Positions 1 through 54,759 of a stretch of 54,759 bases of DNA are shown one piece after another. The DNA lies in IMG/VR virus record IMGVR_UViG_3300030098_005273, positions 1 to 54,759 of that record, one strand, 5' to 3'. The position numbers and the translations under genes were made by a program. How positions within the stretch are numbered: the stretch's first letter is position 1; each line of letters opens with the position of its first letter. The notes beneath the pieces are model-generated. The model had not been told where the DNA came from, did not search any database, and saw only the letters and a list, made by a program, of their open reading frames with translations. Source of the DNA: a virus (lineage: Duplodnaviria > Caudoviricetes).

Positions 1-75
1 AAATAGATCATCAGGAATTTCAGACCTATATACAAATTTAATCTTTTTAAAACTAGCATTTCTATCTGTTCTCAT
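1..75 (-). CDS. Hypothetical protein, N-terminal part only (runs off the window edge)
   Basis: ATG at 75 overlaps the TAA of the upstream gene (TAATG); open frame MRTDRNASFKKIKFVYRSEIPDDLF to position 1. Confidence 0.6.
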   Translation of the reverse strand, partial: MRTDRNASFKKIKFVYRSEIPDDLF

Positions 76-353
76 TATTCATCTCCTACACTTAATACAG
101 GTAATGTTATTTCACCAACAACTAATGCACCACCATCATTACCTTCATCATCTCTCATAGGATATACCCAATCACCATTGTCTAACTGAAATATTACAGG
201 CTTACAATACCACCCACAATCCTTACTTTCTGCATCACTTAAATATTCTACCCTAGTAATCTTTTTTCCAAGTAAATGTTCATTAGCATATTCAGTCCAA
301 TACTTACTTCTTTGCTTTGGATCGCTTAGATCTACTTTTTCTTTTTCTGACAT
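75..353 (-). CDS. Hypothetical phage protein (92 aa)
   Basis: ORF track 75..377; likelier start ATG 353 (MSEKEK) after AAGGGGG; C-terminal YPMRDDEGNDGGAL motif. Confidence 0.75.
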   Translation of the reverse strand: MSEKEKVDLSDPKQRSKYWTEYANEHLLGKKITRVEYLSDAESKDCGWYCKPVIFQLDNGDWVYPMRDDEGNDGGALVVGEITLPVLSVGDE

Positions 354-441
354 CTTTCCCCCTTGGTCTATAACCAAATATTGTATTATTAATTTTTCTT
401 ACCAAACCCCATAGAATGCGAAGCTCTTGTTTTTTACTCAT
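304..441 (-). CDS. Small basic hypothetical protein (45 aa, not in ORF track)
   Basis: GAGGAGG upstream of ATG 441; MSKKQELRILWGLVRK...KAKK*; fills the gap between neighbours. Confidence 0.5.
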   Translation of the reverse strand: MSKKQELRILWGLVRKINNTIFGYRPRGKDVRKRKSRSKRSKAKK

Positions 442-628
442 CTTCATCCTCCTCTAAGGTATATTCTTGTGTGTTATCTTGCATCCACTCAGCCCAGCAG
501 TTACCATTTCCGCATAATCTATTACTTGTGTCGTGTTCACAACTATAATAATTAGCATAAAAAGTATCTGTGAGCTTTGTGTCGCAATAATAACATTTAT
601 AGGCTTCCACTTTCACCTTCTTCATCAT
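434..628 (-). CDS. Small Cys-rich (zinc-finger-like) protein
   Basis: CYYC and CGNGNC motifs; overlaps neighbouring ORFs in operon fashion. Confidence 0.7.
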   Translation of the reverse strand: MMKKVKVEAYKCYYCDTKLTDTFYANYYSCEHDTSNRLCGNGNCWAEWMQDNTQEYTLEEDEDE

Positions 629-938
629 TTCTTCGATGAGTTAATTCCGCAGCATTTTTATCTTTTATGAAATTTTCTAGCTCTTCTTCAACTAGCATAA
701 CTACATCATCTGATAAATGCTCTATATTTGCTCTGTCTGAACTATTAAGATTAACTGTAATGCTGTCACTGTAGTCATCAACTGATAATTCAGGTTCTGA
801 TTCTAATACATAATAATTATCTAAACATTTAGTCCAATGTTTACATGCTATATCTAATATCGCTTTTATAGTAATATTAGCCTCCATTGACTTAGTTTCT
901 ATAATTTTAGCTTTAACATTATTTTCTAATATTGACAT
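597..938 (-). CDS. Hypothetical protein
   Basis: 113-aa ORF with AGGAGG upstream. Confidence 0.7.
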   Translation of the reverse strand: MSILENNVKAKIIETKSMEANITIKAILDIACKHWTKCLDNYYVLESEPELSVDDYSDSITVNLNSSDRANIEHLSDDVVMLVEEELENFIKDKNAAELTHRRNDEEGESGSL

Positions 939-940
939 AT

Positions 941-1255
941 TTAGCCCTCCTTTAAGAGTCTTTTTAATTTTATATACTGGCGCTTACCATCAATTAATTC
1001 ATCGGGTATATCTTTAGCTTTTAAATTACTTTTATCAGCTATCATATTTGCCACATATGAATCAATCAATTCTTCTCTATATCCTTTATGCAATTCTTTG
1101 TAATGTTCTTTATTATTTCTGTAGTATTCTTTTGCATACTTACCCTTATCATCACATTTATCACATACATGATATTTTTCTACATATTTAAGAACAGGAG
1201 GAAGATCTAAACTTTGTTTCCTCCCATCCTCTTCAAAACATTTCAAACACTTCAT
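941..1255 (-). CDS. Zinc-finger hypothetical protein
   Basis: CLKC...CDKC; C-terminal IPDELIDGKRQYIKLKR; ATGA overlap with upstream gene. Confidence 0.75.
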   Translation of the reverse strand: MKCLKCFEEDGRKQSLDLPPVLKYVEKYHVCDKCDDKGKYAKEYYRNNKEHYKELHKGYREELIDSYVANMIADKSNLKAKDIPDELIDGKRQYIKLKRLLKEG

Positions 1256-1482
1256 TTAAGGAATAAATCCTTCTTAGTAGGTTTAGTACCAAGTAATTTG
1301 AAGTATTCCAACATCACCTTCATAAAGTTCAGTTGTTTACCTATACCATTATTAATCTCAACAGCTTCGGTATTCTTATAATAACCATCTTTGGCTATTA
1401 ATGATTTTACAACACCTCTGTGCTGTTTCATCATATCCTCAAAACTATCAAAATCATCAAGCGTTGTTTTGTCTATTGGCAT
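1252..1482 (-). CDS. Hypothetical protein (76 aa)
   Basis: ORF track starts at 1593, but CAGGAG precedes ATG 1482 (MPIDKTT); the extension lies in structured RNA. Confidence 0.7.
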   Translation of the reverse strand: MPIDKTTLDDFDSFEDMMKQHRGVVKSLIAKDGYYKNTEAVEINNGIGKQLNFMKVMLEYFKLLGTKPTKKDLFLK

Positions 1483-1509
1483 TGACTTTTCTCCTGTTTT
1501 AATTAATAG

Positions 1510-1870
1510 AATTCTCTGGGACGAACCACAGTTATTTCGTGGACTCGATGAGTGATCTTCGTGTCGTCCCCGTGCCGTGATTAGTGTAAGCATCTGTTAT
1601 TTCGAGTCACTCAGTAATCATCTAGTTACACTCAGCACATAGACCCTACCCATGGTCAAAAAGTCTCCTTCCTCCACGGTTGGTCATAAGTTTAAATTTC
1701 CTCTACCTGCTACTTATGTTCACAGGCAGAGACATGTAACGATAGCTCCCTTGTTGACATAGATTTCGTATATACTATATCTAGGTGTGCACTACTACCG
1801 CCTCAGCTCTAATTTTTTCCTTCCTGCCGCCAGCCTTTTGTATATACTACCTGGTAGGCTTCACCATTGA
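1510..1870 (-). ncRNA. Large structured ncRNA candidate (RNA-C)
   Basis: No credible ORF, GC above flanks. Helices AGCCT/AGGCT, TAGAT/ATCTA, CTCTGCCTG/CAGGTAGAG (loop CATAAGT complementary to downstream ACTTATG), GGGACGA/TCGTCCC; repeated AGTATATAC and CGAAATAAC motifs. Confidence 0.6.
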
Positions 1871-1875
1871 ATGAA

Positions 1876-1956
1876 TTAGGGGAATATTTGAGTGTGAGGT
1901 CGCAGATCAGGTTAGTAGTCTGCTATTCTATGCTAGGTGAGTAGCTATTCCCCTAA
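1876..1956 (-). ncRNA. Small stem-closed three-way-junction RNA
   Basis: Perfect 11-bp closing stem TTAGGGGAATA/TATTCCCCTAA enclosing GCTA/TAGC and GCAGA/TCTGC hairpins. Confidence 0.5.
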
Positions 1957-1959
1957 AGA

Positions 1960-2011
1960 ATGAAGATATGACGTAAAGGAAGGCCTATGAAACCGAACCG
2001 CCTATCTTCAT
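1960..2011 (-). ncRNA. Hairpin RNA with 25-nt loop antisense to an RBS-ATG-like sequence
   Basis: Stem ATGAAGATA-GGCG/CGTC-A-TATCTTCAT; loop GTTCGGTTTCATAGGCCTTCCTTTA. Confidence 0.45.
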
Positions 2012-2016
2012 CATAT

Positions 2017-2244
2017 CTATTCCTCTGGGAAAATTGAATCTATCATGATTGACAGGCTCAATTTATATTTAAACTCATCAGTCTTAGCTTTTAACTTATC
2101 TAAGATGATTGGCTTATTGGACACAAATGTAATATAAACATCTGATGGGTCTTCCATATTAAGAGTGACATGCTTTATTTGCTTTAATCCATAGTAATTT
2201 CGCATATCCTCTAATGCTTGAGATATCTTATATATATCACTCAT
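2017..2244 (-). CDS. Hypothetical protein
   Basis: 75-aa ORF, GAGGAGG RBS. Confidence 0.75.
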   Translation of the reverse strand: MSDIYKISQALEDMRNYYGLKQIKHVTLNMEDPSDVYITFVSNKPIILDKLKAKTDEFKYKLSLSIMIDSIFPEE

Positions 2245-2354
2245 TATAACCTCCTCATATAAGTCTGAAGGGCTTTAACTCCAAAATATATTAATACAAT
2301 CTCTGCAAACGACCTTATTATATATATAAAATCATAAAATATTGGTATATCCAT
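2244..2354 (-). CDS. Small hydrophobic protein (36 aa, not in ORF track)
   Basis: AAAGGAGG RBS; MDIPIFYDFIYIIRSFAEIVLIYFGVKALQTYMRRL; TAATG overlaps at both ends. Confidence 0.65.
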   Translation of the reverse strand: MDIPIFYDFIYIIRSFAEIVLIYFGVKALQTYMRRL

Positions 2355-2485
2355 TATTTCCCTCCTTTGTATACTACAATAGGCTTAGTTTCTTTCATCC
2401 AGTCTAGTATTTCTTTAACCACACTATCTGGTGAATTACCTTCAACAATTACTTTTGACACTAAGTGCCTGAATTTAACATTCAT
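2354..2485 (-). CDS. Small hypothetical protein (43 aa)
   Basis: AAGGAG upstream of ATG 2485 (MNVKF); the ORF-track extension to 2536 runs into the tmRNA-like RNA. Confidence 0.65.
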   Translation of the reverse strand: MNVKFRHLVSKVIVEGNSPDSVVKEILDWMKETKPIVVYKGGK

Positions 2486-2511
2486 ATGCTTCTCCTTATA
2501 TTTAAAATGAG

Positions 2512-2590
2512 TGGAGTTGGTGGGAATCGAACCCACGTCCTACTATAATACTCTTTCGAGTCTTAGAATAGTCGAAAACCATTCAACCCC
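2512..2590 (-). ncRNA. tmRNA-like RNA consisting only of the tRNA-like domain (mini-tmRNA, 79 nt)
   Basis: GGGGTTG-AATGGTTTTCGA-CTATTCTAAGACTC-GAAA-GAGTATTATAGTAG-GAC-GTGGG-TTCGATT-CCCAC-CAACTCC-A. 7-bp acceptor stem with G3.U wobble and A discriminator; stemless tmRNA-type D-loop ending TTCGAC; GGAC-T arm as at tmRNA 3' ends; CCA not encoded. Confidence 0.85.
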
Positions 2591-2595
2591 TATTT

Positions 2596-2880
2596 GGGTA
2601 CATAAACTGAGACTATGTTTATATACTAGAGAACCTTTGGAAGACTTATTGGTTATCTTCTTTGTCCACTATGTGTTGCCACACAGTAATTCTCCAAACT
2701 CAGTAGTTATAGACTACCACACTTATCGAGTCAGGTCGCTCAACAGTTAATCAATCCTAAGCAGAGTAGCGAGCTCTGAATAAGTTCTTTCACCATTAAA
2801 CATACAAACCTTGACAGGTCAATATGCACTCTATTCACCGAAGTGTAGAGTTTTAGAGTCCTTTGCTCCTTCCTCGCATT
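2596..2880 (-). ncRNA. Large structured ncRNA candidate (RNA-B) abutting the mini-tmRNA
   Basis: ACTCTA-CAC-TTCG-GTG-AA-TAGAGT (cUUCGg); CAGAG-CTCGCTA-CTCTG with loop complementary to downstream AGCGA; ACTGTGTG-GCAA-CACATAGT; terminal TATATAAAC-ATAGTCTCA-GTTTATGTA. Confidence 0.65.
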
Positions 2881-2934
2881 GTCAATTTGTCTTTTTTATC
2901 TATTCATATTATTTACTTTTAGTTAATAGTATTA

Positions 2935-3380
2935 ATTAGAGGGTTAGGTGGCTGCGAGACGACAATGTTGCGGCTTACCAATCTTTTGGACTAGTAAATA
3001 CCACACTCGCATCCTTCATATAATGTCTGGTGAACATAAATATAAGATGTTTCAGGCATGCTTACTCTCTCTTACCTCTCGATAAGACAGTAACCTTAAC
3101 AATGGAACACGACCTATGCACCACACAGCGGCCTAAATTCCTACCCTTTTGATCTATTGAATGTCACCATTCTCAACTCGACTCCCACATCAAGTATTAC
3201 TCAGTCACACCTCATCAGCGTTTGCCACAAAGGCATGAACAAGTAACGATAGGGCTTGCATTGGTAGACCATTTCTGGCGCCTATAATCCATTAATTAAT
3301 TGAATTGGACTTCGACTTTCACCTATTACTAGGCTTATCCTTGTGTTTTATATGCGATACAATACTACCACATAATTCTT
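2935..3380 (-). ncRNA. Large structured ncRNA candidate (RNA-A), possibly GOLLD/ROOL-like
   Basis: GNRA hairpins CCTA-GTAA-TAGG, CCA-GAAA-TGG, GAATG-GTGA-CATTC, CTTATC-GAGA-GGTAAG; nested GCGAG-TGTGG..TACTAGTC-CAAAA-GATTGGTA..CCGCA..CTCGC; long-range AGGGTAGG/CCTAACCCT; no ORF. Confidence 0.65.
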
Positions 3381-3485
3381 ACGAATTTTACAAAATCTTT
3401 AAACTACAACAAATAATAACAACGTTGTAATTGGTAAGGTGCATGCTAAGGTAAGGTTCTACTTCAGCACACACCCAAAAACAAT

Positions 3486-3701
3486 TTAAATCTTTACTTT
3501 TGCCCAAGAAGATGTATCTACCCATTCTTTATCAAATGGTAGCTTATCAGCATTATTACGCTCTGCGTCTAAAACAGATTTAAGTGCGAAATAGTCAGCT
3601 TTCCAAGACAAATACCTCTTTTGAGCTTTCTTATACTTATTAATAACAATAAATATAAGTATTAGCTCTACAAGGGCAACAGAGAGGATAATAGTAATCA
3701 T
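3486..3701 (-). CDS. Small membrane-anchored protein
   Basis: N-terminal hydrophobic helix MITIILSVALVELILIFIVI followed by basic residues. Confidence 0.75.
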   Translation of the reverse strand: MITIILSVALVELILIFIVINKYKKAQKRYLSWKADYFALKSVLDAERNNADKLPFDKEWVDTSSWAKVKI

Positions 3702-3910
3702 TTTAACCTCCCCTCATCATCAGTAAATACAGGCGACATAGTATCACCGTATTTATCCATGAAGTTGTCGTAGACATGGTATAATCTATCTTCTTCAACC
3801 ATAGTATCCATTTCTACTGTACCACATTTACAATCAATAGTAGTGGTAAAACTATTTTTAGTAACACATGCTACCTCTTTGCATTGAGGGCATTCAACAA
3901 ATAACTGCAT
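3698..3910 (-). CDS. Zinc-ribbon protein
   Basis: CPQC...CKC; AAGGAG RBS. Confidence 0.75.
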   Translation of the reverse strand: MQLFVECPQCKEVACVTKNSFTTTIDCKCGTVEMDTMVEEDRLYHVYDNFMDKYGDTMSPVFTDDEGRLK

Positions 3911-4073
3911 AGATTCTCCTTATCTTTTAGTTTAGTGTGTTTAGTATAAGTCGGTATTTAATACATCACACACACACGCACTTACAATAACAAAAGAAAC
4001 AAAACAAATAATACAATAAAAGGCAGGAAAGAGGATGCTCTATCACCTGCACCCTCTAACCCAGAGAAACCTT

Positions 4074-4346
4074 CTACTTCTTCTTATCTAGCTTGCCTAA
4101 CACTTTGGCTACTAGTCCACTGAGCTCAGCTGTTTGAGCCTGATTCTCAGCCACAATCTGCAATAGATTGTTATCTGCATCAACTTTAGCCAGCGTATTA
4201 GTCATCAACATGAACGCATCCATATTACCTGCTACAGCATGAGCTAATGCAATATCTTCAGTACTTTTCTTGTACTCAGGTGAGACACTGATCCCATTAT
4301 TCCTGTTAAACTGTTGGGCCACCTTGGCCTTAGTATACTTATCCAT
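4074..4346 (-). CDS. Hypothetical protein, first gene of the leftward operon
   Basis: TAGGAG RBS; 90-aa ORF. Confidence 0.75.
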   Translation of the reverse strand: MDKYTKAKVAQQFNRNNGISVSPEYKKSTEDIALAHAVAGNMDAFMLMTNTLAKVDADNNLLQIVAENQAQTAELSGLVAKVLGKLDKKK

Positions 4347-4381
4347 TACTTTATCTCCTATTTAATGACAAATAAATACTC

Positions 4382-4460
4382 AAAAAAGAAATCAAAAAAT
4401 CAAAAATAACGAAAAAACGATAGTCAAAAACCCCTGATAAGGGGTACCCCTTTGGGGAAA
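4382..4460. other. Phased A-tracts plus C4/G4 palindromic block at the divergence point (candidate pac/terminus/origin site)
   Basis: A5-6 tracts start at 4382, 4394, 4402, 4412, 4426; then CCCCTGATAAGGGGTACCCCTTTGGGG containing the palindrome GGGGTACCCC (4441-4450); upstream of TerS. Confidence 0.5.
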
Positions 4461-4496
4461 CACCACACGATAAAATGCTATAATTTTTAAAACCTC

Positions 4497-4526
4497 TTGG
4501 TTTAAATAATAAAGTTACCTTATATT
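4497..4526 (+). promoter_or_regulatory. Putative sigma70-type promoter of the late operon
   Basis: TTGGTT-N18-TATATT at the start of the rightward unit. Confidence 0.35.
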
Positions 4527-4529
4527 TCG

Positions 4530-4750
4530 CTATTGGCATTCTACATAGAATATCATCCTTGATGGCTTCGCAAGCAAGTAAAGGATCAGAAGTTGGGTTG
4601 CCACCTCATATAGAGGTTAAGGATTGTCCCCAATAGTCAATAAAACAGACTCTGATATAAGTTTGGATATGGGAGAGATTACTGGTCTAAAAGCGAAATT
4701 CAGAAGTTAAAAGTTCAAAAATTGGTTAAGCCCTCTCAGGGCTTTTTCTA
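4530..4750 (+). ncRNA. Structured leader / ncRNA ending in an intrinsic-terminator-like hairpin
   Basis: Hairpins ATTCT/AGAAT, ATCCTT..AAGGAT, ACCTC-ATATA-GAGGT, CAGACT..AGTTTG; ends AAGCCCT-CTC-AGGGCTTTTT (4728-4747). Confidence 0.45.
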
Positions 4751-4766
4751 TCTAATTGGAGATTAT

Positions 4767-4952
4767 ATGAAGAAAGAATATGTATTAAGGATTATATATA
4801 ATACAGAGACCCAAGAGATTGAACATTTATCTGAAAGTTTTAGTGATGAAGATAAGCTGTGTATGCTTGTAGATGATGAGGAGGTAGAGATATCAGAAGA
4901 GTTGAGAGAATTATTAGAGAAAATGGATTCATATATAATAGGGCTATGTTAG
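4767..4952 (+). CDS. Small acidic hypothetical protein (61 aa)
   Basis: GGAG upstream of ATG 4767 (MKKEY); ORF-track start 4722 overlaps the hairpin. Confidence 0.7.
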   Translation: MKKEYVLRIIYNTETQEIEHLSESFSDEDKLCMLVDDEEVEISEELRELLEKMDSYIIGLC

Positions 4953-4988
4953 TAGCGCCCGAACCCCTGGCGGGGTACGGAGTTTAAG

Positions 4989-5717
4989 ATGAGACATTAT
5001 AAGGTGAACAGGATAAATCACACTGTTTTCGATTCTGTCGAGGAAGTGCCGCCAGAGATAAGTTATCTGGAGGACTGGAGGGATGGTCATATAAGTGATT
5101 GGGTAAAGACTGACGATGGATGTGTGATACAGATTTTAAGAAGAGGCAGTATGATGAAGCCTAAGGGTAAAGTCCGTAAAGTTGACTATGTAGGTACTTG
5201 TACAGGTACTTTCTTAGTTACTAAAAAGAACTCTATGGATGCCTCTAAAAGAGTTAATATATATAGCATTAGTGGGAACGTTGATAGGGATGATCAGGTA
5301 AAGAATAGAGATAACCTATCTAGTAAGGAGGAATTATTTGTCCAGTATCTGGCTTCAGGTATCGATGCACGCACAGCGTATCTAAAGGCATTCCCTACGA
5401 ATGACCCGCACTATGCACAGATGCGTGCTGGGCAATTAATTAAAACAACAAGGGTGAAAACAGCTATGAAAGAAGAGTTAAAGCCTATATTGGAAGAATT
5501 AGGTATAAATGAGACAAGTATATTGAGAAATATAAACCTTATAGCAGAGACTGCTCAAAAGGAAGATACAAGGCTAAAAGCTTTGTTTAAGTTGTCTGAT
5601 ATTATGGATTTAGAGGATAAGAATAAAACTCAGGTAACCCAATTAACAGGTGCTGTTTTTCAAGGGTTCTCTAAGGATAAACTAAAGGAGGCTGAAAGGC
5701 CTAAGGAGATAAAATAA
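4989..5717 (+). CDS. Putative terminase small subunit
   Basis: TerS-type helical motif LSSKEELFVQYLASGIDARTAYLKAF and DTRLKAL; upstream of TerL. Confidence 0.65.
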   Translation: MRHYKVNRINHTVFDSVEEVPPEISYLEDWRDGHISDWVKTDDGCVIQILRRGSMMKPKGKVRKVDYVGTCTGTFLVTKKNSMDASKRVNIYSISGNVDRDDQVKNRDNLSSKEELFVQYLASGIDARTAYLKAFPTNDPHYAQMRAGQLIKTTRVKTAMKEELKPILEELGINETSILRNINLIAETAQKEDTRLKALFKLSDIMDLEDKNKTQVTQLTGAVFQGFSKDKLKEAERPKEIK

Positions 5718-6644
5718 ATGGCACAAGGGAAAACTAGACGACCTATAGGAAACCCTGAAATTCCTAGGGATGATACTCCATATAATAAAGGTATTCATGG
5801 TAAACCATCTACTATAACAGGAGCTGAAGCTATTGGCGGAATAAATCGTGAAGTAGCTAAAGTAGGTACGAATGAGATAGGTAAAAACGCTACAAATTTA
5901 GATGACTTACCTGCTAAGGTTTTTGGCTTTGTAAGAGATGTAGGTGAAAAAACTTTAGATTTTGGAGAAAGAGTTGTAGATGAGCTTAAGCATCAATGGG
6001 ATTGGAGGGTTAGAGGAAATATTGAAACAGTCCAACCTAGAAATGAAGAAGAGACGATGCAACATATTCAAGCATTGAAAGACAGAGAAAATAATTACGA
6101 AACTGAAGAAAGAGGATTTATTGAGCAATTAACAGCTTTAGACCCTGCTGATAAACATGGGGTAGAGTATCTTCAAAGATTAGTAGGAGCTAAACCTGAC
6201 GGAACTATTGGCCCTAAGACAAGACAGGCCATTGGCGAATATGTTATGGCTGAAGGTATATCCTTGCCACCAGAACTACTGGCTAAGCTTGATATTGGAC
6301 CTGAATCAGTTTACGCTCAAAGATATCCTCAGTATCAACCTGGATACAAACCTCCTGTAGAAGGCGGAGATTGGCCAACTGAAGGAGATGATTTTCCTCC
6401 TGAGTATGCGCCTATTCCTCCTAGAGAAAGTGTTCCAAGCGAAGAAATTCCAAGCGAAGAAATTCCAAGAGAAAGAATTCCAGGGTCAGGTTGGCCTGAA
6501 GGAAGAAGTATAGATCAGCCGCCTTATGTTCCAAAAGAGACACGAAATATACCAACTGAATCAACAAAGATAGATAATACTCGGATGGAGGTAGATACTC
6601 CAAGCACAGAGAGAGAAATAATTGAACAATTAAAGGATATATAA
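5718..6644 (+). CDS. Protein with peptidoglycan-binding-domain-like motif and Pro/Glu-rich tail
   Basis: VEYLQRLVGAKPDGTIGPKTRQAI matches the PG_binding_1 signature LQ..L....DGxxGxxT..A. Confidence 0.6.
   Translation: MAQGKTRRPIGNPEIPRDDTPYNKGIHGKPSTITGAEAIGGINREVAKVGTNEIGKNATNLDDLPAKVFGFVRDVGEKTLDFGERVVDELKHQWDWRVRGNIETVQPRNEEETMQHIQALKDRENNYETEERGFIEQLTALDPADKHGVEYLQRLVGAKPDGTIGPKTRQAIGEYVMAEGISLPPELLAKLDIGPESVYAQRYPQYQPGYKPPVEGGDWPTEGDDFPPEYAPIPPRESVPSEEIPSEEIPRERIPGSGWPEGRSIDQPPYVPKETRNIPTESTKIDNTRMEVDTPSTEREIIEQLKDI
6418..6482 (+). repeat. 15-bp coding tandem repeat (P-S/R-E-x-I), about 4 units
   Basis: TTCCAAGCGAAGAAA x2 (6433-6462), TTCCAAGAGAAAGAA (6463-6477), degenerate flanking copies. 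Confidence 0.8.
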
Positions 6645-7105
6645 TGTCAAAAGATTTAGATAAAGCAGTGTTTGATGAAGTTAAGAATATAGATGAGCCA
6701 GGGATACAGGAAAAAAAGGATGATCCTAGGACTGATAGTCAAATAAAATATCAAGAAAGGATGGACATAAGGGCGAATGAGAATAATGCAATTCTTTCTC
6801 AAATAGATGCTACTATAGATCCGCAGAACACTGAAATGACAAAAAGGGCTCAGCATTTATTTAACGTGTATGTGTATGAAGATGATGTTTTGGATGTAGA
6901 CGGTGTTTGGGGAAATAAAACTCAAGCGGCTTTTGTTGAATACAGAGACATTATTAAAAAATATGCAAATTTAGAATCTGCAGGAATGGATTTAAAGGAG
7001 CATAATAAACGATATAATATAAATGTTTCGAAAAAAACTGAGTTTGATAAGCAGATAGATAGAGATGAAAGAATAAAGGAATTGAATTCTAGAATACCTC
7101 AATAA
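6644..7105 (+). CDS. Second protein with peptidoglycan-binding-domain-like motif
   Basis: AQHLFN...LDVDGVWGNKTQAAF; TAATG coupling to both neighbours. Confidence 0.6.
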   Translation: MSKDLDKAVFDEVKNIDEPGIQEKKDDPRTDSQIKYQERMDIRANENNAILSQIDATIDPQNTEMTKRAQHLFNVYVYEDDVLDVDGVWGNKTQAAFVEYRDIIKKYANLESAGMDLKEHNKRYNINVSKKTEFDKQIDRDERIKELNSRIPQ

Positions 7106-8658
7106 TGGCAAATTATAACAGCAGAAATGTTTCTGAGGCAGAAGAAGAGTTAAGGTTAGCTCATAAGGATTTAATAGCATTTGGTAAGTTGTTTCTACCA
7201 GATGACTTTATGAGGTCTGAGACCCCGTTCTTTCATTATCAAGTAGCTGATATATTGAGTAATTTAGATTATAGGCAGGTAGCTATAATTCTACCTAGGG
7301 GTCATGGCAAGACTGTGTTGACTAAATGTAATATAATGCACGATTTTTGCTTTGCAGATGAACCTTTGTTTTATGGGTGGGTAGCGGCTAGTTCTAAAAT
7401 ATCTGTGCCAAACTTAGATTATATTAAATATCATATAGAGTATAATGATAAAATTAAATATTACTTTGGAGATTTAAAGGGAAGGAAGTGGACAGAAGAT
7501 GATATCGAGCTTAAAAATGGTACAAAACTTATTTCTAAGTCTAATCTGTCTGGTATTCGTGGTGGTGCTAAGCTTCATAAACGTTATGATCTCATTGTTC
7601 TTGATGATTTCGAAGATGAGAACAATACTGTCACCCCAGAGTCACGTGCCAAAATCAGTAACCTTGTCACGGCTGTTGTTTTCCCTGCGCTTGAACCAAA
7701 GACGGGAAGATTAAGGATTAATGGTACTCCTGTACATTTTGATGCTTTTATTCAAAAAATACTTACTGGGTACGAACATTCTAAAAAAACAAAGGAAGAT
7801 TATAGCTGGAAAGTAGTTACGCATAAAGCTATACAAGAAGATGGGACTCCTTTATGGCCTTCTTGGTTTGGACATAAGGAGATGGAAAGAAAGAAGAAAT
7901 TTTATCAAGATAGTGGTACTCCTCAGAAATTCTATCAAGAATATATGATGGAAGTTCAGAGTGAAGAGGATTCTATCTTTAATAGGGATCATATAAAATA
8001 TTGGGACGGGACGTTTACAAAGGATGAAGAGACTGGAATTACATTTGTTATACCTGACGGTGACGACCCTAAACCATGCAATGTATATGTCGGTGTGGAT
8101 CCCGCTACTGACTCAGCTAGGCGTAATTCGGATTTCTCTGTTATTATCGCTGTGGCTGTAACTGCCGACAATAATATATACGTAGTAGATTATGTAAGAG
8201 ATAGGACGTTACCTGTTCTTGGAATACCTGGAACAGATAAAAAAGGAATAGTAGATCATATATTTCAGTATGCTAAATTCTTTAATCCTAAGCTCTTTAC
8301 AATTGAAGATACTACAATGAGTAAACCTGTGTTTCAGGCTATTAGAGCTGAAATGAGAAGAAGGAATGAATTTATCATTCCATTTAAAGAAGAGAAACCT
8401 GGCAATAGAATGAGTAAAAGAGATAGGATTCAGGAGATAATGGCTCAAAGATTTTCTGTAGGTCAGGTTCATATAAAGAAGACACAGTATGATTTACATA
8501 GAGAAATTATGACATTTGGGCCACGTATGGCTCATGATGATACAATAGATGCGTTAGCGTATGCGTGTAAATACGCTCATCCTCCTCAAGGCCTTCACGA
8601 AGGCAAGGACGGATGGTTTAAGAATAAAAGACAACCAAAAAGCTGGGTTACAGCTTAG
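7105..8658 (+). CDS. terL: Terminase large subunit
   Basis: Walker A PRGHGKT, Walker B LIVLDDFE, coupling motif NGT, RNase H-like nuclease acidic motifs GVDPA and HDDTIDA. Confidence 0.95.
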   Translation: MANYNSRNVSEAEEELRLAHKDLIAFGKLFLPDDFMRSETPFFHYQVADILSNLDYRQVAIILPRGHGKTVLTKCNIMHDFCFADEPLFYGWVAASSKISVPNLDYIKYHIEYNDKIKYYFGDLKGRKWTEDDIELKNGTKLISKSNLSGIRGGAKLHKRYDLIVLDDFEDENNTVTPESRAKISNLVTAVVFPALEPKTGRLRINGTPVHFDAFIQKILTGYEHSKKTKEDYSWKVVTHKAIQEDGTPLWPSWFGHKEMERKKKFYQDSGTPQKFYQEYMMEVQSEEDSIFNRDHIKYWDGTFTKDEETGITFVIPDGDDPKPCNVYVGVDPATDSARRNSDFSVIIAVAVTADNNIYVVDYVRDRTLPVLGIPGTDKKGIVDHIFQYAKFFNPKLFTIEDTTMSKPVFQAIRAEMRRRNEFIIPFKEEKPGNRMSKRDRIQEIMAQRFSVGQVHIKKTQYDLHREIMTFGPRMAHDDTIDALAYACKYAHPPQGLHEGKDGWFKNKRQPKSWVTA

Positions 8659-8666
8659 GAGGATAT

Positions 8667-9056
8667 ATGCCAAGATTCGGGAAAAAGAGTAAAGCTAACT
8701 TAGCGACATGTAATAAAGATTTACAAAAAGTTTTTAATGAAGTTATAAAGTATGTAGATTGTTCTGTGCTCGAAGGACACAGAGATGAATACAGACAAAA
8801 CAAATTATACGAAGAAGGAAAAACAAAAGTCAGATTCCCTATGGGTCGTCATAATACTAATCCTAGTCGTGCTGTCGATGTCACGCCTTACCCGATCGAT
8901 TGGGAGGACAGAGAGCGTCAGACCTTATTCGCTGGATTCGTGCTGGGAATTGCTAGATCAATGGGTATTAAACTTCGCTGGGGAGGAGACTGGGACCAGG
9001 ACTTCCAAGTAGCTGATAACAGATTCGACGACTTTCCACATTTTGAGTTGAAATAA
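8667..9056 (+). CDS. Endolysin, peptidase M15 family (L-alanyl-D-glutamate peptidase type)
   Basis: EGHR, RH..PSRAVD, RWGGDW, DFPHFEL zinc-peptidase motifs as in T5/Ply500-type endolysins. Confidence 0.9.
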   Translation: MPRFGKKSKANLATCNKDLQKVFNEVIKYVDCSVLEGHRDEYRQNKLYEEGKTKVRFPMGRHNTNPSRAVDVTPYPIDWEDRERQTLFAGFVLGIARSMGIKLRWGGDWDQDFQVADNRFDDFPHFELK

Positions 9057-9128
9057 ATGACTTTGATAATAGGGATAGTATTTTTAAGTTTTTTAACATT
9101 TTATCTATTATATAACGTAGATAAGTAG
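9057..9128 (+). CDS. 23-aa single-transmembrane peptide (not in ORF track)
   Basis: ATG directly after the endolysin TAA; MTLIIGIVFLSFLTFYLLYNVDK. Confidence 0.45.
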   Translation: MTLIIGIVFLSFLTFYLLYNVDK

Positions 9129-9134
9129 GGGATT

Positions 9135-11477
9135 ATGGCTAAATCAAATAAAAAAAGAGCAGAAGAATTAAGACAGTTATTTAACCTGTCTAACAATTGG
9201 ACACGAAAACAATGGGAGCTAGTAAACCAAAAAGGTTACGAGTTTGCTCATGATGCCCAATTAACTAACGATGAAAAGCAAAGCCTTGAAGAGCAAGGTA
9301 TGCCTACATTTACTATTAATAGAATTTTACCTGTTGTTGAAATGTTAAATTTCTATGCAACAGACAATAGTCCTAGATGGCAGGCTATTGGAGCTGAAGG
9401 AAGTGATAGTGATTTAGCTGCAGTAGTTTCAGATTTAACAGATTATGTTTGGCATAACTCTAATGGACAAACACTTTACAATAATGCTGTAAACGATTGC
9501 ATAACAAAAGGTATAGGCTATTTATTATTAACTGTAGACAAGGATGCAGATAATGGGCTAGGAGAAGTTTCTGTCCAGCAGCCTGAGCCTTTTGATATTT
9601 ATGTAGATCCAAAATCTAGAAATATGCTTTTTAAAGATGCTTCTTATATAATGATAAGAAAAGTTTTATCAAGGCATCATTTATCCCAAATGTATCCAGA
9701 GCACAAAAGAAAAATAATGAATGCTAATAGCGATGAATCTCAGCAAAAAAGTTACTCTGAAAGAGCTAGTGGGGATACGGATCAAAAATTATTTTTATAC
9801 AATGACAATACAGAACAAAATAGTATGGCTATTACTCCTGATGGAGAGCAGGAAGATTTATTAGAATTTTTTGAAGTATATGAAAAGGTTAAAGTATCAT
9901 ACATTAGTATGTTCTATAGAATACCTCCTGATAAAAAGCAACTAGCTGAAATGAAACAGCAATGTGATGTAATGGTTCAAGAGATGGCTCAAGAACTTCA
10001 AGTTTCTTTTATGGAACAAAAACAGCAAATGGATCAAGCTCTTGAGGCAGGTCAAATGCTACCAGAAAGACATGAGCTAGAGATGAAAAAAGCTCAAGAA
10101 ATGATGCAACAGCAGATAGAAGCTTACAGACAGGAATGTATGAGCGAAATACAGGCAGCAGGTTCAAAAATAGAAAACTCTATTGTTTCTGAAAAAGAAT
10201 ATGATTTAATTCTTAAAAATCAAGATTTAGCTAAATATATGGTTGACAAGGTTCAATTCTATCAAACTAGAGTTAAGCAAACTTGTATGGCGGGAGATAA
10301 AATTTTATATGAAATTATTCTTCCAGACTCTATTACTGAGTACCCATTAGTACCTCTTCATTATAAATGGACAGGCACACCGTTTCCTTTAAGTGCTGTA
10401 GCTCCTTTAATTGGAAAGCAACAAGAAATTAATAAAGCTCATCAAATAATGGTTCATAATGCATCTTTAGGAAGTAGCCTAAGATGGATGTATGAAGAAG
10501 GCTCTATCGATGAAGATATGTGGGAGAAATACTCTTCTAGCCCTGGGGCTCTTCTACCAATACGCCCTGGGGTTACTCCTCCTACTCCTGTTCAACCAGC
10601 TCCATTATCTAATGCCTTTTTCCAAATAGTTCAAGAAGGAAAAGGTGATATGGAATATCTTGCTGGTATTTACAGCTCTATGATGGGAGATTCTGCAGGA
10701 GCATCAGAAACTTATAGAGGAATGTTAGCTTTAGATGAATATGGAACAAGAAGAATTAGACAATGGATGAATACTTCTATAGAGCCTAGCTTAAAGCAGT
10801 TAGGACAAGTAATGATCCAGTACTGTCAAGCTACTTATTCTGTTAACAAAAGATTTAGAATTGTTCAGCCTAATGCAATTCAAGAAGGAAAAACTCAAGA
10901 AATTAATATCCCTATATATAATGATATGGGAGAAGCTATAGGAAAGAGTATGGATCTACAGTCTTATAAATTTGACATAAGAATTGTTTCAGGCTCAACT
11001 CTCCCTGTAAACAGATGGGCTTATTTAGAAGAGTTAAAAGAGCTTATGAAGATGGGAGTTATAGATGATGTGGCTGTATTAGCTGAGACAGATTTAAGAA
11101 ATAAAGAAAAAATTGTTGAAAGAAAAAGCTTATATTCTCAATTACAAAGTCAAATTGCATCTATGGAAGAAGCTTTAAAAGATAAAGAAGGAACCATAGA
11201 AACGCTTTCAAGACAACTAGTTCAAGCTGGTATAAAAGGAAAAGTTATGCAAGCTGATGTTGAGATAAACAAAGAGAAAGAAAAAGTTAAAGCAAGCATG
11301 AATAGAGAGTATGTGGAGACTGCAGGAAAGCAGAAACTTCTAAGAGGCACGATGGAAAATCAAGCCACTCTAAGCGCTACTAGAACGGAAGACACAGCAA
11401 TGCTTGAAAGAGAAAAAATGAGGCTTGAAGCAGAGAATGTAAGAAAAGACTTGGATAGTATCCAAGAAAATCAATAA
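9135..11477 (+). CDS. Portal protein (P22-like)
   Basis: 780 aa after TerL; FTINRILPVV, GIGY, YVDP, QQEINK segments and C-terminal coiled coil typical of podovirus portals. Confidence 0.85.
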   Translation: MAKSNKKRAEELRQLFNLSNNWTRKQWELVNQKGYEFAHDAQLTNDEKQSLEEQGMPTFTINRILPVVEMLNFYATDNSPRWQAIGAEGSDSDLAAVVSDLTDYVWHNSNGQTLYNNAVNDCITKGIGYLLLTVDKDADNGLGEVSVQQPEPFDIYVDPKSRNMLFKDASYIMIRKVLSRHHLSQMYPEHKRKIMNANSDESQQKSYSERASGDTDQKLFLYNDNTEQNSMAITPDGEQEDLLEFFEVYEKVKVSYISMFYRIPPDKKQLAEMKQQCDVMVQEMAQELQVSFMEQKQQMDQALEAGQMLPERHELEMKKAQEMMQQQIEAYRQECMSEIQAAGSKIENSIVSEKEYDLILKNQDLAKYMVDKVQFYQTRVKQTCMAGDKILYEIILPDSITEYPLVPLHYKWTGTPFPLSAVAPLIGKQQEINKAHQIMVHNASLGSSLRWMYEEGSIDEDMWEKYSSSPGALLPIRPGVTPPTPVQPAPLSNAFFQIVQEGKGDMEYLAGIYSSMMGDSAGASETYRGMLALDEYGTRRIRQWMNTSIEPSLKQLGQVMIQYCQATYSVNKRFRIVQPNAIQEGKTQEINIPIYNDMGEAIGKSMDLQSYKFDIRIVSGSTLPVNRWAYLEELKELMKMGVIDDVAVLAETDLRNKEKIVERKSLYSQLQSQIASMEEALKDKEGTIETLSRQLVQAGIKGKVMQADVEINKEKEKVKASMNREYVETAGKQKLLRGTMENQATLSATRTEDTAMLEREKMRLEAENVRKDLDSIQENQ

Positions 11478-11512
11478 TATATGCTATTGAATAATATCAA
11501 AAAGGAGGGAAA

Positions 11513-12430
11513 ATGAACGATTCCCAAGAAGCAAAAAGTAACCCTGAGATAGGTATGAGTCAAGACTCTTTTGATGAGACTCCTGAAAATCCAGGCTCTG
11601 ATGACTTCTTTACTAGTTTAGAACAGGAAGTGAACGGAGGAATTGAAGATCCTCAAATTAGTGAAAACACTGAGGCAACCCAAAGTCAATTTAGTGGCCC
11701 CGAACAGGTAACCCACAGTCAAGACGATGGCTCCAATAATGTGGCACAACAGTCGAATGACGGCACAGACTGGCAAAAGCGCTATGCTGATAGCAGCAGA
11801 GAGGCCGTGAGATGGCGAGACAGGTATAGAGAAGTTGAAAAATTTGTACCCGTTTTAGATGCCATGAAAAAAGATAGTGGATTAGTAGACCATGTTAGAT
11901 CGTATCTTGAAAATGGCGGGGCTCCCGCTAAGTCTGTTCAAGAAGAATTGAATCTTGATGAAGACTTTTTATTTGACCAACATGAAGCTATGACAGATCC
12001 TGAATCAGACAGTGCGAAAGTTATGAATTCGCATGTAGATAAGTTAGTGCAACAAAGAGTCGGACAAATGGTACAAGCTGAAAAGCAGAGAGCTGCTCAA
12101 ATTCAGAGGGCTCAGCAAATGAAGCAAACCGAGGCTGATTTTATAAAAAGGCACAATATGACTCCACAAGAGTTTGCAGCCTTTAAAGAAGAAGCTTCTA
12201 AACATACTATGACTTTAGATGATGTTCACTACTTACTGAATAAAGGAAAAGTACAGCAAAATGTTGCAGCAAACACCAAACAGGATATGATGAAGCAAAT
12301 GAAAAATGTGCGTAATATGCCTACATCTGCTAGCGGAGTCAATAGTCAAGGAAAAGCTAAAACAGAAGACCGTTCGGTATTCGAAAGTATCCTTGGTTTT
12401 GACAGTGGAACTGATAACCTGTTTGGGTAG
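11513..12430 (+). CDS. Putative capsid scaffolding protein
   Basis: Between portal and capsid; acidic disordered N-terminus, DWQKRYADSSREA motif, coiled coils. Confidence 0.7.
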   Translation: MNDSQEAKSNPEIGMSQDSFDETPENPGSDDFFTSLEQEVNGGIEDPQISENTEATQSQFSGPEQVTHSQDDGSNNVAQQSNDGTDWQKRYADSSREAVRWRDRYREVEKFVPVLDAMKKDSGLVDHVRSYLENGGAPAKSVQEELNLDEDFLFDQHEAMTDPESDSAKVMNSHVDKLVQQRVGQMVQAEKQRAAQIQRAQQMKQTEADFIKRHNMTPQEFAAFKEEASKHTMTLDDVHYLLNKGKVQQNVAANTKQDMMKQMKNVRNMPTSASGVNSQGKAKTEDRSVFESILGFDSGTDNLFG

Positions 12431-12485
12431 ATAAAATTTATTAGTCTATCCAAGCTTTAATATAAACCGTTAAGGAGATAGACAA

Positions 12486-13982
12486 ATGGCTGATAGTAAT
12501 ATCATAGGAGGCAATAGCCTTTATAGCGGCCAGGGGAAACACTTTGACGGATCAGCAGCTTCGGCTCAAGCAACCAATACGGGTGCTCTGAGACGTAAGT
12601 ATAACTTTGGAAATTATGTTTCAGAGTTAAACTTGGCACAAGATCCGTTCTTTAGATTTGTTTCTATGGTCAGCAAAAAACCTACGGACGATCCTAATTT
12701 CAAATTTACTGAAAGAAGACAGTCCTACATGAAGCGTTATGCTTACATGGATTCTTATAGTGACGTTGCATTAGCAGCGCCTGCTTCAAACCCAGATGCA
12801 GCAACACATACAGCTACTGCTGGTTCTAGTGTGTTTACATTTAAAATGTATACAGATTACAACTCAGATGGTAACATGCAAAACATCATGGGACAACCAA
12901 TAACATATTGTGCTGGTGTAGCTGGAACACAACCTCAGTTTTATGTTCCAGGTCAGTTGATTAAATTCGCAACTGGTACAACTAATGGAACTCCAACTGA
13001 CTACTCGCTTTGGCGAATAAACACAGTAGATTTAGTTTCTCAACCTAATTATGCAATACTTAATGCTACTTGCGTAAGAGGTTCAGGTGCAGCTGCTGAG
13101 TTTATGGACGCTATATCGATTGTAGGTTCATCTGCAACTGCAGGTACTACAGTAGCTCAGTCTGCTGAGTCTTTAGAGCCATACAGATCTTATGTTGTAG
13201 GTTCTGCTCACGGAGTTGGTACTGGTTACCCAGAAACATGGGCTGATCAACCTTGGAGTACTTCTAATGGACAAACTCAAATCTGGAAAACTTCTGCAGT
13301 AATGCATAATACAGATAGAGCTACTGTTCTTAAGTATGAAGGTAATGAGTGGGCTAGAATCTGGAAAGAAAAACTAATTGAACATAAATGGGATATTGAG
13401 CAATCTTTATTGTTCGGTAAACAAGCTACTACTGGTGGTATTAATACTACTGAAGGTGCTGTAGACTTTATCTCAACTTATGGTAACTCATTTAGTTTAG
13501 ATTTAGCAACTAAAACACAAGACAGTTTCTTAGATGATATGTCTGCTTTATTAGATCCTAGATATAATAATGCAAGTGCTACTGTATTCTTCTGTTCAAC
13601 AGCAGTATACAATTGGCTACACAAATTATCTGGTTATTTCCAAAATAACTTAGAAACTTCTGCTAACCTAAGAGCTGATATGGGCTTTGCTGGTAAGAAG
13701 AAAGTGTTTGGTGTAGATATTTCAACTATTTCAACCGTATATGGTGATATGAATGTTGCAAGAAACGTTCACCTAGATGGTACAAATATTAAAATATTAG
13801 GTATTAATATGAAATATTGTGCTTATCGACCATTGGTTGGTAATGGTATTAACAGAGACACAGGAGTCTACGTAGGAGTTCAGACTTTAGAGAACTCAGG
13901 GGTCGATCGTAGAGTAGACCAAATCCTTACTGAAGCTGGTATGGAATGGTGCTGTCCTGAAACACACGCCCTTTGGGTATAA
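12486..13982 (+). CDS. Major capsid protein
   Basis: Position after scaffold; EHKWDIEQSLLFG long helix and DQILTEAGME C-terminal strand typical of HK97-fold MCPs; highly biased codon usage. Confidence 0.85.
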   Translation: MADSNIIGGNSLYSGQGKHFDGSAASAQATNTGALRRKYNFGNYVSELNLAQDPFFRFVSMVSKKPTDDPNFKFTERRQSYMKRYAYMDSYSDVALAAPASNPDAATHTATAGSSVFTFKMYTDYNSDGNMQNIMGQPITYCAGVAGTQPQFYVPGQLIKFATGTTNGTPTDYSLWRINTVDLVSQPNYAILNATCVRGSGAAAEFMDAISIVGSSATAGTTVAQSAESLEPYRSYVVGSAHGVGTGYPETWADQPWSTSNGQTQIWKTSAVMHNTDRATVLKYEGNEWARIWKEKLIEHKWDIEQSLLFGKQATTGGINTTEGAVDFISTYGNSFSLDLATKTQDSFLDDMSALLDPRYNNASATVFFCSTAVYNWLHKLSGYFQNNLETSANLRADMGFAGKKKVFGVDISTISTVYGDMNVARNVHLDGTNIKILGINMKYCAYRPLVGNGINRDTGVYVGVQTLENSGVDRRVDQILTEAGMEWCCPETHALWV

Positions 13983-13993
13983 GGAGATAAGTT

Positions 13994-14440
13994 ATGGCTA
14001 ATCCTTTATATGGACAAAACAAAGCGGATGCAGCTCTTGATGCTAATAACCAACTAAAGGTGTTGGAGTTTAGATTAAAAGTTGTAGCTACTGGTGAAAC
14101 TGGCGAATTGACTGACAACCTAGATACTGGTGTAGATATGCCTGCGGGCTTTATGCCTGTTTTTAGCGTAGTTAAGAACGATGGTTCAGTAGCATTGGCC
14201 GCTGGAGCTAAAACTTGTGATGTTGGCGGAACTGATCTATCAGCTTCGTTAGCTAGTTTAGCTGCAGGCGCATCTGTTTATACTAATTGTGCTGCAGTAG
14301 CAATACCTGCTTCTGACACTAACATATTAGTAGATGGTGCGACTTTAGTAGCTTCAGGCACAACTACACTGGTGTGGAAAATTTACGGATATGACACTTT
14401 AAGTGTTTCATCTGAAAATTTAACTCACGTACCAGTATAG
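13994..14440 (+). CDS. Putative head decoration/structural protein
   Basis: Follows MCP, AAGGAG RBS, MANPLYGQNK start, small-residue-rich beta composition. Confidence 0.6.
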   Translation: MANPLYGQNKADAALDANNQLKVLEFRLKVVATGETGELTDNLDTGVDMPAGFMPVFSVVKNDGSVALAAGAKTCDVGGTDLSASLASLAAGASVYTNCAAVAIPASDTNILVDGATLVASGTTTLVWKIYGYDTLSVSSENLTHVPV

Positions 14441-14451
14441 GAGGCTAACTT

Positions 14452-14745
14452 ATGGGACAAGTTAAGAATGGTTCTAGAGGCAATTGGGCAGGTGGTATGG
14501 TGGAAACCTTATCAGGCTCAGTTACTCTAAAGCCTAGTGATAGCGGAAAGGTGTTCCTTTGTGCAGGAGCCACAGTAACTCTACCTTCAGCAGCTGATGC
14601 TGGTGCAGGGTGGAATGCTAAGTTCATCTTTAAATCTGGATCGAGTTCAGTTAACTCTTCTGGAGCTATAGATACAGCTGGCGACTTCTGTGAAGTTGTA
14701 TGTGATGGCTCAGCATTTTATAATGCTAAGTACAACGCTCATTAG
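14452..14745 (+). CDS. Putative small virion structural protein
   Basis: AGGAGG RBS; L..SDSGKVF...TVTLP.A...GW pattern. Confidence 0.6.
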   Translation: MGQVKNGSRGNWAGGMVETLSGSVTLKPSDSGKVFLCAGATVTLPSAADAGAGWNAKFIFKSGSSSVNSSGAIDTAGDFCEVVCDGSAFYNAKYNAH

Positions 14746-14760
14746 AGCAAAATAATAAAT

Positions 14761-14803
14761 CCTACCTCCCTAAAGAAGATGGGTTCTTCTCTAGGGGGGT
14801 AGG
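14761..14803 (+). terminator. Strong hairpin ending the capsid transcript
   Basis: CCTACCTCCCTA-AAGAAGA-TGGGT-TCTTCT-C-TAGGGGGGTAGG followed by AT-rich tail. Confidence 0.6.
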
Positions 14804-14822
14804 TAATTAATTAAGGAAAAAT

Positions 14823-17366
14823 ATGGCATTAAATTTTCATCAACAGATTGACGGATTAACAGGTTTAGTAGCAGGGACAAATCCTACCACTGCCGAGGTA
14901 ACTGCGTTTCTTAAAGACGGAGTAATAGATGTTACCGAAAGAATGGTGTTATTAAATCCAAGAGAAGTCACTGCTTTTATGAGAGAAACTGCAGAGCTTA
15001 CTGATAATGGCTTTAACCCAGGCACTTCTAAAATAATTACTGTATTGAGAGAAACAGGGACTAATAATGATTGGAGAGCGTGTGAGGTTATTCCACCTGA
15101 GTTACAGTCTAGAGTTAAAGATAAAAGCAGTATTTATTATGCCTCAAAATTTAGTCCTGTATATTTTATAACTCAAAATTCAAATGTACATGTGGTCCCA
15201 GACCCATCTGGCACAGGTCATAATAAATATAAAATTTTATATATAAATAATGTTCCAGAGGAAGGAGATGGAACAGAGTTGCAGTACGATTCAGAAACGA
15301 TAAAATGGTTCCCAAAAGACAAAGTTTACTTAGTGGTGCTATATGCAGCTGTTAGATGTTTAGGTCATGTTTTAGCTTCAAAAGAAATAGAGCCTGAACT
15401 AACCTTGCCTATAGCTCCTGAAACTATAAGCTTATCTACAACTAGCACAAGTCTTCCTACAATGGGAGCTATAGAGCCTTTTGTAGGGCTTCAAGATTTA
15501 GGAGATGTTAATGTAGATTTTACTGAAGTTGGAAGTTTTCCTACATTTAATTCTCCAATATTAAGTTATTCAGACGCACCTAATATTGGGTCATTTTCAA
15601 TATCAAGTACAGCACCTGTAGCTCCATCTTCTCCAAATATATCGTCAGGAGGAATAAGTGCAGCTGGAGCTTCTTTTACTGGAATTGCTTTGCCAGTTTA
15701 CGTACCCCCAACAATTTCTATGGCTAGCGTACCAAGCATAGGTACTTTATCGATATCTGCAATGCCGCCTATCGCTCCAGACTTATTAGATAGGCTTAAT
15801 TCTAAAGTAGATTTTTCTAGTAGAGTTGAAAGTCATGAACCTACTTATACGGAAGTTTCTAAGCCTGTTTTTAGCACTACTGCTAGTATATCTGGATTAG
15901 ACTTTTCAATGGATTTTAGCGGGATAACTGTTCCTACGGTACCTGTTTTTAATACTCCAATTATTAATGAAGGAGGTATTACAGACCCAACATTTACAGT
16001 TCCTCCTCTACCTGATTTAAATTATTCTGATGTAAATGATTGGATAAATACTGAAGAAGATGCAGAAATGTCACAAGCAAGAGTTCAGGAGATCCAAACT
16101 AAAATTCAACAGCATAACGATGAAGTTCAAGCTGAGGTAGCTAGATGGAATAATGCAAATGCTATATTGCAAAAAGATTTAAATATAGCTCAGCAAAATG
16201 CTCAATTTGAAAACGAAGGTAATTCTAATAATATTCAAAGGTTTGCTTCAGATGTTCAAAGATATCAAGCTGAGGTTCAAAAAGTAGTTCAACAACATCA
16301 GGCAGAGCAATCTTTAAGAATTCAAGGTTATCAAGCGGAAGTAAGCTCTGATTTGCAATTACATTTACAAGAAGTAAATGCTTACAATATAGAAACTCAA
16401 AGCAATGTTAATAAGTATCAAAAAGAATTAGCTATATATCAATCAGAAGTTCAAAAGGCTATGCAAGATGCTAATTTATCGTCTCAAGTAGATCAAAATG
16501 CAATTCAAAAATATCAGACTTCAATTACTGAGTATCAAAATGTCGTTAATAAAGAAGTTCAAGAGTATTCTAACAATTTAAATAAAGACATACAAATGTT
16601 TCAAATTGAAAGAAATACTCAAATTCAAAAATATCAATCCGACATTCAAAATGAAATGCAAGTAATGCAGAACGGTTTAAATGTCTATCAAGCTGAAACT
16701 CAAAGAATTATTTCTAATGCTCAATTATTGAGTCAGGAATATAGAGAAGAAGCTTCTTTAGATCTTCAAGCCCAAATACAAGATTATGCTAGCTCTATGC
16801 AAAAGTATTCTGCAGAATTACAAGAATATCAAGCTAATATACAAAAAGAAGTTATTAGTTATTCTACAAAATTAGATAAAGACATAGCAGTATGGAATCA
16901 AAAAAGACAGACAGAACTAGGACAATTTACACAAGAGATTCAAGCTGAGGTAGCTAGGGTTTCAAACGGAGGGCAAGATTATGCTCAAAAAGTTGGAAAA
17001 GCTTTACAAAAGTATCAAGCTGAAACTGGATACGATGTTGCAAAGCATCAGGCGGACTTACAAAATAGGGTGCAACTATTTAATAATAATCTTACAAAAA
17101 TTTCAACAAGTTTTACAAATGATCTGCAAAAATATTCAGCAGAAACTCAAAACATTAATTCAGAAAATCAAGCAAAGCTAGCAAAATATCAAGGAGAGGT
17201 CCAAAAATATGGAGCCGAATCTAACACTATTATTCAAGAGTTTAATAGTAAATTGCAAAGATATAATTTGAATTATGGCTGGATGCAGTCAAGACAAAGT
17301 GAATTAAAACAACAATACGAAACAGCTTTTCAAATGATGGCTCCAGGACAGCCTCAGGAAGCTTAA
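14823..17366 (+). CDS. Virion structural protein: adaptor-like N-terminus, Pro-rich linker, Gln-rich coiled coil
   Basis: 847 aa; recurring QKYQ(A/S)E(V/L/I)Q segments in the C-terminal half. Confidence 0.7.
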   Translation: MALNFHQQIDGLTGLVAGTNPTTAEVTAFLKDGVIDVTERMVLLNPREVTAFMRETAELTDNGFNPGTSKIITVLRETGTNNDWRACEVIPPELQSRVKDKSSIYYASKFSPVYFITQNSNVHVVPDPSGTGHNKYKILYINNVPEEGDGTELQYDSETIKWFPKDKVYLVVLYAAVRCLGHVLASKEIEPELTLPIAPETISLSTTSTSLPTMGAIEPFVGLQDLGDVNVDFTEVGSFPTFNSPILSYSDAPNIGSFSISSTAPVAPSSPNISSGGISAAGASFTGIALPVYVPPTISMASVPSIGTLSISAMPPIAPDLLDRLNSKVDFSSRVESHEPTYTEVSKPVFSTTASISGLDFSMDFSGITVPTVPVFNTPIINEGGITDPTFTVPPLPDLNYSDVNDWINTEEDAEMSQARVQEIQTKIQQHNDEVQAEVARWNNANAILQKDLNIAQQNAQFENEGNSNNIQRFASDVQRYQAEVQKVVQQHQAEQSLRIQGYQAEVSSDLQLHLQEVNAYNIETQSNVNKYQKELAIYQSEVQKAMQDANLSSQVDQNAIQKYQTSITEYQNVVNKEVQEYSNNLNKDIQMFQIERNTQIQKYQSDIQNEMQVMQNGLNVYQAETQRIISNAQLLSQEYREEASLDLQAQIQDYASSMQKYSAELQEYQANIQKEVISYSTKLDKDIAVWNQKRQTELGQFTQEIQAEVARVSNGGQDYAQKVGKALQKYQAETGYDVAKHQADLQNRVQLFNNNLTKISTSFTNDLQKYSAETQNINSENQAKLAKYQGEVQKYGAESNTIIQEFNSKLQRYNLNYGWMQSRQSELKQQYETAFQMMAPGQPQEA

Positions 17367-17381
17367 CAAGGGGAATAAAAA

Positions 17382-17873
17382 ATGGCAAATAAGAATACAC
17401 CAACATTTGCAGTTTCGGTAACGCCAAAAGTGTCATTAGACAATGATCCAGGCCTTCACGATGCTATGGATGTTATACATGAAGATGTTAGAAAAACATT
17501 GGGCGGAGGCGGTACTGTTACAGGAACAGGAACAGAGGCTCTAGGAGGAACAGGAGGTTCTTGGGCTAATGGAACATATAATCAGTTGAATAATAGCTCT
17601 AATGCAGGAGCTATAGCGAATGATGCTGATTCAGATATAGTATTTATAAAACATTTAGGAACACTAGTTGCAGACGGTTCTGCAGCAGATGATTCTACAA
17701 CATCATTGTTAATTAAACATGGCTCAGATGTAATAGCTGAATTACTTAGTGGCGAAGCTATTGTTCTACCAAGACCTGGTGCTTCTTCAGCATTGACTTT
17801 AGCAACTGGTAATGGGTCAGGTGGAACTAGCTCTAATCACGTTAATGTAGAAGTTTTTGTAGCAGGAGATTAA
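17382..17873 (+). CDS. Putative virion structural protein
   Basis: Gly/Ser/Ala-rich, VFIKHLG motif; late operon. Confidence 0.65.
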   Translation: MANKNTPTFAVSVTPKVSLDNDPGLHDAMDVIHEDVRKTLGGGGTVTGTGTEALGGTGGSWANGTYNQLNNSSNAGAIANDADSDIVFIKHLGTLVADGSAADDSTTSLLIKHGSDVIAELLSGEAIVLPRPGASSALTLATGNGSGGTSSNHVNVEVFVAGD

Positions 17874-17874
17874 T

Positions 17875-18156
17875 ATGACTGTTCAAGATATAATGGATAG
17901 ATCTGGTGTTACTCAGACAGGACGAGCTATAGCTTATATAAAAGAAGCTTTAGATGAAATAGCTTTAGAGAGTCCTACTCACGTTAAAAGAGTTAGGATG
18001 GATATTAGTAAGGACAGAAGGTTTTATTCGCTACCTTGGGATTACATTAAAGTCTTAGATATAAGAGTAAAAGATCATCAAAATGAAGATTCTTTATATA
18101 AAAGTATTCCTAGGAGCATTTATGAACCAGAAATAGAGGATTCAGATGGCATCTAA
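17875..18156 (+). CDS. Putative head-tail adaptor-like protein
   Basis: MTVQDIMDR...YIKEALDEI...RFYSLP pattern common in phage adaptors. Confidence 0.55.
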   Translation: MTVQDIMDRSGVTQTGRAIAYIKEALDEIALESPTHVKRVRMDISKDRRFYSLPWDYIKVLDIRVKDHQNEDSLYKSIPRSIYEPEIEDSDGI

Positions 18157-19105
18157 AAAATATGCTTACTATAATAAAGGTAATAAAATAGCTTTAATTC
18201 AGCAAGATAATACTGATGCAAGTAGAACTGATTACGCTAGATATAAAAGTCCTATTGAAAGTGTTTCAGAAGGAATAGAGATAGAGTATTCTTACTCCCC
18301 TTGGCACGATATTCCTCCTATTAATCTTAATAATACAAGCGTAGTAGGTATTATAGGCTGGACTGTAATAGATGGCTTTGTTACATTTATAGAGCCTTTT
18401 AAGGATTTCGCCCCAGATTTTCCAGTTGGTGAATATTTTTATGTAGCATCAGGACCTTGGGCAGGAATTCATAAAGTTCAAGCTACAAATGTAATTACGA
18501 GCGCCAAGGGAGGCTTGCAAACATTTACCAAAGCTAATATTTCTGTCAAACTTCTCGAAGAGCCGATTGTCGATGTAACAGCTGGTGGTGGAATTTATAA
18601 ATATGAGTCTGTCAGTAATCTTTTTGAGTCATTTAATTCAGCTACAGAGCCTTATTTATGGATAACTGGACATAGTACTGTCGCTAATAATAGTTTTTAT
18701 AGCGGTTGGACTTATGATAAGGATGATGATGAGCTATTCGTTACTAAGCAACACGTAGTAGACTTAGTTGGAAGTAAATTTGAAGAACTAGTTACTAATC
18801 CTACGATGACTACCTCTTCAAACGATCTCACAATTTCTATTAGAGAAGCTTTTAAGTCTCTTACTCATATAGTAGCTCCTGCTGCTGTTTCAGTTATGGA
18901 AGATGAGTCTTTCGATATAGATTTAAATAATTATCAAAGTAATGCTATTGTGCTTTATCTTAAGGCTAAAAATGCTGAAGATCAAGGAGATATGGAGAGA
19001 TTTGAGTACTATATGAATAGATTTAGAATGCAATTAGGTAAATTTAGAGGATCACAAAAATACGGCCCTTATATAATACAGGGAAATAGGAATATGTTGA
19101 AATGA
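18146..19105 (+). CDS. Putative tail structural protein
   Basis: 319 aa; helical C-terminus AIVLYLKAKNAEDQGDME; late operon. Confidence 0.6.
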   Translation: MASKKYAYYNKGNKIALIQQDNTDASRTDYARYKSPIESVSEGIEIEYSYSPWHDIPPINLNNTSVVGIIGWTVIDGFVTFIEPFKDFAPDFPVGEYFYVASGPWAGIHKVQATNVITSAKGGLQTFTKANISVKLLEEPIVDVTAGGGIYKYESVSNLFESFNSATEPYLWITGHSTVANNSFYSGWTYDKDDDELFVTKQHVVDLVGSKFEELVTNPTMTTSSNDLTISIREAFKSLTHIVAPAAVSVMEDESFDIDLNNYQSNAIVLYLKAKNAEDQGDMERFEYYMNRFRMQLGKFRGSQKYGPYIIQGNRNMLK

Positions 19106-19560
19106 GTAAGTTAACACCAGGATTACACTTATATCAAGCGATTGAAGCTACAGGTTTGGATATGGCTCAAGTAGGTTTTGTTATGGCTGACGTTCCGCAT
19201 AATCAATTAGGTAATGCTAAATTGATGGATTTTCGTCATGACAGCCCTATTAATTGGCAGACAGGAATATATACTCCTCCTGCAAAAAAATTTGGAGATG
19301 GAAGCAATGATTGGGGTCCTATAGGATTTTATGTAATAGATCAAGCTAATGTGCAGGCTAGCGTTGCTACTATAAATGGAGTTAAAAAGGGAGATGATTT
19401 TGCTAAAAATGGTATATATGCACATAGCACCACTAATAATGCTAATTATGTTGAGTGTGTAAAGGGGGTATTTTGGGGGAATTTTGATCAAATATCTATA
19501 TGGAAACCCCCGCCAGTTCAAACAGTTTACGTTAAAATTATAATAGGACCAAGAACATAG
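19102..19560 (+). CDS. Hypothetical virion protein
   Basis: ATGA overlap; weak resemblance to the next gene (EATGLDMAQVGF vs EISNIALGQGGF; FWGNFDQI vs VYGCFNSI). Confidence 0.65.
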   Translation: MSKLTPGLHLYQAIEATGLDMAQVGFVMADVPHNQLGNAKLMDFRHDSPINWQTGIYTPPAKKFGDGSNDWGPIGFYVIDQANVQASVATINGVKKGDDFAKNGIYAHSTTNNANYVECVKGVFWGNFDQISIWKPPPVQTVYVKIIIGPRT

Positions 19561-19568
19561 GAGATAAG

Positions 19569-19883
19569 ATGGCTCATAAAGGAATAAGAACATATACTGG
19601 TGATGAAATATCAAATATTGCTTTAGGGCAAGGTGGTTTTGATATTATAAACGCTGGTACGGTAACAGCGGCAAGTAAAGGTATTGACCATTGGGTAGCT
19701 TTTAAGGCTATTAATGCAGCAAGTAATGTTTTAGCATTAACGCCTGACGAATACCCAGGGGATCATTTTTCCACCACAGGACTTTCAGGTGGAAGCGCAG
19801 TAACTGTGCCAGATGGTGAAACAGTATATGGATGTTTTAATTCAATAAATTCGAGCGCTATAGTAATGGCGTATCGAGGATAA
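19569..19883 (+). CDS. Hypothetical virion protein
   Basis: AGGAG RBS, 104 aa. Confidence 0.7.
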   Translation: MAHKGIRTYTGDEISNIALGQGGFDIINAGTVTAASKGIDHWVAFKAINAASNVLALTPDEYPGDHFSTTGLSGGSAVTVPDGETVYGCFNSINSSAIVMAYRG

Positions 19884-19902
19884 CTAAAAAGAGGTAACTA
19901 GA

Positions 19903-20142
19903 ATGGGAAAAGAAAATTTCGTATCTAAAGTTATTCATCTTGGAAAAGAAAAGCTTTTTGGCAAAGGCGATGTAAAGATGCCTGGAGCTAAAGCTTCTCC
20001 AGTAAGAGGTGGGTATAAAGGCGGACTTTCAAAACATAAAAGTGTGAAGCATGTAGGGAAAAAGAAAGGTAAGGGTGTAGCAGGTGTAAGATCTGGAGCA
20101 CCATCTATACCTAAAGCACCATTAAAACAATGGAAACCATAA
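19903..20142 (+). CDS. Small basic Lys/Gly-rich protein
   Basis: GAGG RBS; strongly basic 79 aa. Confidence 0.6.
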   Translation: MGKENFVSKVIHLGKEKLFGKGDVKMPGAKASPVRGGYKGGLSKHKSVKHVGKKKGKGVAGVRSGAPSIPKAPLKQWKP

Positions 20143-20143
20143 A

Positions 20144-20293
20144 ATGCAAGATACTATTAAGACTAGCGCAGTAGGATTAGGGGGATCAACTATTGGATTT
20201 TTCAATTGGTTCCCCGAACTTGTTAGTATTATAGTGGGTTTTGCGACATTGGTATACATGATTATAAAAATAAAGAACGAGCTAAAGAAATAA
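20144..20293 (+). CDS. Putative holin (49 aa, not in ORF track)
   Basis: MQDTIKTSAVGLGGSTIGFFNWFPELVSIIVGFATLVYMIIKIKNELKK: hydrophobic segments with basic C-tail. Confidence 0.55.
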   Translation: MQDTIKTSAVGLGGSTIGFFNWFPELVSIIVGFATLVYMIIKIKNELKK

Positions 20294-20302
20294 GGAGGCT
20301 TT

Positions 20303-21079
20303 ATGCCGAAAGAAGGTATTGCAGGTAAGACAGCGATTGTTACACCTGACAAACACTTTCCTTTACACGATAAAAAAGCAATTAATATTGTTTGCAAGGC
20401 AATAGAGATTGTAAAACCAGATATCTATGTTGATTTAGGAGATACTGGAGAGTGGGAGTATTTTAGCACTCATTACTGGAAAGGGAGGAATGCTAAACCG
20501 ATGGAGGATTTAATGCCTCTGTTAGATTTAGATGTTAAGTCAGTTAATGCAGGAATGGATTGGATTGATGAGGCTTTAGATAAGGTTGGCACTAAAGAAA
20601 GGCACTTTGTTCAAGGTAATCATGAGGTCTGGCTCGATAAGTTTGTTATAAGACATCCTTATCTGACTCAGTACAAGACTCAGAATGCTTTAAAATTAAA
20701 AGAGAGAGGATATAAGTTTCATCCTTATAATAGGAAAAAATGTCTAAAGCTTGGTAAGTTAAACTTTACGCATGGAAAATATACAACTAAATACCACTCT
20801 CAAAAGCATTTAGAGCATTATGGTGAAAGCATTATGTATGGTCACACACATGATCTTCAAAGGCATACAGCTACCAAAGCAGGTGGAACTATTAGTTCTT
20901 GGAGCTTAGGATGTTTAAAAGATATTAAGGCTGATGAAGATTGGCTAGGTGGAAAATTGACAAATTGGAACCATGCATTTGCTATAGTAAATTGGTTTAA
21001 AGGTGGGAACTTTACAGTAGAAGTAGTTGAAATAATAAATGGGCAAGCCTCATTATGGGGTAAAGCGATAAATGGATAA
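20303..21079 (+). CDS. Calcineurin-like metallophosphoesterase
   Basis: All five motifs: PDKH, DLGD, GNHE, THG, GHTH. Confidence 0.9.
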   Translation: MPKEGIAGKTAIVTPDKHFPLHDKKAINIVCKAIEIVKPDIYVDLGDTGEWEYFSTHYWKGRNAKPMEDLMPLLDLDVKSVNAGMDWIDEALDKVGTKERHFVQGNHEVWLDKFVIRHPYLTQYKTQNALKLKERGYKFHPYNRKKCLKLGKLNFTHGKYTTKYHSQKHLEHYGESIMYGHTHDLQRHTATKAGGTISSWSLGCLKDIKADEDWLGGKLTNWNHAFAIVNWFKGGNFTVEVVEIINGQASLWGKAING

Positions 21080-21081
21080 TT

Positions 21082-21444
21082 ATGGACGAACAGATACAAA
21101 AACAAGCAGAAGGATTCCTAGGGAACTGGGTTTGGCTATTTGTTTCTGGGGTCGCCTTATTATTATTTAAATCTACTATAGAAACTGTAGTAGAAGGCTT
21201 AAAAGTATTTTTAGGCAAAGATTTAAATACAGATGATGTTGTTATACTAGATGGGAGACCAGCTAGAGTTATTAGAGTAGGTTTATGGAAGACAACATTT
21301 TTTGCTTATGATATAGGAATGGCTAATGGGAAACCTTATGTTAAAGGTGGAACTAAAATACAGATACAGAACGATAAACTCAAGGATCATGTAATAGAAA
21401 GGCCTTTACAGATGCTTGACTTAAGTAAATGGGAAGAAAAATAA
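21082..21444 (+). CDS. Membrane protein with MscS beta-domain-like region
   Basis: TM helix WVWLFVSGVALLLF, then DDVVILDGRPARVIRVGLWKT and IQIQNDKL. Confidence 0.5.
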   Translation: MDEQIQKQAEGFLGNWVWLFVSGVALLLFKSTIETVVEGLKVFLGKDLNTDDVVILDGRPARVIRVGLWKTTFFAYDIGMANGKPYVKGGTKIQIQNDKLKDHVIERPLQMLDLSKWEEK

Positions 21445-21445
21445 C

Positions 21446-21618
21446 ATGGGGACGTTGTAATATTAGTAATAGCTTTTTGGTTAGGACACTTTTTAGATAA
21501 TTATGAATCTGAAAATCCTTGCCCTTCTAATTGTGCAATTGAACATGAACATAGGATAAGAAATGATAAAAGCGATAATACTGGAAAAAATAGTAAGAGC
21601 AGTATCGAAGAAATTTAA
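21446..21618 (+). pseudogene. Small membrane protein whose ATG is one base out of frame
   Basis: Open frame GDVVILVIAFWLGHFLDNYESENPCPSNCAIEHEH...; ATG at 21446 is followed by a G-run one G short of frame. Confidence 0.4.
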
Positions 21619-21796
21619 GTTAGATAAAGTTTTAAAATATGTAGAAGACCCAAATGATGCTGATGATAGAATTGATAAATTAGAAACTACAGTGTTTCAA
21701 CAAGGAAGACTTATAGAGTTTATGTTAGCTGAAAAACCCTGTAAATGTAAAAAGAAAAAATTTGACAATAAACAAGGAGAAAAAGATGAATCTTAA
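21563..21796 (+). CDS. Hypothetical protein
   Basis: AGGA RBS; 77 aa, YVEDPNDAD motif and coiled coil. Confidence 0.65.
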   Translation: MIKAIILEKIVRAVSKKFKLDKVLKYVEDPNDADDRIDKLETTVFQQGRLIEFMLAEKPCKCKKKKFDNKQGEKDES

Positions 21797-21968
21797 AGAA
21801 GTAGTAGCTGATTATTTATTTAACGATGATATGAAAGCTAAGATCATTAAAAGTCTTAACGACAATGTAGATGTGCCTTTTATATCTGAAAAGACAGAAG
21901 AAAAGATATTAATAGCTATTTATGACTCAATAGAAGAGGTTGTTAAGGGTGCAATACTTAAAGACTAG
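21786..21968 (+). CDS. Hypothetical protein (60 aa)
   Basis: AAGGAG upstream of ATG 21786; NVDVPFISEKTEEK motif. Confidence 0.7.
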   Translation: MNLKEVVADYLFNDDMKAKIIKSLNDNVDVPFISEKTEEKILIAIYDSIEEVVKGAILKD

Positions 21969-21987
21969 TATTATAGTTAGAGATAAT

Positions 21988-22096
21988 TATTGGGAGAGGT
22001 CTTCTACAGAACCTCCTTTATTCTCACTTCCTGTAAGCAGTTATGGAAAGTTAACTGTGAGAAAGACCTCTCGCCAATATAAAGGAGGCTTTAATG
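21988..22096 (+). promoter_or_regulatory. Structured leader with an anti-Shine-Dalgarno segment
   Basis: Stem TATTGG-GAGAGGTCTT/AAGACCTCTC-G-CCAATA; internal CCTCCTTTAT (22012-22021) exactly complementary to ATAAAGGAGG (22079-22088). Confidence 0.6.
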
Positions 22097-25000
22097 CCTA
22101 AAGAGTCGAAAACATTTAACGGTTTTGGAGGAGGCCTTAATATAGATAGAGATCTGTCAGATCTTCGTATGGATGGACAAGGGAAGGACGAGTTAAGTGT
22201 ATGCAATCAAGCTCAAGTTGATGATTTGGGTAAAATTCATTTTCAAAAATTTATAGCCCCAACCAGCAATTCTGCTAGACAAGCAGGCTATGACCCTACT
22301 GGAAATAGGCTCTTAATTCACGATGGAAAGCATTATCTTCAGGATGGTATATATAAGCTAGGACATGATATAAATTGGGCTAATAATACTGATTATAGAC
22401 CTGAAACGCCTACTGCTGGCAAATTCAACCCTGCAACACCTGTTAATCAATCTAATGGTGTAGATATAAAATTTTCTATAGATGATTCTGAGCATATTGT
22501 TATATTTAGTGGAGTAGGCTCTTCTTTTAACGATGGGAGTACGGGAATAATATGTGGAAGAACTTCAGCCTCTGCAGATGATATAAAATGGTCTATGGCG
22601 AATCATGACCAATGGGCGATTGCATGGAATGGAGCTCATTGGAACGATGCCCCGACAGGAGCTGCTAACAGTAATGACGGGAATCAAAGAAAACCAAAGC
22701 CATTTGAGGCACTTTGGTCTGGTGATATGGTAGATGCAGATAAGGCTCATGATAGTTCTACTAATGGGGGTGCAGGTGATGGAGGATATTGGGCAAGCCT
22801 AAATAAGTTTGGGCCTGGAACCCAAGGAGGAGAAAGATATGGAATGGGTCTTACAGGTAGCGTAGAGGCAGGTGACGCTGCTGTGGCACTTACTGATCTG
22901 GACACTGTAGCTATATGGCAAAGATCCGATGCTGATGATGGAGTGGGTATTATTTTTAGACCAGGAGACACTGAGCTTAATAATGGTAATTATCCTCCAG
23001 GAGGATATGGAAAAGCTCTTACTAATATTGAAGCTCATGATTTATATGTAGAGCTTCAAGTAAAGGATATACAGGATTTTGATTTAGGGGTAGGTTTTGG
23101 AGTTACCTCAAGAAGAGATGTGACTGGAATGAATCTTGATCCTTCTTCAACTTCGAGCTATAATGATGTGAGAGCTTGGTGGTTGTCTGCACAAACCGTA
23201 TCTAAGGCTGGAGCTATATGGGCACCAGGGGGAAATAATTTTAGAGTTTTTAAACTGCCGTATGAAACTGCAACCAAAACTTCTACAACTTTTAATCCAA
23301 GCAATGTAAGTCGAATGGGGGCTACTTTAAGCCTTATAGATAGCTCTACTTACGCAGCAGATGGCACTAACACAGCTATACCTAGATTAGAAATTAGAGA
23401 CATTAGATTTATACCTCAAGGAGATAACTTTAATTGGGCTGATAACAATTATACCTTTTTTCAAACTACTGTTAAAAATGGCATAGAGTCTTTGCCTTTT
23501 AGATACAGAGATATACCTCAAGGGGGATCATCGCTAAACGAAACTCCTTATTCATTTTTATACGGAGTTAATGCTAAACACAATATGACTCTATATAAAC
23601 CTGCAAATTCTGGGGATGCAGGTAGGATATATTATCAAGAATTAGATGAGAATAATAGTATAAAAGGAGATAAGTTTTTATTAGCAGAGTATGATTATGA
23701 TTTAGGTGTTAGATGGGCCGATTCTGATGATTGGGAGAATTGGGTAACATCGAGCATGACTCATACATTTGAAAACCCTCCAGTAACAAGCACTTATACA
23801 TTTGAATCAGGTTACCCAGAAGGAACTACTTCTTGCAATGCTCTATTTAAGACTTCTGCAGTTATAGGAAGACAGGTATATATTGGTAATTGCGCAAAAC
23901 AAAGAGGTTATAGGAATTTTAATTTAGCCTATGGAGGTTTAAATGAATATGCATCTCATGATAATTTTGAACTTCAAGCAGGTTCATATACTCATCCATA
24001 CGCAATTGTAAGTTTAAATGGTTCAGGAAGTACTATAAATATCAGAAGATCTACATGGATTTCTTTAAGAGATTATGCTGGTACTGCTAAGTTTTATTAT
24101 TGCATATCAGGATCTTCTTCAGGTACAGCATTTCAAGAAGATGCAACTGCTCAAGGGCAATTAGAATCTTTAAAAGAACGAATAGAGTCTTCTAGTGGGC
24201 ATAATGGAACTATAAGATGCAGTCAGGTTTATCAAAAAGGAGGGGCTGGCTCTACATATTATATGGTTCTTACGCAAGATACAGCTGGGACGCAAGGAAA
24301 TACAGCTATTAAATACTATATGGGGGACGAGGTTGACCTAATTACAGATTTTATAGGAGGAGATAATCCTATTGTTGCTGGAGACCAAGTATGGCTAGAG
24401 GGGACTACTTCTAATAATTCAGCAACTCTTAATAAGTATTTTCAAACAGATGCAACTATAAGTGCAGATTTGGCTACAAACGCAGAAGGAACTGGTAGAG
24501 AAACTATATCAGATGATATAAATCTTGGAGCATTTACTTCAAAGGGTCAAGGTCAAATGATAGGCAATGCAAGAAATTATGATTTAGATGAAAATAGCTG
24601 TAATTGGGTTGTATACGCTCCTTCAGGGGCAGCTCCTACATTTAATACAGCTACAGCATCTAAACCGTATATAGATTTTATATATGGAGCTAGTGGCGAA
24701 TGGCAAGGATTCCAGTTAAGTAATAGCCATATTCATACTATTATTCCAGGGCAAAGATATAGAATAACTGTAAATATAAGCCAAATGCCTGCAGGAATGG
24801 ATTGTGATTGGAGAGTATATTTTGGGGGAGTTTATTCTGAAATATTGCATACCACTGATTCAGATAATGCAACAGGTCACGATATGGATCTCGAAGTAAC
24901 TGCCACTGCAGATACTGATATGCGTATTGAAATGAAAAATGGAGATGTTGCATCTGAGGTAAGATTTGATTTTATTGGGGTAAAGCATTTAAGCAGTGGC

Positions 25001-25999
25001 CGAGGAGAGATAATGAACATAACTACAGCATCTGGTGTTACAAGTAGTGGAGGTCGCAAAAATAGTGGAAACTTTATAGTAAGAGGTTTTCAGCCTTTTG
25101 ACGGGTCTTTAATAATGAAAAGTGCTATAGGAAGGCCTGCAGGATTCTCTGATTTATCTTATATAGATATGGAATTTGGAGGAGATAGCATAAATGTTAT
25201 GGAGGCTGCTGGAGATAGATTATTTGTGTTTACTACAAATAAGCTTGTTATAATAAATGTAGCACAAGATATTGAATTTACTGAGGGTGAATTTGAGGGT
25301 TATGGAATAGATGAAAATCATCAAGTTTGCAAAGTAGGAGAAGGTCTTGCTTGGGTAAATAGATATGGTGTATTCTTTTATGATGGAAGAGAGGTAACAT
25401 CTTTAACAGCTGAGAAATATTCCTCAATTGATTGGGGGGCAACGCCTTCAATAGCTTTTTTCCCTGATAGAGCTAGGCTTATTGTTTGGGAAACTGGAGG
25501 AGGTCCTGCTCATGTATATAGTTTTGAAACTAACAGTTGGGTTGGAGTGCAAGTAAGTCCAATGACTAATTATCAACCATTAAGTAGGGCAGTTAATGAT
25601 GGGCAGAGTACTTACTATAGAGGAGATACTTCAGGAAATATTAAAATTTTAGACTACACAAATACTTATAACTTAATTACTTCAGTAGATATAAAGACAG
25701 GAAATATACATTTTGACGATATTACTAGAGAAAAGAAGTTCTATAAACTCCAAGTTAGAGGAAAAGAGTTAGATAATCTTAGATTTTGGGGTAGTTTAGA
25801 TGGAGGTACAAACTGGTTTCTGATTGGAACTGCCTCTAGCACAGTGGGAACTTCAGTCGGAGAAGATAATTTTAATATGCCTGCTGAATTAAGAAAAGGT
25901 AAGCATATTAGAATAAGGATACAAAATAGTGGTAATGTACAATCTAGGGCAGAAATATCTGATATGTCAATTGTTTATAGAAATAGGAGAATTAAATAA
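22094..25999 (+). CDS. Putative tail nozzle / tubular protein B with inserted beta-rich domains
   Basis: N-terminal F.GFGGGLN; C-terminal propeller-like segments (GLAWVNRYGVFFYDG) and KTGNIHFDDITREKKFYK; precedes ejection proteins. Confidence 0.7.
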   Translation: MPKESKTFNGFGGGLNIDRDLSDLRMDGQGKDELSVCNQAQVDDLGKIHFQKFIAPTSNSARQAGYDPTGNRLLIHDGKHYLQDGIYKLGHDINWANNTDYRPETPTAGKFNPATPVNQSNGVDIKFSIDDSEHIVIFSGVGSSFNDGSTGIICGRTSASADDIKWSMANHDQWAIAWNGAHWNDAPTGAANSNDGNQRKPKPFEALWSGDMVDADKAHDSSTNGGAGDGGYWASLNKFGPGTQGGERYGMGLTGSVEAGDAAVALTDLDTVAIWQRSDADDGVGIIFRPGDTELNNGNYPPGGYGKALTNIEAHDLYVELQVKDIQDFDLGVGFGVTSRRDVTGMNLDPSSTSSYNDVRAWWLSAQTVSKAGAIWAPGGNNFRVFKLPYETATKTSTTFNPSNVSRMGATLSLIDSSTYAADGTNTAIPRLEIRDIRFIPQGDNFNWADNNYTFFQTTVKNGIESLPFRYRDIPQGGSSLNETPYSFLYGVNAKHNMTLYKPANSGDAGRIYYQELDENNSIKGDKFLLAEYDYDLGVRWADSDDWENWVTSSMTHTFENPPVTSTYTFESGYPEGTTSCNALFKTSAVIGRQVYIGNCAKQRGYRNFNLAYGGLNEYASHDNFELQAGSYTHPYAIVSLNGSGSTINIRRSTWISLRDYAGTAKFYYCISGSSSGTAFQEDATAQGQLESLKERIESSSGHNGTIRCSQVYQKGGAGSTYYMVLTQDTAGTQGNTAIKYYMGDEVDLITDFIGGDNPIVAGDQVWLEGTTSNNSATLNKYFQTDATISADLATNAEGTGRETISDDINLGAFTSKGQGQMIGNARNYDLDENSCNWVVYAPSGAAPTFNTATASKPYIDFIYGASGEWQGFQLSNSHIHTIIPGQRYRITVNISQMPAGMDCDWRVYFGGVYSEILHTTDSDNATGHDMDLEVTATADTDMRIEMKNGDVASEVRFDFIGVKHLSSGRGEIMNITTASGVTSSGGRKNSGNFIVRGFQPFDGSLIMKSAIGRPAGFSDLSYIDMEFGGDSINVMEAAGDRLFVFTTNKLVIINVAQDIEFTEGEFEGYGIDENHQVCKVGEGLAWVNRYGVFFYDGREVTSLTAEKYSSIDWGATPSIAFFPDRARLIVWETGGGPAHVYSFETNSWVGVQVSPMTNYQPLSRAVNDGQSTYYRGDTSGNIKILDYTNTYNLITSVDIKTGNIHFDDITREKKFYKLQVRGKELDNLRFWGSLDGGTNWFLIGTASSTVGTSVGEDNFNMPAELRKGKHIRIRIQNSGNVQSRAEISDMSIVYRNRRIK

Positions 26000-26208
26000 T
26001 GAAAAGTAGATCGCAAAGAAATATGAGACATACATCAAAATTAAATACAACTAAAGTTATACGAAACGATAGGTTAGGAAAAACTAAAAGAGTATCAAGC
26101 AATCCATCTGAAAATATTTTATCAGATAAGTCTAAGGGAAAAATGTATAAAAGTATTAATATAAAGGGTCAGCAACTGTACGTTAAATTAAGTACAAAAA
26201 AGGATTAA
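25999..26208 (+). CDS. Small basic protein
   Basis: TAATG coupling, AGGAG RBS. Confidence 0.55.
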   Translation: MKSRSQRNMRHTSKLNTTKVIRNDRLGKTKRVSSNPSENILSDKSKGKMYKSINIKGQQLYVKLSTKKD

Positions 26209-26211
26209 TAA

Positions 26212-29160
26212 ATGGCAGCAAGTTTAAAAGCTATAAGACAAATGTGGAAAGAGGGGCAAAATCAAATCCAATCGGATTTAAAAGACGATTTGTCTCAACT
26301 TAGTAATGCTACGGCTGCTATTACTCAAATAGCTGGTTTAGCTCAAGATATCTCTAAGGATAAAAAAGAAAAGAAAGAGTTAGATGAATTCGCTAAGAAA
26401 AACGACTTAGAATATAATGAGAGAACAGGCAAATACTACGGAATAGATAAAAACAATCCTAAGGGCGATATGATTGAAGTAGATGCAAGTTATATGAAGG
26501 CTCTAAAGGATAATCCTTCTTTATATGAAGATTCTGCAAGAGATATGCTATTCAAAGAAGATGGAACTCTAAGAAAGCAATTTAAAGCTGGAAAGGATTT
26601 TAGTGCAGATGTAAAAAAAGATGGTATTACAGGTTTATTTCAAAGAATAATACCTGGTGGAGATAGTGGTTATGAAACGATAGGTCAGCATGATGTTAGG
26701 AAAGAGCTAACTCAATATAAAGATTGGGTTTACGGCACAGGAGATTTTGAAAGAAAACAAACTAAGAATCCAGACTACGATCCAGACATGGCAGGTAAAT
26801 ATGTTGTGCAAAAATCTAAAGACGATCCTACTCTAATAGAGGCTACAGATGGTGGAGGAATACTTTATGAATCTCTAGTTCCTGAGTTTAATGTTACGGG
26901 AGGGCCTGCATATACTACGGGAGGCGGATTAGATACGAGCAAGTTTTATGACAGGATAACAGGGCAACAAGATTCTGATACTGGATTCCAATCGCTATTT
27001 ACTAAAAAAGACGATATTCCCGATTTTATGAAAGGAGCTTACGATAAAGCATCTGCTGAATTGCAAAGTGCTATTGATACAGGAAGGTTCAGCAATACTC
27101 TTAAGCTTTTAGGAGACGAGCCTAAAGATTATACAAGAAAAATAGATGCTCAAGGAAATATTGTTGAGGAAGCAGACTGGGAAAGACTTGCTAGCGATTT
27201 AAATGAATGGCAAGGCTATCAACCAGGTGACGAATTAAATGTCACTGCAGAAGGATTAAAGTCTCTTGTTAGTGATATGGACGATGCTGCAATAGAAAAA
27301 TGGATGAGATATTCCCCAGAAATGATTGATAAGGTTAATGTAGGTGGATTAAAAGGTCTTGGACAAAGAATTGTTCCAGGTGGAGAAAGTGGCAAAGAAT
27401 ATGACGATAGGGCTAGAATAAATGCTGCTTTAGGAGTGCTCTACAATGTTGAAAATAGAGAAGATTGGACTATTGAAGACCATCTGATGATGGGTGATGA
27501 TACATTACAAGATTTTTATGAGCATTTTGTCCCTACTGAAGCTGATAAAAAGGAGCTTGCTAGAAATAAAAGAGCTCATGAGGAACAAATGGAGGTTGAA
27601 GACTCACTTACGAAATTAGCTGAACAAATGGATTTAGTAGAGGCGAATAAAAAAGCAGAGCAAGAATGGCTAATAAAAACTGAGAAAGAACTTGATGTTA
27701 GGAATAAAGAGTGGGAAGCAGATTTTCTAGATCCAGAAAAATCAGGATTATGGAAAAATAATTACTTAAGAGATGAAGACATGTGGTCTTTTAATAGGTT
27801 AGTTGAAAGTCATCCTTCTTTTAAAGATTCTGATTATTATAAAGCTAGACCAGGCGTTAGAGAAAGAGATGAAGCTATCGCTTCTATTCCTACAGGAATT
27901 AATCCATTTCAAAGAAAGAAAGAGATTGAAAGAATTAATAAGGAATTTATTGATACCTATGGAGACTTGAAGATTGAAGATATAAAAGCTATGAATGCTT
28001 ACAAAAAATATGAAGCAGATCAGGCAGAAGAAAATAGGCTTAGAGAGGAAGAGGAGAAAAGACAGCTTCAAATTAAAAAAGCTGAGGAGGAGCAGAGAAG
28101 AAGGGAATATGTCCCATCAGATGAACATATCAAGAAATTAGAAAATTTAAGTAAAGATATTTACAATCAAGCAAGCGTATTCAAGCAAGTTGATTATGGA
28201 TTAAATATTACTACTGATCAGGTTGGCGAAGCTGTAGATTATGGTATAGATTTAGGTAAAGATATAGGACTTTCTCTTAGGAATCAATTCACTCAACCAT
28301 TTAGCTCTCCTTCAGGACCCTATGGAACTAATATGCCTCAATACTATATGGGTAATTCAGCAGCAAGTGATAAGGATGATAAAAAAGCTCCTCGATACTA
28401 TATGGGTGATGCTAATAATTCAGCTATATCAGGCTCTAAATCTAATGATGTAGTTGGGCCTGAGGACGATACTATGTTCGCTATAATTAAAGGAGAGCTG
28501 TCAAAAGTAACTCCTGCAGAACATAAATATATACAAGAACATGGTGAAAAAGGGGCAAACCATATCTATGAAGTAGCTAAAGCGCATGCTAAAAAAATAG
28601 GTATTGATACAGACAATCCTAAGGAATGGCCTATACGAGGAGATGATGATAAGCCTTATTATTGGTTTGCAGAAGCAATGGGTGCTGTTCAATGGATAGG
28701 TGGAGCGTTCGGAAAGGCTAAGGCTGCTAAAAAAGAAGTCAAACATATTCAAAACAATGTTTTGCCTGCTTTAGGTAAGGCTGCAATGGATACGAGTCAA
28801 GAAGGGATACAAATGGCTGATAAGTTTCAGGAAGAAAAGGATATGTTATTAGATCAAGCAGCAGATCAGGTTGCAGATCAAGCTGACGATATTGCCGAAA
28901 AGCAAGGAGAGATGTTTAAAAAGACAGGTGGATTGAAAGTTGGAGCTGTTCAAAATTTTGGAGAAAAAGCTATGGACGTAATTACAGATAAGTTTGACCA
29001 AGTGTCTGATAATATAGCTTTCCAATTTAAAGATAAAATGGAAGGTATGAGAGACAAGATAGGAAGTGGGCTTGAAGAGATAGGTATGTCTGTTAAGTCT
29101 GCTGTAGATAGAATGAATGCAATGAAAAAGAAAAGAAAGTGGTATAAAAACCTATTTTAG
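26212..29160 (+). CDS. Putative internal virion (ejection) protein
   Basis: 982 aa with no Cys, helical, C-terminal pilot-protein-like segment; located after the nozzle gene. Confidence 0.65.
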   Translation: MAASLKAIRQMWKEGQNQIQSDLKDDLSQLSNATAAITQIAGLAQDISKDKKEKKELDEFAKKNDLEYNERTGKYYGIDKNNPKGDMIEVDASYMKALKDNPSLYEDSARDMLFKEDGTLRKQFKAGKDFSADVKKDGITGLFQRIIPGGDSGYETIGQHDVRKELTQYKDWVYGTGDFERKQTKNPDYDPDMAGKYVVQKSKDDPTLIEATDGGGILYESLVPEFNVTGGPAYTTGGGLDTSKFYDRITGQQDSDTGFQSLFTKKDDIPDFMKGAYDKASAELQSAIDTGRFSNTLKLLGDEPKDYTRKIDAQGNIVEEADWERLASDLNEWQGYQPGDELNVTAEGLKSLVSDMDDAAIEKWMRYSPEMIDKVNVGGLKGLGQRIVPGGESGKEYDDRARINAALGVLYNVENREDWTIEDHLMMGDDTLQDFYEHFVPTEADKKELARNKRAHEEQMEVEDSLTKLAEQMDLVEANKKAEQEWLIKTEKELDVRNKEWEADFLDPEKSGLWKNNYLRDEDMWSFNRLVESHPSFKDSDYYKARPGVRERDEAIASIPTGINPFQRKKEIERINKEFIDTYGDLKIEDIKAMNAYKKYEADQAEENRLREEEEKRQLQIKKAEEEQRRREYVPSDEHIKKLENLSKDIYNQASVFKQVDYGLNITTDQVGEAVDYGIDLGKDIGLSLRNQFTQPFSSPSGPYGTNMPQYYMGNSAASDKDDKKAPRYYMGDANNSAISGSKSNDVVGPEDDTMFAIIKGELSKVTPAEHKYIQEHGEKGANHIYEVAKAHAKKIGIDTDNPKEWPIRGDDDKPYYWFAEAMGAVQWIGGAFGKAKAAKKEVKHIQNNVLPALGKAAMDTSQEGIQMADKFQEEKDMLLDQAADQVADQADDIAEKQGEMFKKTGGLKVGAVQNFGEKAMDVITDKFDQVSDNIAFQFKDKMEGMRDKIGSGLEEIGMSVKSAVDRMNAMKKKRKWYKNLF

Positions 29161-29167
29161 GAGAATT

Positions 29168-32100
29168 ATGGCAGGATTAGATCAATTAATACAAATTATT
29201 AGAGAAAATAGGCGTGCAGAAAGAGAGGATAAAAGGCTCGATTATGCACTAGCTTCTGAAAACTTAAGACTTATGTATCAAAGAGATATGGAAAAGGATA
29301 AGATGGATTTTCAGAAAACTACAATGTTATGGCAGGCAGCTAAGAATGAAAGAGATATAGCTCAGCAAGACTACGAGGCAAAGGTTTCAGATTATGAAGA
29401 TACCTATGGAGCTCACATGTCTTTAGATGAGTTAAATATAACAGAAGGCTATCAGAAGTTTATCGATGGAACTTTTAATGAAGAAATAACCATGGATCAA
29501 CAAGAAATAAAGGATATGACTGACCAAGCTAATGCTTATAAGTCTGTTGCAAGTAAAATTGATACTGTTATGAAAACTAAATTAGCTCCCGTAAATAAGC
29601 TTTTTAGTGGTGATTATGGCTTTCATAAAGGAGATCCTAGCAGATTTGATGCAGCTGATTTAGATATAAATTTTATACTAGACCAAGGTAAAAAAAGTTA
29701 TAGCTTTTTAAATGCCTTAACTGCAGCTAATAACGAATTAGAAGGGGGTTCTTACTCTGATAGAATACTAAGAAATAATAATCCTGCAGCTTTAATGTAT
29801 GGGCCGTTTGCCGAAAGTTATGGAGCTGTTTCCGAAGATGATAATCCATGGTATGATATTATAGATAGCAATGGCGCTAAGATAGGAGAGGCTTTTAGTG
29901 AGGAAGATGCTAAGAAAGCGGCTAAAGATGCTAATGGTAAAGTTCAAGGCCCATATTATACTGCAAAATTTGCTACAATGGAAGATGGTGAAAGAGCTCA
30001 AAAAGATTTCTTATTAAAGCAAATAAATGATGCAAATGGTGATGTGGATGCTTTCCTTCAAGCAAACCCTAAATACGAGCCTTACAGAGATGCTTTTATA
30101 CAGGCAACAGAAACTTCAGATGCTTTTAATGACCCTATTATTCAACAGTATTATGATTCACGATATCAACAAATTGATAAAGTGCTCTATGACTTAGAGG
30201 CAGACAGACTTGCTAAGGAAGCTGAAACTTTAGAGAATATTAGCAAGATTAGAGATTTAAAATTAAAAGCTAAGTATAAAAACTTTGTAGAGACAGAAGC
30301 AGAAATTGATTATGTAAGTAAAGCCTTTGCTTTTACTGTAGATAGTCAAGTAGATCAACTTGATATGCTTTTTGACAGTGTCTATTCTTTAGATATGCAT
30401 CTTGATTTATGGGAGACTATGAGTCAACCAGGATACAAAGGAGGGATGGTATATTCTATGGCAACTGAGAATGGGATGAAATATATAGGTCCCGATGACT
30501 CAGCTATAGAATGGTCTGAATCTAGCCAAGCACAAGGGACAGACTCAGAAGGTGATGGTTTAGTAGTTACAACCACTCATAAGGGAGGAGTTTATACACA
30601 ATACAATATGGACGACCCTATGGAAAAGCAAACCTGGTATGAGCAACATATCGATCAGGCGTATTACAATATAGGGCTTGCTATCAATCCTTTAATAGGA
30701 AAAAAGGGCAAAGAAGGGAGAGCAGATGCTATACAATTAGGTAAAAAATGGGTAACATCTGTATCTGAGTTTAGAAAAACATTTGATATATCTAGAACTA
30801 AGGGAGATTATACCCTTTTAGAGGCTGATAAAATATTTAATGTATATGATGATGCTTATCAATATATAGCAGGAGACAATGGTCTTTTAGAGCAAATAAT
30901 GATGTCTCGTGCTAATAGAGATGCTAGGTCTCAGTATAATTTTGAAACAAATCCAGATTCTAAAAATTATGGAAGAGCTGACTATAAATATGACCCTGAT
31001 AATACTCCAGAAAAATTAAAGCAATTTTTATTAGGAGAGCATAAAACATTGGTAGATGGTCAAACTTATAAGGTCCCTGGTTATTACCATCCAGGTTTTG
31101 CAGTTAATGCCTATACTATGCGTCAAAATAAAGCTAAAAGTATAAAAGCAGTAAGTGAAACTGTGTATGACTCTTATGAGTTTTATCAAAAATTTTTAGG
31201 ACAAGATCCTTTTGATTGGGTTACTAGCAATGAATACACTCAATTTGATGAATTAAGAAACCTATATGATGATTTAAAGCTTAATATGGGCTTAGATATA
31301 CTAGATAGGAATTTAGGAAATATTCAAGACTGGTCAGAACCTGGGGATATAGATGGAGATGGGTTTGTAAGTGATCAAGAAATAGATTACTTTGACTACC
31401 TTCAAGACCAAAAAAAAAAAGATAATTCCGTGATACCATCTAAGAAAGATGATACCAAGGTAGATGCTACGCAAACATCTTCTGTTCAAGGACAATCTGA
31501 TGTAGATAAAACATCTTTTGATATTCCTACGTTTGACAATCAAGGGAATGTTCAAAACGCTTATGCGTATTACAGGGAAATGGATTGGGACCCTACTGGA
31601 GAAGCTTGGTATGATGAATCTGTTGGAAAAGAGTATGGGTGGAGTGATAACGGATGGAATAAAACTGATAAGGTTAAGAAAGGAGATCTATATGCCTCAC
31701 TTGATCCTGGAATTAGTACTAAGAAAGGTGGAGTTTTAAATGAAATTCCTAATCTGGCTCATAACAGATCTTATTTTAATAAATCAGTGGAAGAGGGTTT
31801 TGAAGAAACTGGACTCTCAGGAGCTTATTTCAATAGAGGGCTGCCTTGGCATCAAACAGATGGTGTAGCAGGTGGTGGAGACAGAAACTTGGGACTGCAT
31901 ACAAATAGAGGCGATGTACAAATTGGCGCTGGATATTTGCATAATTTTATAGCCGATGAAGGTTATCATTATTATTTTAGCGGTGATAGCAAGACAACAA
32001 ATAGTAAAGCTTATGACCCTGAGAATCCAAATGCAGATACAGATGGCTATGTGCATTATTTTGATCCTTTTATGGAGACTGGAAATGTACTATATGGAAA

Positions 32101-33301
32101 TCGCTATGGATTTAGAGAAGGAATACCTTTTAATCAGGAGATAGCTGACCTTGGATTGGAAGAAGATGTATACACATTAGGTGAGGAGATTACTAATCCC
32201 AATTCTGTGAAAAAGCTTGATGGCTCTCCTACTTTTGTAAGTCATCCACATCCTTATTATACAACAAAACAGTTTGCTTTGCCTAATTTCCTTCTATCTC
32301 CTAAAGAAGGAGGGCCAGGAGGGGTATTTGGTCCAAGAGATCTTCCAAGGTATACTGATCATAAAGATTTTGATAAGCCTATTGTAAGTTTTGGTTTTTA
32401 TCCATCTGATAATAAATATGCAGACTTAATATATAGTTTAGATGATCAAGAGCTTGAAACAGTTGCTAAGATATATAATTCTATGGCAGGAGGGGATTCT
32501 TACACTTATACGTATGATGGAGAATTAAACACTGTAGATCATTTTAATGATTGGTATAATCATCATGCTCCAATAGTATCTTCTTTATCTGATAGTCAGT
32601 TTGGTGTTGCAGATGATAGAATTTTACATTTACCTCATTTACCAGAATTGGTTTTATTTAGAAAGGTAGATGTTCCTTACGGACTCCACCATTATATAGA
32701 GCAAAATCCTGATATGGCTTTTGTAGAGGAAAGATTTGTAGGAATGGACTCCGCAAAAGGTGATACTCCTGTAAGGCATAGAAGAAGTGGGGCTAGAGGG
32801 TTAGATGAATATGCTGAGGGAAAAATTACTGAAGAAGGTGAAGATTACTTTAGAAATATAGAAGCAGATCTAAGTCATCACGGTATCTTTAAACAACCTA
32901 AGTCAGATTTTATTGACCCTAGGTATAGAAATGTCAACTGGACATCTGAAAGCCGCTCAACCCTTCATGGCAATTTTTATGGGGAAGATACTGAGCAAGC
33001 TAAAAAACATATAGCTAGAATAAAAGAGCTGTACCCTGAATACGATCACGAAGCATTAAAAAATATAAGAGATAGGGTATTTAATTATTATGCACCTGCT
33101 ATGAATATTATTCCTCCTGATAAACTGTTAAAATTGATGGAGTATTACGAAAAGCAAATAGGGCATATAGGGACTTTCGAAATGCCTCCTTTGATTGAAT
33201 TTTTGGGAAGTGCAAATACTTATGATGATTTAAAAAATGAATTAGATTATCAAAGCAGAATAGAGAATGAGTTAAATAATTATATAGATAGATTGGCTTA
33301 A
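29168..33301 (+). CDS. Putative internal virion (ejection) protein with lysozyme-like motif
   Basis: 1377 aa; N-terminal coiled coil; RNNNPAAL...KFATMEDGERA motif; EF-hand-like DIDGDGFVSDQE. Confidence 0.65.
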   Translation: MAGLDQLIQIIRENRRAEREDKRLDYALASENLRLMYQRDMEKDKMDFQKTTMLWQAAKNERDIAQQDYEAKVSDYEDTYGAHMSLDELNITEGYQKFIDGTFNEEITMDQQEIKDMTDQANAYKSVASKIDTVMKTKLAPVNKLFSGDYGFHKGDPSRFDAADLDINFILDQGKKSYSFLNALTAANNELEGGSYSDRILRNNNPAALMYGPFAESYGAVSEDDNPWYDIIDSNGAKIGEAFSEEDAKKAAKDANGKVQGPYYTAKFATMEDGERAQKDFLLKQINDANGDVDAFLQANPKYEPYRDAFIQATETSDAFNDPIIQQYYDSRYQQIDKVLYDLEADRLAKEAETLENISKIRDLKLKAKYKNFVETEAEIDYVSKAFAFTVDSQVDQLDMLFDSVYSLDMHLDLWETMSQPGYKGGMVYSMATENGMKYIGPDDSAIEWSESSQAQGTDSEGDGLVVTTTHKGGVYTQYNMDDPMEKQTWYEQHIDQAYYNIGLAINPLIGKKGKEGRADAIQLGKKWVTSVSEFRKTFDISRTKGDYTLLEADKIFNVYDDAYQYIAGDNGLLEQIMMSRANRDARSQYNFETNPDSKNYGRADYKYDPDNTPEKLKQFLLGEHKTLVDGQTYKVPGYYHPGFAVNAYTMRQNKAKSIKAVSETVYDSYEFYQKFLGQDPFDWVTSNEYTQFDELRNLYDDLKLNMGLDILDRNLGNIQDWSEPGDIDGDGFVSDQEIDYFDYLQDQKKKDNSVIPSKKDDTKVDATQTSSVQGQSDVDKTSFDIPTFDNQGNVQNAYAYYREMDWDPTGEAWYDESVGKEYGWSDNGWNKTDKVKKGDLYASLDPGISTKKGGVLNEIPNLAHNRSYFNKSVEEGFEETGLSGAYFNRGLPWHQTDGVAGGGDRNLGLHTNRGDVQIGAGYLHNFIADEGYHYYFSGDSKTTNSKAYDPENPNADTDGYVHYFDPFMETGNVLYGNRYGFREGIPFNQEIADLGLEEDVYTLGEEITNPNSVKKLDGSPTFVSHPHPYYTTKQFALPNFLLSPKEGGPGGVFGPRDLPRYTDHKDFDKPIVSFGFYPSDNKYADLIYSLDDQELETVAKIYNSMAGGDSYTYTYDGELNTVDHFNDWYNHHAPIVSSLSDSQFGVADDRILHLPHLPELVLFRKVDVPYGLHHYIEQNPDMAFVEERFVGMDSAKGDTPVRHRRSGARGLDEYAEGKITEEGEDYFRNIEADLSHHGIFKQPKSDFIDPRYRNVNWTSESRSTLHGNFYGEDTEQAKKHIARIKELYPEYDHEALKNIRDRVFNYYAPAMNIIPPDKLLKLMEYYEKQIGHIGTFEMPPLIEFLGSANTYDDLKNELDYQSRIENELNNYIDRLA

Positions 33302-33336
33302 AAATGTTAGATTACGAGAACAAAAAAGGACTATAA

Positions 33337-36300
33337 ATGGCTGAAAGATATAATAGACTTGAAGAATTAGAAAAATTAATGAGTCAATCAGTTGTGCCTG
33401 ATGATTCAGAACCTATAGAACAGGAGCCTGAGACAGATGATGCAGGATTGATTGATATACCAAAGCCTTATGGAGGGTATGATAATGCTCCATATAGTGG
33501 CAATGATGAGGTTTGGGGAGGTCTTATGCAGCTATATACCCCAGGTACCGATATGCGTGCTACTAAAAGAAAAAGGATGGTTGATTTAAGGAATTATGAT
33601 TTTAGCGCAGAGGGATGGGTTGCACCTGAACCTGAACTTATAGATCCAGGTGGTGAAGAAATATTTGATGAACACGGATTTTGGACAGGAGAAGTTACTC
33701 AACCTACATATACAGATGTAAGCGGTATTGTAGCGCCTACCCCAAAACCTTATGCTGGTAAAAATAGACAAGTTCTCGCAAATCCAGAAGGAGAAGAAGG
33801 ATGGTATTTAGGTAAGAATTTAATTGACCTTGTAGGTAATACTGTGTGGGGAATTGCTGAAGGATTTGGAGCATGGGTCCCAGATATGGCTTCTGGCGGT
33901 GAAATGTCCAAGTTTATGGGTTCTGATGATTGGGCTGATGAAAGTATATGGGGTAAAATAGGTTACAGTGTTGGTACTGGTTTAAGTATGCTTTTTGGTA
34001 TAGGATTGGTTGGAAAAGGACTTCAATGGGGTAGTAAAGCTTTTGGGTTTGGAGTAAAAGCTGCAACTAAAAGTGTTGCAGACGATCTTACAGAGTATGT
34101 TGCAAAAACAAGTATAAAAAAGGGTGGAGTAGAAAAGCTTGTTAAGTCAGCTAGAGCTCAGATTCAAGCAGGTAAAAAGGAAGCTTTAAAAGGCGTAACA
34201 TGGGGGGCACGATTAACTCCTATGAATAGAGCTGCAGCTTTAGCTAGAGGTAATCCTTTATCAAATGAAAAGGTTTATAAAAGTGTATATGACAGCATCA
34301 AAAAAGACCTCAATAAAAAATTAGGTTTAAATTTAGATGATGCAGCTGTAGATAAAGTTACTAAAAAAATAATGGAAGAATCTAGTAACTCACTGCATAA
34401 GCATTTTGGGCACAGTATAGGGCATATAATGGCAGAAAAAGGTCTTAGTTCTGGAAAGGCTAAAATATTATCAGATATGGTCTATGAGGCTGTATTATTG
34501 TCTGCTTATGATGGAATAATGGATATGGGTATGGATTTATGGGCTCAATCTTATATCGATGGAGATGATGTAACTGCTAAGTCAAACATACAACAAGGTT
34601 ACGAATTTACAGAATGGTGGAAGCCGTTTTTTCACGGTGCGGTAACTGGTAGTTTTTTAGGTATGGTAAGGCATATTAAAGGTGGTAAAAAAGTCGATTT
34701 AATGGGTCAAAGTGGAAATCGTAGCGGTATGATAAATGATTTAGGTATAATGAGAAAAGCTATAATGCTTAGGCTTAGAAATGTAAATAATATGGGTGAT
34801 AGACAAATGACAGGATTTTTAAACACCTTATTTCATGCCTCTGATGGAGCTATAATTAAAGATTTGCAAAAGATTGCTACAGAACACGGTCTTCAAAATG
34901 TAGGTAAATTAGGCCGAACATTCTTAGAGAAAATATCTCAACAAGGGTATAAATATACTAAAGCCGATAAGCAGATACTTAGAGAGACTATGACAGCTAT
35001 ACAGAAAACTGTTTTAGGGAAAAATGGTCTTTTAGCTAAGACAGCTGCAGAAATAAGAAAAGATGCAATAGGTTCTTTCGGAAGAGCTACATTAGGCTCA
35101 ATTGTTATGGCTGGATGGGGATATTATGATATGGGTGAGAAAGGACTGCTTCCTTGGCAAACTGATGAAGCAACTAAAAAAGCAGGATATCATCCAGATC
35201 AAAAAGTAACATGGGACAAGCTATTTTTTGACCATATAGTTGGCATGTTTTACATGAAACGTGGTAAGAATGCTGAGACTAATAGTAGATTTTTTTATGA
35301 AGTTATGGGTGATAAACCTATACTGGGTAGTGAAGTTGGAAGAATGTCAAAAGCTATGGAAATATTTGGATATAAAGATTCACAGCTTCAAATTTTCAAC
35401 CATATGGCTCACAGTGAACCTGGAACTGCAATTATGAGAGCAAGTGCTTTAAAGGGTATATATGCAGATAAAGAAATTGTAGGTGTTATTGATAAAATGG
35501 GGGCAGACTTAGTTGATGCTCAGCAATATATAGAGATAGTAAAAAGGACAAATGTAGAAGGTGTTGATCCTAGCGAAAGAGTAGATAATTGGCATGTCCA
35601 TGTTAAAGACCATCTATCTAACTTAGAAACAAAGATACGAGATGCTAAGAAAAAAGGTGATACAAAAGAGCAGGCTAAGCTTGAGAAAGAGCAAATGGAA
35701 GTTCATGATGCAATGCTATTTACTGAAAAGATACAAAGGCTTACCCTGTTTGATATTAATAATAAATCTGTAAGACCTATGACCAGAAAGGATGCATTAA
35801 ACTTTATTCAAAAATATAAAGAGATAACTCTTTCTGATGGGGCTAAAATAAATGTTAATAACTTTGACGTATTAGACAGAATGATAGAAGATGGAGCTTT
35901 TCAATTTACAAGAAAAGTTGAAAATGTAGGTCTAGACTTTATATTTGAGTCTTTAGAAATTCTAGACTTAATTGACCCTACGAATATGACAAAGGGTGCA
36001 AAGATTAATAAAAGCACTTTAAATGCATTAGAGGCAATACTTACTTCCAATACAGGAGGAGAGAAAGGCGTTACAGATAAAATATATGAAACAGCTTACG
36101 CTTTAAGAGAGGCTATGCTTCAAGCTAATAAAGTTGGATTAATAGAGCTTTCTGATGCTGAAGGAAGGGTTTGGGATGCAGGTAGAAAATATAATGCTAA
36201 AGAATTAGCCGAGCTTCAAAGAAAATGGAATGATAAGACGGAAGAAATGCACGAACTTGTATTTAACACTATGGGAGTAGAGAGTAGTTGGAGAGCTAAG

Positions 36301-39300
36301 ATTACAGGATTCCAAGAAGGAGATGGAAGATTTCAAGATAATTATATGTTAGGCTCTACACCTATATGGCACTCTATACAGTCTTCTCATATACATAAAA
36401 GAAATGCTGGCACTATGAGAGCTTTAACTGGAAAAGACGCTAAAGGTCAAGAGTTAGATTATTTTAATAAGATTCAAAAAATGTTAGCAGGTAAGGAAGG
36501 TTTTGAAATAGTATCTGATCAAGGTGGAGTTATTGAATTTGCATCTGAAAAGCAATCTGAGTTTTTAGGTAATTTTAATTCCGCTATGAAAATGCTTCAA
36601 GGTGGTCAAGGAAAAGGATTAAAGAAAATTACTATATCAGAACTAGAGGCTCTTATGAATGAAAGCTATACTATAGGTGGTAATGTTTTTCAGAATACTA
36701 CCGAATTTATGGCATTTAGAAGCTTTCTAAATAGAAGTTTTGTAGAGAGTTTAACAGGGAATAAAGATTTATCCGTGCAGCTAAGGGCTGCTTTGACTAC
36801 TTTAATTTCAAATGACAATTTATTAGTTGTAAGATTAGGTAATCAAGTAAAAATCAGAGACTCTAAATCTCTTGAAGCTATTTTAATGAAAAACGCTAAT
36901 ACTATGACTGAGGTAGAGCTTAAAACTATTACAGAGATGCTAGAAACTTATAGAAAAGATTTTGAAATACCTATGAGAAATGCTTTAGGTAAAACAAATC
37001 AAGCTTTAATCAAGTTTGGCGATGGTAAAATGGTAATGGATCAAGAATTATCTAATTTTAATGTTAATGATATTAAGCAAATGATAACTGAAATTAATAT
37101 TGAGGTTAATAAAAAGAGCTTATTTCAAATCCAAGAGTTTTCTTTTAATGCTGAAAAGCTAAGAGTTAATGTTGCAGACTTGCAAAGCAAGGCAAGTGAA
37201 TATGTAGAGAGAGCTGGATTAGGAGAAGTTACTAAAGAAATGAAACAAGCTATAAAAGACGTATTTGATAGCTATACTAATTTTGAAGCACTTCTGACTC
37301 ATTATCATAATACAAATGATGTTATGGGGCTACAGAAACTTACAGAAAAAGCTGAAATGATGCATATGATAAATAGAAAAGGCGAAAGTTGGAACGGAAA
37401 AGATATAAATTCTATTAGGGAGATTAAAACTCTCTTAGATACCTATGTGAAAGAAGTTAGAGTTGAAAGAGATCAAGCATTAAGACTTGATGAAACTTCT
37501 GATTTAGATGCATATGAAGCAGAGCAGATGGCAGGTTTTAATTTCGATAGAAGTGGAAGAATTAAAAAAGGGTCAGTAACAGTTAGCAAGAGTCAGTATG
37601 AAACAAAATGGAATCTTGAGAAAGACTTTATGGACACCTTGGTCGAGACTCCTAAAACTGCTATGAAAGGATTAGGTCTTTCAGGATTAAATTCTCATGT
37701 CGACTTACATTCTCCTGTAGATGGTGTTACTAAGACTAAATATAAAGATTTAATGGAAAAGGGTTTAGTAGAGCTAAATAAGGGTAATTTTACTGAACGA
37801 GATTTTATCGACATAGTTATTAAACCTTTTGTTAATGCTAAAAGTAAGGAAATAGAGCAAAGAATTAAGGCAGATAAGGAAGTTGGGGGAACTGTAGAAG
37901 AGTTTATACAAGATACTCATGCAATAGTTCAGTCTATGCTATCTACTAAAAAAGGCTTGATGGGTACATTTGAAAATGGTTCTTTAAATATTAAGCAGAC
38001 AACCTTTTCTAATTGGGATAGAGGTGTAAATAGATTAGAGAATGTTTTAGGCTTAGAAGGTCAAATAATAACTTTAGCTCAAAGGGTTGGAACTAGCCAA
38101 GGATATTCTAGTAAACTTTCTCCAGAATTAATCGCTCATATGGAAAGCATTATGTCTGGAAAAGGCACTTGGTTTAATCCAGATGTTTCAGAAGTTTTAA
38201 AATCCCAAGATGTTCAATTCTTAGAGTCTATAAAAGATATGGCTTTAGGAACAGGAAATGATGGTAGGGCAAAATTTGTACCGATAAGATTAGATGAAAA
38301 AAGTATGATTTTAATATCTTTTGCAGGTAGAGGACAAGTTTTAGACGCATGGGCTGATCCATCAGGGAAATTGAGAAAAAAATTAGTAGATGTTGTAGCT
38401 GCAGGAAGTGGATGGTGGACTAGTAAAAGTAAGGCAGAGTCTCTTGTAAATAAATATCTTTCTGAGAATTTAAAAGCGGGTGTTGACGGGAAGGGTATTA
38501 TAGATAATACAAATCCTAATATAGGAGATATACAGACACTTGTATTATTAACTAGAATACTTGAGTCTCCTATGGCTTCAAATATGGCTGCGCTTATAAA
38601 AGGTAATAAAGATATGTTTTCTGCTATTCAAGAAGCAAAATATTTAAAATTAGATAGCCCTAAAAATGGTAAAGCTTTAAGTGAAAGAAATTTAAAGTTT
38701 ACTAAGGAGTATGGAGATGCTTTATATGAACAAGGTTCAGATATGCACAAGCTTCATCAGATATTTAAAGAAAGGACATTTAATGAGGATGGTACTTTAA
38801 AGAAACATAGAACTGTAAATATATTAGATGAAAGTGGAGCTAATAGTAAAAATCACTTTAGTACTGAAAAATTAATGGGAGAAGGTCTTCGAGAGCAAAT
38901 AAAAAGAGATAATCCTGACTTAGATAAGAATCAGATTGAAAAAAGAATGGAAGAATATCAAGAACAATACAAGAGGATTCAAGCTTCTGCTATGAACGGG
39001 GAAAAGTATTTAAGCAGAGATGCTATGATACAAATGTTAATGGCAAACGGTGCAACAAAAGATTGGTTTATATGGGGAGATGTTTTAGATACCTCGGGTA
39101 ATGTTGTAGGAAAAGAAGTTGTTGGTTTTAATGTAGCTTTAAAGCCTATAGAGATGCATCATTCAGTTGAAGCAGATGGGACTATGTCTTTTCATATAGG
39201 TAAAACTGCGTACAAATATCATCCATTAATGGACAAGTTGATGAGATATAGAAGTGGAGATAAGGCAGGTAGTTATATTGTAGAATCAATAGGTTTTGAA

Positions 39301-42300
39301 AGCTCCCATAAAGTTCATGCTAAATTTACACCAGGAATGAACAGTATAGAGAAAACTGGATATGATTTACCTGCAGGTGAAAACAAGGGTAAGTTTTTTG
39401 GCTTTATGGAGAAAAATTCAGACCATGTTAGAGATGGTATAAATATACATAGAATGAATCTTGATTTAGAGTCTATTATGATTAAGTCTGTATCATCTAA
39501 TAAAGATGCAGTTGTATCTTCGGGATTTACTACGTTCATGTCTTCTTCAGGGGTAAAATCTTTAAATATGGCTACAGGTTTAAAGGCTACTACTAAATCT
39601 TTAATGGATCAATTTGCTAATTTATCGCAAAGTCCTTGGGCTTATAAGGATATTATATCTCAGATAAAGAATTATAACAAAGAAACTGGAGACAATATAA
39701 CAGGACTATTTGGAATAGATGCTGTTTTAAACGCTAATGGCTTACCTATCTTTGAATACATGATGCCTCAAATACAAAAAGTAGTGGTTTCTGACCACAT
39801 GGGTACAAGAAACGCAGTAAGCTCAAATCTTGCAAAAGGTAGCAATAATGTTATGACAGCTGGTGATGGATATAGTTTTGCAGAAAGAAGAGGAGGCGTT
39901 CAATATAAATTTGGAGGCTCTGGAATGTCTGGTTATGAGGCAGGAAAAAGTGTTAGAGACTTCTTTACTAAGACAGCTGATGGAAAAATAGTTCCTAGTG
40001 GAGTAGAAGGTCTTAATCTTATATTTAAAGTAACTCCCGAATTAGCTAAAAAGTTTAGAGATATAGGCATAGAGGCTGGAGTAGATATAGCTGTTGTTTT
40101 TGATGCAACGACCGCCTCAGGCATTAGAGTGCTAGGTCCACATATAAGAGATGGATTTGGAAACAGAAAGACTAATAAAGCTAGGATTGAAGAATTCGAG
40201 ACTCAAATGGAAAATTCTTATAAAGAAATCATGAAAGAGCTTTATAAAGAATATACTAAGTATAATGATATGACTGTAGGTGAGTTAACTTATTTATTGG
40301 CTGGAGGTAGTGTAAGAGAATATAGAGATGGAAGAATGGAGTTTAAAGATACTAATTTAAGCTCTATAGTAGAAGGTGCACCAAATGGATTTTCTCCTGG
40401 AATACTATCAAATATAGGCTCAGGAGCCAACTTTAGATCTGTCCACTTAGGTAAAACAGACTTAAGAACTCCTAAGATAGGATTGAATGATTTTGTTATG
40501 ACTAGAGTTGAGAAAACTTTAGATAAAAGAAGAGGTCCTGTAAGTGAGATGAATTTAAAGGATGTATTAGATCCGCAAGATGCAGATTTTGATTTAGATA
40601 AATCTTCAAGTATGCATGCATTGCCTGGAAGAACGTTAGCTGATATATACTCTATGTCAGGCTATATGACTCATTCACAAAAAGCATTTGAAACTGCTTT
40701 AAATGAAGTAAGACTTGATAATCATGGCTCTATACAGCAATATACTAATACATTACAGCAGATAGAAGGATTAAGAGCTGGGCTAATGAGGCAGAATTCA
40801 ATATTGTCTACAATGTTAATGCATTTTTCAGCAAAAGAAACTACAGGCAATCCTCTATTTAGACCTGGTCAAGGTAAGCAGGCTCCTAGCGATGTGAGTG
40901 TTGATCCAAGATTTCAATTAACGACTTTTATGGTAGGTAATAAGGAGTATAAAATATCTATTCGTGAAGGTGGTGATTTAGCAAGTTCAATTGGCTATAT
41001 GAAAAATCTTATAAAGGCTACAATTGATATATATAAGAAGCCTCAAGATGTTACTGGCAAAGAATTAGACAAGCTTATTTGGGAGAATTTTGAAAATGGA
41101 TTTCTTCAGATAACCGAAGTGAATTCTAAAGGTAAAGCTACAAAAATAGATTATGCTAAAGCTAATAAAGAAGTTAGAGAAAAGTTTAATCATATAAGAG
41201 ATAAAATATTAAAGCCTGTAGGAGAGCTTCATAATTTACAGCATATGACTGAGCACTTTGCAGATGGAACATCTAGAAGAATGAGTCCTCAAGAATTGGT
41301 TTATAAGTATGAAAAGATATTAACCGATATTCATTTTGCAGGGAAGGATGCTAAGTTAGATGCAAATAATAAAATAATATCGTTTAAAAACAATGATTTT
41401 GCAGCTCTTACTAGTGAATTATTAAGCTTTTTAGGTGGTGGTAAAAATGCAAAAAATATGGTTATAGACTCACACCCAATGCCTGTAGTTCAAGTATTGA
41501 TGTCTTTAAAGAAAGGAATGAGTAGTCCTTTTGGAGATGCCTCTCTTGATTATGGTATAGGCACATTAATGATGACAGAGAATCTTTCTCAAACTAAAAT
41601 GACAGAGTCTATAAGTAAAATGCTAAGTAATCAAAAAGCTTTAGCTAGTATACATATAGCTCAGTCAAGATTAGATGGTATTAAATCTATTATGGAAAAC
41701 TATGAACGTAGTGGCAGAAAGGGTTCAGATCAATATGTTTATTGGGAAGTACAGGCAAAAACTATTGAAAGAGTTATTAATGAATTCAACAGACAGGTAA
41801 GTGACCCTACGTTTACTTTCGGTAACGGATTAAAGGCGGCTAAAAGGCAAGATGGTAGCAAGTATGTAAATGATGTTACTTTTATTTATAGAGGGCAGTA
41901 CGACACTAATGGAAAGTTTAAATCTGCTCAAGTTGTAAGAAGAGCAAATCCTGGAGAACTTATTTATTGGAAAAAGGGTGATGTAGTAGTAACCAATCCT
42001 AAGAGAATAGAGGCTGGAAATGACCATATAAATAAAGTTAGAAGAGCTGAAGCTTCTGCATTTGGAAGAGTTCTATTAGGTCAAGATGGAAACATCCTAG
42101 CTCTTGAAAAGCTTGTTAAAGACTTTAGCAATAAAGTTAGGGAGATTCCAAATGAATTAATAGACCCGAATTCTCCCATGACTAGCGATAAGTTTAATAT
42201 GATAAATGAATTTGAGCTTAGATATGTAGCAGATATAGTTGATGCTGCTATGTCTATAGGAGGAAAGCAATCAGCACAACAAGTTTTGATGATGCTAATG

Positions 42301-42978
42301 ACTCCTAGGCTTAAAGAAAATGTTTTCAATATATCTGGATACAATGTTCATCAAAAATCTGCTGCTTTAAGCACCACCTATCAAAGCAATAAGCGTAATG
42401 AAAGAATGGTATTATCTTATTTAGAAAGAGCTATGAATGGAAAAGCATCTACAACCTTAGAGGCTACTCAAGCTAGAGAAATATACGAATGGATGAATAC
42501 TGAGTTTAAAAAGGCATTTGTAAAGCAATGGGATCCAACAAGGCAGGGAGATATATTTACCTTTCAACAAAATAATAGAAGAGTTGAGGATTTCTCTTTA
42601 TTAAATCCACTAAACGACATTCCCTCATTTATGACAAGTAAGGAGATTACAAAGAAAAGTAGAGAAGTTATGCAGGCTTATTTAACTGGAACTTATTTTA
42701 TGGATCCTGCAGCTTTATACAGATTTACATTAGGTATGAAAGGAGCTGAATATAAAGATGGTACTTGGAATATCCCAGGCGGGAGAAAGATGCATAATGT
42801 GATAGAAGGTATGTGGGAAGGAACTAGCGGAAGACATATAAATGGAGATGGAGGTATATATATACCTAATAGCGTGTTTAGAAAGTCAGACCCTAACTTT
42901 GTTAGAAGACAAAATAAGGATTCTGAAGGTATAGGTGCTGGTATAGAGAAAATAGAAAGTCAATGCTTTGGAAATTAA
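33337..42978 (+). CDS. Giant virion protein with two-barrel (crAss-like) RNA polymerase domain
   Basis: 3213 aa; DADFDLD at aa 2415-2421 (nt 40579-40599), upstream RTP motif, and KTAYK / ESSHKV Lys motifs; located in the ejection-protein block. Confidence 0.75.
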   Translation: MAERYNRLEELEKLMSQSVVPDDSEPIEQEPETDDAGLIDIPKPYGGYDNAPYSGNDEVWGGLMQLYTPGTDMRATKRKRMVDLRNYDFSAEGWVAPEPELIDPGGEEIFDEHGFWTGEVTQPTYTDVSGIVAPTPKPYAGKNRQVLANPEGEEGWYLGKNLIDLVGNTVWGIAEGFGAWVPDMASGGEMSKFMGSDDWADESIWGKIGYSVGTGLSMLFGIGLVGKGLQWGSKAFGFGVKAATKSVADDLTEYVAKTSIKKGGVEKLVKSARAQIQAGKKEALKGVTWGARLTPMNRAAALARGNPLSNEKVYKSVYDSIKKDLNKKLGLNLDDAAVDKVTKKIMEESSNSLHKHFGHSIGHIMAEKGLSSGKAKILSDMVYEAVLLSAYDGIMDMGMDLWAQSYIDGDDVTAKSNIQQGYEFTEWWKPFFHGAVTGSFLGMVRHIKGGKKVDLMGQSGNRSGMINDLGIMRKAIMLRLRNVNNMGDRQMTGFLNTLFHASDGAIIKDLQKIATEHGLQNVGKLGRTFLEKISQQGYKYTKADKQILRETMTAIQKTVLGKNGLLAKTAAEIRKDAIGSFGRATLGSIVMAGWGYYDMGEKGLLPWQTDEATKKAGYHPDQKVTWDKLFFDHIVGMFYMKRGKNAETNSRFFYEVMGDKPILGSEVGRMSKAMEIFGYKDSQLQIFNHMAHSEPGTAIMRASALKGIYADKEIVGVIDKMGADLVDAQQYIEIVKRTNVEGVDPSERVDNWHVHVKDHLSNLETKIRDAKKKGDTKEQAKLEKEQMEVHDAMLFTEKIQRLTLFDINNKSVRPMTRKDALNFIQKYKEITLSDGAKINVNNFDVLDRMIEDGAFQFTRKVENVGLDFIFESLEILDLIDPTNMTKGAKINKSTLNALEAILTSNTGGEKGVTDKIYETAYALREAMLQANKVGLIELSDAEGRVWDAGRKYNAKELAELQRKWNDKTEEMHELVFNTMGVESSWRAKITGFQEGDGRFQDNYMLGSTPIWHSIQSSHIHKRNAGTMRALTGKDAKGQELDYFNKIQKMLAGKEGFEIVSDQGGVIEFASEKQSEFLGNFNSAMKMLQGGQGKGLKKITISELEALMNESYTIGGNVFQNTTEFMAFRSFLNRSFVESLTGNKDLSVQLRAALTTLISNDNLLVVRLGNQVKIRDSKSLEAILMKNANTMTEVELKTITEMLETYRKDFEIPMRNALGKTNQALIKFGDGKMVMDQELSNFNVNDIKQMITEINIEVNKKSLFQIQEFSFNAEKLRVNVADLQSKASEYVERAGLGEVTKEMKQAIKDVFDSYTNFEALLTHYHNTNDVMGLQKLTEKAEMMHMINRKGESWNGKDINSIREIKTLLDTYVKEVRVERDQALRLDETSDLDAYEAEQMAGFNFDRSGRIKKGSVTVSKSQYETKWNLEKDFMDTLVETPKTAMKGLGLSGLNSHVDLHSPVDGVTKTKYKDLMEKGLVELNKGNFTERDFIDIVIKPFVNAKSKEIEQRIKADKEVGGTVEEFIQDTHAIVQSMLSTKKGLMGTFENGSLNIKQTTFSNWDRGVNRLENVLGLEGQIITLAQRVGTSQGYSSKLSPELIAHMESIMSGKGTWFNPDVSEVLKSQDVQFLESIKDMALGTGNDGRAKFVPIRLDEKSMILISFAGRGQVLDAWADPSGKLRKKLVDVVAAGSGWWTSKSKAESLVNKYLSENLKAGVDGKGIIDNTNPNIGDIQTLVLLTRILESPMASNMAALIKGNKDMFSAIQEAKYLKLDSPKNGKALSERNLKFTKEYGDALYEQGSDMHKLHQIFKERTFNEDGTLKKHRTVNILDESGANSKNHFSTEKLMGEGLREQIKRDNPDLDKNQIEKRMEEYQEQYKRIQASAMNGEKYLSRDAMIQMLMANGATKDWFIWGDVLDTSGNVVGKEVVGFNVALKPIEMHHSVEADGTMSFHIGKTAYKYHPLMDKLMRYRSGDKAGSYIVESIGFESSHKVHAKFTPGMNSIEKTGYDLPAGENKGKFFGFMEKNSDHVRDGINIHRMNLDLESIMIKSVSSNKDAVVSSGFTTFMSSSGVKSLNMATGLKATTKSLMDQFANLSQSPWAYKDIISQIKNYNKETGDNITGLFGIDAVLNANGLPIFEYMMPQIQKVVVSDHMGTRNAVSSNLAKGSNNVMTAGDGYSFAERRGGVQYKFGGSGMSGYEAGKSVRDFFTKTADGKIVPSGVEGLNLIFKVTPELAKKFRDIGIEAGVDIAVVFDATTASGIRVLGPHIRDGFGNRKTNKARIEEFETQMENSYKEIMKELYKEYTKYNDMTVGELTYLLAGGSVREYRDGRMEFKDTNLSSIVEGAPNGFSPGILSNIGSGANFRSVHLGKTDLRTPKIGLNDFVMTRVEKTLDKRRGPVSEMNLKDVLDPQDADFDLDKSSSMHALPGRTLADIYSMSGYMTHSQKAFETALNEVRLDNHGSIQQYTNTLQQIEGLRAGLMRQNSILSTMLMHFSAKETTGNPLFRPGQGKQAPSDVSVDPRFQLTTFMVGNKEYKISIREGGDLASSIGYMKNLIKATIDIYKKPQDVTGKELDKLIWENFENGFLQITEVNSKGKATKIDYAKANKEVREKFNHIRDKILKPVGELHNLQHMTEHFADGTSRRMSPQELVYKYEKILTDIHFAGKDAKLDANNKIISFKNNDFAALTSELLSFLGGGKNAKNMVIDSHPMPVVQVLMSLKKGMSSPFGDASLDYGIGTLMMTENLSQTKMTESISKMLSNQKALASIHIAQSRLDGIKSIMENYERSGRKGSDQYVYWEVQAKTIERVINEFNRQVSDPTFTFGNGLKAAKRQDGSKYVNDVTFIYRGQYDTNGKFKSAQVVRRANPGELIYWKKGDVVVTNPKRIEAGNDHINKVRRAEASAFGRVLLGQDGNILALEKLVKDFSNKVREIPNELIDPNSPMTSDKFNMINEFELRYVADIVDAAMSIGGKQSAQQVLMMLMTPRLKENVFNISGYNVHQKSAALSTTYQSNKRNERMVLSYLERAMNGKASTTLEATQAREIYEWMNTEFKKAFVKQWDPTRQGDIFTFQQNNRRVEDFSLLNPLNDIPSFMTSKEITKKSREVMQAYLTGTYFMDPAALYRFTLGMKGAEYKDGTWNIPGGRKMHNVIEGMWEGTSGRHINGDGGIYIPNSVFRKSDPNFVRRQNKDSEGIGAGIEKIESQCFGN

Positions 42979-42990
42979 TAGGGAGATTGT

Positions 42991-45900
42991 ATGGCAATAT
43001 GTTTAAGTAAGGGCGAAAAGCAGAATAAGAACTGGAAAAAGCTTAGAAATGGTGAAGGAATGACCGCTCTTTTAAATAGTAAAAAGTTAAAAGATTTAGA
43101 CCTTAATAATTGGGAAACCGTTGAATGGCTTTATAAAAAAGCTACAGGAAATTATCTTGATGTACAAACAGTCCCTATTACAGGTGGAGATGTTGCGTCT
43201 TTTAATAGATACGTAACAAAAGACTTTATACCAGGACTTGGAAAAAGAAAGAACTGGGTTCAAGAGCTTTTCTATCTACCTACAGCTTTAATGAGAGGTA
43301 TTAAAGGAGGAGAGGAGTTTACAAATAGGCTTGGAGAATCTATACTATACAATCAAAGACAGATGAAAAATGGTCAAATAAATATTGATAAAATGATGAA
43401 AGGTCTCTATAAAATGTTTACAGATAAAGAATCTAGTATCATTATTAATGCTGGTAGAGATTTTACTAAAAAAGAATATCTTGAATTTCAAAGACTTGAA
43501 AGAGAATTGTTAATAGCCCCTAAAGGAGATAAGCGTGAGTTTCAAAAGAGATTAGTTAAGTTTATTGGCTCAGGAAATGAAAACGATCCTTTAGGTGGTC
43601 AAGTCTTGAGAAGATTTACAGATTTATTACAGGGAAAAGTTCCAGAGACCACAATAGAAAGAGAGATAGTAGGTACTTGGAATATTCTTAGAACTGACAG
43701 CTTTAAGAATCTTTTAAATGGCTCTATTAGTGCTAGAAGGACTATAGAAACGCTTTTAGATGCTTCTCCTAACAAAAAGATTCTCCTTCAAGCTTATGAA
43801 AAAATTCAATCAGAAATAGAAGCTTTAATGATAAGTAAAAGGGAAAGTGATAAGTTTACATTTAACGAATGGACTGAAAGAGAAGGTGCGTGGATAGCTA
43901 CAGATAAAAGAGATCTAAAAGTTTTTGATCCTGTAACGAAAAGAACTGAGCCTTATTTAAGAAAAAGAATAGTTGATGGAGAGGAAACCTTAGATACTTA
44001 TGTAGGTATTAAGAAATATTCTCCTAGGTATGTTTTAGAGCTTACAGACTTGCTTCATAATTTAACAGCGTATGCTAAACATGGTGATAAAGCTATGTTT
44101 CAAGGCAAGAGTTCTCAAGAAGTTTTAGAGATGATAGAAAAAAATCTAAACCCTACAGCTATATCTAACAGGCTTAAGCAGGCAGCTAGAACAGATGACT
44201 ATTTTAGTTTAGATCCTGCTTATTTCTTAAATAAATACTTATTTGATGTGTCTTCTTTTAATATGAGAGCTAGAGTCAATCATGCTTATTCAGAAGTAAC
44301 TATGAAATTATGGGATTCAGTTCGCAAAAATAATTTAAGTCATAGAGGTGATGCTAAAATAGCTGAATATTCAAGACACCTTATTGATGTTATAACTCAA
44401 ATAAAAGATAATGCTCTTGTAAGTAATGGCTCTCCTAAAACCGTATTAGATGAAGCAGTTAGACTTATAAATGGATTTGAGTATATGTCTAAAATAGGAT
44501 TTAGTGTAAAAAGTGGTATTAAGAATAGGACTCAAGGTTTACAAAATTGGGTTCAATTTGGTAGCAGAGGCTATAGAATAGCTAAAGATTTTAAGAATAC
44601 GAGTAGTAGAGAGCAAGATGTAGGTGGTCGTGAGCTAACTAATGACGCTATGATTAAAAGGCAAATGAAAAGATTTGGTATGATGTTTGGAGAAAGAGCA
44701 GAAACTGGAACTATGTCTGCAGCTACTGAAGGTTCTCTAGATGTAATGCTAGTTCCTAAAGGTTTTGATGTTGATTCAAAAGGTAAGCTTATATTGTCTA
44801 AGAAATCAAGCGCTTTAACTAAGGCAGCTGACTTAATGTCTAAAGGTGCAGACTTTTCTTCAAGACATACTCCTCTTGGAAAATGGTTTTCCCAGCAGTA
44901 TGCTGAAAATCAAAATAGAAAAAATACTTTTGAAATATCATTTGCACATGCATTTATAGGAGAGCAGAGAAGGGCTGCTTATCACGAAAAGAAATTAACA
45001 GAAGAGCTTGGCCACGCTCCTACTAAAAAACAGTTATATGATAGAATAGAGAGGATAGCTGGCAATATGGCTATGGAATCAGTTAAGATGATTCATTATG
45101 ATTATGATAATTGGGCTAAAGCTAGGATACTCCAAGGTAAAGCTGGTAAAACTATAGGACAGTTTCAGCATTTTAAATTTGCATTTATGGACTATCAGTA
45201 TAATATGTTAAAAGATATGTCTAGAGATGTTAAGGATTGGAAGTGGAAAGTTCCAGATCCTATAGGTGAAAAAGAAATGATAGTTAATCCTAATATCAGT
45301 AAAGTTTTTAGACAAACAGCTATATATGCTTTTATACCAGCATTAATAGCTATCGTTACAGGCACTGATGTCGGTGGATTTGCATCGGCTTTTGGAGTAA
45401 GTTTTAGTGAAGATGATAGAAAGCAAAAAGGTAAAAAATCTGCAATGGGTACTCCTTTAGATAATCCTATCATAGAAGAAACTGCCAAATTATTAGATTT
45501 TCTAGGAAATTCACCAAATGGAGACCTTACTGAGCAAATAGCTCATTATGATTCTTATTTTGGAAAAGGCCCTATTATATCTCAAATGGGTCCATTTATT
45601 AGTGATATGTTTACTATAGCTGAATTAACCGATTTTATTAACTTGACTGGAGAAGAGTATGAAGAGCATAAGGGCTTAAATCTTGAAGCTGCTAAATCTG
45701 ATCCAAGTAGATATTATTATCAGATAGCTAGAATATTTAATATACAGGGTGCTAGGACTATTTGGCATACTTTACCTGCTTTGATTAACGGAAACCTAGA
45801 GAAAGCTTTTAGAGTGGAAACAGGGCTTTATAAACCTAGATATATAGAAAACTTTAGAGGTGATGTGATTGATGCTACTATAGGAAATGTATATAACAAT

Positions 45901-46056
45901 ACAGATATTTTGCCAAAGATTAAAACAAATAAGAGAAGAGCTACAACAAATCAAGATGCTATAGACTCTTTAAATTTACTAGAAATGGAATCTAAAAAAA
46001 CAAGGCAGACAATTTATAATCCAAGTACAGGAAGGATGGAAGAAATATGGCAGTAA
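42991..46056 (+). CDS. Putative internal virion (ejection) protein
   Basis: 1021 aa helical; HYDY...GQFQHF pattern seen in large podovirus internal proteins; last late gene. Confidence 0.65.
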   Translation: MAICLSKGEKQNKNWKKLRNGEGMTALLNSKKLKDLDLNNWETVEWLYKKATGNYLDVQTVPITGGDVASFNRYVTKDFIPGLGKRKNWVQELFYLPTALMRGIKGGEEFTNRLGESILYNQRQMKNGQINIDKMMKGLYKMFTDKESSIIINAGRDFTKKEYLEFQRLERELLIAPKGDKREFQKRLVKFIGSGNENDPLGGQVLRRFTDLLQGKVPETTIEREIVGTWNILRTDSFKNLLNGSISARRTIETLLDASPNKKILLQAYEKIQSEIEALMISKRESDKFTFNEWTEREGAWIATDKRDLKVFDPVTKRTEPYLRKRIVDGEETLDTYVGIKKYSPRYVLELTDLLHNLTAYAKHGDKAMFQGKSSQEVLEMIEKNLNPTAISNRLKQAARTDDYFSLDPAYFLNKYLFDVSSFNMRARVNHAYSEVTMKLWDSVRKNNLSHRGDAKIAEYSRHLIDVITQIKDNALVSNGSPKTVLDEAVRLINGFEYMSKIGFSVKSGIKNRTQGLQNWVQFGSRGYRIAKDFKNTSSREQDVGGRELTNDAMIKRQMKRFGMMFGERAETGTMSAATEGSLDVMLVPKGFDVDSKGKLILSKKSSALTKAADLMSKGADFSSRHTPLGKWFSQQYAENQNRKNTFEISFAHAFIGEQRRAAYHEKKLTEELGHAPTKKQLYDRIERIAGNMAMESVKMIHYDYDNWAKARILQGKAGKTIGQFQHFKFAFMDYQYNMLKDMSRDVKDWKWKVPDPIGEKEMIVNPNISKVFRQTAIYAFIPALIAIVTGTDVGGFASAFGVSFSEDDRKQKGKKSAMGTPLDNPIIEETAKLLDFLGNSPNGDLTEQIAHYDSYFGKGPIISQMGPFISDMFTIAELTDFINLTGEEYEEHKGLNLEAAKSDPSRYYYQIARIFNIQGARTIWHTLPALINGNLEKAFRVETGLYKPRYIENFRGDVIDATIGNVYNNTDILPKIKTNKRRATTNQDAIDSLNLLEMESKKTRQTIYNPSTGRMEEIWQ

Positions 46057-46058
46057 TA

Positions 46059-46083
46059 TAGAGGGAAGATAGTCTCCCCTCTA
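46059..46083. terminator. Hairpin at the convergence of late and replication operons
   Basis: TAGAGGG-AAGA-TAG-TCT-C-CCCTCTA between convergent stop codons. Confidence 0.6.
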
Positions 46084-46097
46084 CATTCTTCTCTGGA

Positions 46098-46292
46098 TTA
46101 GAATTTGCCTTTATAAGGGCGACCGTTGAATCGATAGATATTCTGGTCGATTTTCTCCTTAAGCAAATACATTGTATCTAAGTAATTTCTCTCACTAAGT
46201 GAGTCTAATGATTGCATAGCAAAATGCGCTATATCAATTACATCAGCATGGATTCTTTTTAATTTGAAGTCTTTTATTTTATCAACTGCCAT
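46098..46292 (-). CDS. Hypothetical protein
   Basis: AAGGAGG RBS, 64 aa. Confidence 0.7.
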   Translation of the reverse strand: MAVDKIKDFKLKRIHADVIDIAHFAMQSLDSLSERNYLDTMYLLKEKIDQNIYRFNGRPYKGKF

Positions 46293-46605
46293 TTTCCTCC
46301 TTTGGTTTCATGTAATGATTTTGAAGAAAGTCATCAAATCTTAACAATATCAAAGTCTCTCCTCTATCTTGCTTGAAAACAACAGAGTCTACATGCTCAC
46401 TAGGTATTAAAAAGTCTGCTAACTTTTTTCTACATTTAGCTTGTATAGTAAAGCTATTATCTAGCAGGACATCTACTTCTTCATGCCAACCTATTGACTG
46501 ACCATTAGAACCCCAAGCTCTTTTAGCTTCTAGTCCTAGATCTTTTGCTTTATTCACTATCAATCTTTCAAAGGTGTTACCTTTAGTTTTGCTCTTGCTT
46601 GGCAT
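46282..46605 (-). CDS. Hjc-like PD-(D/E)XK Holliday junction resolvase
   Basis: SKTKGNTFER, EVDVL, IQAK motifs; GGGAGG before ATG 46605. Confidence 0.8.
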   Translation of the reverse strand: MPSKSKTKGNTFERLIVNKAKDLGLEAKRAWGSNGQSIGWHEEVDVLLDNSFTIQAKCRKKLADFLIPSEHVDSVVFKQDRGETLILLRFDDFLQNHYMKPKEENGS

Positions 46606-46699
46606 ATACCCTCCCAAATAGTTGTATAGAGAGTCTTTTCATAGCTTCATCTCTATCTTTACATATTTCATCTACTCTAGATGTTTTAGGTTTAGGCTT

Positions 46700-46816
46700 T
46701 CATGTCGGAGCACTACTTTTTATTGGACTTTCCTTTTGTTCTAGTTTGGATATCTTTAATTTGAGCCGTTCTATCTCCTGAAGCGCTCTTTCCAGAGTTT
46801 TGCTTGTTTGCTGCAT
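46700..46816 (-). CDS. Short coiled-coil ORF (38 aa); frame continues past TGA to 46583
   Basis: AAAGGAG 5 nt before ATG 46816; MQQTSKTLERALQEIERLKLKISKLEQKE. Confidence 0.5.
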   Translation of the reverse strand: MQQTSKTLERALQEIERLKLKISKLEQKESPIKSSAPT

Positions 46817-47000
46817 CCTGTCTCCTTTCGTCTAAATATTTAGTAAACTTATCATCATCTTTTTTGTACTGTACATATGCTGTAAAAGCCGCATCCACAT
46901 TCTTTAAGTATCGACCTATTTCATAAGTCTCTCTTATTAAATGATTTATAGCATTTTTGAAATCAGCATTTGTAGGTTTTTTATTGTTATTTTTCTTCAT
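46713..47000 (-). CDS. Hypothetical protein
   Basis: ATGA coupling; YVQYKKDDDKFTKYL motif. Confidence 0.7.
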   Translation of the reverse strand: MKKNNNKKPTNADFKNAINHLIRETYEIGRYLKNVDAAFTAYVQYKKDDDKFTKYLDERRQDAANKQNSGKSASGDRTAQIKDIQTRTKGKSNKK

Positions 47001-47164
47001 TTTTCCATCCCCATTCTATCTAGTACTCTTGTCATTCTTTCACTCATCCAATTAAGATGAACTAATGTTTCTTCTAAAGTGTCCCATATATCTGCAATTT
47101 CTTTCTTTATATCAGATATAGTTTTGTCTTCTTTAGGTTTAACTTGTTTTGCTTTTGCAGGCAT
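46997..47164 (-). CDS. Small hypothetical protein (55 aa, not in ORF track)
   Basis: MPAKAKQVKP...RVLDRMGMEK; TAATG and ATGA overlaps with neighbours. Confidence 0.65.
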   Translation of the reverse strand: MPAKAKQVKPKEDKTISDIKKEIADIWDTLEETLVHLNWMSERMTRVLDRMGMEK

Positions 47165-47511
47165 TATTTCCCCCATTTTTTATTTCTTACAATTAAAGCC
47201 ATTACTGCATAATTGGCTATATCTATTAATGTATCATCTAAGCTTTCATTATTAGGTTCTTTATCGTTCATAGATAGGTTTAGAAAGCGAGATATTTTAT
47301 CTTGCATACGTATACCTACCCCCATAGCTGAAAGCCTTACTTCGTTTGGTTTTTCAGGCTTAGATTTTCCTAGCCCTATATTGCTTGGACCGTAATCTAA
47401 TTGCTTTTTACAGAACAATTCTAATTGCTCCTTTTGTATCTCTTTAAACTTTTCTAATGTTTTAGGATACCTAATCTTTATTTCGTATTCAGAACTCTGA
47501 TGATCTGTCAT
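47164..47511 (-). CDS. DUF1599 / nucleotide-modification-associated domain protein
   Basis: KKQLDYG, RMQDKISR, ESLDDTLIDIANY motifs; AGGAG before ATG 47511. Confidence 0.75.
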   Translation of the reverse strand: MTDHQSSEYEIKIRYPKTLEKFKEIQKEQLELFCKKQLDYGPSNIGLGKSKPEKPNEVRLSAMGVGIRMQDKISRFLNLSMNDKEPNNESLDDTLIDIANYAVMALIVRNKKWGK

Positions 47512-47758
47512 GGATCTCCTCTTTGTTTGTATTTTCGTGTAATTTATAGAAAAGGCTTTGGACACCCCATCTAGTATTGAAGGCCCATATTTCTATTGTG
47601 TGTGGTTTTTTATCTATCATTACTTCACCAGTCCAACCTGGCTTTATAGTAGCGAATTGACCATTTTTAGTGGTAACTCCTCGCCATTTACCAGTTTCTT
47701 TATCTGGCTTGTATGCTTTGGTATCCTTTTTAAGGAACCCATTACTTACTTCTCTCAC
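47489..47758 (-). CDS. Hypothetical protein, possibly ssDNA-binding
   Basis: GGAGG before GTG 47758; PGWTGEVMIDKKPHTIEIW beta pattern. Confidence 0.6.
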   Translation of the reverse strand: MREVSNGFLKKDTKAYKPDKETGKWRGVTTKNGQFATIKPGWTGEVMIDKKPHTIEIWAFNTRWGVQSLFYKLHENTNKEEIHDRSSEF

Positions 47759-47788
47759 TTGAACCTCCAAAGTTAATGTAGAGGCTTA

Positions 47789-47817
47789 AAGTTAGCATAT
47801 CTTGTCGTCATTTTCAA
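47789..47817 (-). promoter_or_regulatory. sigma70-type promoter with extended -10
   Basis: TTGAAA-N17-TAACTT with TGn before the -10; flanked by inverted repeat GAGGCTT/AAGCCTC. Confidence 0.55.
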
Positions 47818-47847
47818 CGAAAAATTCTTCAAGCCTCCACAATTCAA

Positions 47848-47933
47848 TATAGGCGAGAGCTGAGCACAGCTATTTGTTTTCCTCTCTTATGTCTCTACAA
47901 CCTCGTCAGGATTTACGCTCGTAGACACCTATA
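47848..47933 (-). ncRNA. Stem-closed multi-branch RNA element
   Basis: TATAGGTG/CGCCTATA closing stem; TCTAC/GTAGA and GAGAG/CTCTC arms. Confidence 0.45.
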
Positions 47934-47940
47934 AATTTAC

Positions 47941-48030
47941 GAGAGAAGGCGTGTAACAGTTACTCTTATGTTACTTTATTGGCTGTCAATTAAATGACTG
48001 ATGCATCACCTGCGGACTCTACCTTCTCTC
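47941..48030 (-). ncRNA. Stem-closed multi-branch RNA element
   Basis: GAGAGAAGG/CCTTCTCTC perfect 9-bp stem; internal GTCA/TGAC and GTAACA/TGTTAC hairpins. Confidence 0.45.
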
Positions 48031-48036
48031 AATTAT

Positions 48037-48837
48037 CTATGCTCTTGCTGCAACCCAGTTACACAATCCATCTACTATTGTAGCATTATGATTGTATGAT
48101 GCAACTGTTGGCTTTTCTTTATGCCACAATTCATCTGTTGCTGCATTCAATAGATCCCAACCACTTTGATGTTCTTTGGATAAAAATCTATCTAATACTG
48201 AGCCCCATGTACCTGTAGGAATACTTTCTAAATGATCAAATCTTATATCTTTTAGACTACCTACATCAACATGAGTTGAGTTTAATTCTTTGAAGTTAGA
48301 TATTAATTCATTAACTGATTTATGTCTACCTTCACCACCAGCTTGAAGAATACCAGATACTTTTTCTAGCTCCTCTTCCCAGTTTTCACTATCAGGACTA
48401 TGTCTGAATCTATACTTATTTAATACATTGTGACTCATCATACCATTAGTACAAGCAAGTCTATATATCATCATCTTAAATCCTAAAGAAGTGCTGCCAT
48501 CATAACTATTCCACATTTGAAATCCAATAGCTACATCATCACCAACACCAACTTCTCCAATACTATTATCTCTAGCTATATAGCTTATAGCATACCTCCT
48601 ACCATCAAAGAATGTTTTCTCTTCTTCCATGTTTAGGTTAGAATTAGTAGCTATTTCTTCAGCCATATTTCTTACTCTAGCATTGTCAATAAGCAGGTAG
48701 TTATTGCTAACTGTACCTACCTCTTTCCATTTCCATTGTCCTTCTTTATCTATATCCTGTCTTTGAACAGAATAAGCATTTGATTGTATCCCTTGATAAT
48801 CAAGAGGTACTTTTCTTATATCAGAATATGGGTTCAT
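48037..48837 (-). CDS. DUF932 family protein
   Basis: WNSYDGSTS and YRLACTNGM signatures. Confidence 0.85.
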   Translation of the reverse strand: MNPYSDIRKVPLDYQGIQSNAYSVQRQDIDKEGQWKWKEVGTVSNNYLLIDNARVRNMAEEIATNSNLNMEEEKTFFDGRRYAISYIARDNSIGEVGVGDDVAIGFQMWNSYDGSTSLGFKMMIYRLACTNGMMSHNVLNKYRFRHSPDSENWEEELEKVSGILQAGGEGRHKSVNELISNFKELNSTHVDVGSLKDIRFDHLESIPTGTWGSVLDRFLSKEHQSGWDLLNAATDELWHKEKPTVASYNHNATIVDGLCNWVAARA

Positions 48838-49021
48838 CCTTTCTCCTCATTTTTCGTTTTATAAATTGTTTTATTAAGTTAGAGTAGCTATCATGTGTGC
48901 AGTAGCATAGAGAGTGAGTAGGAGCATGATCTAACTCATACTCCCATTCAATTCCTCTGTCGCAACTACCACATAAAGTATATCTAACTACATTGTTTAC
49001 CCTATATAGTATAGTTTTCAT
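48821..49021 (-). CDS. Small zinc-finger-like protein
   Basis: CGSC and CYC motifs; ATGA coupling. Confidence 0.6.
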   Translation of the reverse strand: MKTILYRVNNVVRYTLCGSCDRGIEWEYELDHAPTHSLCYCTHDSYSNLIKQFIKRKMRRKDEPIF

Positions 49022-50751
49022 CCTATTATTGCTCCTTTTACATCTAATTGAACATCGAGATTTTCCTTTTCTCTATTAGCTGTACTTTCTATCTTTAACA
49101 TTTGTATAAGATTATCACTATCTTTAAACGGTGTTACAGATATAACTTTATTAGCATTATAAGCAATACGGAATGAACCTTTTGCTGACGCAATATTCAT
49201 ACCTTCTGCGTATGCTGATTTAGTTATTTCAGATACAGCGAATACAATAATATTATTATGTATAGCAAGCTCCATTAATGATTGAGAAACTTCTTCTACT
49301 TTCATATTATTATCTGTTCTTTTACTTTTAAACAAGCCCATGTGATCTACAACTACTATCTCAGGTTTCTGAGGGAGCATTTGTATACGTTTCTGCAATT
49401 CATGAGCAAAACAGCTACTATAATCTACTGTTAACCAGTCAAAATCTTTACTGATTCCATTAGAATACTGGCTATAATACTCCTTTAATTGCTCTTCGTT
49501 CCATTTATTGTTTATCATAACAAATCTCATCCACATCTGTCTTGGACTCATTTCCATCTCTAAGAAATATGTATTACGCTTAAAGGTGTTAACCCAATTT
49601 TGCAATAACATAGTTTTCATAGATTTAGGAGGAGCCTGTATGATAACCACTTCGCCTGGATATACAGGATAATCACCACCATAAGCTGTCCCTATATTAA
49701 TTGGATTGTGGTCTCTTGTTAGAAACTCAACAAGTTCTTTTTCCATACTTGCTGCATCCATAGTGTTTTGAGAAGCTTTAGCTTTGTATAGTCTACAAGT
49801 GGATTGGCAATTCTTATCCATCCAAACATCACTACAACCATAGTTATAGCCATTACCATTATGACCTTCATAGCAATCAGTTACTATTTTATCCATCTCA
49901 TTTTTACTAAATGGATGAGATTTAATATCAACTCTTTCTCGCCAATCTTCCATAATAATTCTGACTACATGTTCTGGATATCTCCATCTTAAGTGTGCGG
50001 CTATGCGTAGTGCTAGTTGATGTCGAGAGCCTTGTGGGCTGCCATCTAACATCTTCTGTATACATGGATACCATACAGGATCAGGGTTTCTACCTAAAGT
50101 TACAGTTTCAAACTTTTTATCACTACCCTTAGTTTTTCTTGACAATACATCAAATACAGGTTCACATTCCAATGTAATCCATTCATAAGTATGTCGTTTA
50201 CCTGAAGCAAGTTTTTCAATTTCTTCAATAGATCCATTTAATTCAGCTTTGCTTAAAGGTATTTTCCATAATTTAGATTTGCTATTTAATGTATTTACTA
50301 CTCTAATAAGTCTTGTCTTATCTGATACAGATGAATCTGCATATTCATATATACCTTTAGACATTAATTCATCTTTTACTTTTAAATGTAAATCAGGGCA
50401 AGGCTTCCATCTAAATGCTTGACCAGGTATTCCTAAATGAAATCCTGTTCCAGAAAAGTATGGTTGATATGGTACACATAAATCATCTAACAGTATTGTT
50501 AATCCAATAGCTTTCTGTCTCGCATTTTCAGGGTTTTGTCCATCTACATCTAAAATGAATTCGTCTGGCATATACAGTATTCCATCGTAACTAGATAAAG
50601 TCTTATTCTTTTTAACATACTCAGTAACATGACCATCATAATCCCATAAAGACATAAATGTATCTTGAGCCATACCAGCCCATTTATCTATATCTGCTAT
50701 ATCTCCGAAATGATGTCTATTAGCTAGGCCAAAAGCATATTCCTTTATCAT
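49018..50751 (-). CDS. AEP primase fused to Cys-cluster domain and DnaB/RepA-like helicase
   Basis: AEP motifs ILDVD, FSGTGFH, RLIRVVNT; Cys cluster PCI...YGC..CQSTC; Walker A-like APPKSMKT and Walker B VVVDH. Confidence 0.85.
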   Translation of the reverse strand: MIKEYAFGLANRHHFGDIADIDKWAGMAQDTFMSLWDYDGHVTEYVKKNKTLSSYDGILYMPDEFILDVDGQNPENARQKAIGLTILLDDLCVPYQPYFSGTGFHLGIPGQAFRWKPCPDLHLKVKDELMSKGIYEYADSSVSDKTRLIRVVNTLNSKSKLWKIPLSKAELNGSIEEIEKLASGKRHTYEWITLECEPVFDVLSRKTKGSDKKFETVTLGRNPDPVWYPCIQKMLDGSPQGSRHQLALRIAAHLRWRYPEHVVRIIMEDWRERVDIKSHPFSKNEMDKIVTDCYEGHNGNGYNYGCSDVWMDKNCQSTCRLYKAKASQNTMDAASMEKELVEFLTRDHNPINIGTAYGGDYPVYPGEVVIIQAPPKSMKTMLLQNWVNTFKRNTYFLEMEMSPRQMWMRFVMINNKWNEEQLKEYYSQYSNGISKDFDWLTVDYSSCFAHELQKRIQMLPQKPEIVVVDHMGLFKSKRTDNNMKVEEVSQSLMELAIHNNIIVFAVSEITKSAYAEGMNIASAKGSFRIAYNANKVISVTPFKDSDNLIQMLKIESTANREKENLDVQLDVKGAIIG

Positions 50752-50939
50752 TCTACCTCCTTATAAAGTGAAATATTTCCACTTTTTTTATCAACATTTA
50801 TACGAATTTCTTCATTTAATTTCCATCCCATTCTTTTCCATACATGTGGTGGAAGACTAACTTGATACGTATTAGTAGTAGAGTGAGTATTTGATGTAGA
50901 TCTTACGAATGCTTTATAATTATTCTTTTTATTATTCAT
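50748..50939 (-). CDS. AbrB/MazE-like DNA-binding protein
   Basis: YQVSLPPHVWKRMGWKLNEEI swapped-hairpin pattern. Confidence 0.7.
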   Translation of the reverse strand: MNNKKNNYKAFVRSTSNTHSTTNTYQVSLPPHVWKRMGWKLNEEIRINVDKKSGNISLYKEVE

Positions 50940-51184
50940 TTAATCTCCTTTATCTTCCAGAGTTGTTCTTTATTAACTCTATTTAATTTCTCAACTTCTA
51001 TAATATCATCTAATCTCATTCTTCTAAATTCTCTAGTATAAGTTTCAGTGCTACCTAATCTATAATTAAATCTCATAAACCACGCATTAGATAAGTTTTG
51101 AATATCATGCGTAAGGAATGTTTCATTCTGCATTTTCTTCATTTTTAAAAAGTCTGTTATATGATTCCTGACTGTATACTTCAT
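50936..51184 (-). CDS. Hypothetical protein (82 aa), possibly winged-helix
   Basis: AGAGGAG before ATG 51184 (MKYTVR); ETYTREFRRMR helix. Confidence 0.65.
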   Translation of the reverse strand: MKYTVRNHITDFLKMKKMQNETFLTHDIQNLSNAWFMRFNYRLGSTETYTREFRRMRLDDIIEVEKLNRVNKEQLWKIKEIK

Positions 51185-51201
51185 TGGGTCTCCTCTGGTT
51201 G

Positions 51202-51342
51202 TAAAAGAGAGCCTCACATATTCCTTTGCCTTTGGAGCCGACGAGGGCATATCGCAGGACTTATTTTCCCTGTAGATGACTGGCCAAATTGGAAATATGT
51301 CATCCTTACCATACAGGAGGACCAGTTATTGGCTCTCTTTTA
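51202..51342 (-). ncRNA. Stem-closed RNA element, scaffold copy 1 (109-nt insert)
   Basis: TAAAAGAGAGCC-AATA...GTGA-GGCTCTCTTTTA (12-bp stem); internal CCTGTA/TACAGG, GATGAC/GTCATC, TGCC/GGCA helices. Confidence 0.6.
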
Positions 51343-51351
51343 GTTTTTTAT

Positions 51352-51903
51352 TTAGAAGGGTATATCATCAGCAGAAACAGTGGTAGAAGCTGATTTAGCT
51401 TCTGCTTCTAACTTCTTTTCAACCTGTTTAATAATACCATTCTTAATACTACCTACTGCTTCAGGACTGAAAGACAAATGCTCTCCTTCTTGAGCTATAG
51501 GTGCGACAGTGTCAAATACTCTACTGTATTCATTACCTGTCTTTTGCTCTTTATAGATATAAACTTGAATAGTTTTACCTACAAGATTCTTTGGATCATC
51601 GTCATACTGAATTAATGGGTTCTTTCCATTAGGATCTTTCAATACTCCAACAATACCAGCATTAGCATGTTTGAATAAGTTAGCTATCTTGAACTCTTCC
51701 TTAGTAGTGTTATTGAATGTTTCATACACTCTAATGTTCATGTTCTCAGGATAGTCTTTCATCAGAACATCTACATACTTTTTGCTATCACCGTTACCAG
51801 CTTCATAAGTTCCATACTCAGCACCAGATATTTCTACCTCATGCCATCCTTCTTTGAACTTTTCACCGCCACCGCCTCCAGCAGACATTGTTTTTATGGC
51901 CAT
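51352..51903 (-). CDS. Putative single-stranded DNA-binding protein
   Basis: Downstream of ERF; acidic-aromatic C-terminus ADDIPF; EGWHEVEI and LVGKTIQV beta strands. Confidence 0.65.
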   Translation of the reverse strand: MAIKTMSAGGGGGEKFKEGWHEVEISGAEYGTYEAGNGDSKKYVDVLMKDYPENMNIRVYETFNNTTKEEFKIANLFKHANAGIVGVLKDPNGKNPLIQYDDDPKNLVGKTIQVYIYKEQKTGNEYSRVFDTVAPIAQEGEHLSFSPEAVGSIKNGIIKQVEKKLEAEAKSASTTVSADDIPF

Positions 51904-51914
51904 CTTTTTTCTCC

Positions 51915-52379
51915 TTACTTACGATTAGTTATCGATTCACCGTCATCATCATATTGAGAAATACCTACCATTGCACATAAAGCAAATCTACGTGCATATG
52001 TTATAGTAGCTCCTACACCTTGTGCATCAGCTTTTGTTATAGGCATTTTCAATTTAGATTTTATCCATTGTCCAGAGCTATGCAATAACATAGTTGTGAC
52101 ATAAAAACTTCCTCTTTCATCTACATCATTCCCTTGTATCACAGATAATCCGTGCTTAGTAAGATATGGGAAGGATGCTTCAATACATGTGTGTAGATCA
52201 GCGTAACTAGATTTAAAGAATGGGTTAGTAGATTTCTTCTGTGCACCTTTCATTTCTGATTGTGCCTTAGATAGAGCATCTGCTAATTTTTCTATATTAT
52301 CTGATTTCCAATCTACATCTTTTTCTGTACTTATTTCTATTTGGGGGATAGGCTCCCTTTGTGGAATTTCTTTTTCCAT
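51915..52379 (-). CDS. erf: ERF family single-strand annealing protein
   Basis: NPFFKSSYADL, LLHSSGQWI, GATITYARRFAL...GI..DDDG signatures. Confidence 0.92.
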   Translation of the reverse strand: MEKEIPQREPIPQIEISTEKDVDWKSDNIEKLADALSKAQSEMKGAQKKSTNPFFKSSYADLHTCIEASFPYLTKHGLSVIQGNDVDERGSFYVTTMLLHSSGQWIKSKLKMPITKADAQGVGATITYARRFALCAMVGISQYDDDGESITNRK

Positions 52380-52415
52380 GGTTCTCCTCTTATTTTTGTG
52401 AATTTTAAGCTTATA

Positions 52416-52444
52416 AATTTATGTAAAAACTATCTATCAAACAA
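52416..52444 (-). promoter_or_regulatory. sigma70-type promoter upstream of erf
   Basis: TTGTTT-N17-TAAATT. Confidence 0.5.
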
Positions 52445-52449
52445 GGGAA

Positions 52450-52499
52450 AAGAGAGCCTCACTCTGTCAGGTTAAACCTCCTTGGGTATTGGCTCTCTT
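52450..52499 (-). repeat. Stem-closed RNA element, scaffold copy 2 (24-nt insert)
   Basis: AAGAGAGCC-AATA-CCCAAGGAGGTTTAACCTGACAGA-GTGA-GGCTCTCTT; same flanks as 51202-51342. Confidence 0.65.
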
Positions 52500-52513
52500 A
52501 GACCACGATAGAA

Positions 52514-52873
52514 TCACGCCAGATTCAATTTCTTTTTCCTTGCACCACGTTTTCCTTGTCCGTGATTCATCCAAGATTTTATATAGATATTAGATATCCA
52601 GTCTTGTAATGTAGGAATAAACCCTAGGTCTTCCAGTATGTGCTGCTCCGCTATAGATTTCACTGGCACTTTCTTTCCATCGCTATTTTGCAGATATATA
52701 CCAAAGGTTTTCTCGCATTCTTCTATCCCTTGACTATGATGCCTTAACATTCTATGTCTGATATCTGGGACATGTGTCTTAGATTCATCAAACCAGGCAT
52801 GTATAGCATGATAGTCTTCTTCTTTGCCTCCAAATCTAGATTTACTAGACTTGCAATGATTAAACGCCTTCAA
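52514..52873 (-). CDS. DUF6915-like protein
   Basis: H..SS...FGG..EDY..IHAWFDESK, RHRMLRHHSQG, AEQHILEDLGFIP..DW; likely TTG start at 52873. Confidence 0.75.
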   Translation of the reverse strand: MKAFNHCKSSKSRFGGKEEDYHAIHAWFDESKTHVPDIRHRMLRHHSQGIEECEKTFGIYLQNSDGKKVPVKSIAEQHILEDLGFIPTLQDWISNIYIKSWMNHGQGKRGARKKKLNLA

Positions 52874-53396
52874 AACTAATCTCAGCTTCTGAATATTCTT
52901 GTTCAGTAGTTCTGACATTCCATTCATGATTAACTTCTACTTTATTATTGACAACATCCCAAATTAAATGACCTTGAGAGCCTTCATTTATCTCCCAGCC
53001 ACCAGGAACAAGTTGAAATAAAGCATCAAATGCCATATCTTCACCTTTATCTCCTAATGCTTTCTTTAATTCAGGACAATTTTTATCATCAGAAAAGCTT
53101 CCAGGAAATCCTTCCCAGTCATATTTACCTGTATTGTCAACATAAGCATAGATTTCATCACCAGAATCACCATATCCAGAATATTCTATGACTATTCTTT
53201 TAATATCTGTGCCTTTTCTAAGACATTGCTCTCTTAATTTCTTCATTCTTTTAAGAGCTTCATTTCTTCTAGATATATTAAGATAATCATACCAATTTCC
53301 ATGCTCACCTCTTTCATCTTTACCACCTTCAGCAGAATAAGCTGATTTAGGCCAAGATTCTTTAGGTCCAAGTTCTATGTATTGTAATTTTTCCAT
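52860..53396 (-). CDS. DUF6878-like protein
   Basis: IEYSGYGDSG and GWEINEGSQG signatures; adjacent to the DUF6915-like gene. Confidence 0.75.
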   Translation of the reverse strand: MEKLQYIELGPKESWPKSAYSAEGGKDERGEHGNWYDYLNISRRNEALKRMKKLREQCLRKGTDIKRIVIEYSGYGDSGDEIYAYVDNTGKYDWEGFPGSFSDDKNCPELKKALGDKGEDMAFDALFQLVPGGWEINEGSQGHLIWDVVNNKVEVNHEWNVRTTEQEYSEAEISFEGV

Positions 53397-53662
53397 TATT
53401 TAGTCCTCCATACTCTAATTGATATAGGGTTTTTACTCTTACCTTCTATTGTTCTAATGGTGTATTTTCTATCAGTGTTTGTATTAAGTTTATACATATG
53501 AGCTTTAACACTAACTGTTGAAAAATCTGGAGTAGTTCCATTTATATAAAAACTATCACCTATTTCCATATTTTCAATAAAATTGTATTTAGTACTATTT
53601 GCTCCCCAAGTATATGTGGGTATTGGTATGCCTTTTTCTATTGTAATAACATTTGTTTCCAT
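53396..53662 (-). CDS. Small conserved phage protein, putative DNA-binding
   Basis: IEKGIPIP...KYNF..MEIGDSF...RVWR pattern. Confidence 0.75.
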   Translation of the reverse strand: METNVITIEKGIPIPTYTWGANSTKYNFIENMEIGDSFYINGTTPDFSTVSVKAHMYKLNTNTDRKYTIRTIEGKSKNPISIRVWRTK

Positions 53663-53958
53663 TATAATGTTTCTCCTTCTTCTTTGCGGGGAGCCTCATC
53701 ATTGCCACATTGATAGTCTTCCCAGTTGTCATGTTCACAAGCATGTCTTTGAGTGGCGCATGCATAACAATCTTCTTTAGAGTTATTACTCCATAGTTTA
53801 TCCATATGTTTATCAAACTCGTCTTGCATGTATTCAAGATCATATATCTTTCTACCATTTTGTTCTCTCCAATATATTGGAATAACTATATTATCTCTGT
53901 AGAAATTATCTATTTGGTCTTGTATTTCATGCAATAATGCATCTTTTTCAAAGCTCAT
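53662..53958 (-). CDS. Hypothetical protein with Cys/His cluster
   Basis: CYAC...HAC.H; TAATG coupling. Confidence 0.65.
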   Translation of the reverse strand: MSFEKDALLHEIQDQIDNFYRDNIVIPIYWREQNGRKIYDLEYMQDEFDKHMDKLWSNNSKEDCYACATQRHACEHDNWEDYQCGNDEAPRKEEGETL

Positions 53959-54298
53959 CTTTACTCCTCATTAATTTCCAGTCACCTTCAACAAATAAAT
54001 GGTAGTTGATTTTATCAAAGACTTCATCTTTCTTTAACTCACCATCTTCCCATAAATCTTCATCAGGCACTTCTTCAAGATTATCAGAGCCTTTTATAAG
54101 TATAGCTATTTCATCTCTTAGTGTAGTTATAGTGTGACCATATTGTTCTGCATTAATCACAGCTTTAAACTTTTCATGCTTTAAGTCTCTATATTCTTGA
54201 TAACCAGGTATCAAATGAAGATAGCCTACTTCTTGCCAAGATTTCAATATTTCTCTAAGCTCTTGATTTTCCTGCAGTTCCTTAATTATACCTTGCAT
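53948..54298 (-). CDS. Hypothetical protein
   Basis: GGAGG RBS, 116 aa. Confidence 0.7.
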   Translation of the reverse strand: MQGIIKELQENQELREILKSWQEVGYLHLIPGYQEYRDLKHEKFKAVINAEQYGHTITTLRDEIAILIKGSDNLEEVPDEDLWEDGELKKDEVFDKINYHLFVEGDWKLMRSKDEL

Positions 54299-54683
54299 CT
54301 TTTACCTCCGCTAATTTGCATTTTATTGTCCAAGGTTTGTTATTATATCTTTTAACATGATCTTGAAAGTCTTCATAAACTTCTTCATTATCAGAATGAG
54401 CTGTTACATCATACCAAGATATAAAATCACATAACTCAGAACTAAGGTCATAATCCATTTCTAGATAATATTTATCTTGATATTCTATAAATCCATATTT
54501 ACCTTCAAGTTTTTCTTGAATATAGAAATTACCATCACCATCTATATTAGGTACTAGATTCTCTGCATTAGGTAAATCAGTAACTATATCTCTGGCTACA
54601 GCTAAAGCTACAGCACAGTATTGACAATTCTCTGGCTCGCCATCTATCAAATCATTCCCTGTTATCATAAATTTCGTGGACAT
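54282..54683 (-). CDS. Hypothetical protein
   Basis: GGAGG RBS; IDGEPENCQYCAVALAV motif. Confidence 0.7.
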   Translation of the reverse strand: MSTKFMITGNDLIDGEPENCQYCAVALAVARDIVTDLPNAENLVPNIDGDGNFYIQEKLEGKYGFIEYQDKYYLEMDYDLSSELCDFISWYDVTAHSDNEEVYEDFQDHVKRYNNKPWTIKCKLAEVKDARYN

Positions 54684-54759
54684 CTTGTACCTCCATTAAT
54701 AGTGTGTTAATTGCATTATCAACAGCTTTGCCAGCAGCTTCTTTAAAATCATCAACAGC
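54652..54759 (-). CDS. Hypothetical protein, C-terminal part only
   Basis: Open frame from the window end (AVDDFKEAAGKAVDNAINTLLMEVQDVHEIYDNRE*). Confidence 0.5.
   Translation of the reverse strand, partial: AVDDFKEAAGKAVDNAINTLLMEVQDVHEIYDNRE

Follow-up and report, generated by a model that had tools for sequence, protein, structure and literature searches.

GOLLD is a phage RNA with a solved structure, and its original description is reportedly that of Weinberg et al. 2009. In the cryo-EM study of the marine GOLLD env-38 (Kretsch et al. 2025, PMC12286853), the RNA is said to combine a 3' region that is conserved with a 5' region that varies, to lie near tRNAs and to form a 14-mer cage, the cage being established for env-38 only; an increase of GOLLD in the course of lysis is also reported, for another system. 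Phage and prophage tRNA islands with GOLLD or ROOL are presented in the accessible text of two sources as ncRNA clusters of mosaic content in variable regions, in which tRNA-type elements flank or sit within GOLLD (PMC12286853; PMC6582537). The second relevant system is mycobacteriophage DS6A, which, according to the parts of two reports that are available, carries a TLD-only (CDS-less) tmRNA (Hudson, Lau and Williams 2014, PMC4131195; PMC11915505). These texts propose that an RNA of the DS6A kind inhibits host trans-translation, perhaps by SmpB titration, and cite strong inhibition of tmRNA in E. coli by a similar TLD-only molecule (PMC4131195; PMC11915505). Our literature search returned DS6A as the only phage named for a tag-less tmRNA, and it returned no description of a mini-tmRNA beside GOLLD or of many phage TLD-only tmRNAs. 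The source cited for the CDS-less tmRNA of DS6A is said to be Mao et al. 2009.

We analysed a stretch of 54,759 nucleotides (the window) from an IMG/VR record of an uncultured marine phage; this GOLLD-containing record is that of a virus with terminase, portal and capsid genes. Mechanical ORFs of 40 aa or more in the expected orientation covered 94% of the window, and the top two uncovered gaps, 2537-3387 (851 nt) and 1594-2016 (423 nt), both fell within a single island. When read from the ORF list together with the sequence, the non-coding spans of the island were 3485-2486 and 2016-1483, about 1.5 kb in total. Both Rfam matches (GOLLD and mini-tmRNA) and the match of our own covariance model to RNA-C were on the minus strand. 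These results bear out the initial annotation in its description of a gene-poor, minus-strand non-coding stretch within a tightly packed genome. That annotation had also counted at least six structured RNAs centred on the mini-tmRNA. We count three RNA genes or blocks, all on the minus strand: GOLLD, which unites its RNA-A and RNA-B; the mini-tmRNA; and an RNA-C block, which unites its two stem-closed small RNAs with RNA-C. Of 40 related records, 6 contained GOLLD and 2 the mini-tmRNA; the RNA-C module was present in 10 of 80 TerL loci, including one from a record that is devoid of GOLLD (L039). The units are thus found separately in relatives, which does not support an island centred on the mini-tmRNA.

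The island is an accessory RNA island composed mostly of known parts, its three units being independently distributed. ARAGORN made 0 tRNA or tmRNA calls in the entire window, and a distant-mode blastn search with 1500-3500 gave no match among 50,697 phage records. As far as the GOLLD/ROOL tRNA islands are described in the accessible text (PMC12286853; PMC6582537), the window shares with them a cluster of ncRNAs in a variable region, mosaic content and a tRNA-type element at GOLLD, whereas it contains no tRNA by ARAGORN and instead has the mini-tmRNA and an uncatalogued structured RNA. The locus departs from the phage tRNA/GOLLD islands already known in the make-up of its parts, and it adds one candidate for a new RNA motif. 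We consider it likely that the whole account is correct, i.e. that the island consists of a GOLLD RNA, a tag-less mini-tmRNA that would serve as an SmpB decoy, and an RNA-C block that includes an uncatalogued motif.

GOLLD was identified by an Rfam match to RF02032 at 2604-3013 on the minus strand (173.4 bits against a gathering score of 150; E = 4.7e-47; model positions 1-416 of 416). This segment contains the last hairpin of the 5' domain, an A-rich linker and the conserved 3' domain, and it includes RNA-B. The variable 5' domain (3014-3376, minus strand), which equals RNA-A, was delimited by alignment with six related loci (seven including the window) and by RNA contigs; 21 of its 34 predicted pairs stayed paired with changes on both sides. 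Metatranscriptome contigs covered 2605-3376 in four of four runs from four studies and left the GOLLD flanks uncovered, with the proviso that strand and level cannot be read from such contigs and that RNA libraries can hold DNA. A 733-nt contig spanning 2605-3343, wholly inside GOLLD, joined the 5' and 3' domains, a 494-nt contig matched GOLLD with one difference, and contig or adapter ends fell at 3376, 3371 and 3368 in three runs. The Rfam match and the contig ends together give a total length of about 770 nt, from approximately 3372 to 2604. On the basis of the full-model match, the spanning contigs and the homology of the 5' domain, we conclude that RNA-A and RNA-B are one RNA. Other contigs, from the low-depth run X19, lay over two small-ORF spans (2303-2479 and 3594-3800).

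Like GOLLD as characterized in the env-38 study (PMC12286853), the RNA of the window, which matches the full family model, shows the same 3'/5' pattern, is close to 800 nt in size, and is found in a phage next to a tRNA-like gene. It differs in that the neighbour is a tag-less tmRNA and not an ordinary tRNA and in that it is, at about 770 nt, somewhat shorter than the examples of more than 800 nt. By homology with the solved GOLLD, its copies would be expected to associate by themselves into a multimeric RNA cage. A compact marine GOLLD that is expressed in nature and has contig-defined ends should be useful for studying the role of this RNA.

Reading of the sequence revealed a -10-like hexamer, TAAAAT (3385-3390, minus strand), 9-17 nt upstream of the contig ends. 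This candidate GOLLD promoter element was not among the promoter-scan matches; the contig ends just downstream of it suggest that GOLLD probably has its own promoter. Further upstream and outside GOLLD is an imperfect hairpin (3438-3475, minus strand), also noted by reading the sequence, which follows the stop codon of a 71-aa ORF (3486-3701). This hairpin, which has no U tail and is absent from the terminator-scan list, may be the end signal of the upstream 71-aa gene. The RNA contigs end short of the hairpin, and the uncovered part is uninformative.

The initial annotation had proposed that an RNA polymerase packaged in the virion makes one early transcript, from which six or more small RNAs are released to act as a coordinated anti-host weapon. 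All of the units are indeed on one strand, no terminator-like site was found between 3400 and 1500, and the island is near a divergent region (~4540-4721) from which the minus-strand block starts. In addition, tRNA-like elements directly flank GOLLD in five records, which would fit processing by tRNA enzymes. However, RNA-A and RNA-B are one RNA, the units separate in relatives, and the RNA contigs end at ~3368-3376, downstream of the -10-like hexamer, pointing to a separate start for GOLLD. The rise of GOLLD reported for another system occurs at lysis and not early, according to the accessible text (PMC12286853). The 3213-aa ORF matched no polymerase in Pfam, in a tblastn search of 50,697 phage records or among PDB sequences, although such searches can miss polymerases. 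We regard this model as improbable. Co-transcription followed by processing found no support, the contigs that stop at the GOLLD ends being a weak hint of separate ends, and neither did expression early in infection or a packaged polymerase.

The mini-tmRNA (Rfam match at 2509-2590 and RNA placed at 2511-2590, minus strand) starts 13 nt past the GOLLD 3' end and consists of a tRNA-like domain only, of 80-82 nt. It matched Rfam RF00023 with 62.3 bits (gathering score 47), 303 model positions being replaced by 11 nt. A 7-bp acceptor stem with G3:U70, a discriminator A (A73) at 2512 and a T arm are all present, and a short helix stands in for the whole mRNA and pseudoknot part. The predicted fold contains the acceptor, the T arm and the central helix (z = -2.06). 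Its 3' tail is A-CUC, and the encoded CCA is missing. There is no resume codon, tag frame or pseudoknot domain, and ARAGORN gives no tag peptide, so this is not a full tmRNA. We also rejected its assignment as a tRNA-Ala, as ARAGORN found 0 tRNAs and one central helix replaces the D and anticodon arms.

In three copies from the same clade, the acceptor and T stem sequences differ while the pairing and G3:U70 are kept. Among 55 aligned mini-tmRNAs, two-sided changes were counted in 39, 21 and 13 sequences for pairs of the T arm and in 23 for acceptor pair 5:68. The Rfam score, the fold and these compensatory changes confirm the mini-tmRNA as genuine. The sole RNA-contig cover on it, at 2507-2540, continues into unrelated sequence and is probably the T arm of another organism. 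One pattern scan of IMG/VR yielded at least 62 distinct mini-tmRNAs, 20 of these 62 encoding CCA, and also picked up 41 ordinary tRNA-Ala genes.

Integration at ssrA is common among phages, which then carry the 3' end of that gene. The mini-tmRNA might in principle be a non-working element, either a decayed copy of a tRNA-Ala or tmRNA or an integration-site remnant of the host ssrA; it has no encoded CCA and no RNA support in the metatranscriptome contigs, and ordinary tRNA-Ala genes were caught by the same scan. However, a remnant of ssrA integration would hold the 3' part only, whereas here both acceptor halves are complete, as are G3:U70, A73 and a T arm of canonical form, and ARAGORN detects no tRNA at this position. 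Compensatory changes preserve the element in the 55 aligned sequences, which come from many unrelated contigs, and a TLD-only molecule is reported, in the available text, to be active as an inhibitor (PMC4131195; PMC11915505). A non-working element is thus quite improbable, and we favour a functional mini-tmRNA. The encoded 3' CCA is, in the accessible part of one source, a requirement of tmRNA database curators (PMC11915505).

In all five records found with both elements, the mini-tmRNA adjoins GOLLD. In the window and in G001 it lies on the 3' side of GOLLD, with spacers of 13 and 15 nt, respectively; in G019 (7-nt spacer), G060 and G068 it lies on the 5' side. Outside these phages, tRNA-like elements serve as processing signals in MALAT1-mascRNA and in the tRNA punctuation of mitochondrial transcripts. 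Here too a tRNA-like fold abuts the end of a long structured RNA, whereas most mini-tmRNAs (48 of 50 records) occur without GOLLD. Because GOLLD is missing from most mini-tmRNA records, we rejected a GOLLD processing signal as the main role of the mini-tmRNA.

We propose that RNase P would cleave at the 5' end of the mini-tmRNA, which would also fix the GOLLD 3' end, and that the 3' end of the mini-tmRNA would be trimmed before CCA is added. The product could be charged by alanyl-tRNA synthetase via G3:U70 and may bind host SmpB; lacking the message part, it would then serve as a decoy through which ribosome rescue in the host is blocked or diverted. The initial annotation had aimed the entire island at host translation, quality control or anti-phage defence, and an aim at host translation is a reasonable inference for the mini-tmRNA only. 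Like the CDS-less tmRNA of DS6A as it appears in the available text (PMC4131195; PMC11915505), the mini-tmRNA is phage-encoded, is approximately a TLD only and has no tag frame. It differs from the DS6A RNA in its host world (marine, low G+C), in having no encoded CCA and in adjoining GOLLD. The 62 or more distinct tag-less tmRNAs suggest that phage interference with ribosome rescue may be common. A ribosome-rescue look-alike in place of the usual tRNA also provides a handle on whether GOLLD biology is linked to stalled ribosomes or to processing of the tRNA type.

Both stem-closed small RNAs and RNA-C lie in one contiguous 534-nt non-coding stretch (1483-2016). As the parts are found joined in three relatives (L039, L094 and L101), we conclude that they form one block. 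Hairpin 1 (1960-2011, minus strand), the first of the small RNAs, was recognized from alignment and single-sequence folds as a long stem; the stem is kept with a different sequence in L039 and L094, and it is missing from L101. Hairpin 2 (1876-1956, minus strand), the second small RNA, was identified from an alignment of four loci and from folds. It has an 11-bp closing stem, a conserved inner hairpin and a variable hairpin of which two unrelated versions have been exchanged among relatives; an exact 25-nt pattern from hairpin 2 occurred in four IMG/VR contigs only. The middle of the block (1694-1875, minus strand), defined by alignment, begins with the tail of part I, which is conserved and extends to ~1813. 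It is followed by an insert (~1812-1694, about 120 nt) that is absent in L094 and L101, where nhmmer places the flanking parts directly next to one another.

Relative to shuffled sequences, the fold energy of 1483-2016 showed only a weak advantage for the minus strand (z = -1.63) and none for the plus strand (z = +0.38), so the case for RNA-C rests on comparison with relatives and not on energy. Searches of Rfam 15 at E up to 10 gave no match to RNA-C (1483-2016) in the window, nor any in the short-form locus L035. No RNA contig fell on 1200-2243, the span that contains RNA-C, and this uncovered part is uninformative. Paralogy between RNA-A and RNA-C was rejected, since the shared words were only 7-15 nt and maximum-sensitivity nhmmer with seven GOLLD 5' domains found nothing in RNA-C.

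The 3' module of RNA-C (1509-1696, minus strand), to which the final 184 nt of the block belong, is a conserved structured motif with no Rfam family. Its helices are P1, the variable P2, P3 with an inserted arm (P3b), P4 and P5, and its conserved unpaired runs include ACUUA, CCAAC, GAYCACUCA, RUAAC and CCCAAAG. Covariance model R1 scored 148.1 bits on the window module and matched 37 sequences in 61 sources; the motif is thus present in 37 phage contigs, in long and short forms. In an alignment that was itself fitted to R1, 89.1% of pair cells were standard compared to 77.7% in shuffles, and slid registers gave 27-46%. Changes on both sides were found for 16 of 24 pairs, a value reached by 0 of 500 shuffles, with the reservation that these counts overstate independent events because many of the sequences are from related phages. 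P3 was paired in 67.7% of cells in the model alignment and in 92 of 96 cells in a corrected register (62.7 ± 4.7 in shuffles), a gain due only to our own re-registration. The search pattern itself had already dictated part of P4, and the regex used for parsing misread some rows, including P1 of the window. RNAalifold recovered P3b, P4 and P5 only from MAFFT alignments, which misplace the short forms and one 5' variant. P6 and a pseudoknot were rejected, as the hand-proposed pairs lacked consistent support.

An exact 20-nt module pattern was found in one other contig only. A looser pattern (CCACTCA...RTAAC...CCCAAAG) gave 52 loci, of which 11 were known and real; the 41 new loci were unrelated conserved coding stretches with 0 R1 matches. 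A scan of genome contigs gave 33 loci, one of which was confirmed by nhmmer, its contig also being in IMG/VR, while the rest were chance matches in G+C-rich genomes. Judged from sequence comparison, the module appears to be one example of a structured RNA motif in marine phages that has not been catalogued before, and it is a candidate new family.

The window module ends 26 nt upstream of the AGGAG-ATG start of a 76-aa ORF (1252-1482, minus strand), and an ORF starts 10-32 nt downstream in nine of the 24 long forms examined (the window and eight others). This spacing, together with a compact multi-helix fold with conserved unpaired runs reminiscent of an aptamer, could indicate a cis-acting leader, riboswitch or mRNA-stabilizing element for the next ORF (1482-1252). 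However, the flanking genes and downstream proteins vary, and the gap to the next ORF ranges from 10 to 586 nt, being 100-586 nt in most cases. Seven of nine short forms begin at the stop codon of one conserved 171-237-aa ORF and, where the locus reaches the next ORF, are followed by a further 143-414 nt of non-coding DNA. There is no terminator-like site in 1000-2000, no RBS-masking helix was found, and no Rfam riboswitch matched the module; neither a constant downstream gene class nor an expression platform, as expected of a leader, was present. A leader function is therefore rather unlikely, and we interpret RNA-C as a folded RNA that stands on its own or as a scaffold of RNA and protein.

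That the gaps instead code for small proteins missed by the ORF rules, with conservation reflecting coding, is barely credible. Mechanical ORFs do exist there, e.g. 1252-1593 (113 aa, from an upstream ATG) and 3388-3525; however, the former is an extension that overlaps the module, and a proper RBS and ATG are found at 1482. Relatives differ by whole-hairpin insertions and deletions of lengths not divisible by three and by compensatory changes at paired positions, and 2509-3013 is accounted for by the GOLLD and tmRNA models.

As to the checks put forward in the initial annotation, Rfam returned GOLLD (RF02032) and tmRNA (RF00023) on the minus strand and left RNA-C without a match. Homologous loci contained changes on both sides of pairs in the GOLLD 5' domain, the mini-tmRNA and the RNA-C module. 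Metatranscriptomes supplied GOLLD-sized contigs in four of four runs, with the mini-tmRNA and RNA-C lacking RNA support. It is conceivable, albeit doubtful, that the module is a new functional RNA class acting on host translation (a ribozyme or a ligand-, ribosome- or protein-binding RNA) which, with GOLLD and the tag-less tmRNA, forms a set of interchangeable RNA-only tools shuffled by marine phages in one island. If so, the repeated flanking of GOLLD by tRNA- and tmRNA-like elements would tie its function to ribosome rescue or tRNA biology. The 37 examples and covarying helices of the 184-nt module are a sufficient start for biochemistry.

The three tiny ORFs of the initial annotation held up in part. 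The 43-aa ORF (2354-2485, minus strand), which is preceded by AAGGAGA, and the 75-aa ORF (2017-2244, minus strand) have DNA matches in L004 and L039, and homologues of 44 and 81 aa, respectively, were read in L086. The hydrophobic 36-aa ORF between them (2244-2354, minus strand) had no match in the relatives compared, the L004 and L039 blastn matches skipping its span, and it may not be a gene. None of the small ORFs (43, 36, 75 and 76 aa) belonged to a Pfam or PHROG family. The ORF at 941-1255 had one weak PHROG match, of unknown function.

The island at 1510-3480 on the minus strand consists of three units: a GOLLD RNA, a tag-less tmRNA and the modular RNA-C. Mechanically called ORFs (40 aa or longer, expected strand only) covered 94% of the window (54,759 bases, estimated to be 95% complete in its IMG/VR record), and its two biggest ORF-free gaps, 2537-3387 and 1594-2016, both fell inside this stretch. 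Therefore, the basic observation of the initial annotation, that of a non-coding island unusual in a packed genome, was correct. The third largest ORF-free gap, 266 nt at 47771-48036, had no Rfam match at gathering thresholds. The genome encodes a small terminase, a P22-type portal, an SU10-type capsid and a DnaB-type helicase. In IMG/VR, at least 599 relatives of its large terminase were found, the best 80 at identities of 76-90%; identity to the listed cultured phages did not exceed 26%. The DNA runs containing the stretch carry a marine label. The three small ORFs (43, 36 and 75 aa) belong to no Pfam or PHROG family. DNA matches and readable homologues of the 43-aa and 75-aa ORFs were found in relatives, and neither was found for the 36-aa ORF in the relatives compared. 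For the 3213-aa ORF (33337-42978, plus strand), which had been read as a polymerase, tblastn against 50,697 phage records found nothing, and neither did sequence-based searches of Pfam and the PDB.

A full-length match to the Rfam GOLLD model (RF02032) was identified at 2604-3013 on the minus strand (173.4 bits compared to a gathering score of 150; model positions 1-416). This model spans just the last hairpin of the 5' domain, the A-rich linker and the conserved 3' domain. The variable 5' domain was located in the 360 nt upstream of the match on the same strand, starting at about 3372; this stretch aligns with the corresponding upstream sequence of GOLLD at six related phage loci. Conserved blocks were present in this alignment, where two-sided changes preserved 21 of the 34 pairs predicted. 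Logan contigs from four metatranscriptome runs of four studies, which give neither strand nor abundance, were compared with 1200-3800 and covered the span 2605-3376. One contig of 733 nt fell entirely on 2605-3343, another of 494 nt matched 2883-3376 with one difference, and further contigs stopped at 3371 and 3368, the latter end abutting adapter. Because of the Rfam match, the 5'-domain alignment and the contig span, we conclude that RNA-A and RNA-B, initially described as separate RNAs, form a single RNA belonging to a known family. The contigs show that GOLLD of this type occurs in RNA libraries, and contig ends near 3372 and 2605 are a weak hint as to the ends of the RNA, which would then be about 770 nt long. 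A TAAAAT hexamer can be read from the sequence at 3390-3385. In X19, a metatranscriptome run of low depth, other contigs lay over the small-ORF spans 2303-2479 and 3594-3800, and another reached 2507-2540 before continuing into dissimilar sequence. Nothing in the contigs of the four runs attested the mini-tmRNA or RNA-C as RNAs. According to sections of Kretsch et al. 2025 (PMC12286853), GOLLD RNAs are often longer than 800 nt, their 3' region being conserved and their 5' region variable; they are carried by phages near tRNA islands, sometimes hold tRNAs in the linker and assemble as a 14-mer cage. The GOLLD RNA of the window is a further member of this family and, by homology, probably forms a cage.

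The mini-tmRNA was matched by the Rfam tmRNA model at 2509-2590 on the minus strand (62.3 bits compared to a gathering score of 47), with 11 nt in place of the 303 model positions that make up the message and pseudoknot part. Direct reading identified a 7-bp acceptor stem with G3:U70, a discriminator A and a standard T arm. The RNA has a single central helix (fold z −2.06), and its 3' tail is CUC rather than CCA. ARAGORN made no calls anywhere in the window. The mini-tmRNA was also present in two more of 40 related records, in which the acceptor and T stems diverge yet stay paired and G3:U70 is kept; a third hit, of 12.4 bits, was rejected as not credible. When IMG/VR was scanned with a pattern for short tmRNA forms, at least 118 loci (L131-L247) matched. 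Among the matches listed, ARAGORN called 41 as tRNA-Ala. De-duplication of the non-tRNA sequences, 69-98 nt long, left at least 62 distinct ones; CCA was encoded in 20 of 62 among the matches listed, and a near-copy of the window's mini-tmRNA was found at L149:598-677. Mini-tmRNAs that retain only the tRNA-like domain (TLD) and lack a tag are frequent in viral contigs, with at least 62 distinct in IMG/VR. In an alignment of 55 of these RNAs, two-sided changes affected three T-arm pairs (39, 21 and 13 sequences) and acceptor pair 5:68 (23 sequences); the search pattern itself fixed the remaining acceptor pairs.

The excerpts of PMC4131195 and PMC11915505 that bear on TLD-only tmRNAs name one phage, DS6A, as the source of this kind of RNA, and state that a similar molecule inhibits tmRNA in E. 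coli, perhaps via SmpB titration. The mini-tmRNA of the window is another member of this kind, reported once in print, and DS6A provides the precedent for a decoy function. From this precedent and the identity elements, on which every step of the mechanism is based, we infer that the tag-less tmRNA would be processed, receive CCA and be alanylated, and that it would then probably act as a decoy for SmpB and stalled ribosomes.

GOLLD and the mini-tmRNA adjoin in all five records found with both. The mini-tmRNA is situated at the GOLLD 3' end in the window (13-nt spacer) and in the related virus record G001 (15 nt), and immediately upstream of the GOLLD 5' domain in three other records, G019 (7 nt), G060 and G068. 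G001 also contains a tRNA-like T arm directly upstream of the GOLLD 5' domain (L086 ~1080-1150), and its GOLLD appears to be flanked on both sides by tRNA-type elements. This adjacency fits, without proving, a model in which tRNA-processing enzymes would set the GOLLD ends. As GOLLD is absent from 48 of 50 mini-tmRNA records, setting these ends was ruled out as the main role of the mini-tmRNA. GOLLD was present in six of the 40 related records and the mini-tmRNA in two, while the 3' module of RNA-C was found in 10 of 80 terminase loci, many of them too short to reach the region. Each was found without the others; thus, the three are independent and shuffled, as are the contents of tRNA islands. 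Overall, the island represents a new variation on the phage tRNA/GOLLD island already known, with a candidate new motif in addition. In three related loci (L082:1948-2376, L087:1940-2398 and L086:2059-2628), the ORF immediately following GOLLD, or GOLLD and the mini-tmRNA together, opens with DVDGT, a motif typical of HAD-type phosphatases.

The RNA-C block (1483-2016, minus strand) had no Rfam match on its own strand at E values up to 10, and its folding was only slightly better than that of shuffled sequences. RNA-C was judged to be real from the comparison with relatives. One IMG/VR locus, L039, has the entire block with a near-identical core and flanks that are ~78% identical, and two others, L094 and L101, have it without an insert of ~120 nt. 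Hairpin 1 and the variable hairpin within hairpin 2 were swapped for unrelated sequences whose stems still form. The variable hairpins (1876-2011 in the window) occur in two unrelated versions that form a mosaic across the four loci; one version in the window is also found in L101 and another in L094. Such a mosaic suggests recombination between phages.

The 3' module of RNA-C (1509-1696, minus strand, the last 184 nt; helices P1-P5) is more widespread than the rest of the block. We gathered 38 distinct sequences with nhmmer and two pattern scans. A covariance model built from 24 long forms retrieved 37 matching sequences from 61 sources, 40 of which had been picked for having hits; the 21 other terminase loci gave none. 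Standard pairs occupied 89.1% of pair cells compared to 77.7% in shuffles and 27-46% at slid registers, and two-sided changes were seen in 16 of 24 pairs, a count reached by none of 500 shuffles; the underlying alignments were fitted to the model, and the sequences are from related phages. P3 was misregistered in the model alignment (67.7%). When the G run was used to set its register, pairing was seen in 92 of 96 cells across the 24 long forms (12 distinct helix versions), compared to 62.7 ± 4.7 cells when the partners were shuffled; a few rows were parsed wrongly by the re-registration script. No catalogued RNA matches the module; it is a candidate new structured motif and the most original part of the island.

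Long forms of the module are ~175-195 nt, and short forms, of ~105-150 nt, are devoid of the P3 arm. For seven of nine short forms, the start coincides with the stop codon of a single conserved ORF (171-237 aa). Where the locus extends to the next ORF, the module is separated from it by 143-414 nt of non-coding DNA. The neighbours of long forms vary, with the next ORF 15 to 586 nt distant. We read RNA-C as a modular, probably stand-alone RNA rather than a leader, ending in the putative new motif. The module also occurs at L103:3483-3676 (the same contig as L280), on a contig (46 kb) whose sequence is filed under a Prochlorococcus single-cell assembly too and whose terminase is only 31% identical to that of the window; this filing is a hint, and no more, as to the host range of a distant carrier. 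Lastly, the non-coding DNA after one short-form module (L035:2320-2604, minus strand) contains a GGGAAUA...CCCCUA stem reminiscent of hairpin 2 of the window, and this DNA and RNA-C may be composed of shared parts arranged in different orders.

What the first reader, a model, noticed from the sequence alone, without database searches (positions are those of the whole stretch)
2512..2590. Mini-tmRNA: intact alanylatable tRNA-like domain with the whole mRNA-like domain replaced by a GAAA tetraloop
Seen: both canonical tmRNA termini (GGGGTTGAATGGTTTTCGAC and GGACGTGGGTTCGATTCCCACCAACTCCA) in normal, non-permuted order. They are joined only by a 14-position helix (12 pairs, 2 mismatches) capped by CTC-GAAA-GAG. 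The G3.U alanine identity pair and A discriminator are intact; there is no D-stem, anticodon loop, pseudoknot or tag frame. Established: the TLD is the part charged by AlaRS and bound by SmpB and EF-Tu; bacterial tmRNAs are about 350 nt, and MLD-less forms are known to me mainly from some protist mitochondria. The neat tetraloop cap argues for selection, not decay. Inference: (i) an SmpB decoy blocking host trans-translation; (ii) tag-free rescue of stalled ribosomes that spares phage proteins from SsrA proteolysis; (iii) a decoy for tRNA/tmRNA-targeting toxins; or (iv) an RNase P processing element maturing RNA-B.
Basis: partly seen in the sequence, partly recalled or inferred. Interest (0 to 1): 0.92.

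Follow-up and report, generated by a model that had tools for sequence, protein, structure and literature searches.

The report
Phage mini-tmRNA trailing a GOLLD RNA
A marine phage carries a real, conserved 79-base gene for only the alanine-accepting end of the bacterial ribosome-rescue RNA (tmRNA); this type is already known from one mycobacteriophage, but here it sits directly behind a giant cage-forming GOLLD RNA.

Summary
Window 2590..2512 (minus strand) is a tmRNA tRNA-like domain with the messenger part replaced by a GAAA-capped hairpin (Rfam tmRNA 62.3 bits; ARAGORN calls nothing).

It is not a one-off. One strict pattern scan of viral contigs gave 54 loci (47 other distinct sequences) with the same 69-94 nt architecture. 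Helices covary strongly, G3.U70 is present in 47 of 48 and discriminator A in 48 of 48.

It is not new in kind. The 'TLD only' tmRNA of mycobacteriophage DS6A is in print and scores 61 bits with my model. The cited work says such a molecule inhibits host tmRNA, perhaps by titrating SmpB. This scan has also reported phage mini-tmRNAs before on other DNA.

That is the slot where 12 of 65 other GOLLD contexts carry a tRNA, mostly Met.

Side result: 38 of 90 GOLLD-bearing viral records also carry a tmRNA (36 full-length, 2 mini), against 1 of 76 control records.

Most likely it is cut out by RNase P, charged with alanine, and competes with host tmRNA for SmpB and stalled ribosomes.

The parts
2512..2590 (-). 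Mini-tmRNA (tRNA-like domain only), G1 at 2590 to discriminator A79 at 2512
   Evidence: Rfam RF00023 62.3 bits; own covariance model R1 78.1 bits; fold
2584..2590 (-). Acceptor stem 5' strand (G1-G7), with G3 of the G3.U alanine identity pair
   Evidence: family counts G1-C 48/48, G2-C 48/48, G3.U 47/48
2572..2583 (-). D-loop analogue without a D stem, ending in the sheared G-A of the GAC/GGAC junction
   Evidence: Rfam alignment; conserved in the family alignment. The UCGAC part was imposed by my search pattern
2540..2571 (-). Helix 2a, internal loop and a 4-bp stub capped by GAAA. This replaces the whole mRNA-like domain and all pseudoknots
   Evidence: fold; helix 2a covaries in the family; the connector is a single hairpin in 47 of 48
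2520..2536 (-). T arm (5 bp, 7-nt loop)
2513..2519 (-). Acceptor stem 3' strand
2509..2511 (-). 3' trailer CUC. CCA is not encoded and would have to be added after trimming
   Evidence: CCA is encoded in 21 of 48 family members
2591..2603 (-). 13-nt spacer between the GOLLD 3' end and G1 of the mini (presumed RNase P leader)
   Evidence: other GOLLD loci have 7-18 nt spacers before a tRNA
2604..3013 (-). GOLLD RNA conserved 3' domain
   Evidence: Rfam RF02032 173.4 bits, model 1-416
3014..3376 (-). GOLLD 5' (variable) domain, approximate extent
   Evidence: metatranscriptome contigs of 4 runs from 4 studies cover about 2605-3376 and stop at 3343-3376
2354..2488 (-). First downstream ORF (44 aa, no known family). 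Its start codon is 23 nt after the mini's discriminator, with an AAGGAG ribosome-binding site

Best explanation
This is a functional phage gene for a TLD-only tmRNA of the same family as the published DS6A 'TLD only' tmRNA. It is transcribed leftward as the 3' extension of the GOLLD RNA precursor. RNase P cutting at G1 would free it and at the same time form the GOLLD 3' end; 3' trimming and CCA addition would complete it (inferred). Host AlaRS would charge it through the G3.U70/A73 identity set, and it would bind host SmpB, since no phage copy exists (inferred from conserved elements). Lacking any template, it would compete with host tmRNA for SmpB, EF-Tu and stalled ribosomes. The expected result is that phage-infected cells stop adding SsrA degradation tags.
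For: Identity: Rfam tmRNA 62.3 bits end to end.

Family: 54 viral loci from one pattern scan share the architecture and all are 69-94 nt.

Selection: 98.3% of cells are paired against 75.5% in shuffles. The covariation score is 0.566 against 0.109 (0 of 500 shuffles reach it) and at most 0.083 when partners are slid. The three variable helix 2a pairs each show 28-30 double changes.

Nearest relative: L006/L080 differs from the window's mature RNA only by a compensatory C5-G to U5-A change, while its proteins are about 35-46% identical.

Charging elements not imposed by my pattern: G3.U70 in 47/48 and discriminator A in 48/48.

SmpB and tmRNA content: no phage SmpB in 0 of 48 records, and no full-length tmRNA in any of 47 mini-bearing records.

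Precedent: DS6A carries an 83-nt member at 28478-28560 (R1 61.1 bits). Passages in PMC4131195 and PMC11915505 state that a similar molecule strongly inhibits tmRNA in E. coli, perhaps by titrating SmpB.

Processing context: the mini starts 13 nt after the GOLLD end, which is the slot of a tRNA in 12 of 65 unique GOLLD 3' contexts.
Against: There is no direct evidence here that the mini is made, cut, charged or bound. The host is unknown. The primary paper (Mao et al. 2009) is not held, so I read only sentences that cite it. Those sentences say inhibition did not need chargeability, yet the alanine identity set is kept in nearly all family members. That fits a role needing aminoacylation, such as ribosome entry or tag-free rescue, better than a pure SmpB sponge. 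Part of the family's apparent conservation was imposed by my pattern (UCGAC, GGACG, T arm) and by my filter (at least 6 of 7 acceptor pairs).
Confidence: 0.55

Rival explanations
1. Tag-free ribosome rescue. The charged mini, with host SmpB and EF-Tu, enters stalled ribosomes and accepts the nascent chain. The chain is then released without a degron (by drop-off, a peptidyl-tRNA hydrolase or an alternative rescue factor). Ribosomes are recycled during infection and phage proteins are spared.
For: G3.U70 in 47/48, discriminator A in 48/48 and CCA encoded in 21/48 all point to selection for aminoacylation. 19 of 54 minis lie within 1.5 kb of same-strand phage tRNA genes, as if part of the phage translation set. 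CDS-less tmRNAs of organelles are thought to work this way (passage in PMC11915505).
Against: No release factor-like (RF-1 domain) or peptidyl-tRNA hydrolase gene is in the window, so release would depend on the host. How a ribosome leaves a template-less peptidyl-TLD state is unknown. The only cited experiment on a similar molecule showed inhibition, not rescue.
Confidence: 0.25
2. It is mainly a processing signal. A tRNA-shaped RNase P/3'-end site defines the 3' end of GOLLD and the 5' end of the downstream mRNA, and the excised RNA has no job of its own.
For: The 13-nt spacing matches the 7-18 nt spacing of tRNAs behind GOLLD in 12 of 65 unique contexts; Rfam confirmed the GOLLD ends in 12 of 12 tested. 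RNA contigs of two studies end at 2605 and 2618, near the GOLLD 3' boundary; this is a weak hint, and no DNA run was laid for comparison. An earlier scan note (e1-6047153) reads tRNA mimics behind GOLLD the same way.
Against: The same mini (97.6% identical) sits in an unrelated phage without GOLLD, between an ORF and a tRNA-Met. 0 of 47 other mini-bearing records have GOLLD. RNase P does not need the G3.U70 pair or the tmRNA-type D loop, and any tRNA would do the job.
Confidence: 0.1
3. It is a decoy or substitute substrate for host defence nucleases that cut tRNA or tmRNA.
For: Only general knowledge that phages carry tRNAs to counter tRNA-cleaving defences (recalled). A phage protein that co-purifies with cut tRNA and tmRNA pieces exists (AcrIIIA1, passages in PMC11662646).
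Against: No nuclease or anti-defence gene was recognised beside it: 10 neighbouring ORFs have no PHROG function. The mini lacks the anticodon loop and the single-stranded messenger region, which are the usual cut sites.
Confidence: 0.05
4. It is a decaying ssrA remnant, an attP core, or an assembly deletion.
For: Phages often integrate into ssrA and carry its 3' end (general knowledge; passages in PMC10865867).
Against: Both halves are present and pair. The family covaries. No integrase is in the window. An independent contig carries the same 82 nt, and several DNA runs hold the 2-kb stretch.
Confidence: 0.02

Closest known systems
'TLD only' (no CDS) tmRNA of Mycobacterium phage DS6A (tmRNA Website; Hudson, Lau and Williams 2014, PMC4131195; PMC11915505; Mao et al. 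2009, not held)
   Same: Same architecture: acceptor stem with G3.U, D-loop analogue, helix 2a, A-rich internal loop, short capped stub, T arm, and no tag frame. It is 83 nt against 82 nt here. My family model scores it 61.1 bits, E 4e-16. CCA is not encoded in either.
   Different: Different phage type and host: a temperate actinophage with an integrase against an uncultured marine phage with no integrase. The DS6A copy stands between protein genes and is unannotated in GenBank. The window's copy directly trails a GOLLD RNA. Rfam scores DS6A below the cut-off (43.2 bits) and the window above it.
Bacterial tmRNA (SsrA), Rfam RF00023
   Same: Homologous tRNA-like domain, aligned end to end at both termini. 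It keeps helix 2a and what corresponds to the internal loop after helix 2a in the Rfam consensus.
   Different: No resume codon, tag reading frame, stop codon or pseudoknots. 303 model positions are replaced by 11 nt. It cannot act as a messenger.
CDS-less organelle tmRNAs (jakobid mitochondria; about 65-bp plastid forms)
   Same: Reduced to the tRNA-like domain and presumed to work with SmpB (abstract of PMC3590771 seen in a listing; passage in PMC11915505).
   Different: Organelle genes of cellular lineages, not phage genes. I did not compare the sequences.
tRNAs that trail or are embedded in GOLLD RNA (Kretsch et al. 2025, PMC12286853; PMC12990946)
   Same: A tRNA-shaped RNA is linked to GOLLD on the same strand. 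Here the gap is 13 nt; in 12 other GOLLD contexts it is 7-18 nt.
   Different: Those are decoding tRNAs, mostly Met. Here the partner is a tmRNA-type, anticodon-less alanine acceptor.

Membership tests
tmRNA (functional definition: tRNA-like plus messenger) | 7-bp acceptor stem with G3.U70 and discriminator A73 (alanine identity) | tested here: met
   family counts 47/48 and 48/48
tmRNA (functional definition: tRNA-like plus messenger) | T arm plus D-loop analogue without a D stem, GAC/GGAC junction and helix 2a | tested here: met
   Rfam alignment; helix 2a covariation
tmRNA (functional definition: tRNA-like plus messenger) | mRNA-like domain with resume codon, tag ORF and stop codon | tested here: not met
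   Only 30 nt lie between the junction bases, and they fold as one hairpin. Rfam skips 303 model positions
tmRNA (functional definition: tRNA-like plus messenger) | Pseudoknots PK1-PK4 | tested here: not met
tmRNA (functional definition: tRNA-like plus messenger) | Alanylation, SmpB and EF-Tu binding | not testable with these tools
   Needs biochemistry. No SmpB gene in the phage
Phage TLD-only tmRNA (DS6A type) | Phage-encoded, 70-95 nt, both tmRNA termini joined by a single hairpin | tested here: met
Phage TLD-only tmRNA (DS6A type) | Detectable homology to DS6A's copy through a shared family model | tested here: met
   R1 scores the window 78.1 bits and DS6A 61.1 bits. R1 was built with the window's sequence in it but without DS6A
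Phage TLD-only tmRNA (DS6A type) | Inhibits host trans-translation | not testable with these tools
   Known only from sentences citing Mao et al. 2009
GOLLD RNA (the upstream neighbour) | Match to the conserved 3' domain, Rfam RF02032, above 150 bits | tested here: met
   173.4 bits, model 1-416

The most novel reading that the evidence does not exclude
GOLLD and tmRNA form a functional module in phages. The GOLLD nanocage would act on, or together with, the host ribosome-rescue system. In this small phage the module would be reduced to GOLLD plus a tethered or co-released TLD. For example, a cage could carry up to 14 alanine-accepting SmpB-binding ends, or could deliver them to ribosomes that GOLLD binds. 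The basis is co-occurrence: tmRNA over the Rfam cut-off in 38 of 90 GOLLD-bearing viral records, against 0 of 28 and 1 of 48 GOLLD-negative control records. The tmRNA lies 0.8-3.3 kb from GOLLD in the 11 cases with both coordinates. I found no paper stating this link: the 6 papers holding both words do not by their titles or listed abstracts concern phage co-occurrence. I read passages of only one of them (PMC6582537), which did not mention it. The records are not phylogenetically independent, and GOLLD status was confirmed by Rfam for only part of them.
Probability: 0.2. Interest if true: 0.85.

Novelty: new member of a known kind. Interest (0 to 1): 0.5.

Why it matters
The mini itself adds one more member to a phage RNA class that is in print as a single example and that standard finders miss. 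ARAGORN gave no tmRNA call in 54 loci and one wrong tRNA call. The class looks widespread and under selection for alanine charging, which makes it a natural minimal system for asking what a tmRNA without a message does on the ribosome.

The more useful lead is the context. GOLLD's function is an open question, and here it is joined within 13 nt to a ribosome-rescue mimic. In other phages GOLLD sits within a few kb of a full tmRNA far more often than controls do. That gives a concrete, testable direction for GOLLD: trans-translation, SmpB and stalled ribosomes.

Tried and rejected
GenBank phages: blastn of 2400-3100 found no match. The large terminase has at most 25.6% identity to any cultured phage, so no host could be named.

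Relatives cannot be drawn for a virus record.

PHROGs on 10 neighbouring ORFs gave no function.

SmpB (0 of 48 records), integrase, RF-1 domain and peptidyl-tRNA hydrolase (0 of 1 each) were not found.

GOLLD was absent from 47 other mini-bearing records, so GOLLD linkage is not a general property of minis. Two GOLLD loci (L287, L315) do hold a mini about 1 kb from GOLLD's estimated 5' end in L287.

A first GOLLD pattern built from the window gave 0 hits.

The genome-contig scan returned 115 stretches. Of the 80 listed, nearly all are 3' ends of ordinary full-length tmRNAs. Only about 5-7 look TLD-only by eye, so it gave no host.

RNA runs: the mini itself (2512-2590) is not covered by the contigs of the 4 laid runs. 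The exception is a 34-nt T-arm piece inside an unrelated contig. This says nothing either way for an 80-nt structured RNA.

Tag frame: I looked for a resume codon and stop in the connector, here and in relatives, and found none that is conserved.

Mao et al. 2009 and Morgado et al. 2020 are not held. Supplements were not consulted.

'mini-tmRNA' occurs in 0 papers of the library. Other searches found only the DS6A mentions.

Full report
OBSERVATION. On the minus strand, 2590..2512 reads as the two canonical tmRNA termini in normal order, joined by a short hairpin. Rfam's tmRNA model matches from position 1 to 374 at 62.3 bits (E 5e-22, cut-off 47), with 303 internal positions replaced by 11 nt. 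ARAGORN reports no gene in the whole window. The fold has a 7-bp acceptor stem with G3.U, a 5-bp T stem with a 7-nt loop, and a connector of 12 pairs with 2 mismatches under a GAAA loop. The energy is -25.1 kcal/mol, z -2.3.

SETTING. The window is a whole viral record of 54,759 bp, estimated 95% complete, from marine metagenomes. It encodes small and large terminase subunits, a 3213-aa ORF, a DnaB-like helicase and an ERF recombinase. It has no integrase, no tRNA and no close cultured relative. Thirteen bases upstream of G1, on the same strand, ends a GOLLD RNA (Rfam RF02032, 173.4 bits, 3013..2604). Twenty-three bases after the discriminator, a 44-aa ORF with a good ribosome-binding site begins. 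No terminator-like site lies between GOLLD and that ORF.

FAMILY. One exact pattern (UCGAC, 15-45 nt, then GGACG and the T arm) found 93 viral stretches.
- 58 of these, plus the window, had at least 6 of 7 acceptor pairs in the right place. I rejected 4 by eye (L030, L031, L054, L072).
- The other 35 are mostly 3' ends of ordinary tmRNAs.
- A covariance model built from the 48 distinct sequences separates 54 loci plus the window (at least 55 bits) from everything else.
- Members are 69-94 nt, median 81. The connector is a single hairpin in 47 of 48, and 31 of 48 have an AA(A/G) motif on its 5' side.
- That motif corresponds to the bulge after helix 2a in the Rfam tmRNA consensus.
- ARAGORN gave no tmRNA call on them and one wrong tRNA call.
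- 19 of 54 lie within 1.5 kb of same-strand tRNA genes.
- In 47 of 47 records the best tmRNA match is the mini itself (40 over the cut-off) and none has a full-length tmRNA.
- 0 of 48 records encode SmpB.

SELECTION. On the model-fitted alignment:
- 98.3% of cells pair, against 75.5% in shuffles.
- 173 cells show changes on both sides, against 50.8 in shuffles.
- The covariation score is 0.566 against 0.109 (0 of 500 shuffles reach it), and at most 0.083 when partners are slid.
- The three variable helix 2a pairs carry 28-30 double changes each.
- G1-C and G2-C are 48/48, G3.U is 47/48 and the discriminator A is 48/48. CCA is encoded in 21/48.

Caveats: UCGAC, GGACG and the T arm were fixed by the pattern. 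Acceptor pairing (not its letters) was my filter. The alignment leans towards the model.

The nearest relative, L006 = L080, is one phage (99.9% identical to each other). It shares only this RNA with the window at 97.6% identity, while the few detectable protein matches are about 35-46% identical. The two differences inside the RNA are a compensatory C5-G to U5-A change.

PRECEDENT. Passages in Hudson, Lau and Williams 2014 (PMC4131195) list 'Mycobacterium phage DS6A (TLD only)'. They state that a similar molecule, chargeable or not, strongly inhibits tmRNA, perhaps by titrating SmpB, citing Mao et al. 2009. The 2025 database paper repeats this (PMC11915505). I could not read Mao et al.. In the DS6A record, the unannotated stretch 28478-28560 scores 61.1 bits with my model and has the same internal-loop-plus-stub design. 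After I had reached this point, the scan's own notes showed that phage mini-tmRNAs were reported several times before on other DNA, with the same precedent.

THE GOLLD LINK. 89 passed two further motif checks, and Rfam confirmed GOLLD and my predicted 3' ends in 12 of 12 tested.

Among 65 unique 3' contexts:
- 12 have a tRNA (10 Met) starting 7-18 nt after GOLLD.
- At least 26 have a terminator hairpin, by a crude script.
- 27 are other.

The window's mini, 13 nt after GOLLD, occupies the tRNA slot. In L080 the same mini is itself followed after 7 nt by a tRNA-Met.

Unexpectedly, GOLLD-bearing records often hold a tmRNA over the Rfam cut-off:
- 19 of 44 records.
- 16 of 37 records.
- 3 of 7 further GOLLD-positive records.
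- 0 of 2 GOLLD-positive records in the control sample.
- Total 38 of 90: 36 full-length and 2 minis (L287, L315).

Controls gave 0 of 28 GOLLD-negative records from the same scan and 1 of 48 GOLLD-negative tRNA-bearing records. Where both positions are known (11 cases), the tmRNA is 0.8-3.3 kb from GOLLD.

Limits: GOLLD status of most of the 81 records rests on motifs. The records are fragments, and many may be related phages.

RNA EVIDENCE. Contigs of four metatranscriptome runs from four studies lie on about 2605-3376 only, at 90-99% identity. One ends at 2605 and one at 2618, and the 5' ends fall at 3343-3376. GOLLD-like RNA of this phage group is thus present in RNA libraries as a unit of about 770 nt ending just before the mini. 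This is a weak hint of 3' end formation there, because contigs cannot prove ends and no DNA run was laid.

MECHANISM. Shown: a conserved, covarying, tmRNA-derived alanine-type acceptor without a message. It is widespread in phages, and here it lies in a GOLLD transcript context.

Inferred: RNase P and 3' processing, CCA addition, alanylation and host SmpB binding.

I rank competition with host tmRNA first (0.55) because of the cited experiment. Tag-free rescue is second (0.25) because the alanine identity set is kept although the cited inhibition did not need charging. A pure processing signal is third (0.10), because the mini lives on without GOLLD elsewhere. A nuclease decoy (0.05) and a remnant or artefact (0.02) come last.

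VERDICT. The feature is real and its anatomy was read correctly, but the kind is already known (DS6A) and was already met in this scan. The new elements are the direct GOLLD-mini junction and the GOLLD-tmRNA neighbourhood, which deserve a proper, tree-aware test.

Noticed in passing
Rfam matches 2604-3013 at 173 bits, and metatranscriptome contigs of 4 studies span about 2605-3376.
   Followed up: yes
viral loci L212-L331 and their records (G048-G163): GOLLD-bearing viral records carry a tmRNA far more often than controls: 38 of 90 against 0 of 28 and 1 of 48. The tmRNA usually lies 0.8-3.3 kb from GOLLD. This is not corrected for relatedness of the phages.
   Followed up: partly
viral loci L212, L243, L245, L258, L265, L268, L311, L320, L322, L324 (and L232, L316): GOLLD 3' ends come in two forms: followed within 7-18 nt by a tRNA (10 of 12 are Met), or followed by a terminator hairpin. 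Seven of the 12 spacers share an AGCC-(A/T)(A/T)-ATA-like motif, and the window's spacer resembles it.
   Followed up: partly
L287:1188-1270 and L315:7716-7798: Two GOLLD-bearing contigs unrelated to the window hold an 83-nt mini-tmRNA with UUGAC instead of UCGAC. In L287 it lies about 1 kb from GOLLD's estimated 5' end. The mini family is therefore wider than my search pattern.
   Followed up: partly
L095 (DS6A, JN698994) 28478-28560: The published DS6A TLD-only tmRNA is not annotated in the GenBank record. It lies between gp33 and gp34, and the phage also encodes an RtcB-like RNA ligase, gp76.
   Followed up: partly
They are not covered by contigs of the four RNA runs laid. Their nature is unresolved.
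   Followed up: no
window 33337-42978, plus strand: A single 3213-aa ORF, the size expected of a virion-packaged giant protein, in a 55-kb phage. It was not analysed.
   Followed up: no
Genome-contig loci L110, L127, L157, L164: A few bacterial MAG contigs (Actinomycetota, Saccharibacteria, Achromobacter, Myxococcales) hold 72-84-nt TLD-only look-alikes. Whether they are prophage genes, assembly deletions or cellular genes was not checked.
   Followed up: no

Follow-up and report, generated by a model that had tools for sequence, protein, structure and literature searches.

A divergent GOLLD RNA gene of a marine phage adjoins a TLD-only mini-tmRNA at which its 3′ end may be freed

The stretch of DNA analysed here (hereafter the window, 54,759 nt) is an IMG/VR virus record that is estimated to be 95% complete, and that encodes small and large terminase subunits, a portal, a head protein, a primase-helicase, an Erf recombinase and an SSB. 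The DNA runs containing this stretch are labelled marine metagenomes. Between positions 3376 and 2354, and read along the minus strand, lie a GOLLD RNA gene, a short spacer, a mini-tmRNA reduced to the tRNA-like domain (TLD) and an ORF.

The GOLLD gene was recognized in an Rfam scan of the window, with which a search of the whole record agreed. The match to RF02032 runs from 3013 to 2604 on the minus strand and covers the complete model (positions 1–416 of 416) with a score of 173.4 bits, against a gathering cut-off of 150 (E = 4.7e-47). By its sequence, the region 2596–2880 is the conserved 3′ domain of this GOLLD RNA (2604..2880, minus strand; model positions ~134–416) plus a few spacer bases. 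The first-pass annotation had described the same region, which lies on the minus strand, as a free-standing RNA of ~285 nt named RNA-B, and had proposed a cmscan against GOLLD as a check. With the match above the cut-off, RNA-B is instead one part of a full-length GOLLD sequence. Its boundary at 2880 falls where the GOLLD 3′ domain begins and is not an RNA end, as both homology and RNA contigs continue to ~3370.

The full-length RF02032 match (2604..3013, minus strand) comprises a 5′ hairpin (2955–3013), an A/U-rich linker and the 3′ domain. The Rfam model reaches only the last hairpin of the GOLLD 5′ domain; the rest of this variable domain lies outside the model (3014..3376, minus strand) and was delimited by alignment with a relative, locus L171, and by RNA contigs. 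Positions 3014–3285 are homologous to the 5′ domains of relatives, and the alignment with L171 runs from a GCGCCAG motif (~3278–3284) onward. Rfam, homology and RNA contigs together place the whole gene, in which a linker joins the variable 5′ domain to the conserved 3′ domain, at 2604..3376 on the minus strand, a length of ~770 nt with an approximate 5′ end (3343–3376).

Like other members of RF02032, the window copy matches the model over its full length, is several hundred nucleotides long (~740–770 nt), combines a conserved 3′ domain with a second, variable 5′ domain, and is carried by a phage beside a tRNA-type neighbour. The UCUCA motif of loop L27 and the GUGGA and AAAG junction motifs of the family are all present in the window, and the helices of the 3′ domain are kept through compensatory changes. 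It differs from the described members in that it belongs to a divergent marine subfamily, in that one hairpin of the GOLLD model is deleted (17 model positions skipped), and in that its neighbour is a TLD-only mini-tmRNA, which is tRNA-like and not a true tRNA. The window 3′ domain was the weakest match (51.6 bits) to a profile of other GOLLD 3′ domains, blastn of 2400–3400 against 50,697 deposited phage genomes gave no match, and a single-sequence nhmmer search with the window 3′ domain recovered only itself and L171, a profile being needed to reach further loci. The subfamily numbers at least 22 loci; the phages that carry them are uncultured and ~50–55 kb in size.

GOLLD RNAs are among the largest RNAs of bacteria and phages, and their RNA-only cage structure has been solved. 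The literature on the family includes Weinberg et al. 2009 and the cryo-EM studies of Kretsch et al. 2025 and Zhang et al. 2025, as cited in the accessible text of PMC12990946. According to the accessible portions of bioRxiv 10.1101/2024.12.08.627333 and PMC12990946, GOLLD RNAs consist of two domains and self-assemble into hollow cages free of protein, with 14 copies for the full-length env-38 RNA and 8 to 12 copies for the isolated 3′ domain of the Streptococcus agalactiae RNA; the lower part of each half-shell is built from the 3′ domain, which also makes the contacts from one half-shell to the other. The same portions, and those of PMC6582537, describe GOLLD as habitually adjoining tRNAs. 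Cages have been seen for the env-38 and S. agalactiae RNAs; for the divergent member in the window a cage is putative.

To describe the 3′ domain, pairing was counted in an alignment (A3) that combines the window with 18 distinct relatives belonging to its phage family (n=19). Over all helices, 70.9% of cells were paired versus 61.2% in shuffles, a level that 0 of 500 shuffles reached, and compensatory change on both sides was found in 45 of 77 pairs. Two long-range helices were only 30–34% paired on the MAFFT alignment and are probably misaligned. Helix names such as P22 and P27 follow our own inferred mapping of the published numbering, since the published text carries no nucleotide numbers. 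The two tetraloop hairpins pointed out in the first-pass annotation are real, and both match Rfam GOLLD helices: the cUUCGg-capped hairpin (2828..2851, minus strand) shows clear compensation, with 94.5% of cells paired and compensatory change in seven of nine pairs, and the GCAA-tetraloop hairpin (2667..2688, minus strand) is largely kept, with 81.8% of cells paired. The domain ends in hairpin P27 with its loop L27 (AUAGUCUCA; 2605..2619, minus strand), which is 100% paired and in which all three pairs have changed on both sides. The L27 motif UCUCA is conserved in 18/18 family sequences of A3, none of which was selected on UCUCA. It should be noted that in a larger, 87-sequence alignment the invariance of UCUCA, GUGGA and AAAG arises partly by construction, 79 of its rows having been retrieved by a pattern that demanded them.

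Two pseudoknots had also been proposed for this region. The first would join UCGCU (2768–2772) to AGCGA (2736–2740; together 2736..2772, minus strand). These arms are complementary in the window, but across the alignment they pair in just 32.6% of cells, the three central pairs forming in 8, 1 and 3 of the 19 sequences. A perfect 5 nt complement to the 7 nt loop concerned arose in 420 of 2000 dinucleotide shuffles, and the real sequence holds a second such site; the loop is also a different one from the published L22. Being both unconserved and common in shuffles, this pseudoknot was rejected as chance complementarity.

The second pseudoknot, between UCUCAG (2607–2612) and CUGAG (2699–2703), involves L27 and fares differently in its outer and inner parts. 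The outer pairs belong to P27 and to helix P22 (2702..2718, minus strand), whose 3′ strand contains the CU of CUGAG. One base of the outermost C–G covaries within P22 (pair 213–240 is AU in 9 and GC in 9 of 19 sequences) and the other pairs within P27 (18/18), and as a pseudoknot pair this C–G fails in 7/18; the next base, U, is already engaged in an invariant P22 G–U pair (212–241, 19/19). The inner GAG:CUC core is complementary, its three pairs forming in 18/18, 18/18 and 16/18 sequences, yet it never varies, so that the alignment speaks neither for nor against it. The UGAGA complementary to L27 sits inside P23 in most GOLLDs. Among the contacts given in the accessible text of bioRxiv 10.1101/2024.12.08.627333, L27 acts as a hub, pairing with both P23 and J24/26, and L22 contacts J17/22.

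The neighbour of the GOLLD gene is a TLD-only mini-tmRNA (2509..2590, minus strand), matched by RF00023 with 62.3 bits (cut-off 47) and with 303 central model positions replaced by 11 nt. This 82 nt TLD has a 7 bp acceptor stem with a G3–U pair, stacked on a T arm of 5 bp whose loop reads UUCGAUU, and in place of the mRNA-like domain it is closed by a short hairpin. In the consensus fold of ten TLD-only sequences, G3–U is present in 10/10, changes on both sides are seen at pairs 4 and 5 of the acceptor stem and at one pair of the T stem, and the closing hairpin varies freely yet stays paired. The sequence ends in ...CCACUC, so that CCA is not encoded. ARAGORN called no tRNA or tmRNA in the window, nor did it call any of the 56 loci (56/56) retrieved with a TLD pattern, and it thus misses TLD-only genes. 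The spacer from the GOLLD 3′ end to G1 of the TLD (2591..2603, minus strand) is 13 nt long, and 14 nt in the relative G002; it would constitute the RNase P leader. As the first-pass annotation had remarked, the last helix stops just before G1 (2590), P27 ending 14 nt and the GOLLD match (2604) 13 nt ahead of it. The next ORF runs in the same direction (2354..2485, minus strand) from an ATG at 2485–2483 preceded by AAGGAG at 2497–2492; an alternative GTG start at 2536 would overlap the TLD.

A comparable molecule occurs in mycobacteriophage DS6A, which the accessible text of Hudson, Lau & Williams 2014 (PMC4131195) lists as ‘TLD only’; the same text mentions strong inhibition of tmRNA by a similar molecule, perhaps through titration of SmpB. 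The neighbour in the window is of the same kind, the tRNA-like domain of tmRNA without the tag-coding part, and is likewise found in a phage. The host and phage group are unrelated, however, the window TLD follows a GOLLD gene after 13 nt, and the likeness concerns this neighbour and not RNA-B. The TLD would act independently of GOLLD, most plausibly as an SmpB decoy.

The first-pass annotation had offered the alternative of a split tmRNA, in which RNA-B, acting in trans, would stand in for the pseudoknot-rich, mRNA-like part missing from the TLD. What speaks for this idea is adjacency and similar size only (RNA-B ~280 nt, against ~300 tmRNA model positions), and we find it scarcely credible. 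RNA-B is the 3′ domain of GOLLD, and no match to the tmRNA clan was obtained on 2604–2880 at E values up to 1. The TLD is already closed on itself by its own hairpin. The predicted RNA-B:TLD duplex has an energy of −38.4 kcal/mol versus a mean of −41.3 with shuffled TLDs, 81% of the shuffles being as good or better. The co-occurrence check that had been proposed also found each element without the other: GOLLD lacks a TLD in the DNA retrieved for 104/105 other loci among the matches listed, the single exception being a relative of the window phage, TLD-only genes occur without GOLLD, and four relatives carry their TLD upstream of the complete GOLLD gene. Homologues of RNA-B that are independent of TLDs were what the annotation itself had named as evidence against its alternative. 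Thus, of the properties expected of an mRNA-like piece of tmRNA, RNA-B showed neither recognition by tmRNA models nor pairing and co-occurrence with a tRNA-like piece. Each of the three frames of the GOLLD strand contains many stop codons.

Two-piece (permuted) tmRNAs, a known division into tRNA-like and mRNA-like parts, are described from Alphaproteobacteria, cyanobacteria and marine phages in the accessible text of PMC9004378. In these molecules the acceptor stem joins both pieces and there is a tag frame, whereas the window TLD is a single, self-closed piece. The sole addition from a permissive Rfam rescan of 2250–3550 was the permuted-tmRNA model itself, at a sub-threshold 17.7 bits (cut-off 47), and this match falls on the TLD and the sequence downstream of it, not on RNA-B. 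The readings as a double-pseudoknot RNA and as a split tmRNA can be dropped, and we infer that GOLLD and the TLD lie side by side in a tRNA-type island of the phage as two separate molecules.

Contigs (not reads) from four metatranscriptome runs, belonging to four studies, were placed on positions 2300–3500. In run X16, a single 733 nt contig matched 2605–3343 from end to end at ~95% identity, and in run X12 one contig of 494 nt covered 2883–3376 with one mismatch. Runs X18 (2618–3371) and X19 (2691–3368) were represented by pieces, and in X19 an Illumina adapter followed immediately after 3368. The cover by RNA contigs was confined to 2605–3376 in three of the four runs. Neither 3380–3500 nor the TLD had RNA contigs, except for a 34 nt T-arm look-alike (2507–2540) inside an unrelated contig, and the flank holding the downstream ORF, 2300–2600, was bare in three runs and covered in one run only, at ~3x versus 10–36x for GOLLD. 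The RNA contigs end at 2605 and 2618 and none bridges into the TLD, an 82 nt RNA that would not be expected in such assemblies. This pattern argues against DNA carry-over. It also gives a weak hint of a discrete, relatively abundant GOLLD RNA of ~770 nt with its 3′ end at the foot of P27, with the reservation that contig stops cannot show true ends and that three of the four runs match at 90–99% identity, possibly from relatives with different downstream sequence. The contigs thus suggest that GOLLD accumulates in the sea as a discrete species.

To place the arrangement in the window among other GOLLD genes, a pattern was made from conserved GOLLD 3′-end motifs. It retrieved at least 115 viral loci, a sample biased to GOLLDs that match the pattern, and a profile built from them recognizes 105 loci and the window. 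The 3′ flank was surveyed in the 104 GOLLD loci, among the matches listed, for which 100 nt or more of sequence beyond the gene was available. ARAGORN called a tRNA in 32/104 of these flanks, and 27 of the 32 tRNAs start 5–15 nt past the end of the profile; tRNA-Met(CAT) accounts for nine of the 32. A further 17/104 carry a T-arm motif without a tRNA call, a class that includes the window and in which some elements are bare acceptor/T-arm minihelices. A hairpin followed by a T-run, resembling a terminator, was found in 38/104, and something else in the other 17/104. The same four classes numbered 19, 14, 32 and 14 in a reduced set of 79 less-similar loci, again among the matches listed.

On the scale of the profile end, the window TLD starts at 11 nt. 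Among the matches listed, no GOLLD locus outside the phage family of the window had a TLD. The TLD thus appears to occupy the slot that is filled by ordinary tRNAs in roughly one in three GOLLD loci and by intrinsic terminators in roughly another third, and through this shared 3′ slot GOLLD is linked to a TLD-only mini-tmRNA that is a presumed SmpB decoy. The tRNA-type and terminator-type flanks appear to be near-exclusive alternatives, which suggests that the flank matters for end formation.

These observations lead us to propose that the gene at ~2604–3376 yields a GOLLD RNA whose 3′ end is most likely freed by RNase P at the adjoining, self-contained TLD, a reading that we consider probable as a whole. 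The 5′ ends of tmRNAs are produced by RNase P (accessible text of PMC3985003). In the proposed sequence of events, GOLLD would be transcribed from the leftward gene block, probably as a co-transcript with the TLD. RNase P would cut at G1 of the TLD (2590), the same reaction that it carries out on tRNAs and tmRNA; the 13 nt tail left on GOLLD would then be trimmed back to P27, and the GOLLD RNA would accumulate as a discrete species of ~770 nt. Where no tRNA-shaped flank is present, the 3′ end would be made by a terminator or in some other way. A cut by RNase P that defines the GOLLD 3′ end is plausible in view of the covariation in the TLD fold, the tRNA-like spacing after GOLLD, and the RNA contigs that stop at 2605 and 2618. 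In mammals, the 3′ end of MALAT1, a long structured non-coding RNA, is generated by RNase P at an adjoining downstream tRNA-like element, mascRNA. This pair serves as a working analogy only for a cut at a tRNA-like element; it is eukaryotic and unrelated in sequence, and the cut at GOLLD is a putative one.

Among the relatives of the window phage, a family-specific P22 pattern found 21 loci and, with G002 and the window, 22 were tabulated. The TLD lies downstream of GOLLD, 14–15 nt away as tabulated, in two of the 22 (the window and G002); it lies upstream of the entire GOLLD gene in four (L171, L269, L276 and L280) and is absent from the other 16. In L269 and L280 the upstream TLD ends a few bases from the conserved start of the GOLLD 5′ region, and some of the four relatives have a promoter-like stretch between TLD and GOLLD. 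The upstream slot also holds tRNA-Met(CAT) in L268 and L274 and a 95 nt ‘tRNA-Stop(tta)’ in L171. In six of eight family loci, GOLLD is directly followed by a ribosome-binding site with its ORF, and these loci have no tRNA-like element and no terminator there.

TLD-only genes, in turn, are found in settings of their own. The GOLLD 3′-domain profile recognized none of the 56 TLD-pattern loci, 20 of which gave a full-length match to a TLD profile. All five of the TLD-pattern loci that were checked with Rfam (5/5) matched tmRNA with 65–80 bits, with no GOLLD in the surrounding fetched DNA. At two loci, L004 and L052, the TLD differs from that of the window at 3/82 positions (~96% identical, alignment A4) and is followed within a few bases by tRNA-Met; at another, L005, the TLD closes an array of six tRNAs.

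It is possible, if on balance unlikely, that the two genes are no more than neighbours in a variable tRNA-type island and that the TLD plays no part in forming the GOLLD 3′ end, which might arise instead through exonucleases stalling at the compact 3′ domain once any downstream cut has been made, or through another endonuclease. The scattered position of the TLD in the family (after GOLLD in two, before it in four and absent in 16 of 22) fits such independence, as do the TLD-only genes in tRNA arrays without GOLLD and the six of eight family loci in which an ORF directly follows. The 733 nt contig that ends at 2605 is only ~95% identical to the window, and so could derive from a relative of the latter kind. 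Against independence stand the tight placement of the tRNA start, 5–15 nt past the GOLLD end in 27/32 loci among the matches listed, and the apparently near-exclusive use of tRNA-type and terminator-type flanks. Since most family relatives have no tRNA-like element after GOLLD, RNase P cleavage at a TLD cannot be the general route to the 3′ end; and as most family GOLLDs have neither a tRNA-like nor a terminator flank, a discrete 3′ end probably forms without RNase P too.

Alternatively, the TLD could remain joined to the GOLLD 3′ end as a cargo or handle, displayed on the cage or held inside it, and precedents of a kind exist: cages exposing covalently linked tRNAs are proposed in the accessible text of bioRxiv 10.1101/2024.12.08.627333, and a tRNA within the linker of a mycobacterial GOLLD is discussed as ‘inhibited storage’ in that of PMC12990946. 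The published tRNA cases, however, concern an internal linker and not the 3′ end, the TLD is on the 5′ side in four relatives, some with a promoter-like stretch before GOLLD, and the RNA contigs stop at 2605 and 2618 without bridging into the TLD, although an 82 nt RNA would be lost from such libraries anyway. We regard a lasting covalent link as very unlikely.

Co-occurrence in the wider phage family has been counted in a sample. IMG/VR contains more than 599 relatives of the large terminase; of 80 records that were kept, 41, picked for length, were searched. GOLLD was found in six of these records (above the cut-off in four) and a TLD in two, both of them among the six that bear GOLLD, a distribution that would also suit a TLD carried as cargo. 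The corresponding probability, for a TLD in 2/6 GOLLD-positive versus 0/35 GOLLD-negative records, is 15/820, or ~0.018, by a hand calculation that is uncorrected for relatedness or fragmentary records. The restriction of the TLD to GOLLD-bearing genomes among the 41 related records is a hint of joint action by an SmpB-titrating decoy and an RNA cage. Extending this, it could be speculated that GOLLD genes are ‘punctuated’ by tRNA-shaped elements (tRNAs, acceptor/T-arm minihelices and TLDs) for excision by the tRNA-processing enzymes of the host, and that in this family the TLD decoy and the cage may act jointly on host translation or ribosome rescue. We hold this broader picture to be rather doubtful.

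With RNase P cleavage at the TLD as the preferred reading for the window, the 3′-flank rule, a tRNA-shaped element within ~15 nt or a terminator, provides a testable model of GOLLD end formation. Our search of the literature on GOLLD together with tmRNA or RNase P returned genome-wide RNA surveys and structure papers only, and the accessible text of none of these appears to describe the arrangement seen in the window. In the papers covered, which did not include Weinberg 2009 and Morgado 2020, we found no TLD-only tmRNA in the tRNA slot of GOLLD, no tight spacing rule and no marine subfamily; these points may partly be in print.

Finally, positions 2200–4800 were scanned for promoters and terminators. 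The scan detected no sigma-70-type site upstream of the apparent GOLLD 5′ end (3376–3410, minus strand), with counts at shuffle level, and nothing resembling a terminator in the interval from GOLLD to the next ORF. By eye, a TAAGAAT-like −10 element can be seen ~7 nt before 3369–3376, and a similar, TATAAT-like stretch precedes GOLLD in L272, L171 and L276.

Mini-tmRNAs that consist of the tRNA-like domain (TLD) without the mRNA-like part were located within phage tRNA arrays at three loci that show the TLD pattern without GOLLD (L004:598-679, L052:2990-3071 and L005:13090-13170). The TLD shared by L004 and L052 differs from that of the window at 3 of 82 positions, and one of these three differences is compensatory, preserving pairing in the acceptor stem. 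At both loci, a tRNA-Met(CAT) lies within a few bases 3' of the TLD.

Other tRNA-shaped elements were found around GOLLD itself. At five other viral GOLLD loci (L063, L169, L091, L111 and L159), a short element directly follows the 3' end of GOLLD, in the same slot that is occupied by a full tRNA elsewhere. These elements were not called by ARAGORN, and they look like tRNA minihelices, resembling an acceptor stem and T arm only. Within the window family, the 3' third of the TLD profile has a T-arm-like match (26.7 bits) in each of L263, L278 and L281, 142-170 nt past the end of GOLLD. In L171, another member of the family, ARAGORN called a 95 nt 'tRNA-Stop' with anticodon UUA between the TLD and GOLLD (L171:1050-1144, plus strand). 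This element is ochre-suppressor-like and of unusual length; it has no counterpart in the window.

The ORF downstream of the window TLD, as listed (2354-2536, GTG start), overlaps the TLD. An alternative ATG start is present at 2485-2483 on the minus strand, preceded by AAGGAG at 2497-2492, and is more likely than the GTG to be the true start. The protein of approximately 43 aa encoded from this ATG had no PHROG match. Elsewhere in the window, five very large ORFs (1301, 982, 1377, 3213 and 1021 aa), arranged in succession at 22094-46056 on the plus strand, had no match among the PHROG families with E at or below 1e-5.

An A/T-rich stretch containing a TATAAT-like or TAAGAAT-like hexamer is positioned a few bases 5' of the conserved GOLLD start in L272, L171, L276 and the window (about 3376-3400, minus strand). 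It was not called by a consensus promoter scan. The stretch may be GOLLD's own promoter.

In the 3' domain of most GOLLDs, alignment A2 places the motif UCUCA twice, in the 3' strand of helix P23 and in loop L27, and its complement UGAGA once, in the P23 5' strand. The P23 sequence of the window family differs from that of most GOLLDs, and a separate UGAG is found after helix P22.

Follow-up and report, generated by a model that had tools for sequence, protein, structure and literature searches.

Genome and gene neighbourhood

The DNA analysed in this study is the record IMGVR_UViG_3300030098_005273 of an uncultured marine phage with a genome of about 55 kb, and the term window refers to this whole stretch of 54,759 nt. 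The ORF of interest encodes a giant protein, which is treated here as an RNA polymerase (RNAP), and terminates a series of giant late genes adjoining the head genes (Table 1). In gene order, TerL, portal, and capsid genes are followed by a metallophosphoesterase gene, the giant genes, the RNAP gene, and a gene for a protein of about 1000 aa, after which convergent replication genes are encountered. From their position, the three large ORFs upstream of the RNAP gene are candidates for cargo or tail proteins. The ORF directly downstream, in the following called the partner, is the positional counterpart of gp65 of phi14:2, a phage of the crAss-like group, and the pair of RNAP and partner is kept in nine out of nine related viral contigs. 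A BLASTP comparison of the partner with gp65 gave no significant similarity, and the partner differs from gp65 in lacking the zincin motif HExxH. In the ESM Atlas, the partner matched viral hypothetical clusters only; PF18858 (LPD39) was assigned to 28% of the members of one cluster, which serves as a lead only. Among proteins of 1788–5000 aa no fused forms of the partner were detected, which is weak evidence.

Scanning of further ORFs (34 + 22) revealed no second RNAP. The replication genes recognised in the window comprise those for a primase-helicase, Erf, SSB, and a RusA-like protein only, and no DNA polymerase gene was recognised there. Using ARAGORN, neither a tRNA nor a tmRNA was found.

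Table 1. Positions of the genes, modelled domains, and sequence motifs in the window.
Feature	Position	Strand	Remarks
Three large late ORFs (1301, 982, 1377 aa)	22094..33301	+	Upstream of the RNAP gene; no family found
RNAP gene	33337..42978	+	ATG start; 3213 aa
Gly-rich hydrophobic segment, aa 207–229	33955..34023	+	KIGYSVGTGLSMLFGIGLVGKGL; conserved
Modelled polymerase core, aa 1850–2750	38884..41586	+	AlphaFold2; pLDDT 81.5, pTM 0.83
First double-psi beta-barrel (beta-like, DPBB-B), ~aa 1911–2060	39067..39516	+	K1936-P1937, K1956, K1992, K2050; limits approximate
Helical inter-barrel connector, ~aa 2061–2159	39517..39813	+	Helices at model residues 221–308; limits approximate
Second double-psi beta-barrel (beta-prime-like, DPBB-A) with helical insertion, ~aa 2160–2446	39814..40674	+	
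R2377-T-P2379, counterpart of the beta-prime barrel RxP	40465..40473	+	38 residues before D2415
Catalytic metal-binding motif DADFDLD (putative), aa 2415–2421	40579..40599	+	Followed by invariant K2422
37-residue helix, aa 2464–2500	40726..40836	+	Model residues 615–651; candidate bridge helix
C3210 codon	42964..42966	+	Sole Cys of the 3213-aa protein; 4 residues from the C-terminus
Partner ORF (1021 aa)	42991..46056	+	13 nt downstream of the RNAP ORF

Predicted fold of the polymerase core

An earlier sequence-only reading had proposed a two-barrel RNAP and a structural comparison with phi14:2 gp66, the virion RNAP of this phage, as a check. In the AlphaFold2 model of aa 1850–2750, two facing double-psi beta-barrels are predicted around the motif, the strands of the first one being located at model residues 62–157 and 198–211, and the model matched two-barrel RNAPs only; the predicted fold is thereby well supported. 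The best Foldseek match in the PDB was 6vr4_A, i.e. gp66, with an E-value of 1.2e-3 and a probability of 0.94, so that no PDB match reached E ≤ 1e-3; the remaining PDB rows listed were Pol II largest-subunit entries and QDE-1. When VIA was run without bias on 48,161 chains, two-barrel RNAPs occupied all of ranks 1–15, and the longest alignment, a collinear one, was again obtained with gp66 (6vr4_B; Z 8.9, rmsd 4.9, 571 residues, model residues 1–886 against chain residues 929–1816). In a second look with VIA, Z was ≥8 for 294 of 997 chains, and the 50 chains listed were all two-barrel RNAPs with Z scores of 9.7–10.8. A Z score near 10 is moderate for a model of 901 residues. In the BFVD, 18 matches at E ≤ 1e-3 were found, comprising proteins of uncultured viruses (best 1.3e-24) and pieces of crAss-like RNAPs (cr118_1, 7.6e-6; cr50_1, 2.3e-5; cr4_1, 4.8e-5), while gp66 itself was obtained with 7.8e-3.

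The single-chain RNAPs QDE-1, RDR2, P74 gp62, and gp66 aligned from model residue ~1–35 onwards, and the span aligned by single-chain RNAPs covers model residues ~25–890. Alignments of the largest subunits of Pol I, II, and III and of the archaeal, bacterial, vaccinia, and ASFV RNAPs started at model residue ~311, and isolated DPBB domains aligned at model residues 318–579. The order barrel, connector, barrel is also the one published for gp66 and QDE-1. Rpb1 alignments paired model residues 311–731 with Rpb1 residues 354–1124, and the long helix following the second barrel is a putative bridge helix.

A second model covering aa 900–1850 (pLDDT 73.3, pTM 0.44) gave no Foldseek match at E ≤ 1e-3 and no match to gp66, and a wide VIA search with it returned generic helical-bundle matches only, to model residues 361–485. 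A right-hand (T7-like) polymerase was not present among the matches from Pfam, PHROGs, Foldseek, and VIA, with the core being accounted for by the two-barrel fold and the ~2300 residues outside it being modelled in part. Three 19-residue windows exceed a Kyte-Doolittle value of 1.2; the highest peak (1.45) is that of the Gly-rich segment aa 207–229, which alone among the three is located outside the polymerase core and falls within a conservation peak at aa 151–250. It is possibly a membrane-inserting or glycine-zipper helix.

Sequence searches and homologues

No sequence method names the protein or links it with any RNAP. The whole protein matched nothing in Pfam (E ≤ 1) or PHROGs (E ≤ 0.01), and its core was unmatched by blastn and tblastn in 50,697 GenBank phage records. 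A profile search of PDB sequences with alignment A1 missed 6VR4 and gave chance matches only, including a QDADFDLDK string in Wza. In a representative library, 73 homologues of the RNAP were found at E ≤ 1e-3; the complete ones among those retrieved have about 2950–3200 aa, and none of the ten homologues listed with annotation in a word-index search carries a Pfam domain or a functional name. A scan for hosts and prophages with the motif-region alignment, in which 185,579 prokaryote species were represented by a single genome each, matched 30 stretches, of which none was confirmed. In the literature searched, which was covered incompletely and without supplements, no description of the family or of the cysteine pattern reported below was found.

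In direct comparison with gp66, no significant sequence similarity was found, the best E-value by BLASTP being 0.16, and the profile-profile comparison was marginal. Using hhalign, the family profile gave a non-significant probability of 0.7% against gp66 alone, and of only 31.8% (E 4.9e-4), over the first-barrel region, against the crAss-like alignment A3. This alignment contains eight of nine fetched sequences, the cr4_1 RNAP piece having been excluded due to three stop codons under table 11. With trimmed alignments, collinear pieces were obtained at E-values of 0.011, 0.09, and 0.14.

Putative active-site motif and conserved residues

The motif DADFDLD and the RTP tripeptide upstream of it, both pointed out in the sequence-only reading together with lysine motifs further upstream, were found as described (Table 1). 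DADFDLD is the only occurrence of D-x-D-x-D in the 3213 residues, for which the chance expectation of a bare DxDxD is 0.76 per protein of such size and composition. In 20,000 shuffles of the protein, ADFDxD occurred in 35 and RxP followed by DxDxD 30–42 residues on in 179.

Conservation was analysed with alignment A2, which has 41 rows, four of them ending short of the motif site. In all 37 covering rows, D2415, D2417, D2419, D2421, and K2422 are invariant, and each of the 36 rows that reach R2377 and P2379 has both residues. Neither of the two outcomes named as refuting in the sequence-only reading, a lack of barrels around the motif and non-conserved aspartates, was observed. Position 2420 is occupied by L, I, F, M, Y, or W in the 37 rows and never by Gly; for the fourth position of DFDxD in crAss-like RNAPs, the gp66 paper gives Ile or Val. 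The upstream lysines also proved to be conserved: K1936-P1937 is kept in 34/34 covering rows, the same holds for K1956 of GKTA and K1992 of F-x-S-x-x-K in the rows that cover them, and K1936, K1956, K1992, and K2050, all located in the first modelled barrel, are invariant in A1. The conservation maximum of the whole protein lies at aa 2351–2450.

The arrangement is shared with the gp66 orthologues, in which an RxP also precedes DFD-hydrophobic-D-K by ~39–40 residues. In A3, R423-x-P425 is invariant and located 39 residues before the first D of the DFD in DFDIDK, and gp66 has SDFDIDK at the equivalent place.

Terminal cysteines

The giant protein contains a single cysteine close to its C-terminus (Table 1), and residue 4 is the sole cysteine of the partner. 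Cysteine is absent from the 982- and 1377-aa ORFs, whereas the other 15 plus-strand proteins together have 36 in 6120 aa. Exactly one cysteine, located within the last seven residues, was present in 25 of 25 full-length RNAP homologues examined. At the related loci, the RNAP cysteine is one of the last two residues in 9/9 cases, and each of the nine related contigs has a partner with a single cysteine at residue 3–8.

Lone terminal cysteines are also a feature of the cargo proteins of phi14:2, the crAss-like phage covered by this comparison. There, the single cysteine of gp67 is its last residue and that of gp65 is residue 3, while gp66, with a length of 2180 residues, contains two, at residues 3 and 2179. 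The RNAP described here differs from gp66 in having no N-terminal cysteine. A complex prediction with RNAP aa 2850–3213 and partner aa 1–350 gave a score of 0.17 (mark 0.32).

Comparison with known polymerases

The structure of phi14:2 gp66 (6VR4) shows a single chain with a beta-like barrel, a connector, and a beta-prime-like barrel, an architecture also predicted for the RNAP described here, although the latter has ~900 more residues upstream of the core. In both phages, a giant protein closes a block of giant late genes and is followed by a partner gene encoding 1000–1400 aa. The gene order of phi14:2 is the same as here, and according to the annotation, gp65, gp66, and gp67 were detected in virions by MS/MS, with which a preprint agrees.

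The highest Z scores were obtained with the eukaryotic RNAi polymerases QDE-1 (10.4 over 410 residues) and RDR2 (9.7–10.6 over 372–409 residues), which are likewise single-chain two-barrel enzymes aligned across both barrels. In contrast to the protein described here, they are cellular, non-virion proteins of ~1000–1400 aa; their alignments are shorter than that with gp66, and no sequence similarity was detected. Phage single-chain two-barrel RNAPs are also known from the Thermus phages, namely the virion RNAP P23-45 gp96 and the non-virion RNAPs P23-45 gp64 and P74 gp62. Of these, P74 gp62 gave Z scores of 8.5–10.6 over 353–375 residues, and P23-45 gp96 a Z score of 8.1 over 309 residues. The latter is virion-delivered as part of a giant protein. 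It differs in being a tape-measure fusion of a siphovirus without a clamp, with shorter alignments and a different genome context.

N4-type phages (Schitoviridae) carry a giant polymerase of ~3400–3500 aa in the podovirus head, which is injected and transcribes the early genes. The N4 polymerase is a T7-like single-subunit enzyme, the fold of which is of the right-hand type instead of comprising two barrels, but the strategy of a packed giant polymerase is the one proposed here. In a literature listing, the size given for phage DEV is 3398 aa.

Proposed function of the giant protein

The ORF very probably encodes a single-chain RNAP of the kind carried in the particles of crAss-like gut phages. 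It would be a new variant of the crAss-type virion RNA polymerase that cannot be recognised by sequence, and we infer its packaging, its injection, and the nature of its host. The reading as a whole, i.e. a two-barrel DNA-templated RNAP that is made late, packaged, injected, and then transcribes early genes, has in our estimation a probability of about 0.7.

According to this proposal, the protein would be a single-polypeptide, Mg-dependent, DNA-templated RNA polymerase with its core at ~aa 1900–2700, in which D2417, D2419, and D2421 of the DFDLD loop would bind the catalytic metal and the conserved lysines of the first barrel would face the metal site. Its gene would be expressed late, along with the head and tail genes, and the product would be packed into the capsid as cargo, where its lone C-terminal cysteine would probably be joined by a disulfide to the lone N-terminal cysteine of the partner. 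It would then exit through the tail with the DNA and transcribe the early (replication) genes on the opposite strand before phage proteins are synthesised in the new cell. Catalysis, the disulfide, and the specificity for early genes are thus predicted properties. Packaging and early transcription are suggested by analogy, with indirect support for packaging from the gene position and the terminal-cysteine pattern shared with the MS-confirmed phi14:2 proteins gp65–gp67.

Phage lineage, translation signals, and host

An alternative starts from the phage and not from the protein: the phage may belong to the Crassvirales in the wide sense, being reduced and very divergent, and its RNAP may be an ordinary gp66 orthologue. 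The order of the TerL, portal, and capsid genes resembles that of Crassvirales, a metallophosphoesterase gene in the structural module and a convergent replication arm are shared as well, and so are the DFD-hydrophobic-D-K motif and the terminal-cysteine pattern. Moreover, crAss-like RNAPs are described as extremely divergent even among themselves. Several results argue against such a membership, which we therefore regard as unlikely. By BLASTP, TerL matched phi14:2 TerL around the Walker A site only (E 0.008), and capsid, portal, and phosphoesterase gave no significant match to their counterparts in phi14:2 (E ≥ 0.3); for TerL, portal, and capsid together, the E-values range from 0.008 to 0.37. 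The best tblastn matches of TerL were phages of other hosts with at most 26% identity. In the same phage collection in which the core of the 3213-aa protein found nothing, tblastn with the gp66 core found 141 records; wherever the summary or the 40 rows listed name an organism or host, the phage is a crAss-like one or one of Bacteroidota. The syntenic block of Crassvirales comprises capsid, TerL, portal, IHF, tail-stabilisation, and tail-tubular genes according to a review; IHF, tail-tubular, tail-stabilisation, or other Crassvirales hallmark families were not recognised here with Pfam and PHROGs. Finally, the genome is half the size of the ~90–100 kb of crAss-like phages, and its genes are Shine-Dalgarno-led. 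The distinct lineage postulated from the sequence is in line with these data, since RNAP, TerL, portal, and capsid show no BLAST-level similarity to phi14:2 or crAss-like records.

One of the motifs GGAG, GAGG, and AGGA is present at positions −21 to −5 before 41 of 54 candidate starts, compared to 10.7% of random 17-mers from the window and to Shine-Dalgarno sites before only 4 of 48 starts in phi14:2. The strong ribosome binding sites noticed earlier on most genes were therefore confirmed. This was not the case for the sigma70-type promoters also reported there, as such sites are not above chance and even fewer than in shuffled sequences, with 25 versus 41.7 ± 6.3 at 45900–54759 and 16 versus 23.0 ± 4.7 at 1–5100. 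A repeat search of the early arm for a shared early promoter gave nothing convincing. The one observation pointing to a host outside the Bacteroidota is the Shine-Dalgarno contrast with phi14:2, by which such a host is suggested. The phage appears to be unrelated to the much larger crAss-like phages and would not be taken for a Bacteroidota virus.

Alternative roles of the polymerase

The packaged and injected RNAP proposed above also has to be weighed against a true two-barrel polymerase that is not packaged but made late and active in the producing cell, for instance as a late or replication-associated polymerase or as a primase. The lack of a recognised DNA polymerase gene in the window would fit such a role, and non-virion two-barrel RNAPs of phages do exist, with P74 gp62 as an example in the range of Z scores given above. 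However, the gene occupies a distal position in the late structural operon together with other giant genes, as do those of gp65–gp67, and a cytoplasmic role would hardly account for a nearly cysteine-free protein whose one conserved terminal cysteine is a feature shared with those virion proteins. Also, the ~2300 residues outside the core resemble the crAss-like cargo fusions of 2180 to ~4490 aa. Only a small probability is therefore left for a non-packaged enzyme. A catalytically dead structural or ejection protein, which retains the polymerase shell only and acts as a channel or plug, is highly improbable, even if aa 207–229 resemble membrane-active parts of ejection proteins and no fold match could be recognised for the greater part of the protein, because conservation along the protein is highest in the metal-binding loop and its barrel. 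Even where overall identity falls to 19%, the four Asp, the Lys, the RxP, and the lysines of the first barrel are invariant, which argues for a working active site.

Implications for phage biology

With the packaged two-barrel RNAP as the preferred reading, a wider and more tentative one can be formulated, which we hold to be possible but doubtful: injected two-barrel RNAPs may be an old and widespread device of podoviruses beyond Crassvirales and Bacteroidota, with the cargo proteins coupled head-to-tail by disulfides between terminal cysteines and leaving the capsid as one train. Here, the C-terminus of the RNAP would be linked to the N-terminus of the partner, while in phi14:2 the order would be gp67-gp66-gp65, and the otherwise cysteine-free, unfoldable proteins would exit as a covalent train in gene order. 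The phages carrying this device here would be a marine lineage of 50–59 kb with Shine-Dalgarno-led genes.

The protein has the same predicted fold, motif variant, gene position, and cysteine pattern as gp66, yet it is not recognised by sequence methods and occurs in a phage that is half as large, the head genes of which look unrelated and the ribosome binding sites of which are strong. As a second, deeply diverged family, it may help to find the essential parts of the ~1,600 'unknown' residues of gp66. The pattern of terminal cysteines shared with phi14:2 suggests, in a simple way that is open to testing, how giant cargo proteins may be put in order for ejection. If packaging of the RNAP holds true, early transcription that is independent of the host and driven by an injected two-barrel enzyme would be far more common in marine viromes than annotated.

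Conserved motif of the giant ORF

The giant ORF encodes 3213 aa with no internal stops, and its translation contains both elements named in the sequence-only reading, DADFDLD (aa 2415-2421) and RTP (aa 2377-2379). A bare DxDxD is not rare, 0.76 occurrences being expected by chance in this protein; ADFDxD arose in 35 of 20,000 shuffles, and RxP at the right spacing before DxDxD in 179 of 20,000. Conservation is a stronger argument for the motif than these chance statistics. By a word-index search, 10 relatives of 2580-3203 aa were obtained (28-39% identity), plus a fragment of the giant protein itself, and an exhaustive search of 1.84 billion representatives, run without a profile, yielded 73 proteins at E<=1e-3 (21 at E<=1e-30), many of them about 3000 aa long and the rest fragments. 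In a homologue alignment of 41 rows, D2415, D2417, D2419, D2421 and also K2422 were invariant in all 37 rows reaching the site, down to 18-21% overall identity, and R2377 and P2379 were retained in 36 of 36 covering rows. Residue 2420 is hydrophobic or aromatic in every covering row, never glycine. Conservation over the whole protein is highest at aa 2351-2450, with other peaks at aa 1901-2000 and 2101-2200; the postulated upstream Lys motifs were found as invariant K1936-P1937, K1956, K1992 and K2050 within the conservation peaks.

Predicted fold

An AlphaFold2 model of aa 1850-2750, computed from 41 sequences, was confident (pLDDT 81.5, pTM 0.83) and has two barrels around the motif, the second of which carries RxP and the DFDLD loop. 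The order barrel-connector-barrel is that described for QDE-1 and for gp66, the virion RNA polymerase (RNAP) of the crAss-like Cellulophaga phage phi14:2. Foldseek with this model gave no match at E<=1e-3 in the PDB; the phi14:2 enzyme, to which a likeness had been proposed, ranked first (6vr4_A, E 1.2e-3, probability 0.94), followed by Pol II largest-subunit entries and QDE-1. In a wide VIA search of 48,161 representative chains, which is independent of Foldseek, ranks 1-15 were all two-barrel RNA polymerases, and next below came isolated double-psi barrels (Cdc48 N-domain, designed DPBB proteins) on model residues 318-579. QDE-1 had the top Z (10.4, 410 residues), and gp66 (Z 8.9) gave by far the longest alignment, with 571 residues (model 1-886 vs chain 929-1816). 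A second look with VIA gave Z of at least 8 for 294 of 997 chains, and the best 50 of these 294 were all two-barrel RNA polymerases. The best BFVD matches were unnamed uncultured-virus proteins (1.3e-24), then crAss-like phage RNAP pieces (7.6e-6 to 4.8e-5) and gp66 itself (7.8e-3). The four fold searches agree on a predicted two-barrel RNA polymerase fold.

Sequence comparison

Neither Pfam nor PHROGs matched the giant protein, blastn and tblastn found no match among 50,697 GenBank phage records, and the family profile retrieved no RNA polymerase from the PDB sequences. BLASTP of the protein against gp66 and profile comparison of the family with gp66 alone were not significant. These sequence methods do not recognise the family. 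For a further comparison, nine crAss-like and Flavobacterium-phage RNAP cores were fetched and eight aligned, one being dropped for in-frame stops. With hhalign, the family profile was paired with this alignment over 152 columns in the first-barrel region (probability 31.8%, E 4.9e-4), and trimmed alignments gave three collinear pieces (E 0.011, 0.09 and 0.14), the second pairing ADFDLDK with SDFDIDK. Although in register with the structural alignment, the pieces are inconclusive when taken alone. The Lys that follows the third Asp is common to both families, as is a fourth residue other than glycine; the gp66 paper regards the latter feature as peculiar to crAss-like enzymes. The invariant R-x-P precedes the first D of DFD by 39 residues in the crAss-like alignment and by 40 in the giant ORF family. 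In the uncultured phage cr4_1, the RNAP stretch aligned to gp66 by tblastn (37538-39955) is interrupted by three stop codons when translated with table 11, consistent with reports of stop-codon reassignment in some crAss-like phages.

Genome organization and phi14:2

The window comprises an entire virus record, linear, 54,759 bases long and with an estimated completeness of 95% (table).

Features of the window (aa positions refer to the giant ORF product)
Feature	Position	Strand	Remark
Plus-strand arm	4989-46056	+	single long arm
Minus-strand arm	46098-54683, continuing at 75-4539	-	early arm
Small terminase	plus arm
Large terminase (TerL)	plus arm		PHROG 38, 1.8e-78
Endolysin	plus arm
Portal, P22-like	plus arm		5.7e-55
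Major capsid protein, SU10-like	plus arm		1e-20
847-aa ORF	14823-17366	+	after capsid genes
93-aa ORF	17875-18156	+
Calcineurin-like metallophosphoesterase	20303-21079	+	PHROG 221, 3e-25; within structural module
Five very large ORFs (1301, 982, 1377, 3213, 1021 aa)	plus arm		no family match
Giant ORF	33337-42978	+	3213 aa
First barrel	about aa 1911-2060	+	model
Helical connector	between barrels	+	model
Second barrel	about aa 2160-2446	+	model; bears RxP and DFDLD loop
37-residue helix	after second barrel	+	model
Giant ORF cysteine codon	42964-42966	+
Partner ORF	42991-46056	+	1021 aa
Partner cysteine codon	43000-43002	+
Primase-helicase, Erf, SSB, RusA-like proteins, small ORFs	minus arm	-
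tmRNA family match	2509-2590	-	82 nt
GOLLD RNA (RF02032)	2604-3013	-	full-length

In phi14:2, TerL, portal, one gene, capsid, tail genes, endolysin, metallophosphatase and IHF follow each other in the direction of transcription, then the tail tubular protein, g071 (1340 aa), three genes, g067 (1797 aa), the RNAP gene g066 (2180 aa) and g065, an 'RNA polymerase associated protein' (1421 aa), after which the replication genes converge from the other strand. The window has the same gene-order skeleton, including the convergent arm and the phosphoesterase, which lies inside the structural module in both (g075 in phi14:2). Family scans of the window's ORFs recognised no IHF, no DNA polymerase and no second RNA polymerase. 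Downstream of the giant ORF, all nine related viral contigs (15-59 kb, G+C 31-41%) have an ORF of 963-1050 aa, beyond which the genes lie on the opposite strand.

A distinct lineage, as had been proposed, is in keeping with BLASTP against phi14:2, by which capsid (E 0.30), portal (0.37), phosphoesterase (0.32) and partner (0.98 to gp65) are not alike and TerL matches at the Walker A site only (E 0.008). For TerL, the best database matches belong to phages of many hosts and do not exceed 26% identity; the capsid protein matched no record, and the portal gave only weak matches. In the ESM Atlas, the partner's neighbours are clusters of hypothetical viral proteins; one (score 0.97) serves as a lead only, 28% of its members carrying the 'large polyvalent protein' domain LPD39 (PF18858).

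Within the 847-aa ORF, a 74-nt stretch is directly repeated (16216 and 16780, 70% identity); the ORF also gives a weak Pfam match of coiled-coil type. Taken with the SU10-like capsid protein, a weak match of the 93-aa ORF to the SU10 adaptor family (E 0.0012, below the cut-off) hints at a podovirus head-tail connector of SU10 type. The early arm has an ORF-poor gap, in which the Rfam gathering-threshold scan detected GOLLD RNA (173.4 bits vs gathering score 150, model positions 1-416) and, adjoining it, the tmRNA family match (62.3 bits vs 47), which spans model positions 1-374 in 82 nt, i.e., tRNA-like ends without the middle; ARAGORN made no call in this place.

Terminal cysteines

The giant protein has a single cysteine at residue 3210 and the partner a single one at residue 4; no cysteine occurs in the 982- and 1377-aa ORFs. 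The remaining 15 plus-strand proteins contain 36 cysteines in 6120 residues, a rate at which about 39 would be expected in the four large proteins (6593 aa) vs 2 observed. One cysteine, in the last 7 residues, was present in 25 of 25 full-length RNAP homologues examined. In all nine related loci, the lone cysteine of the RNAP ORF is its last or last-but-one residue, and that of the partner falls at residue 3-8; the ORF upstream of the RNAP is cysteine-free in 5 of 5. The C-end of the window's RNAP and the N-end of its partner have their match in phi14:2, where the only cysteine of gp67 is its last residue (C-end), the two of gp66 are residues 3 and 2179 of 2180 (both ends) and the only one of gp65 is residue 3 (N-end). 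The pattern does not depend on the fold evidence and links the RNAP and its partner to proteins present in virions, gp65-gp67 carrying annotations of MS/MS detection in phi14:2 particles. It suggests head-to-tail disulfide coupling via terminal cysteines. The words 'cysteine' and 'disulfide' are both absent from the gp66 preprint, and the disulfides mentioned in the available part of the crAss001 atlas concern tail and portal vertex.

Translation signals and host

The reported Shine-Dalgarno sites were confirmed, with GGAG, GAGG or AGGA at -21 to -5 of 41 of 54 candidate starts (background 10.7%); by the same script, 4 of 48 annotated phi14:2 genes had them (background 7.2%). The count fits a host using Shine-Dalgarno initiation, which is largely not used in Bacteroidota, and names no host. 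The suggested sigma70-type promoters did not hold up, sigma-70-like sites being fewer than in shuffles. Scanning 185,579 prokaryote species, with one genome for each, gave no relative of the RNAP; this absence fits a lytic lineage and means that neither a prophage nor a binned contig points to a host.

Proposed role

The giant ORF most likely encodes a late-made, capsid-packed and injected DNA-dependent RNA polymerase. Its fold and active site have computational support; for packaging, injection, template and disulfide, we infer from likeness to phi14:2 and crAss001 that the enzyme would be made late, packed into the capsid, linked to its partner by the terminal cysteines, and, once injected, would transcribe the minus-strand early genes. 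A conserved Gly-rich hydrophobic segment (aa 207-229) might assist in this. The literature searches gave no description of this RNAP family. The kind of enzyme is already known; here it occurs as a family unrecognisable by sequence, in a different, smaller type of phage.
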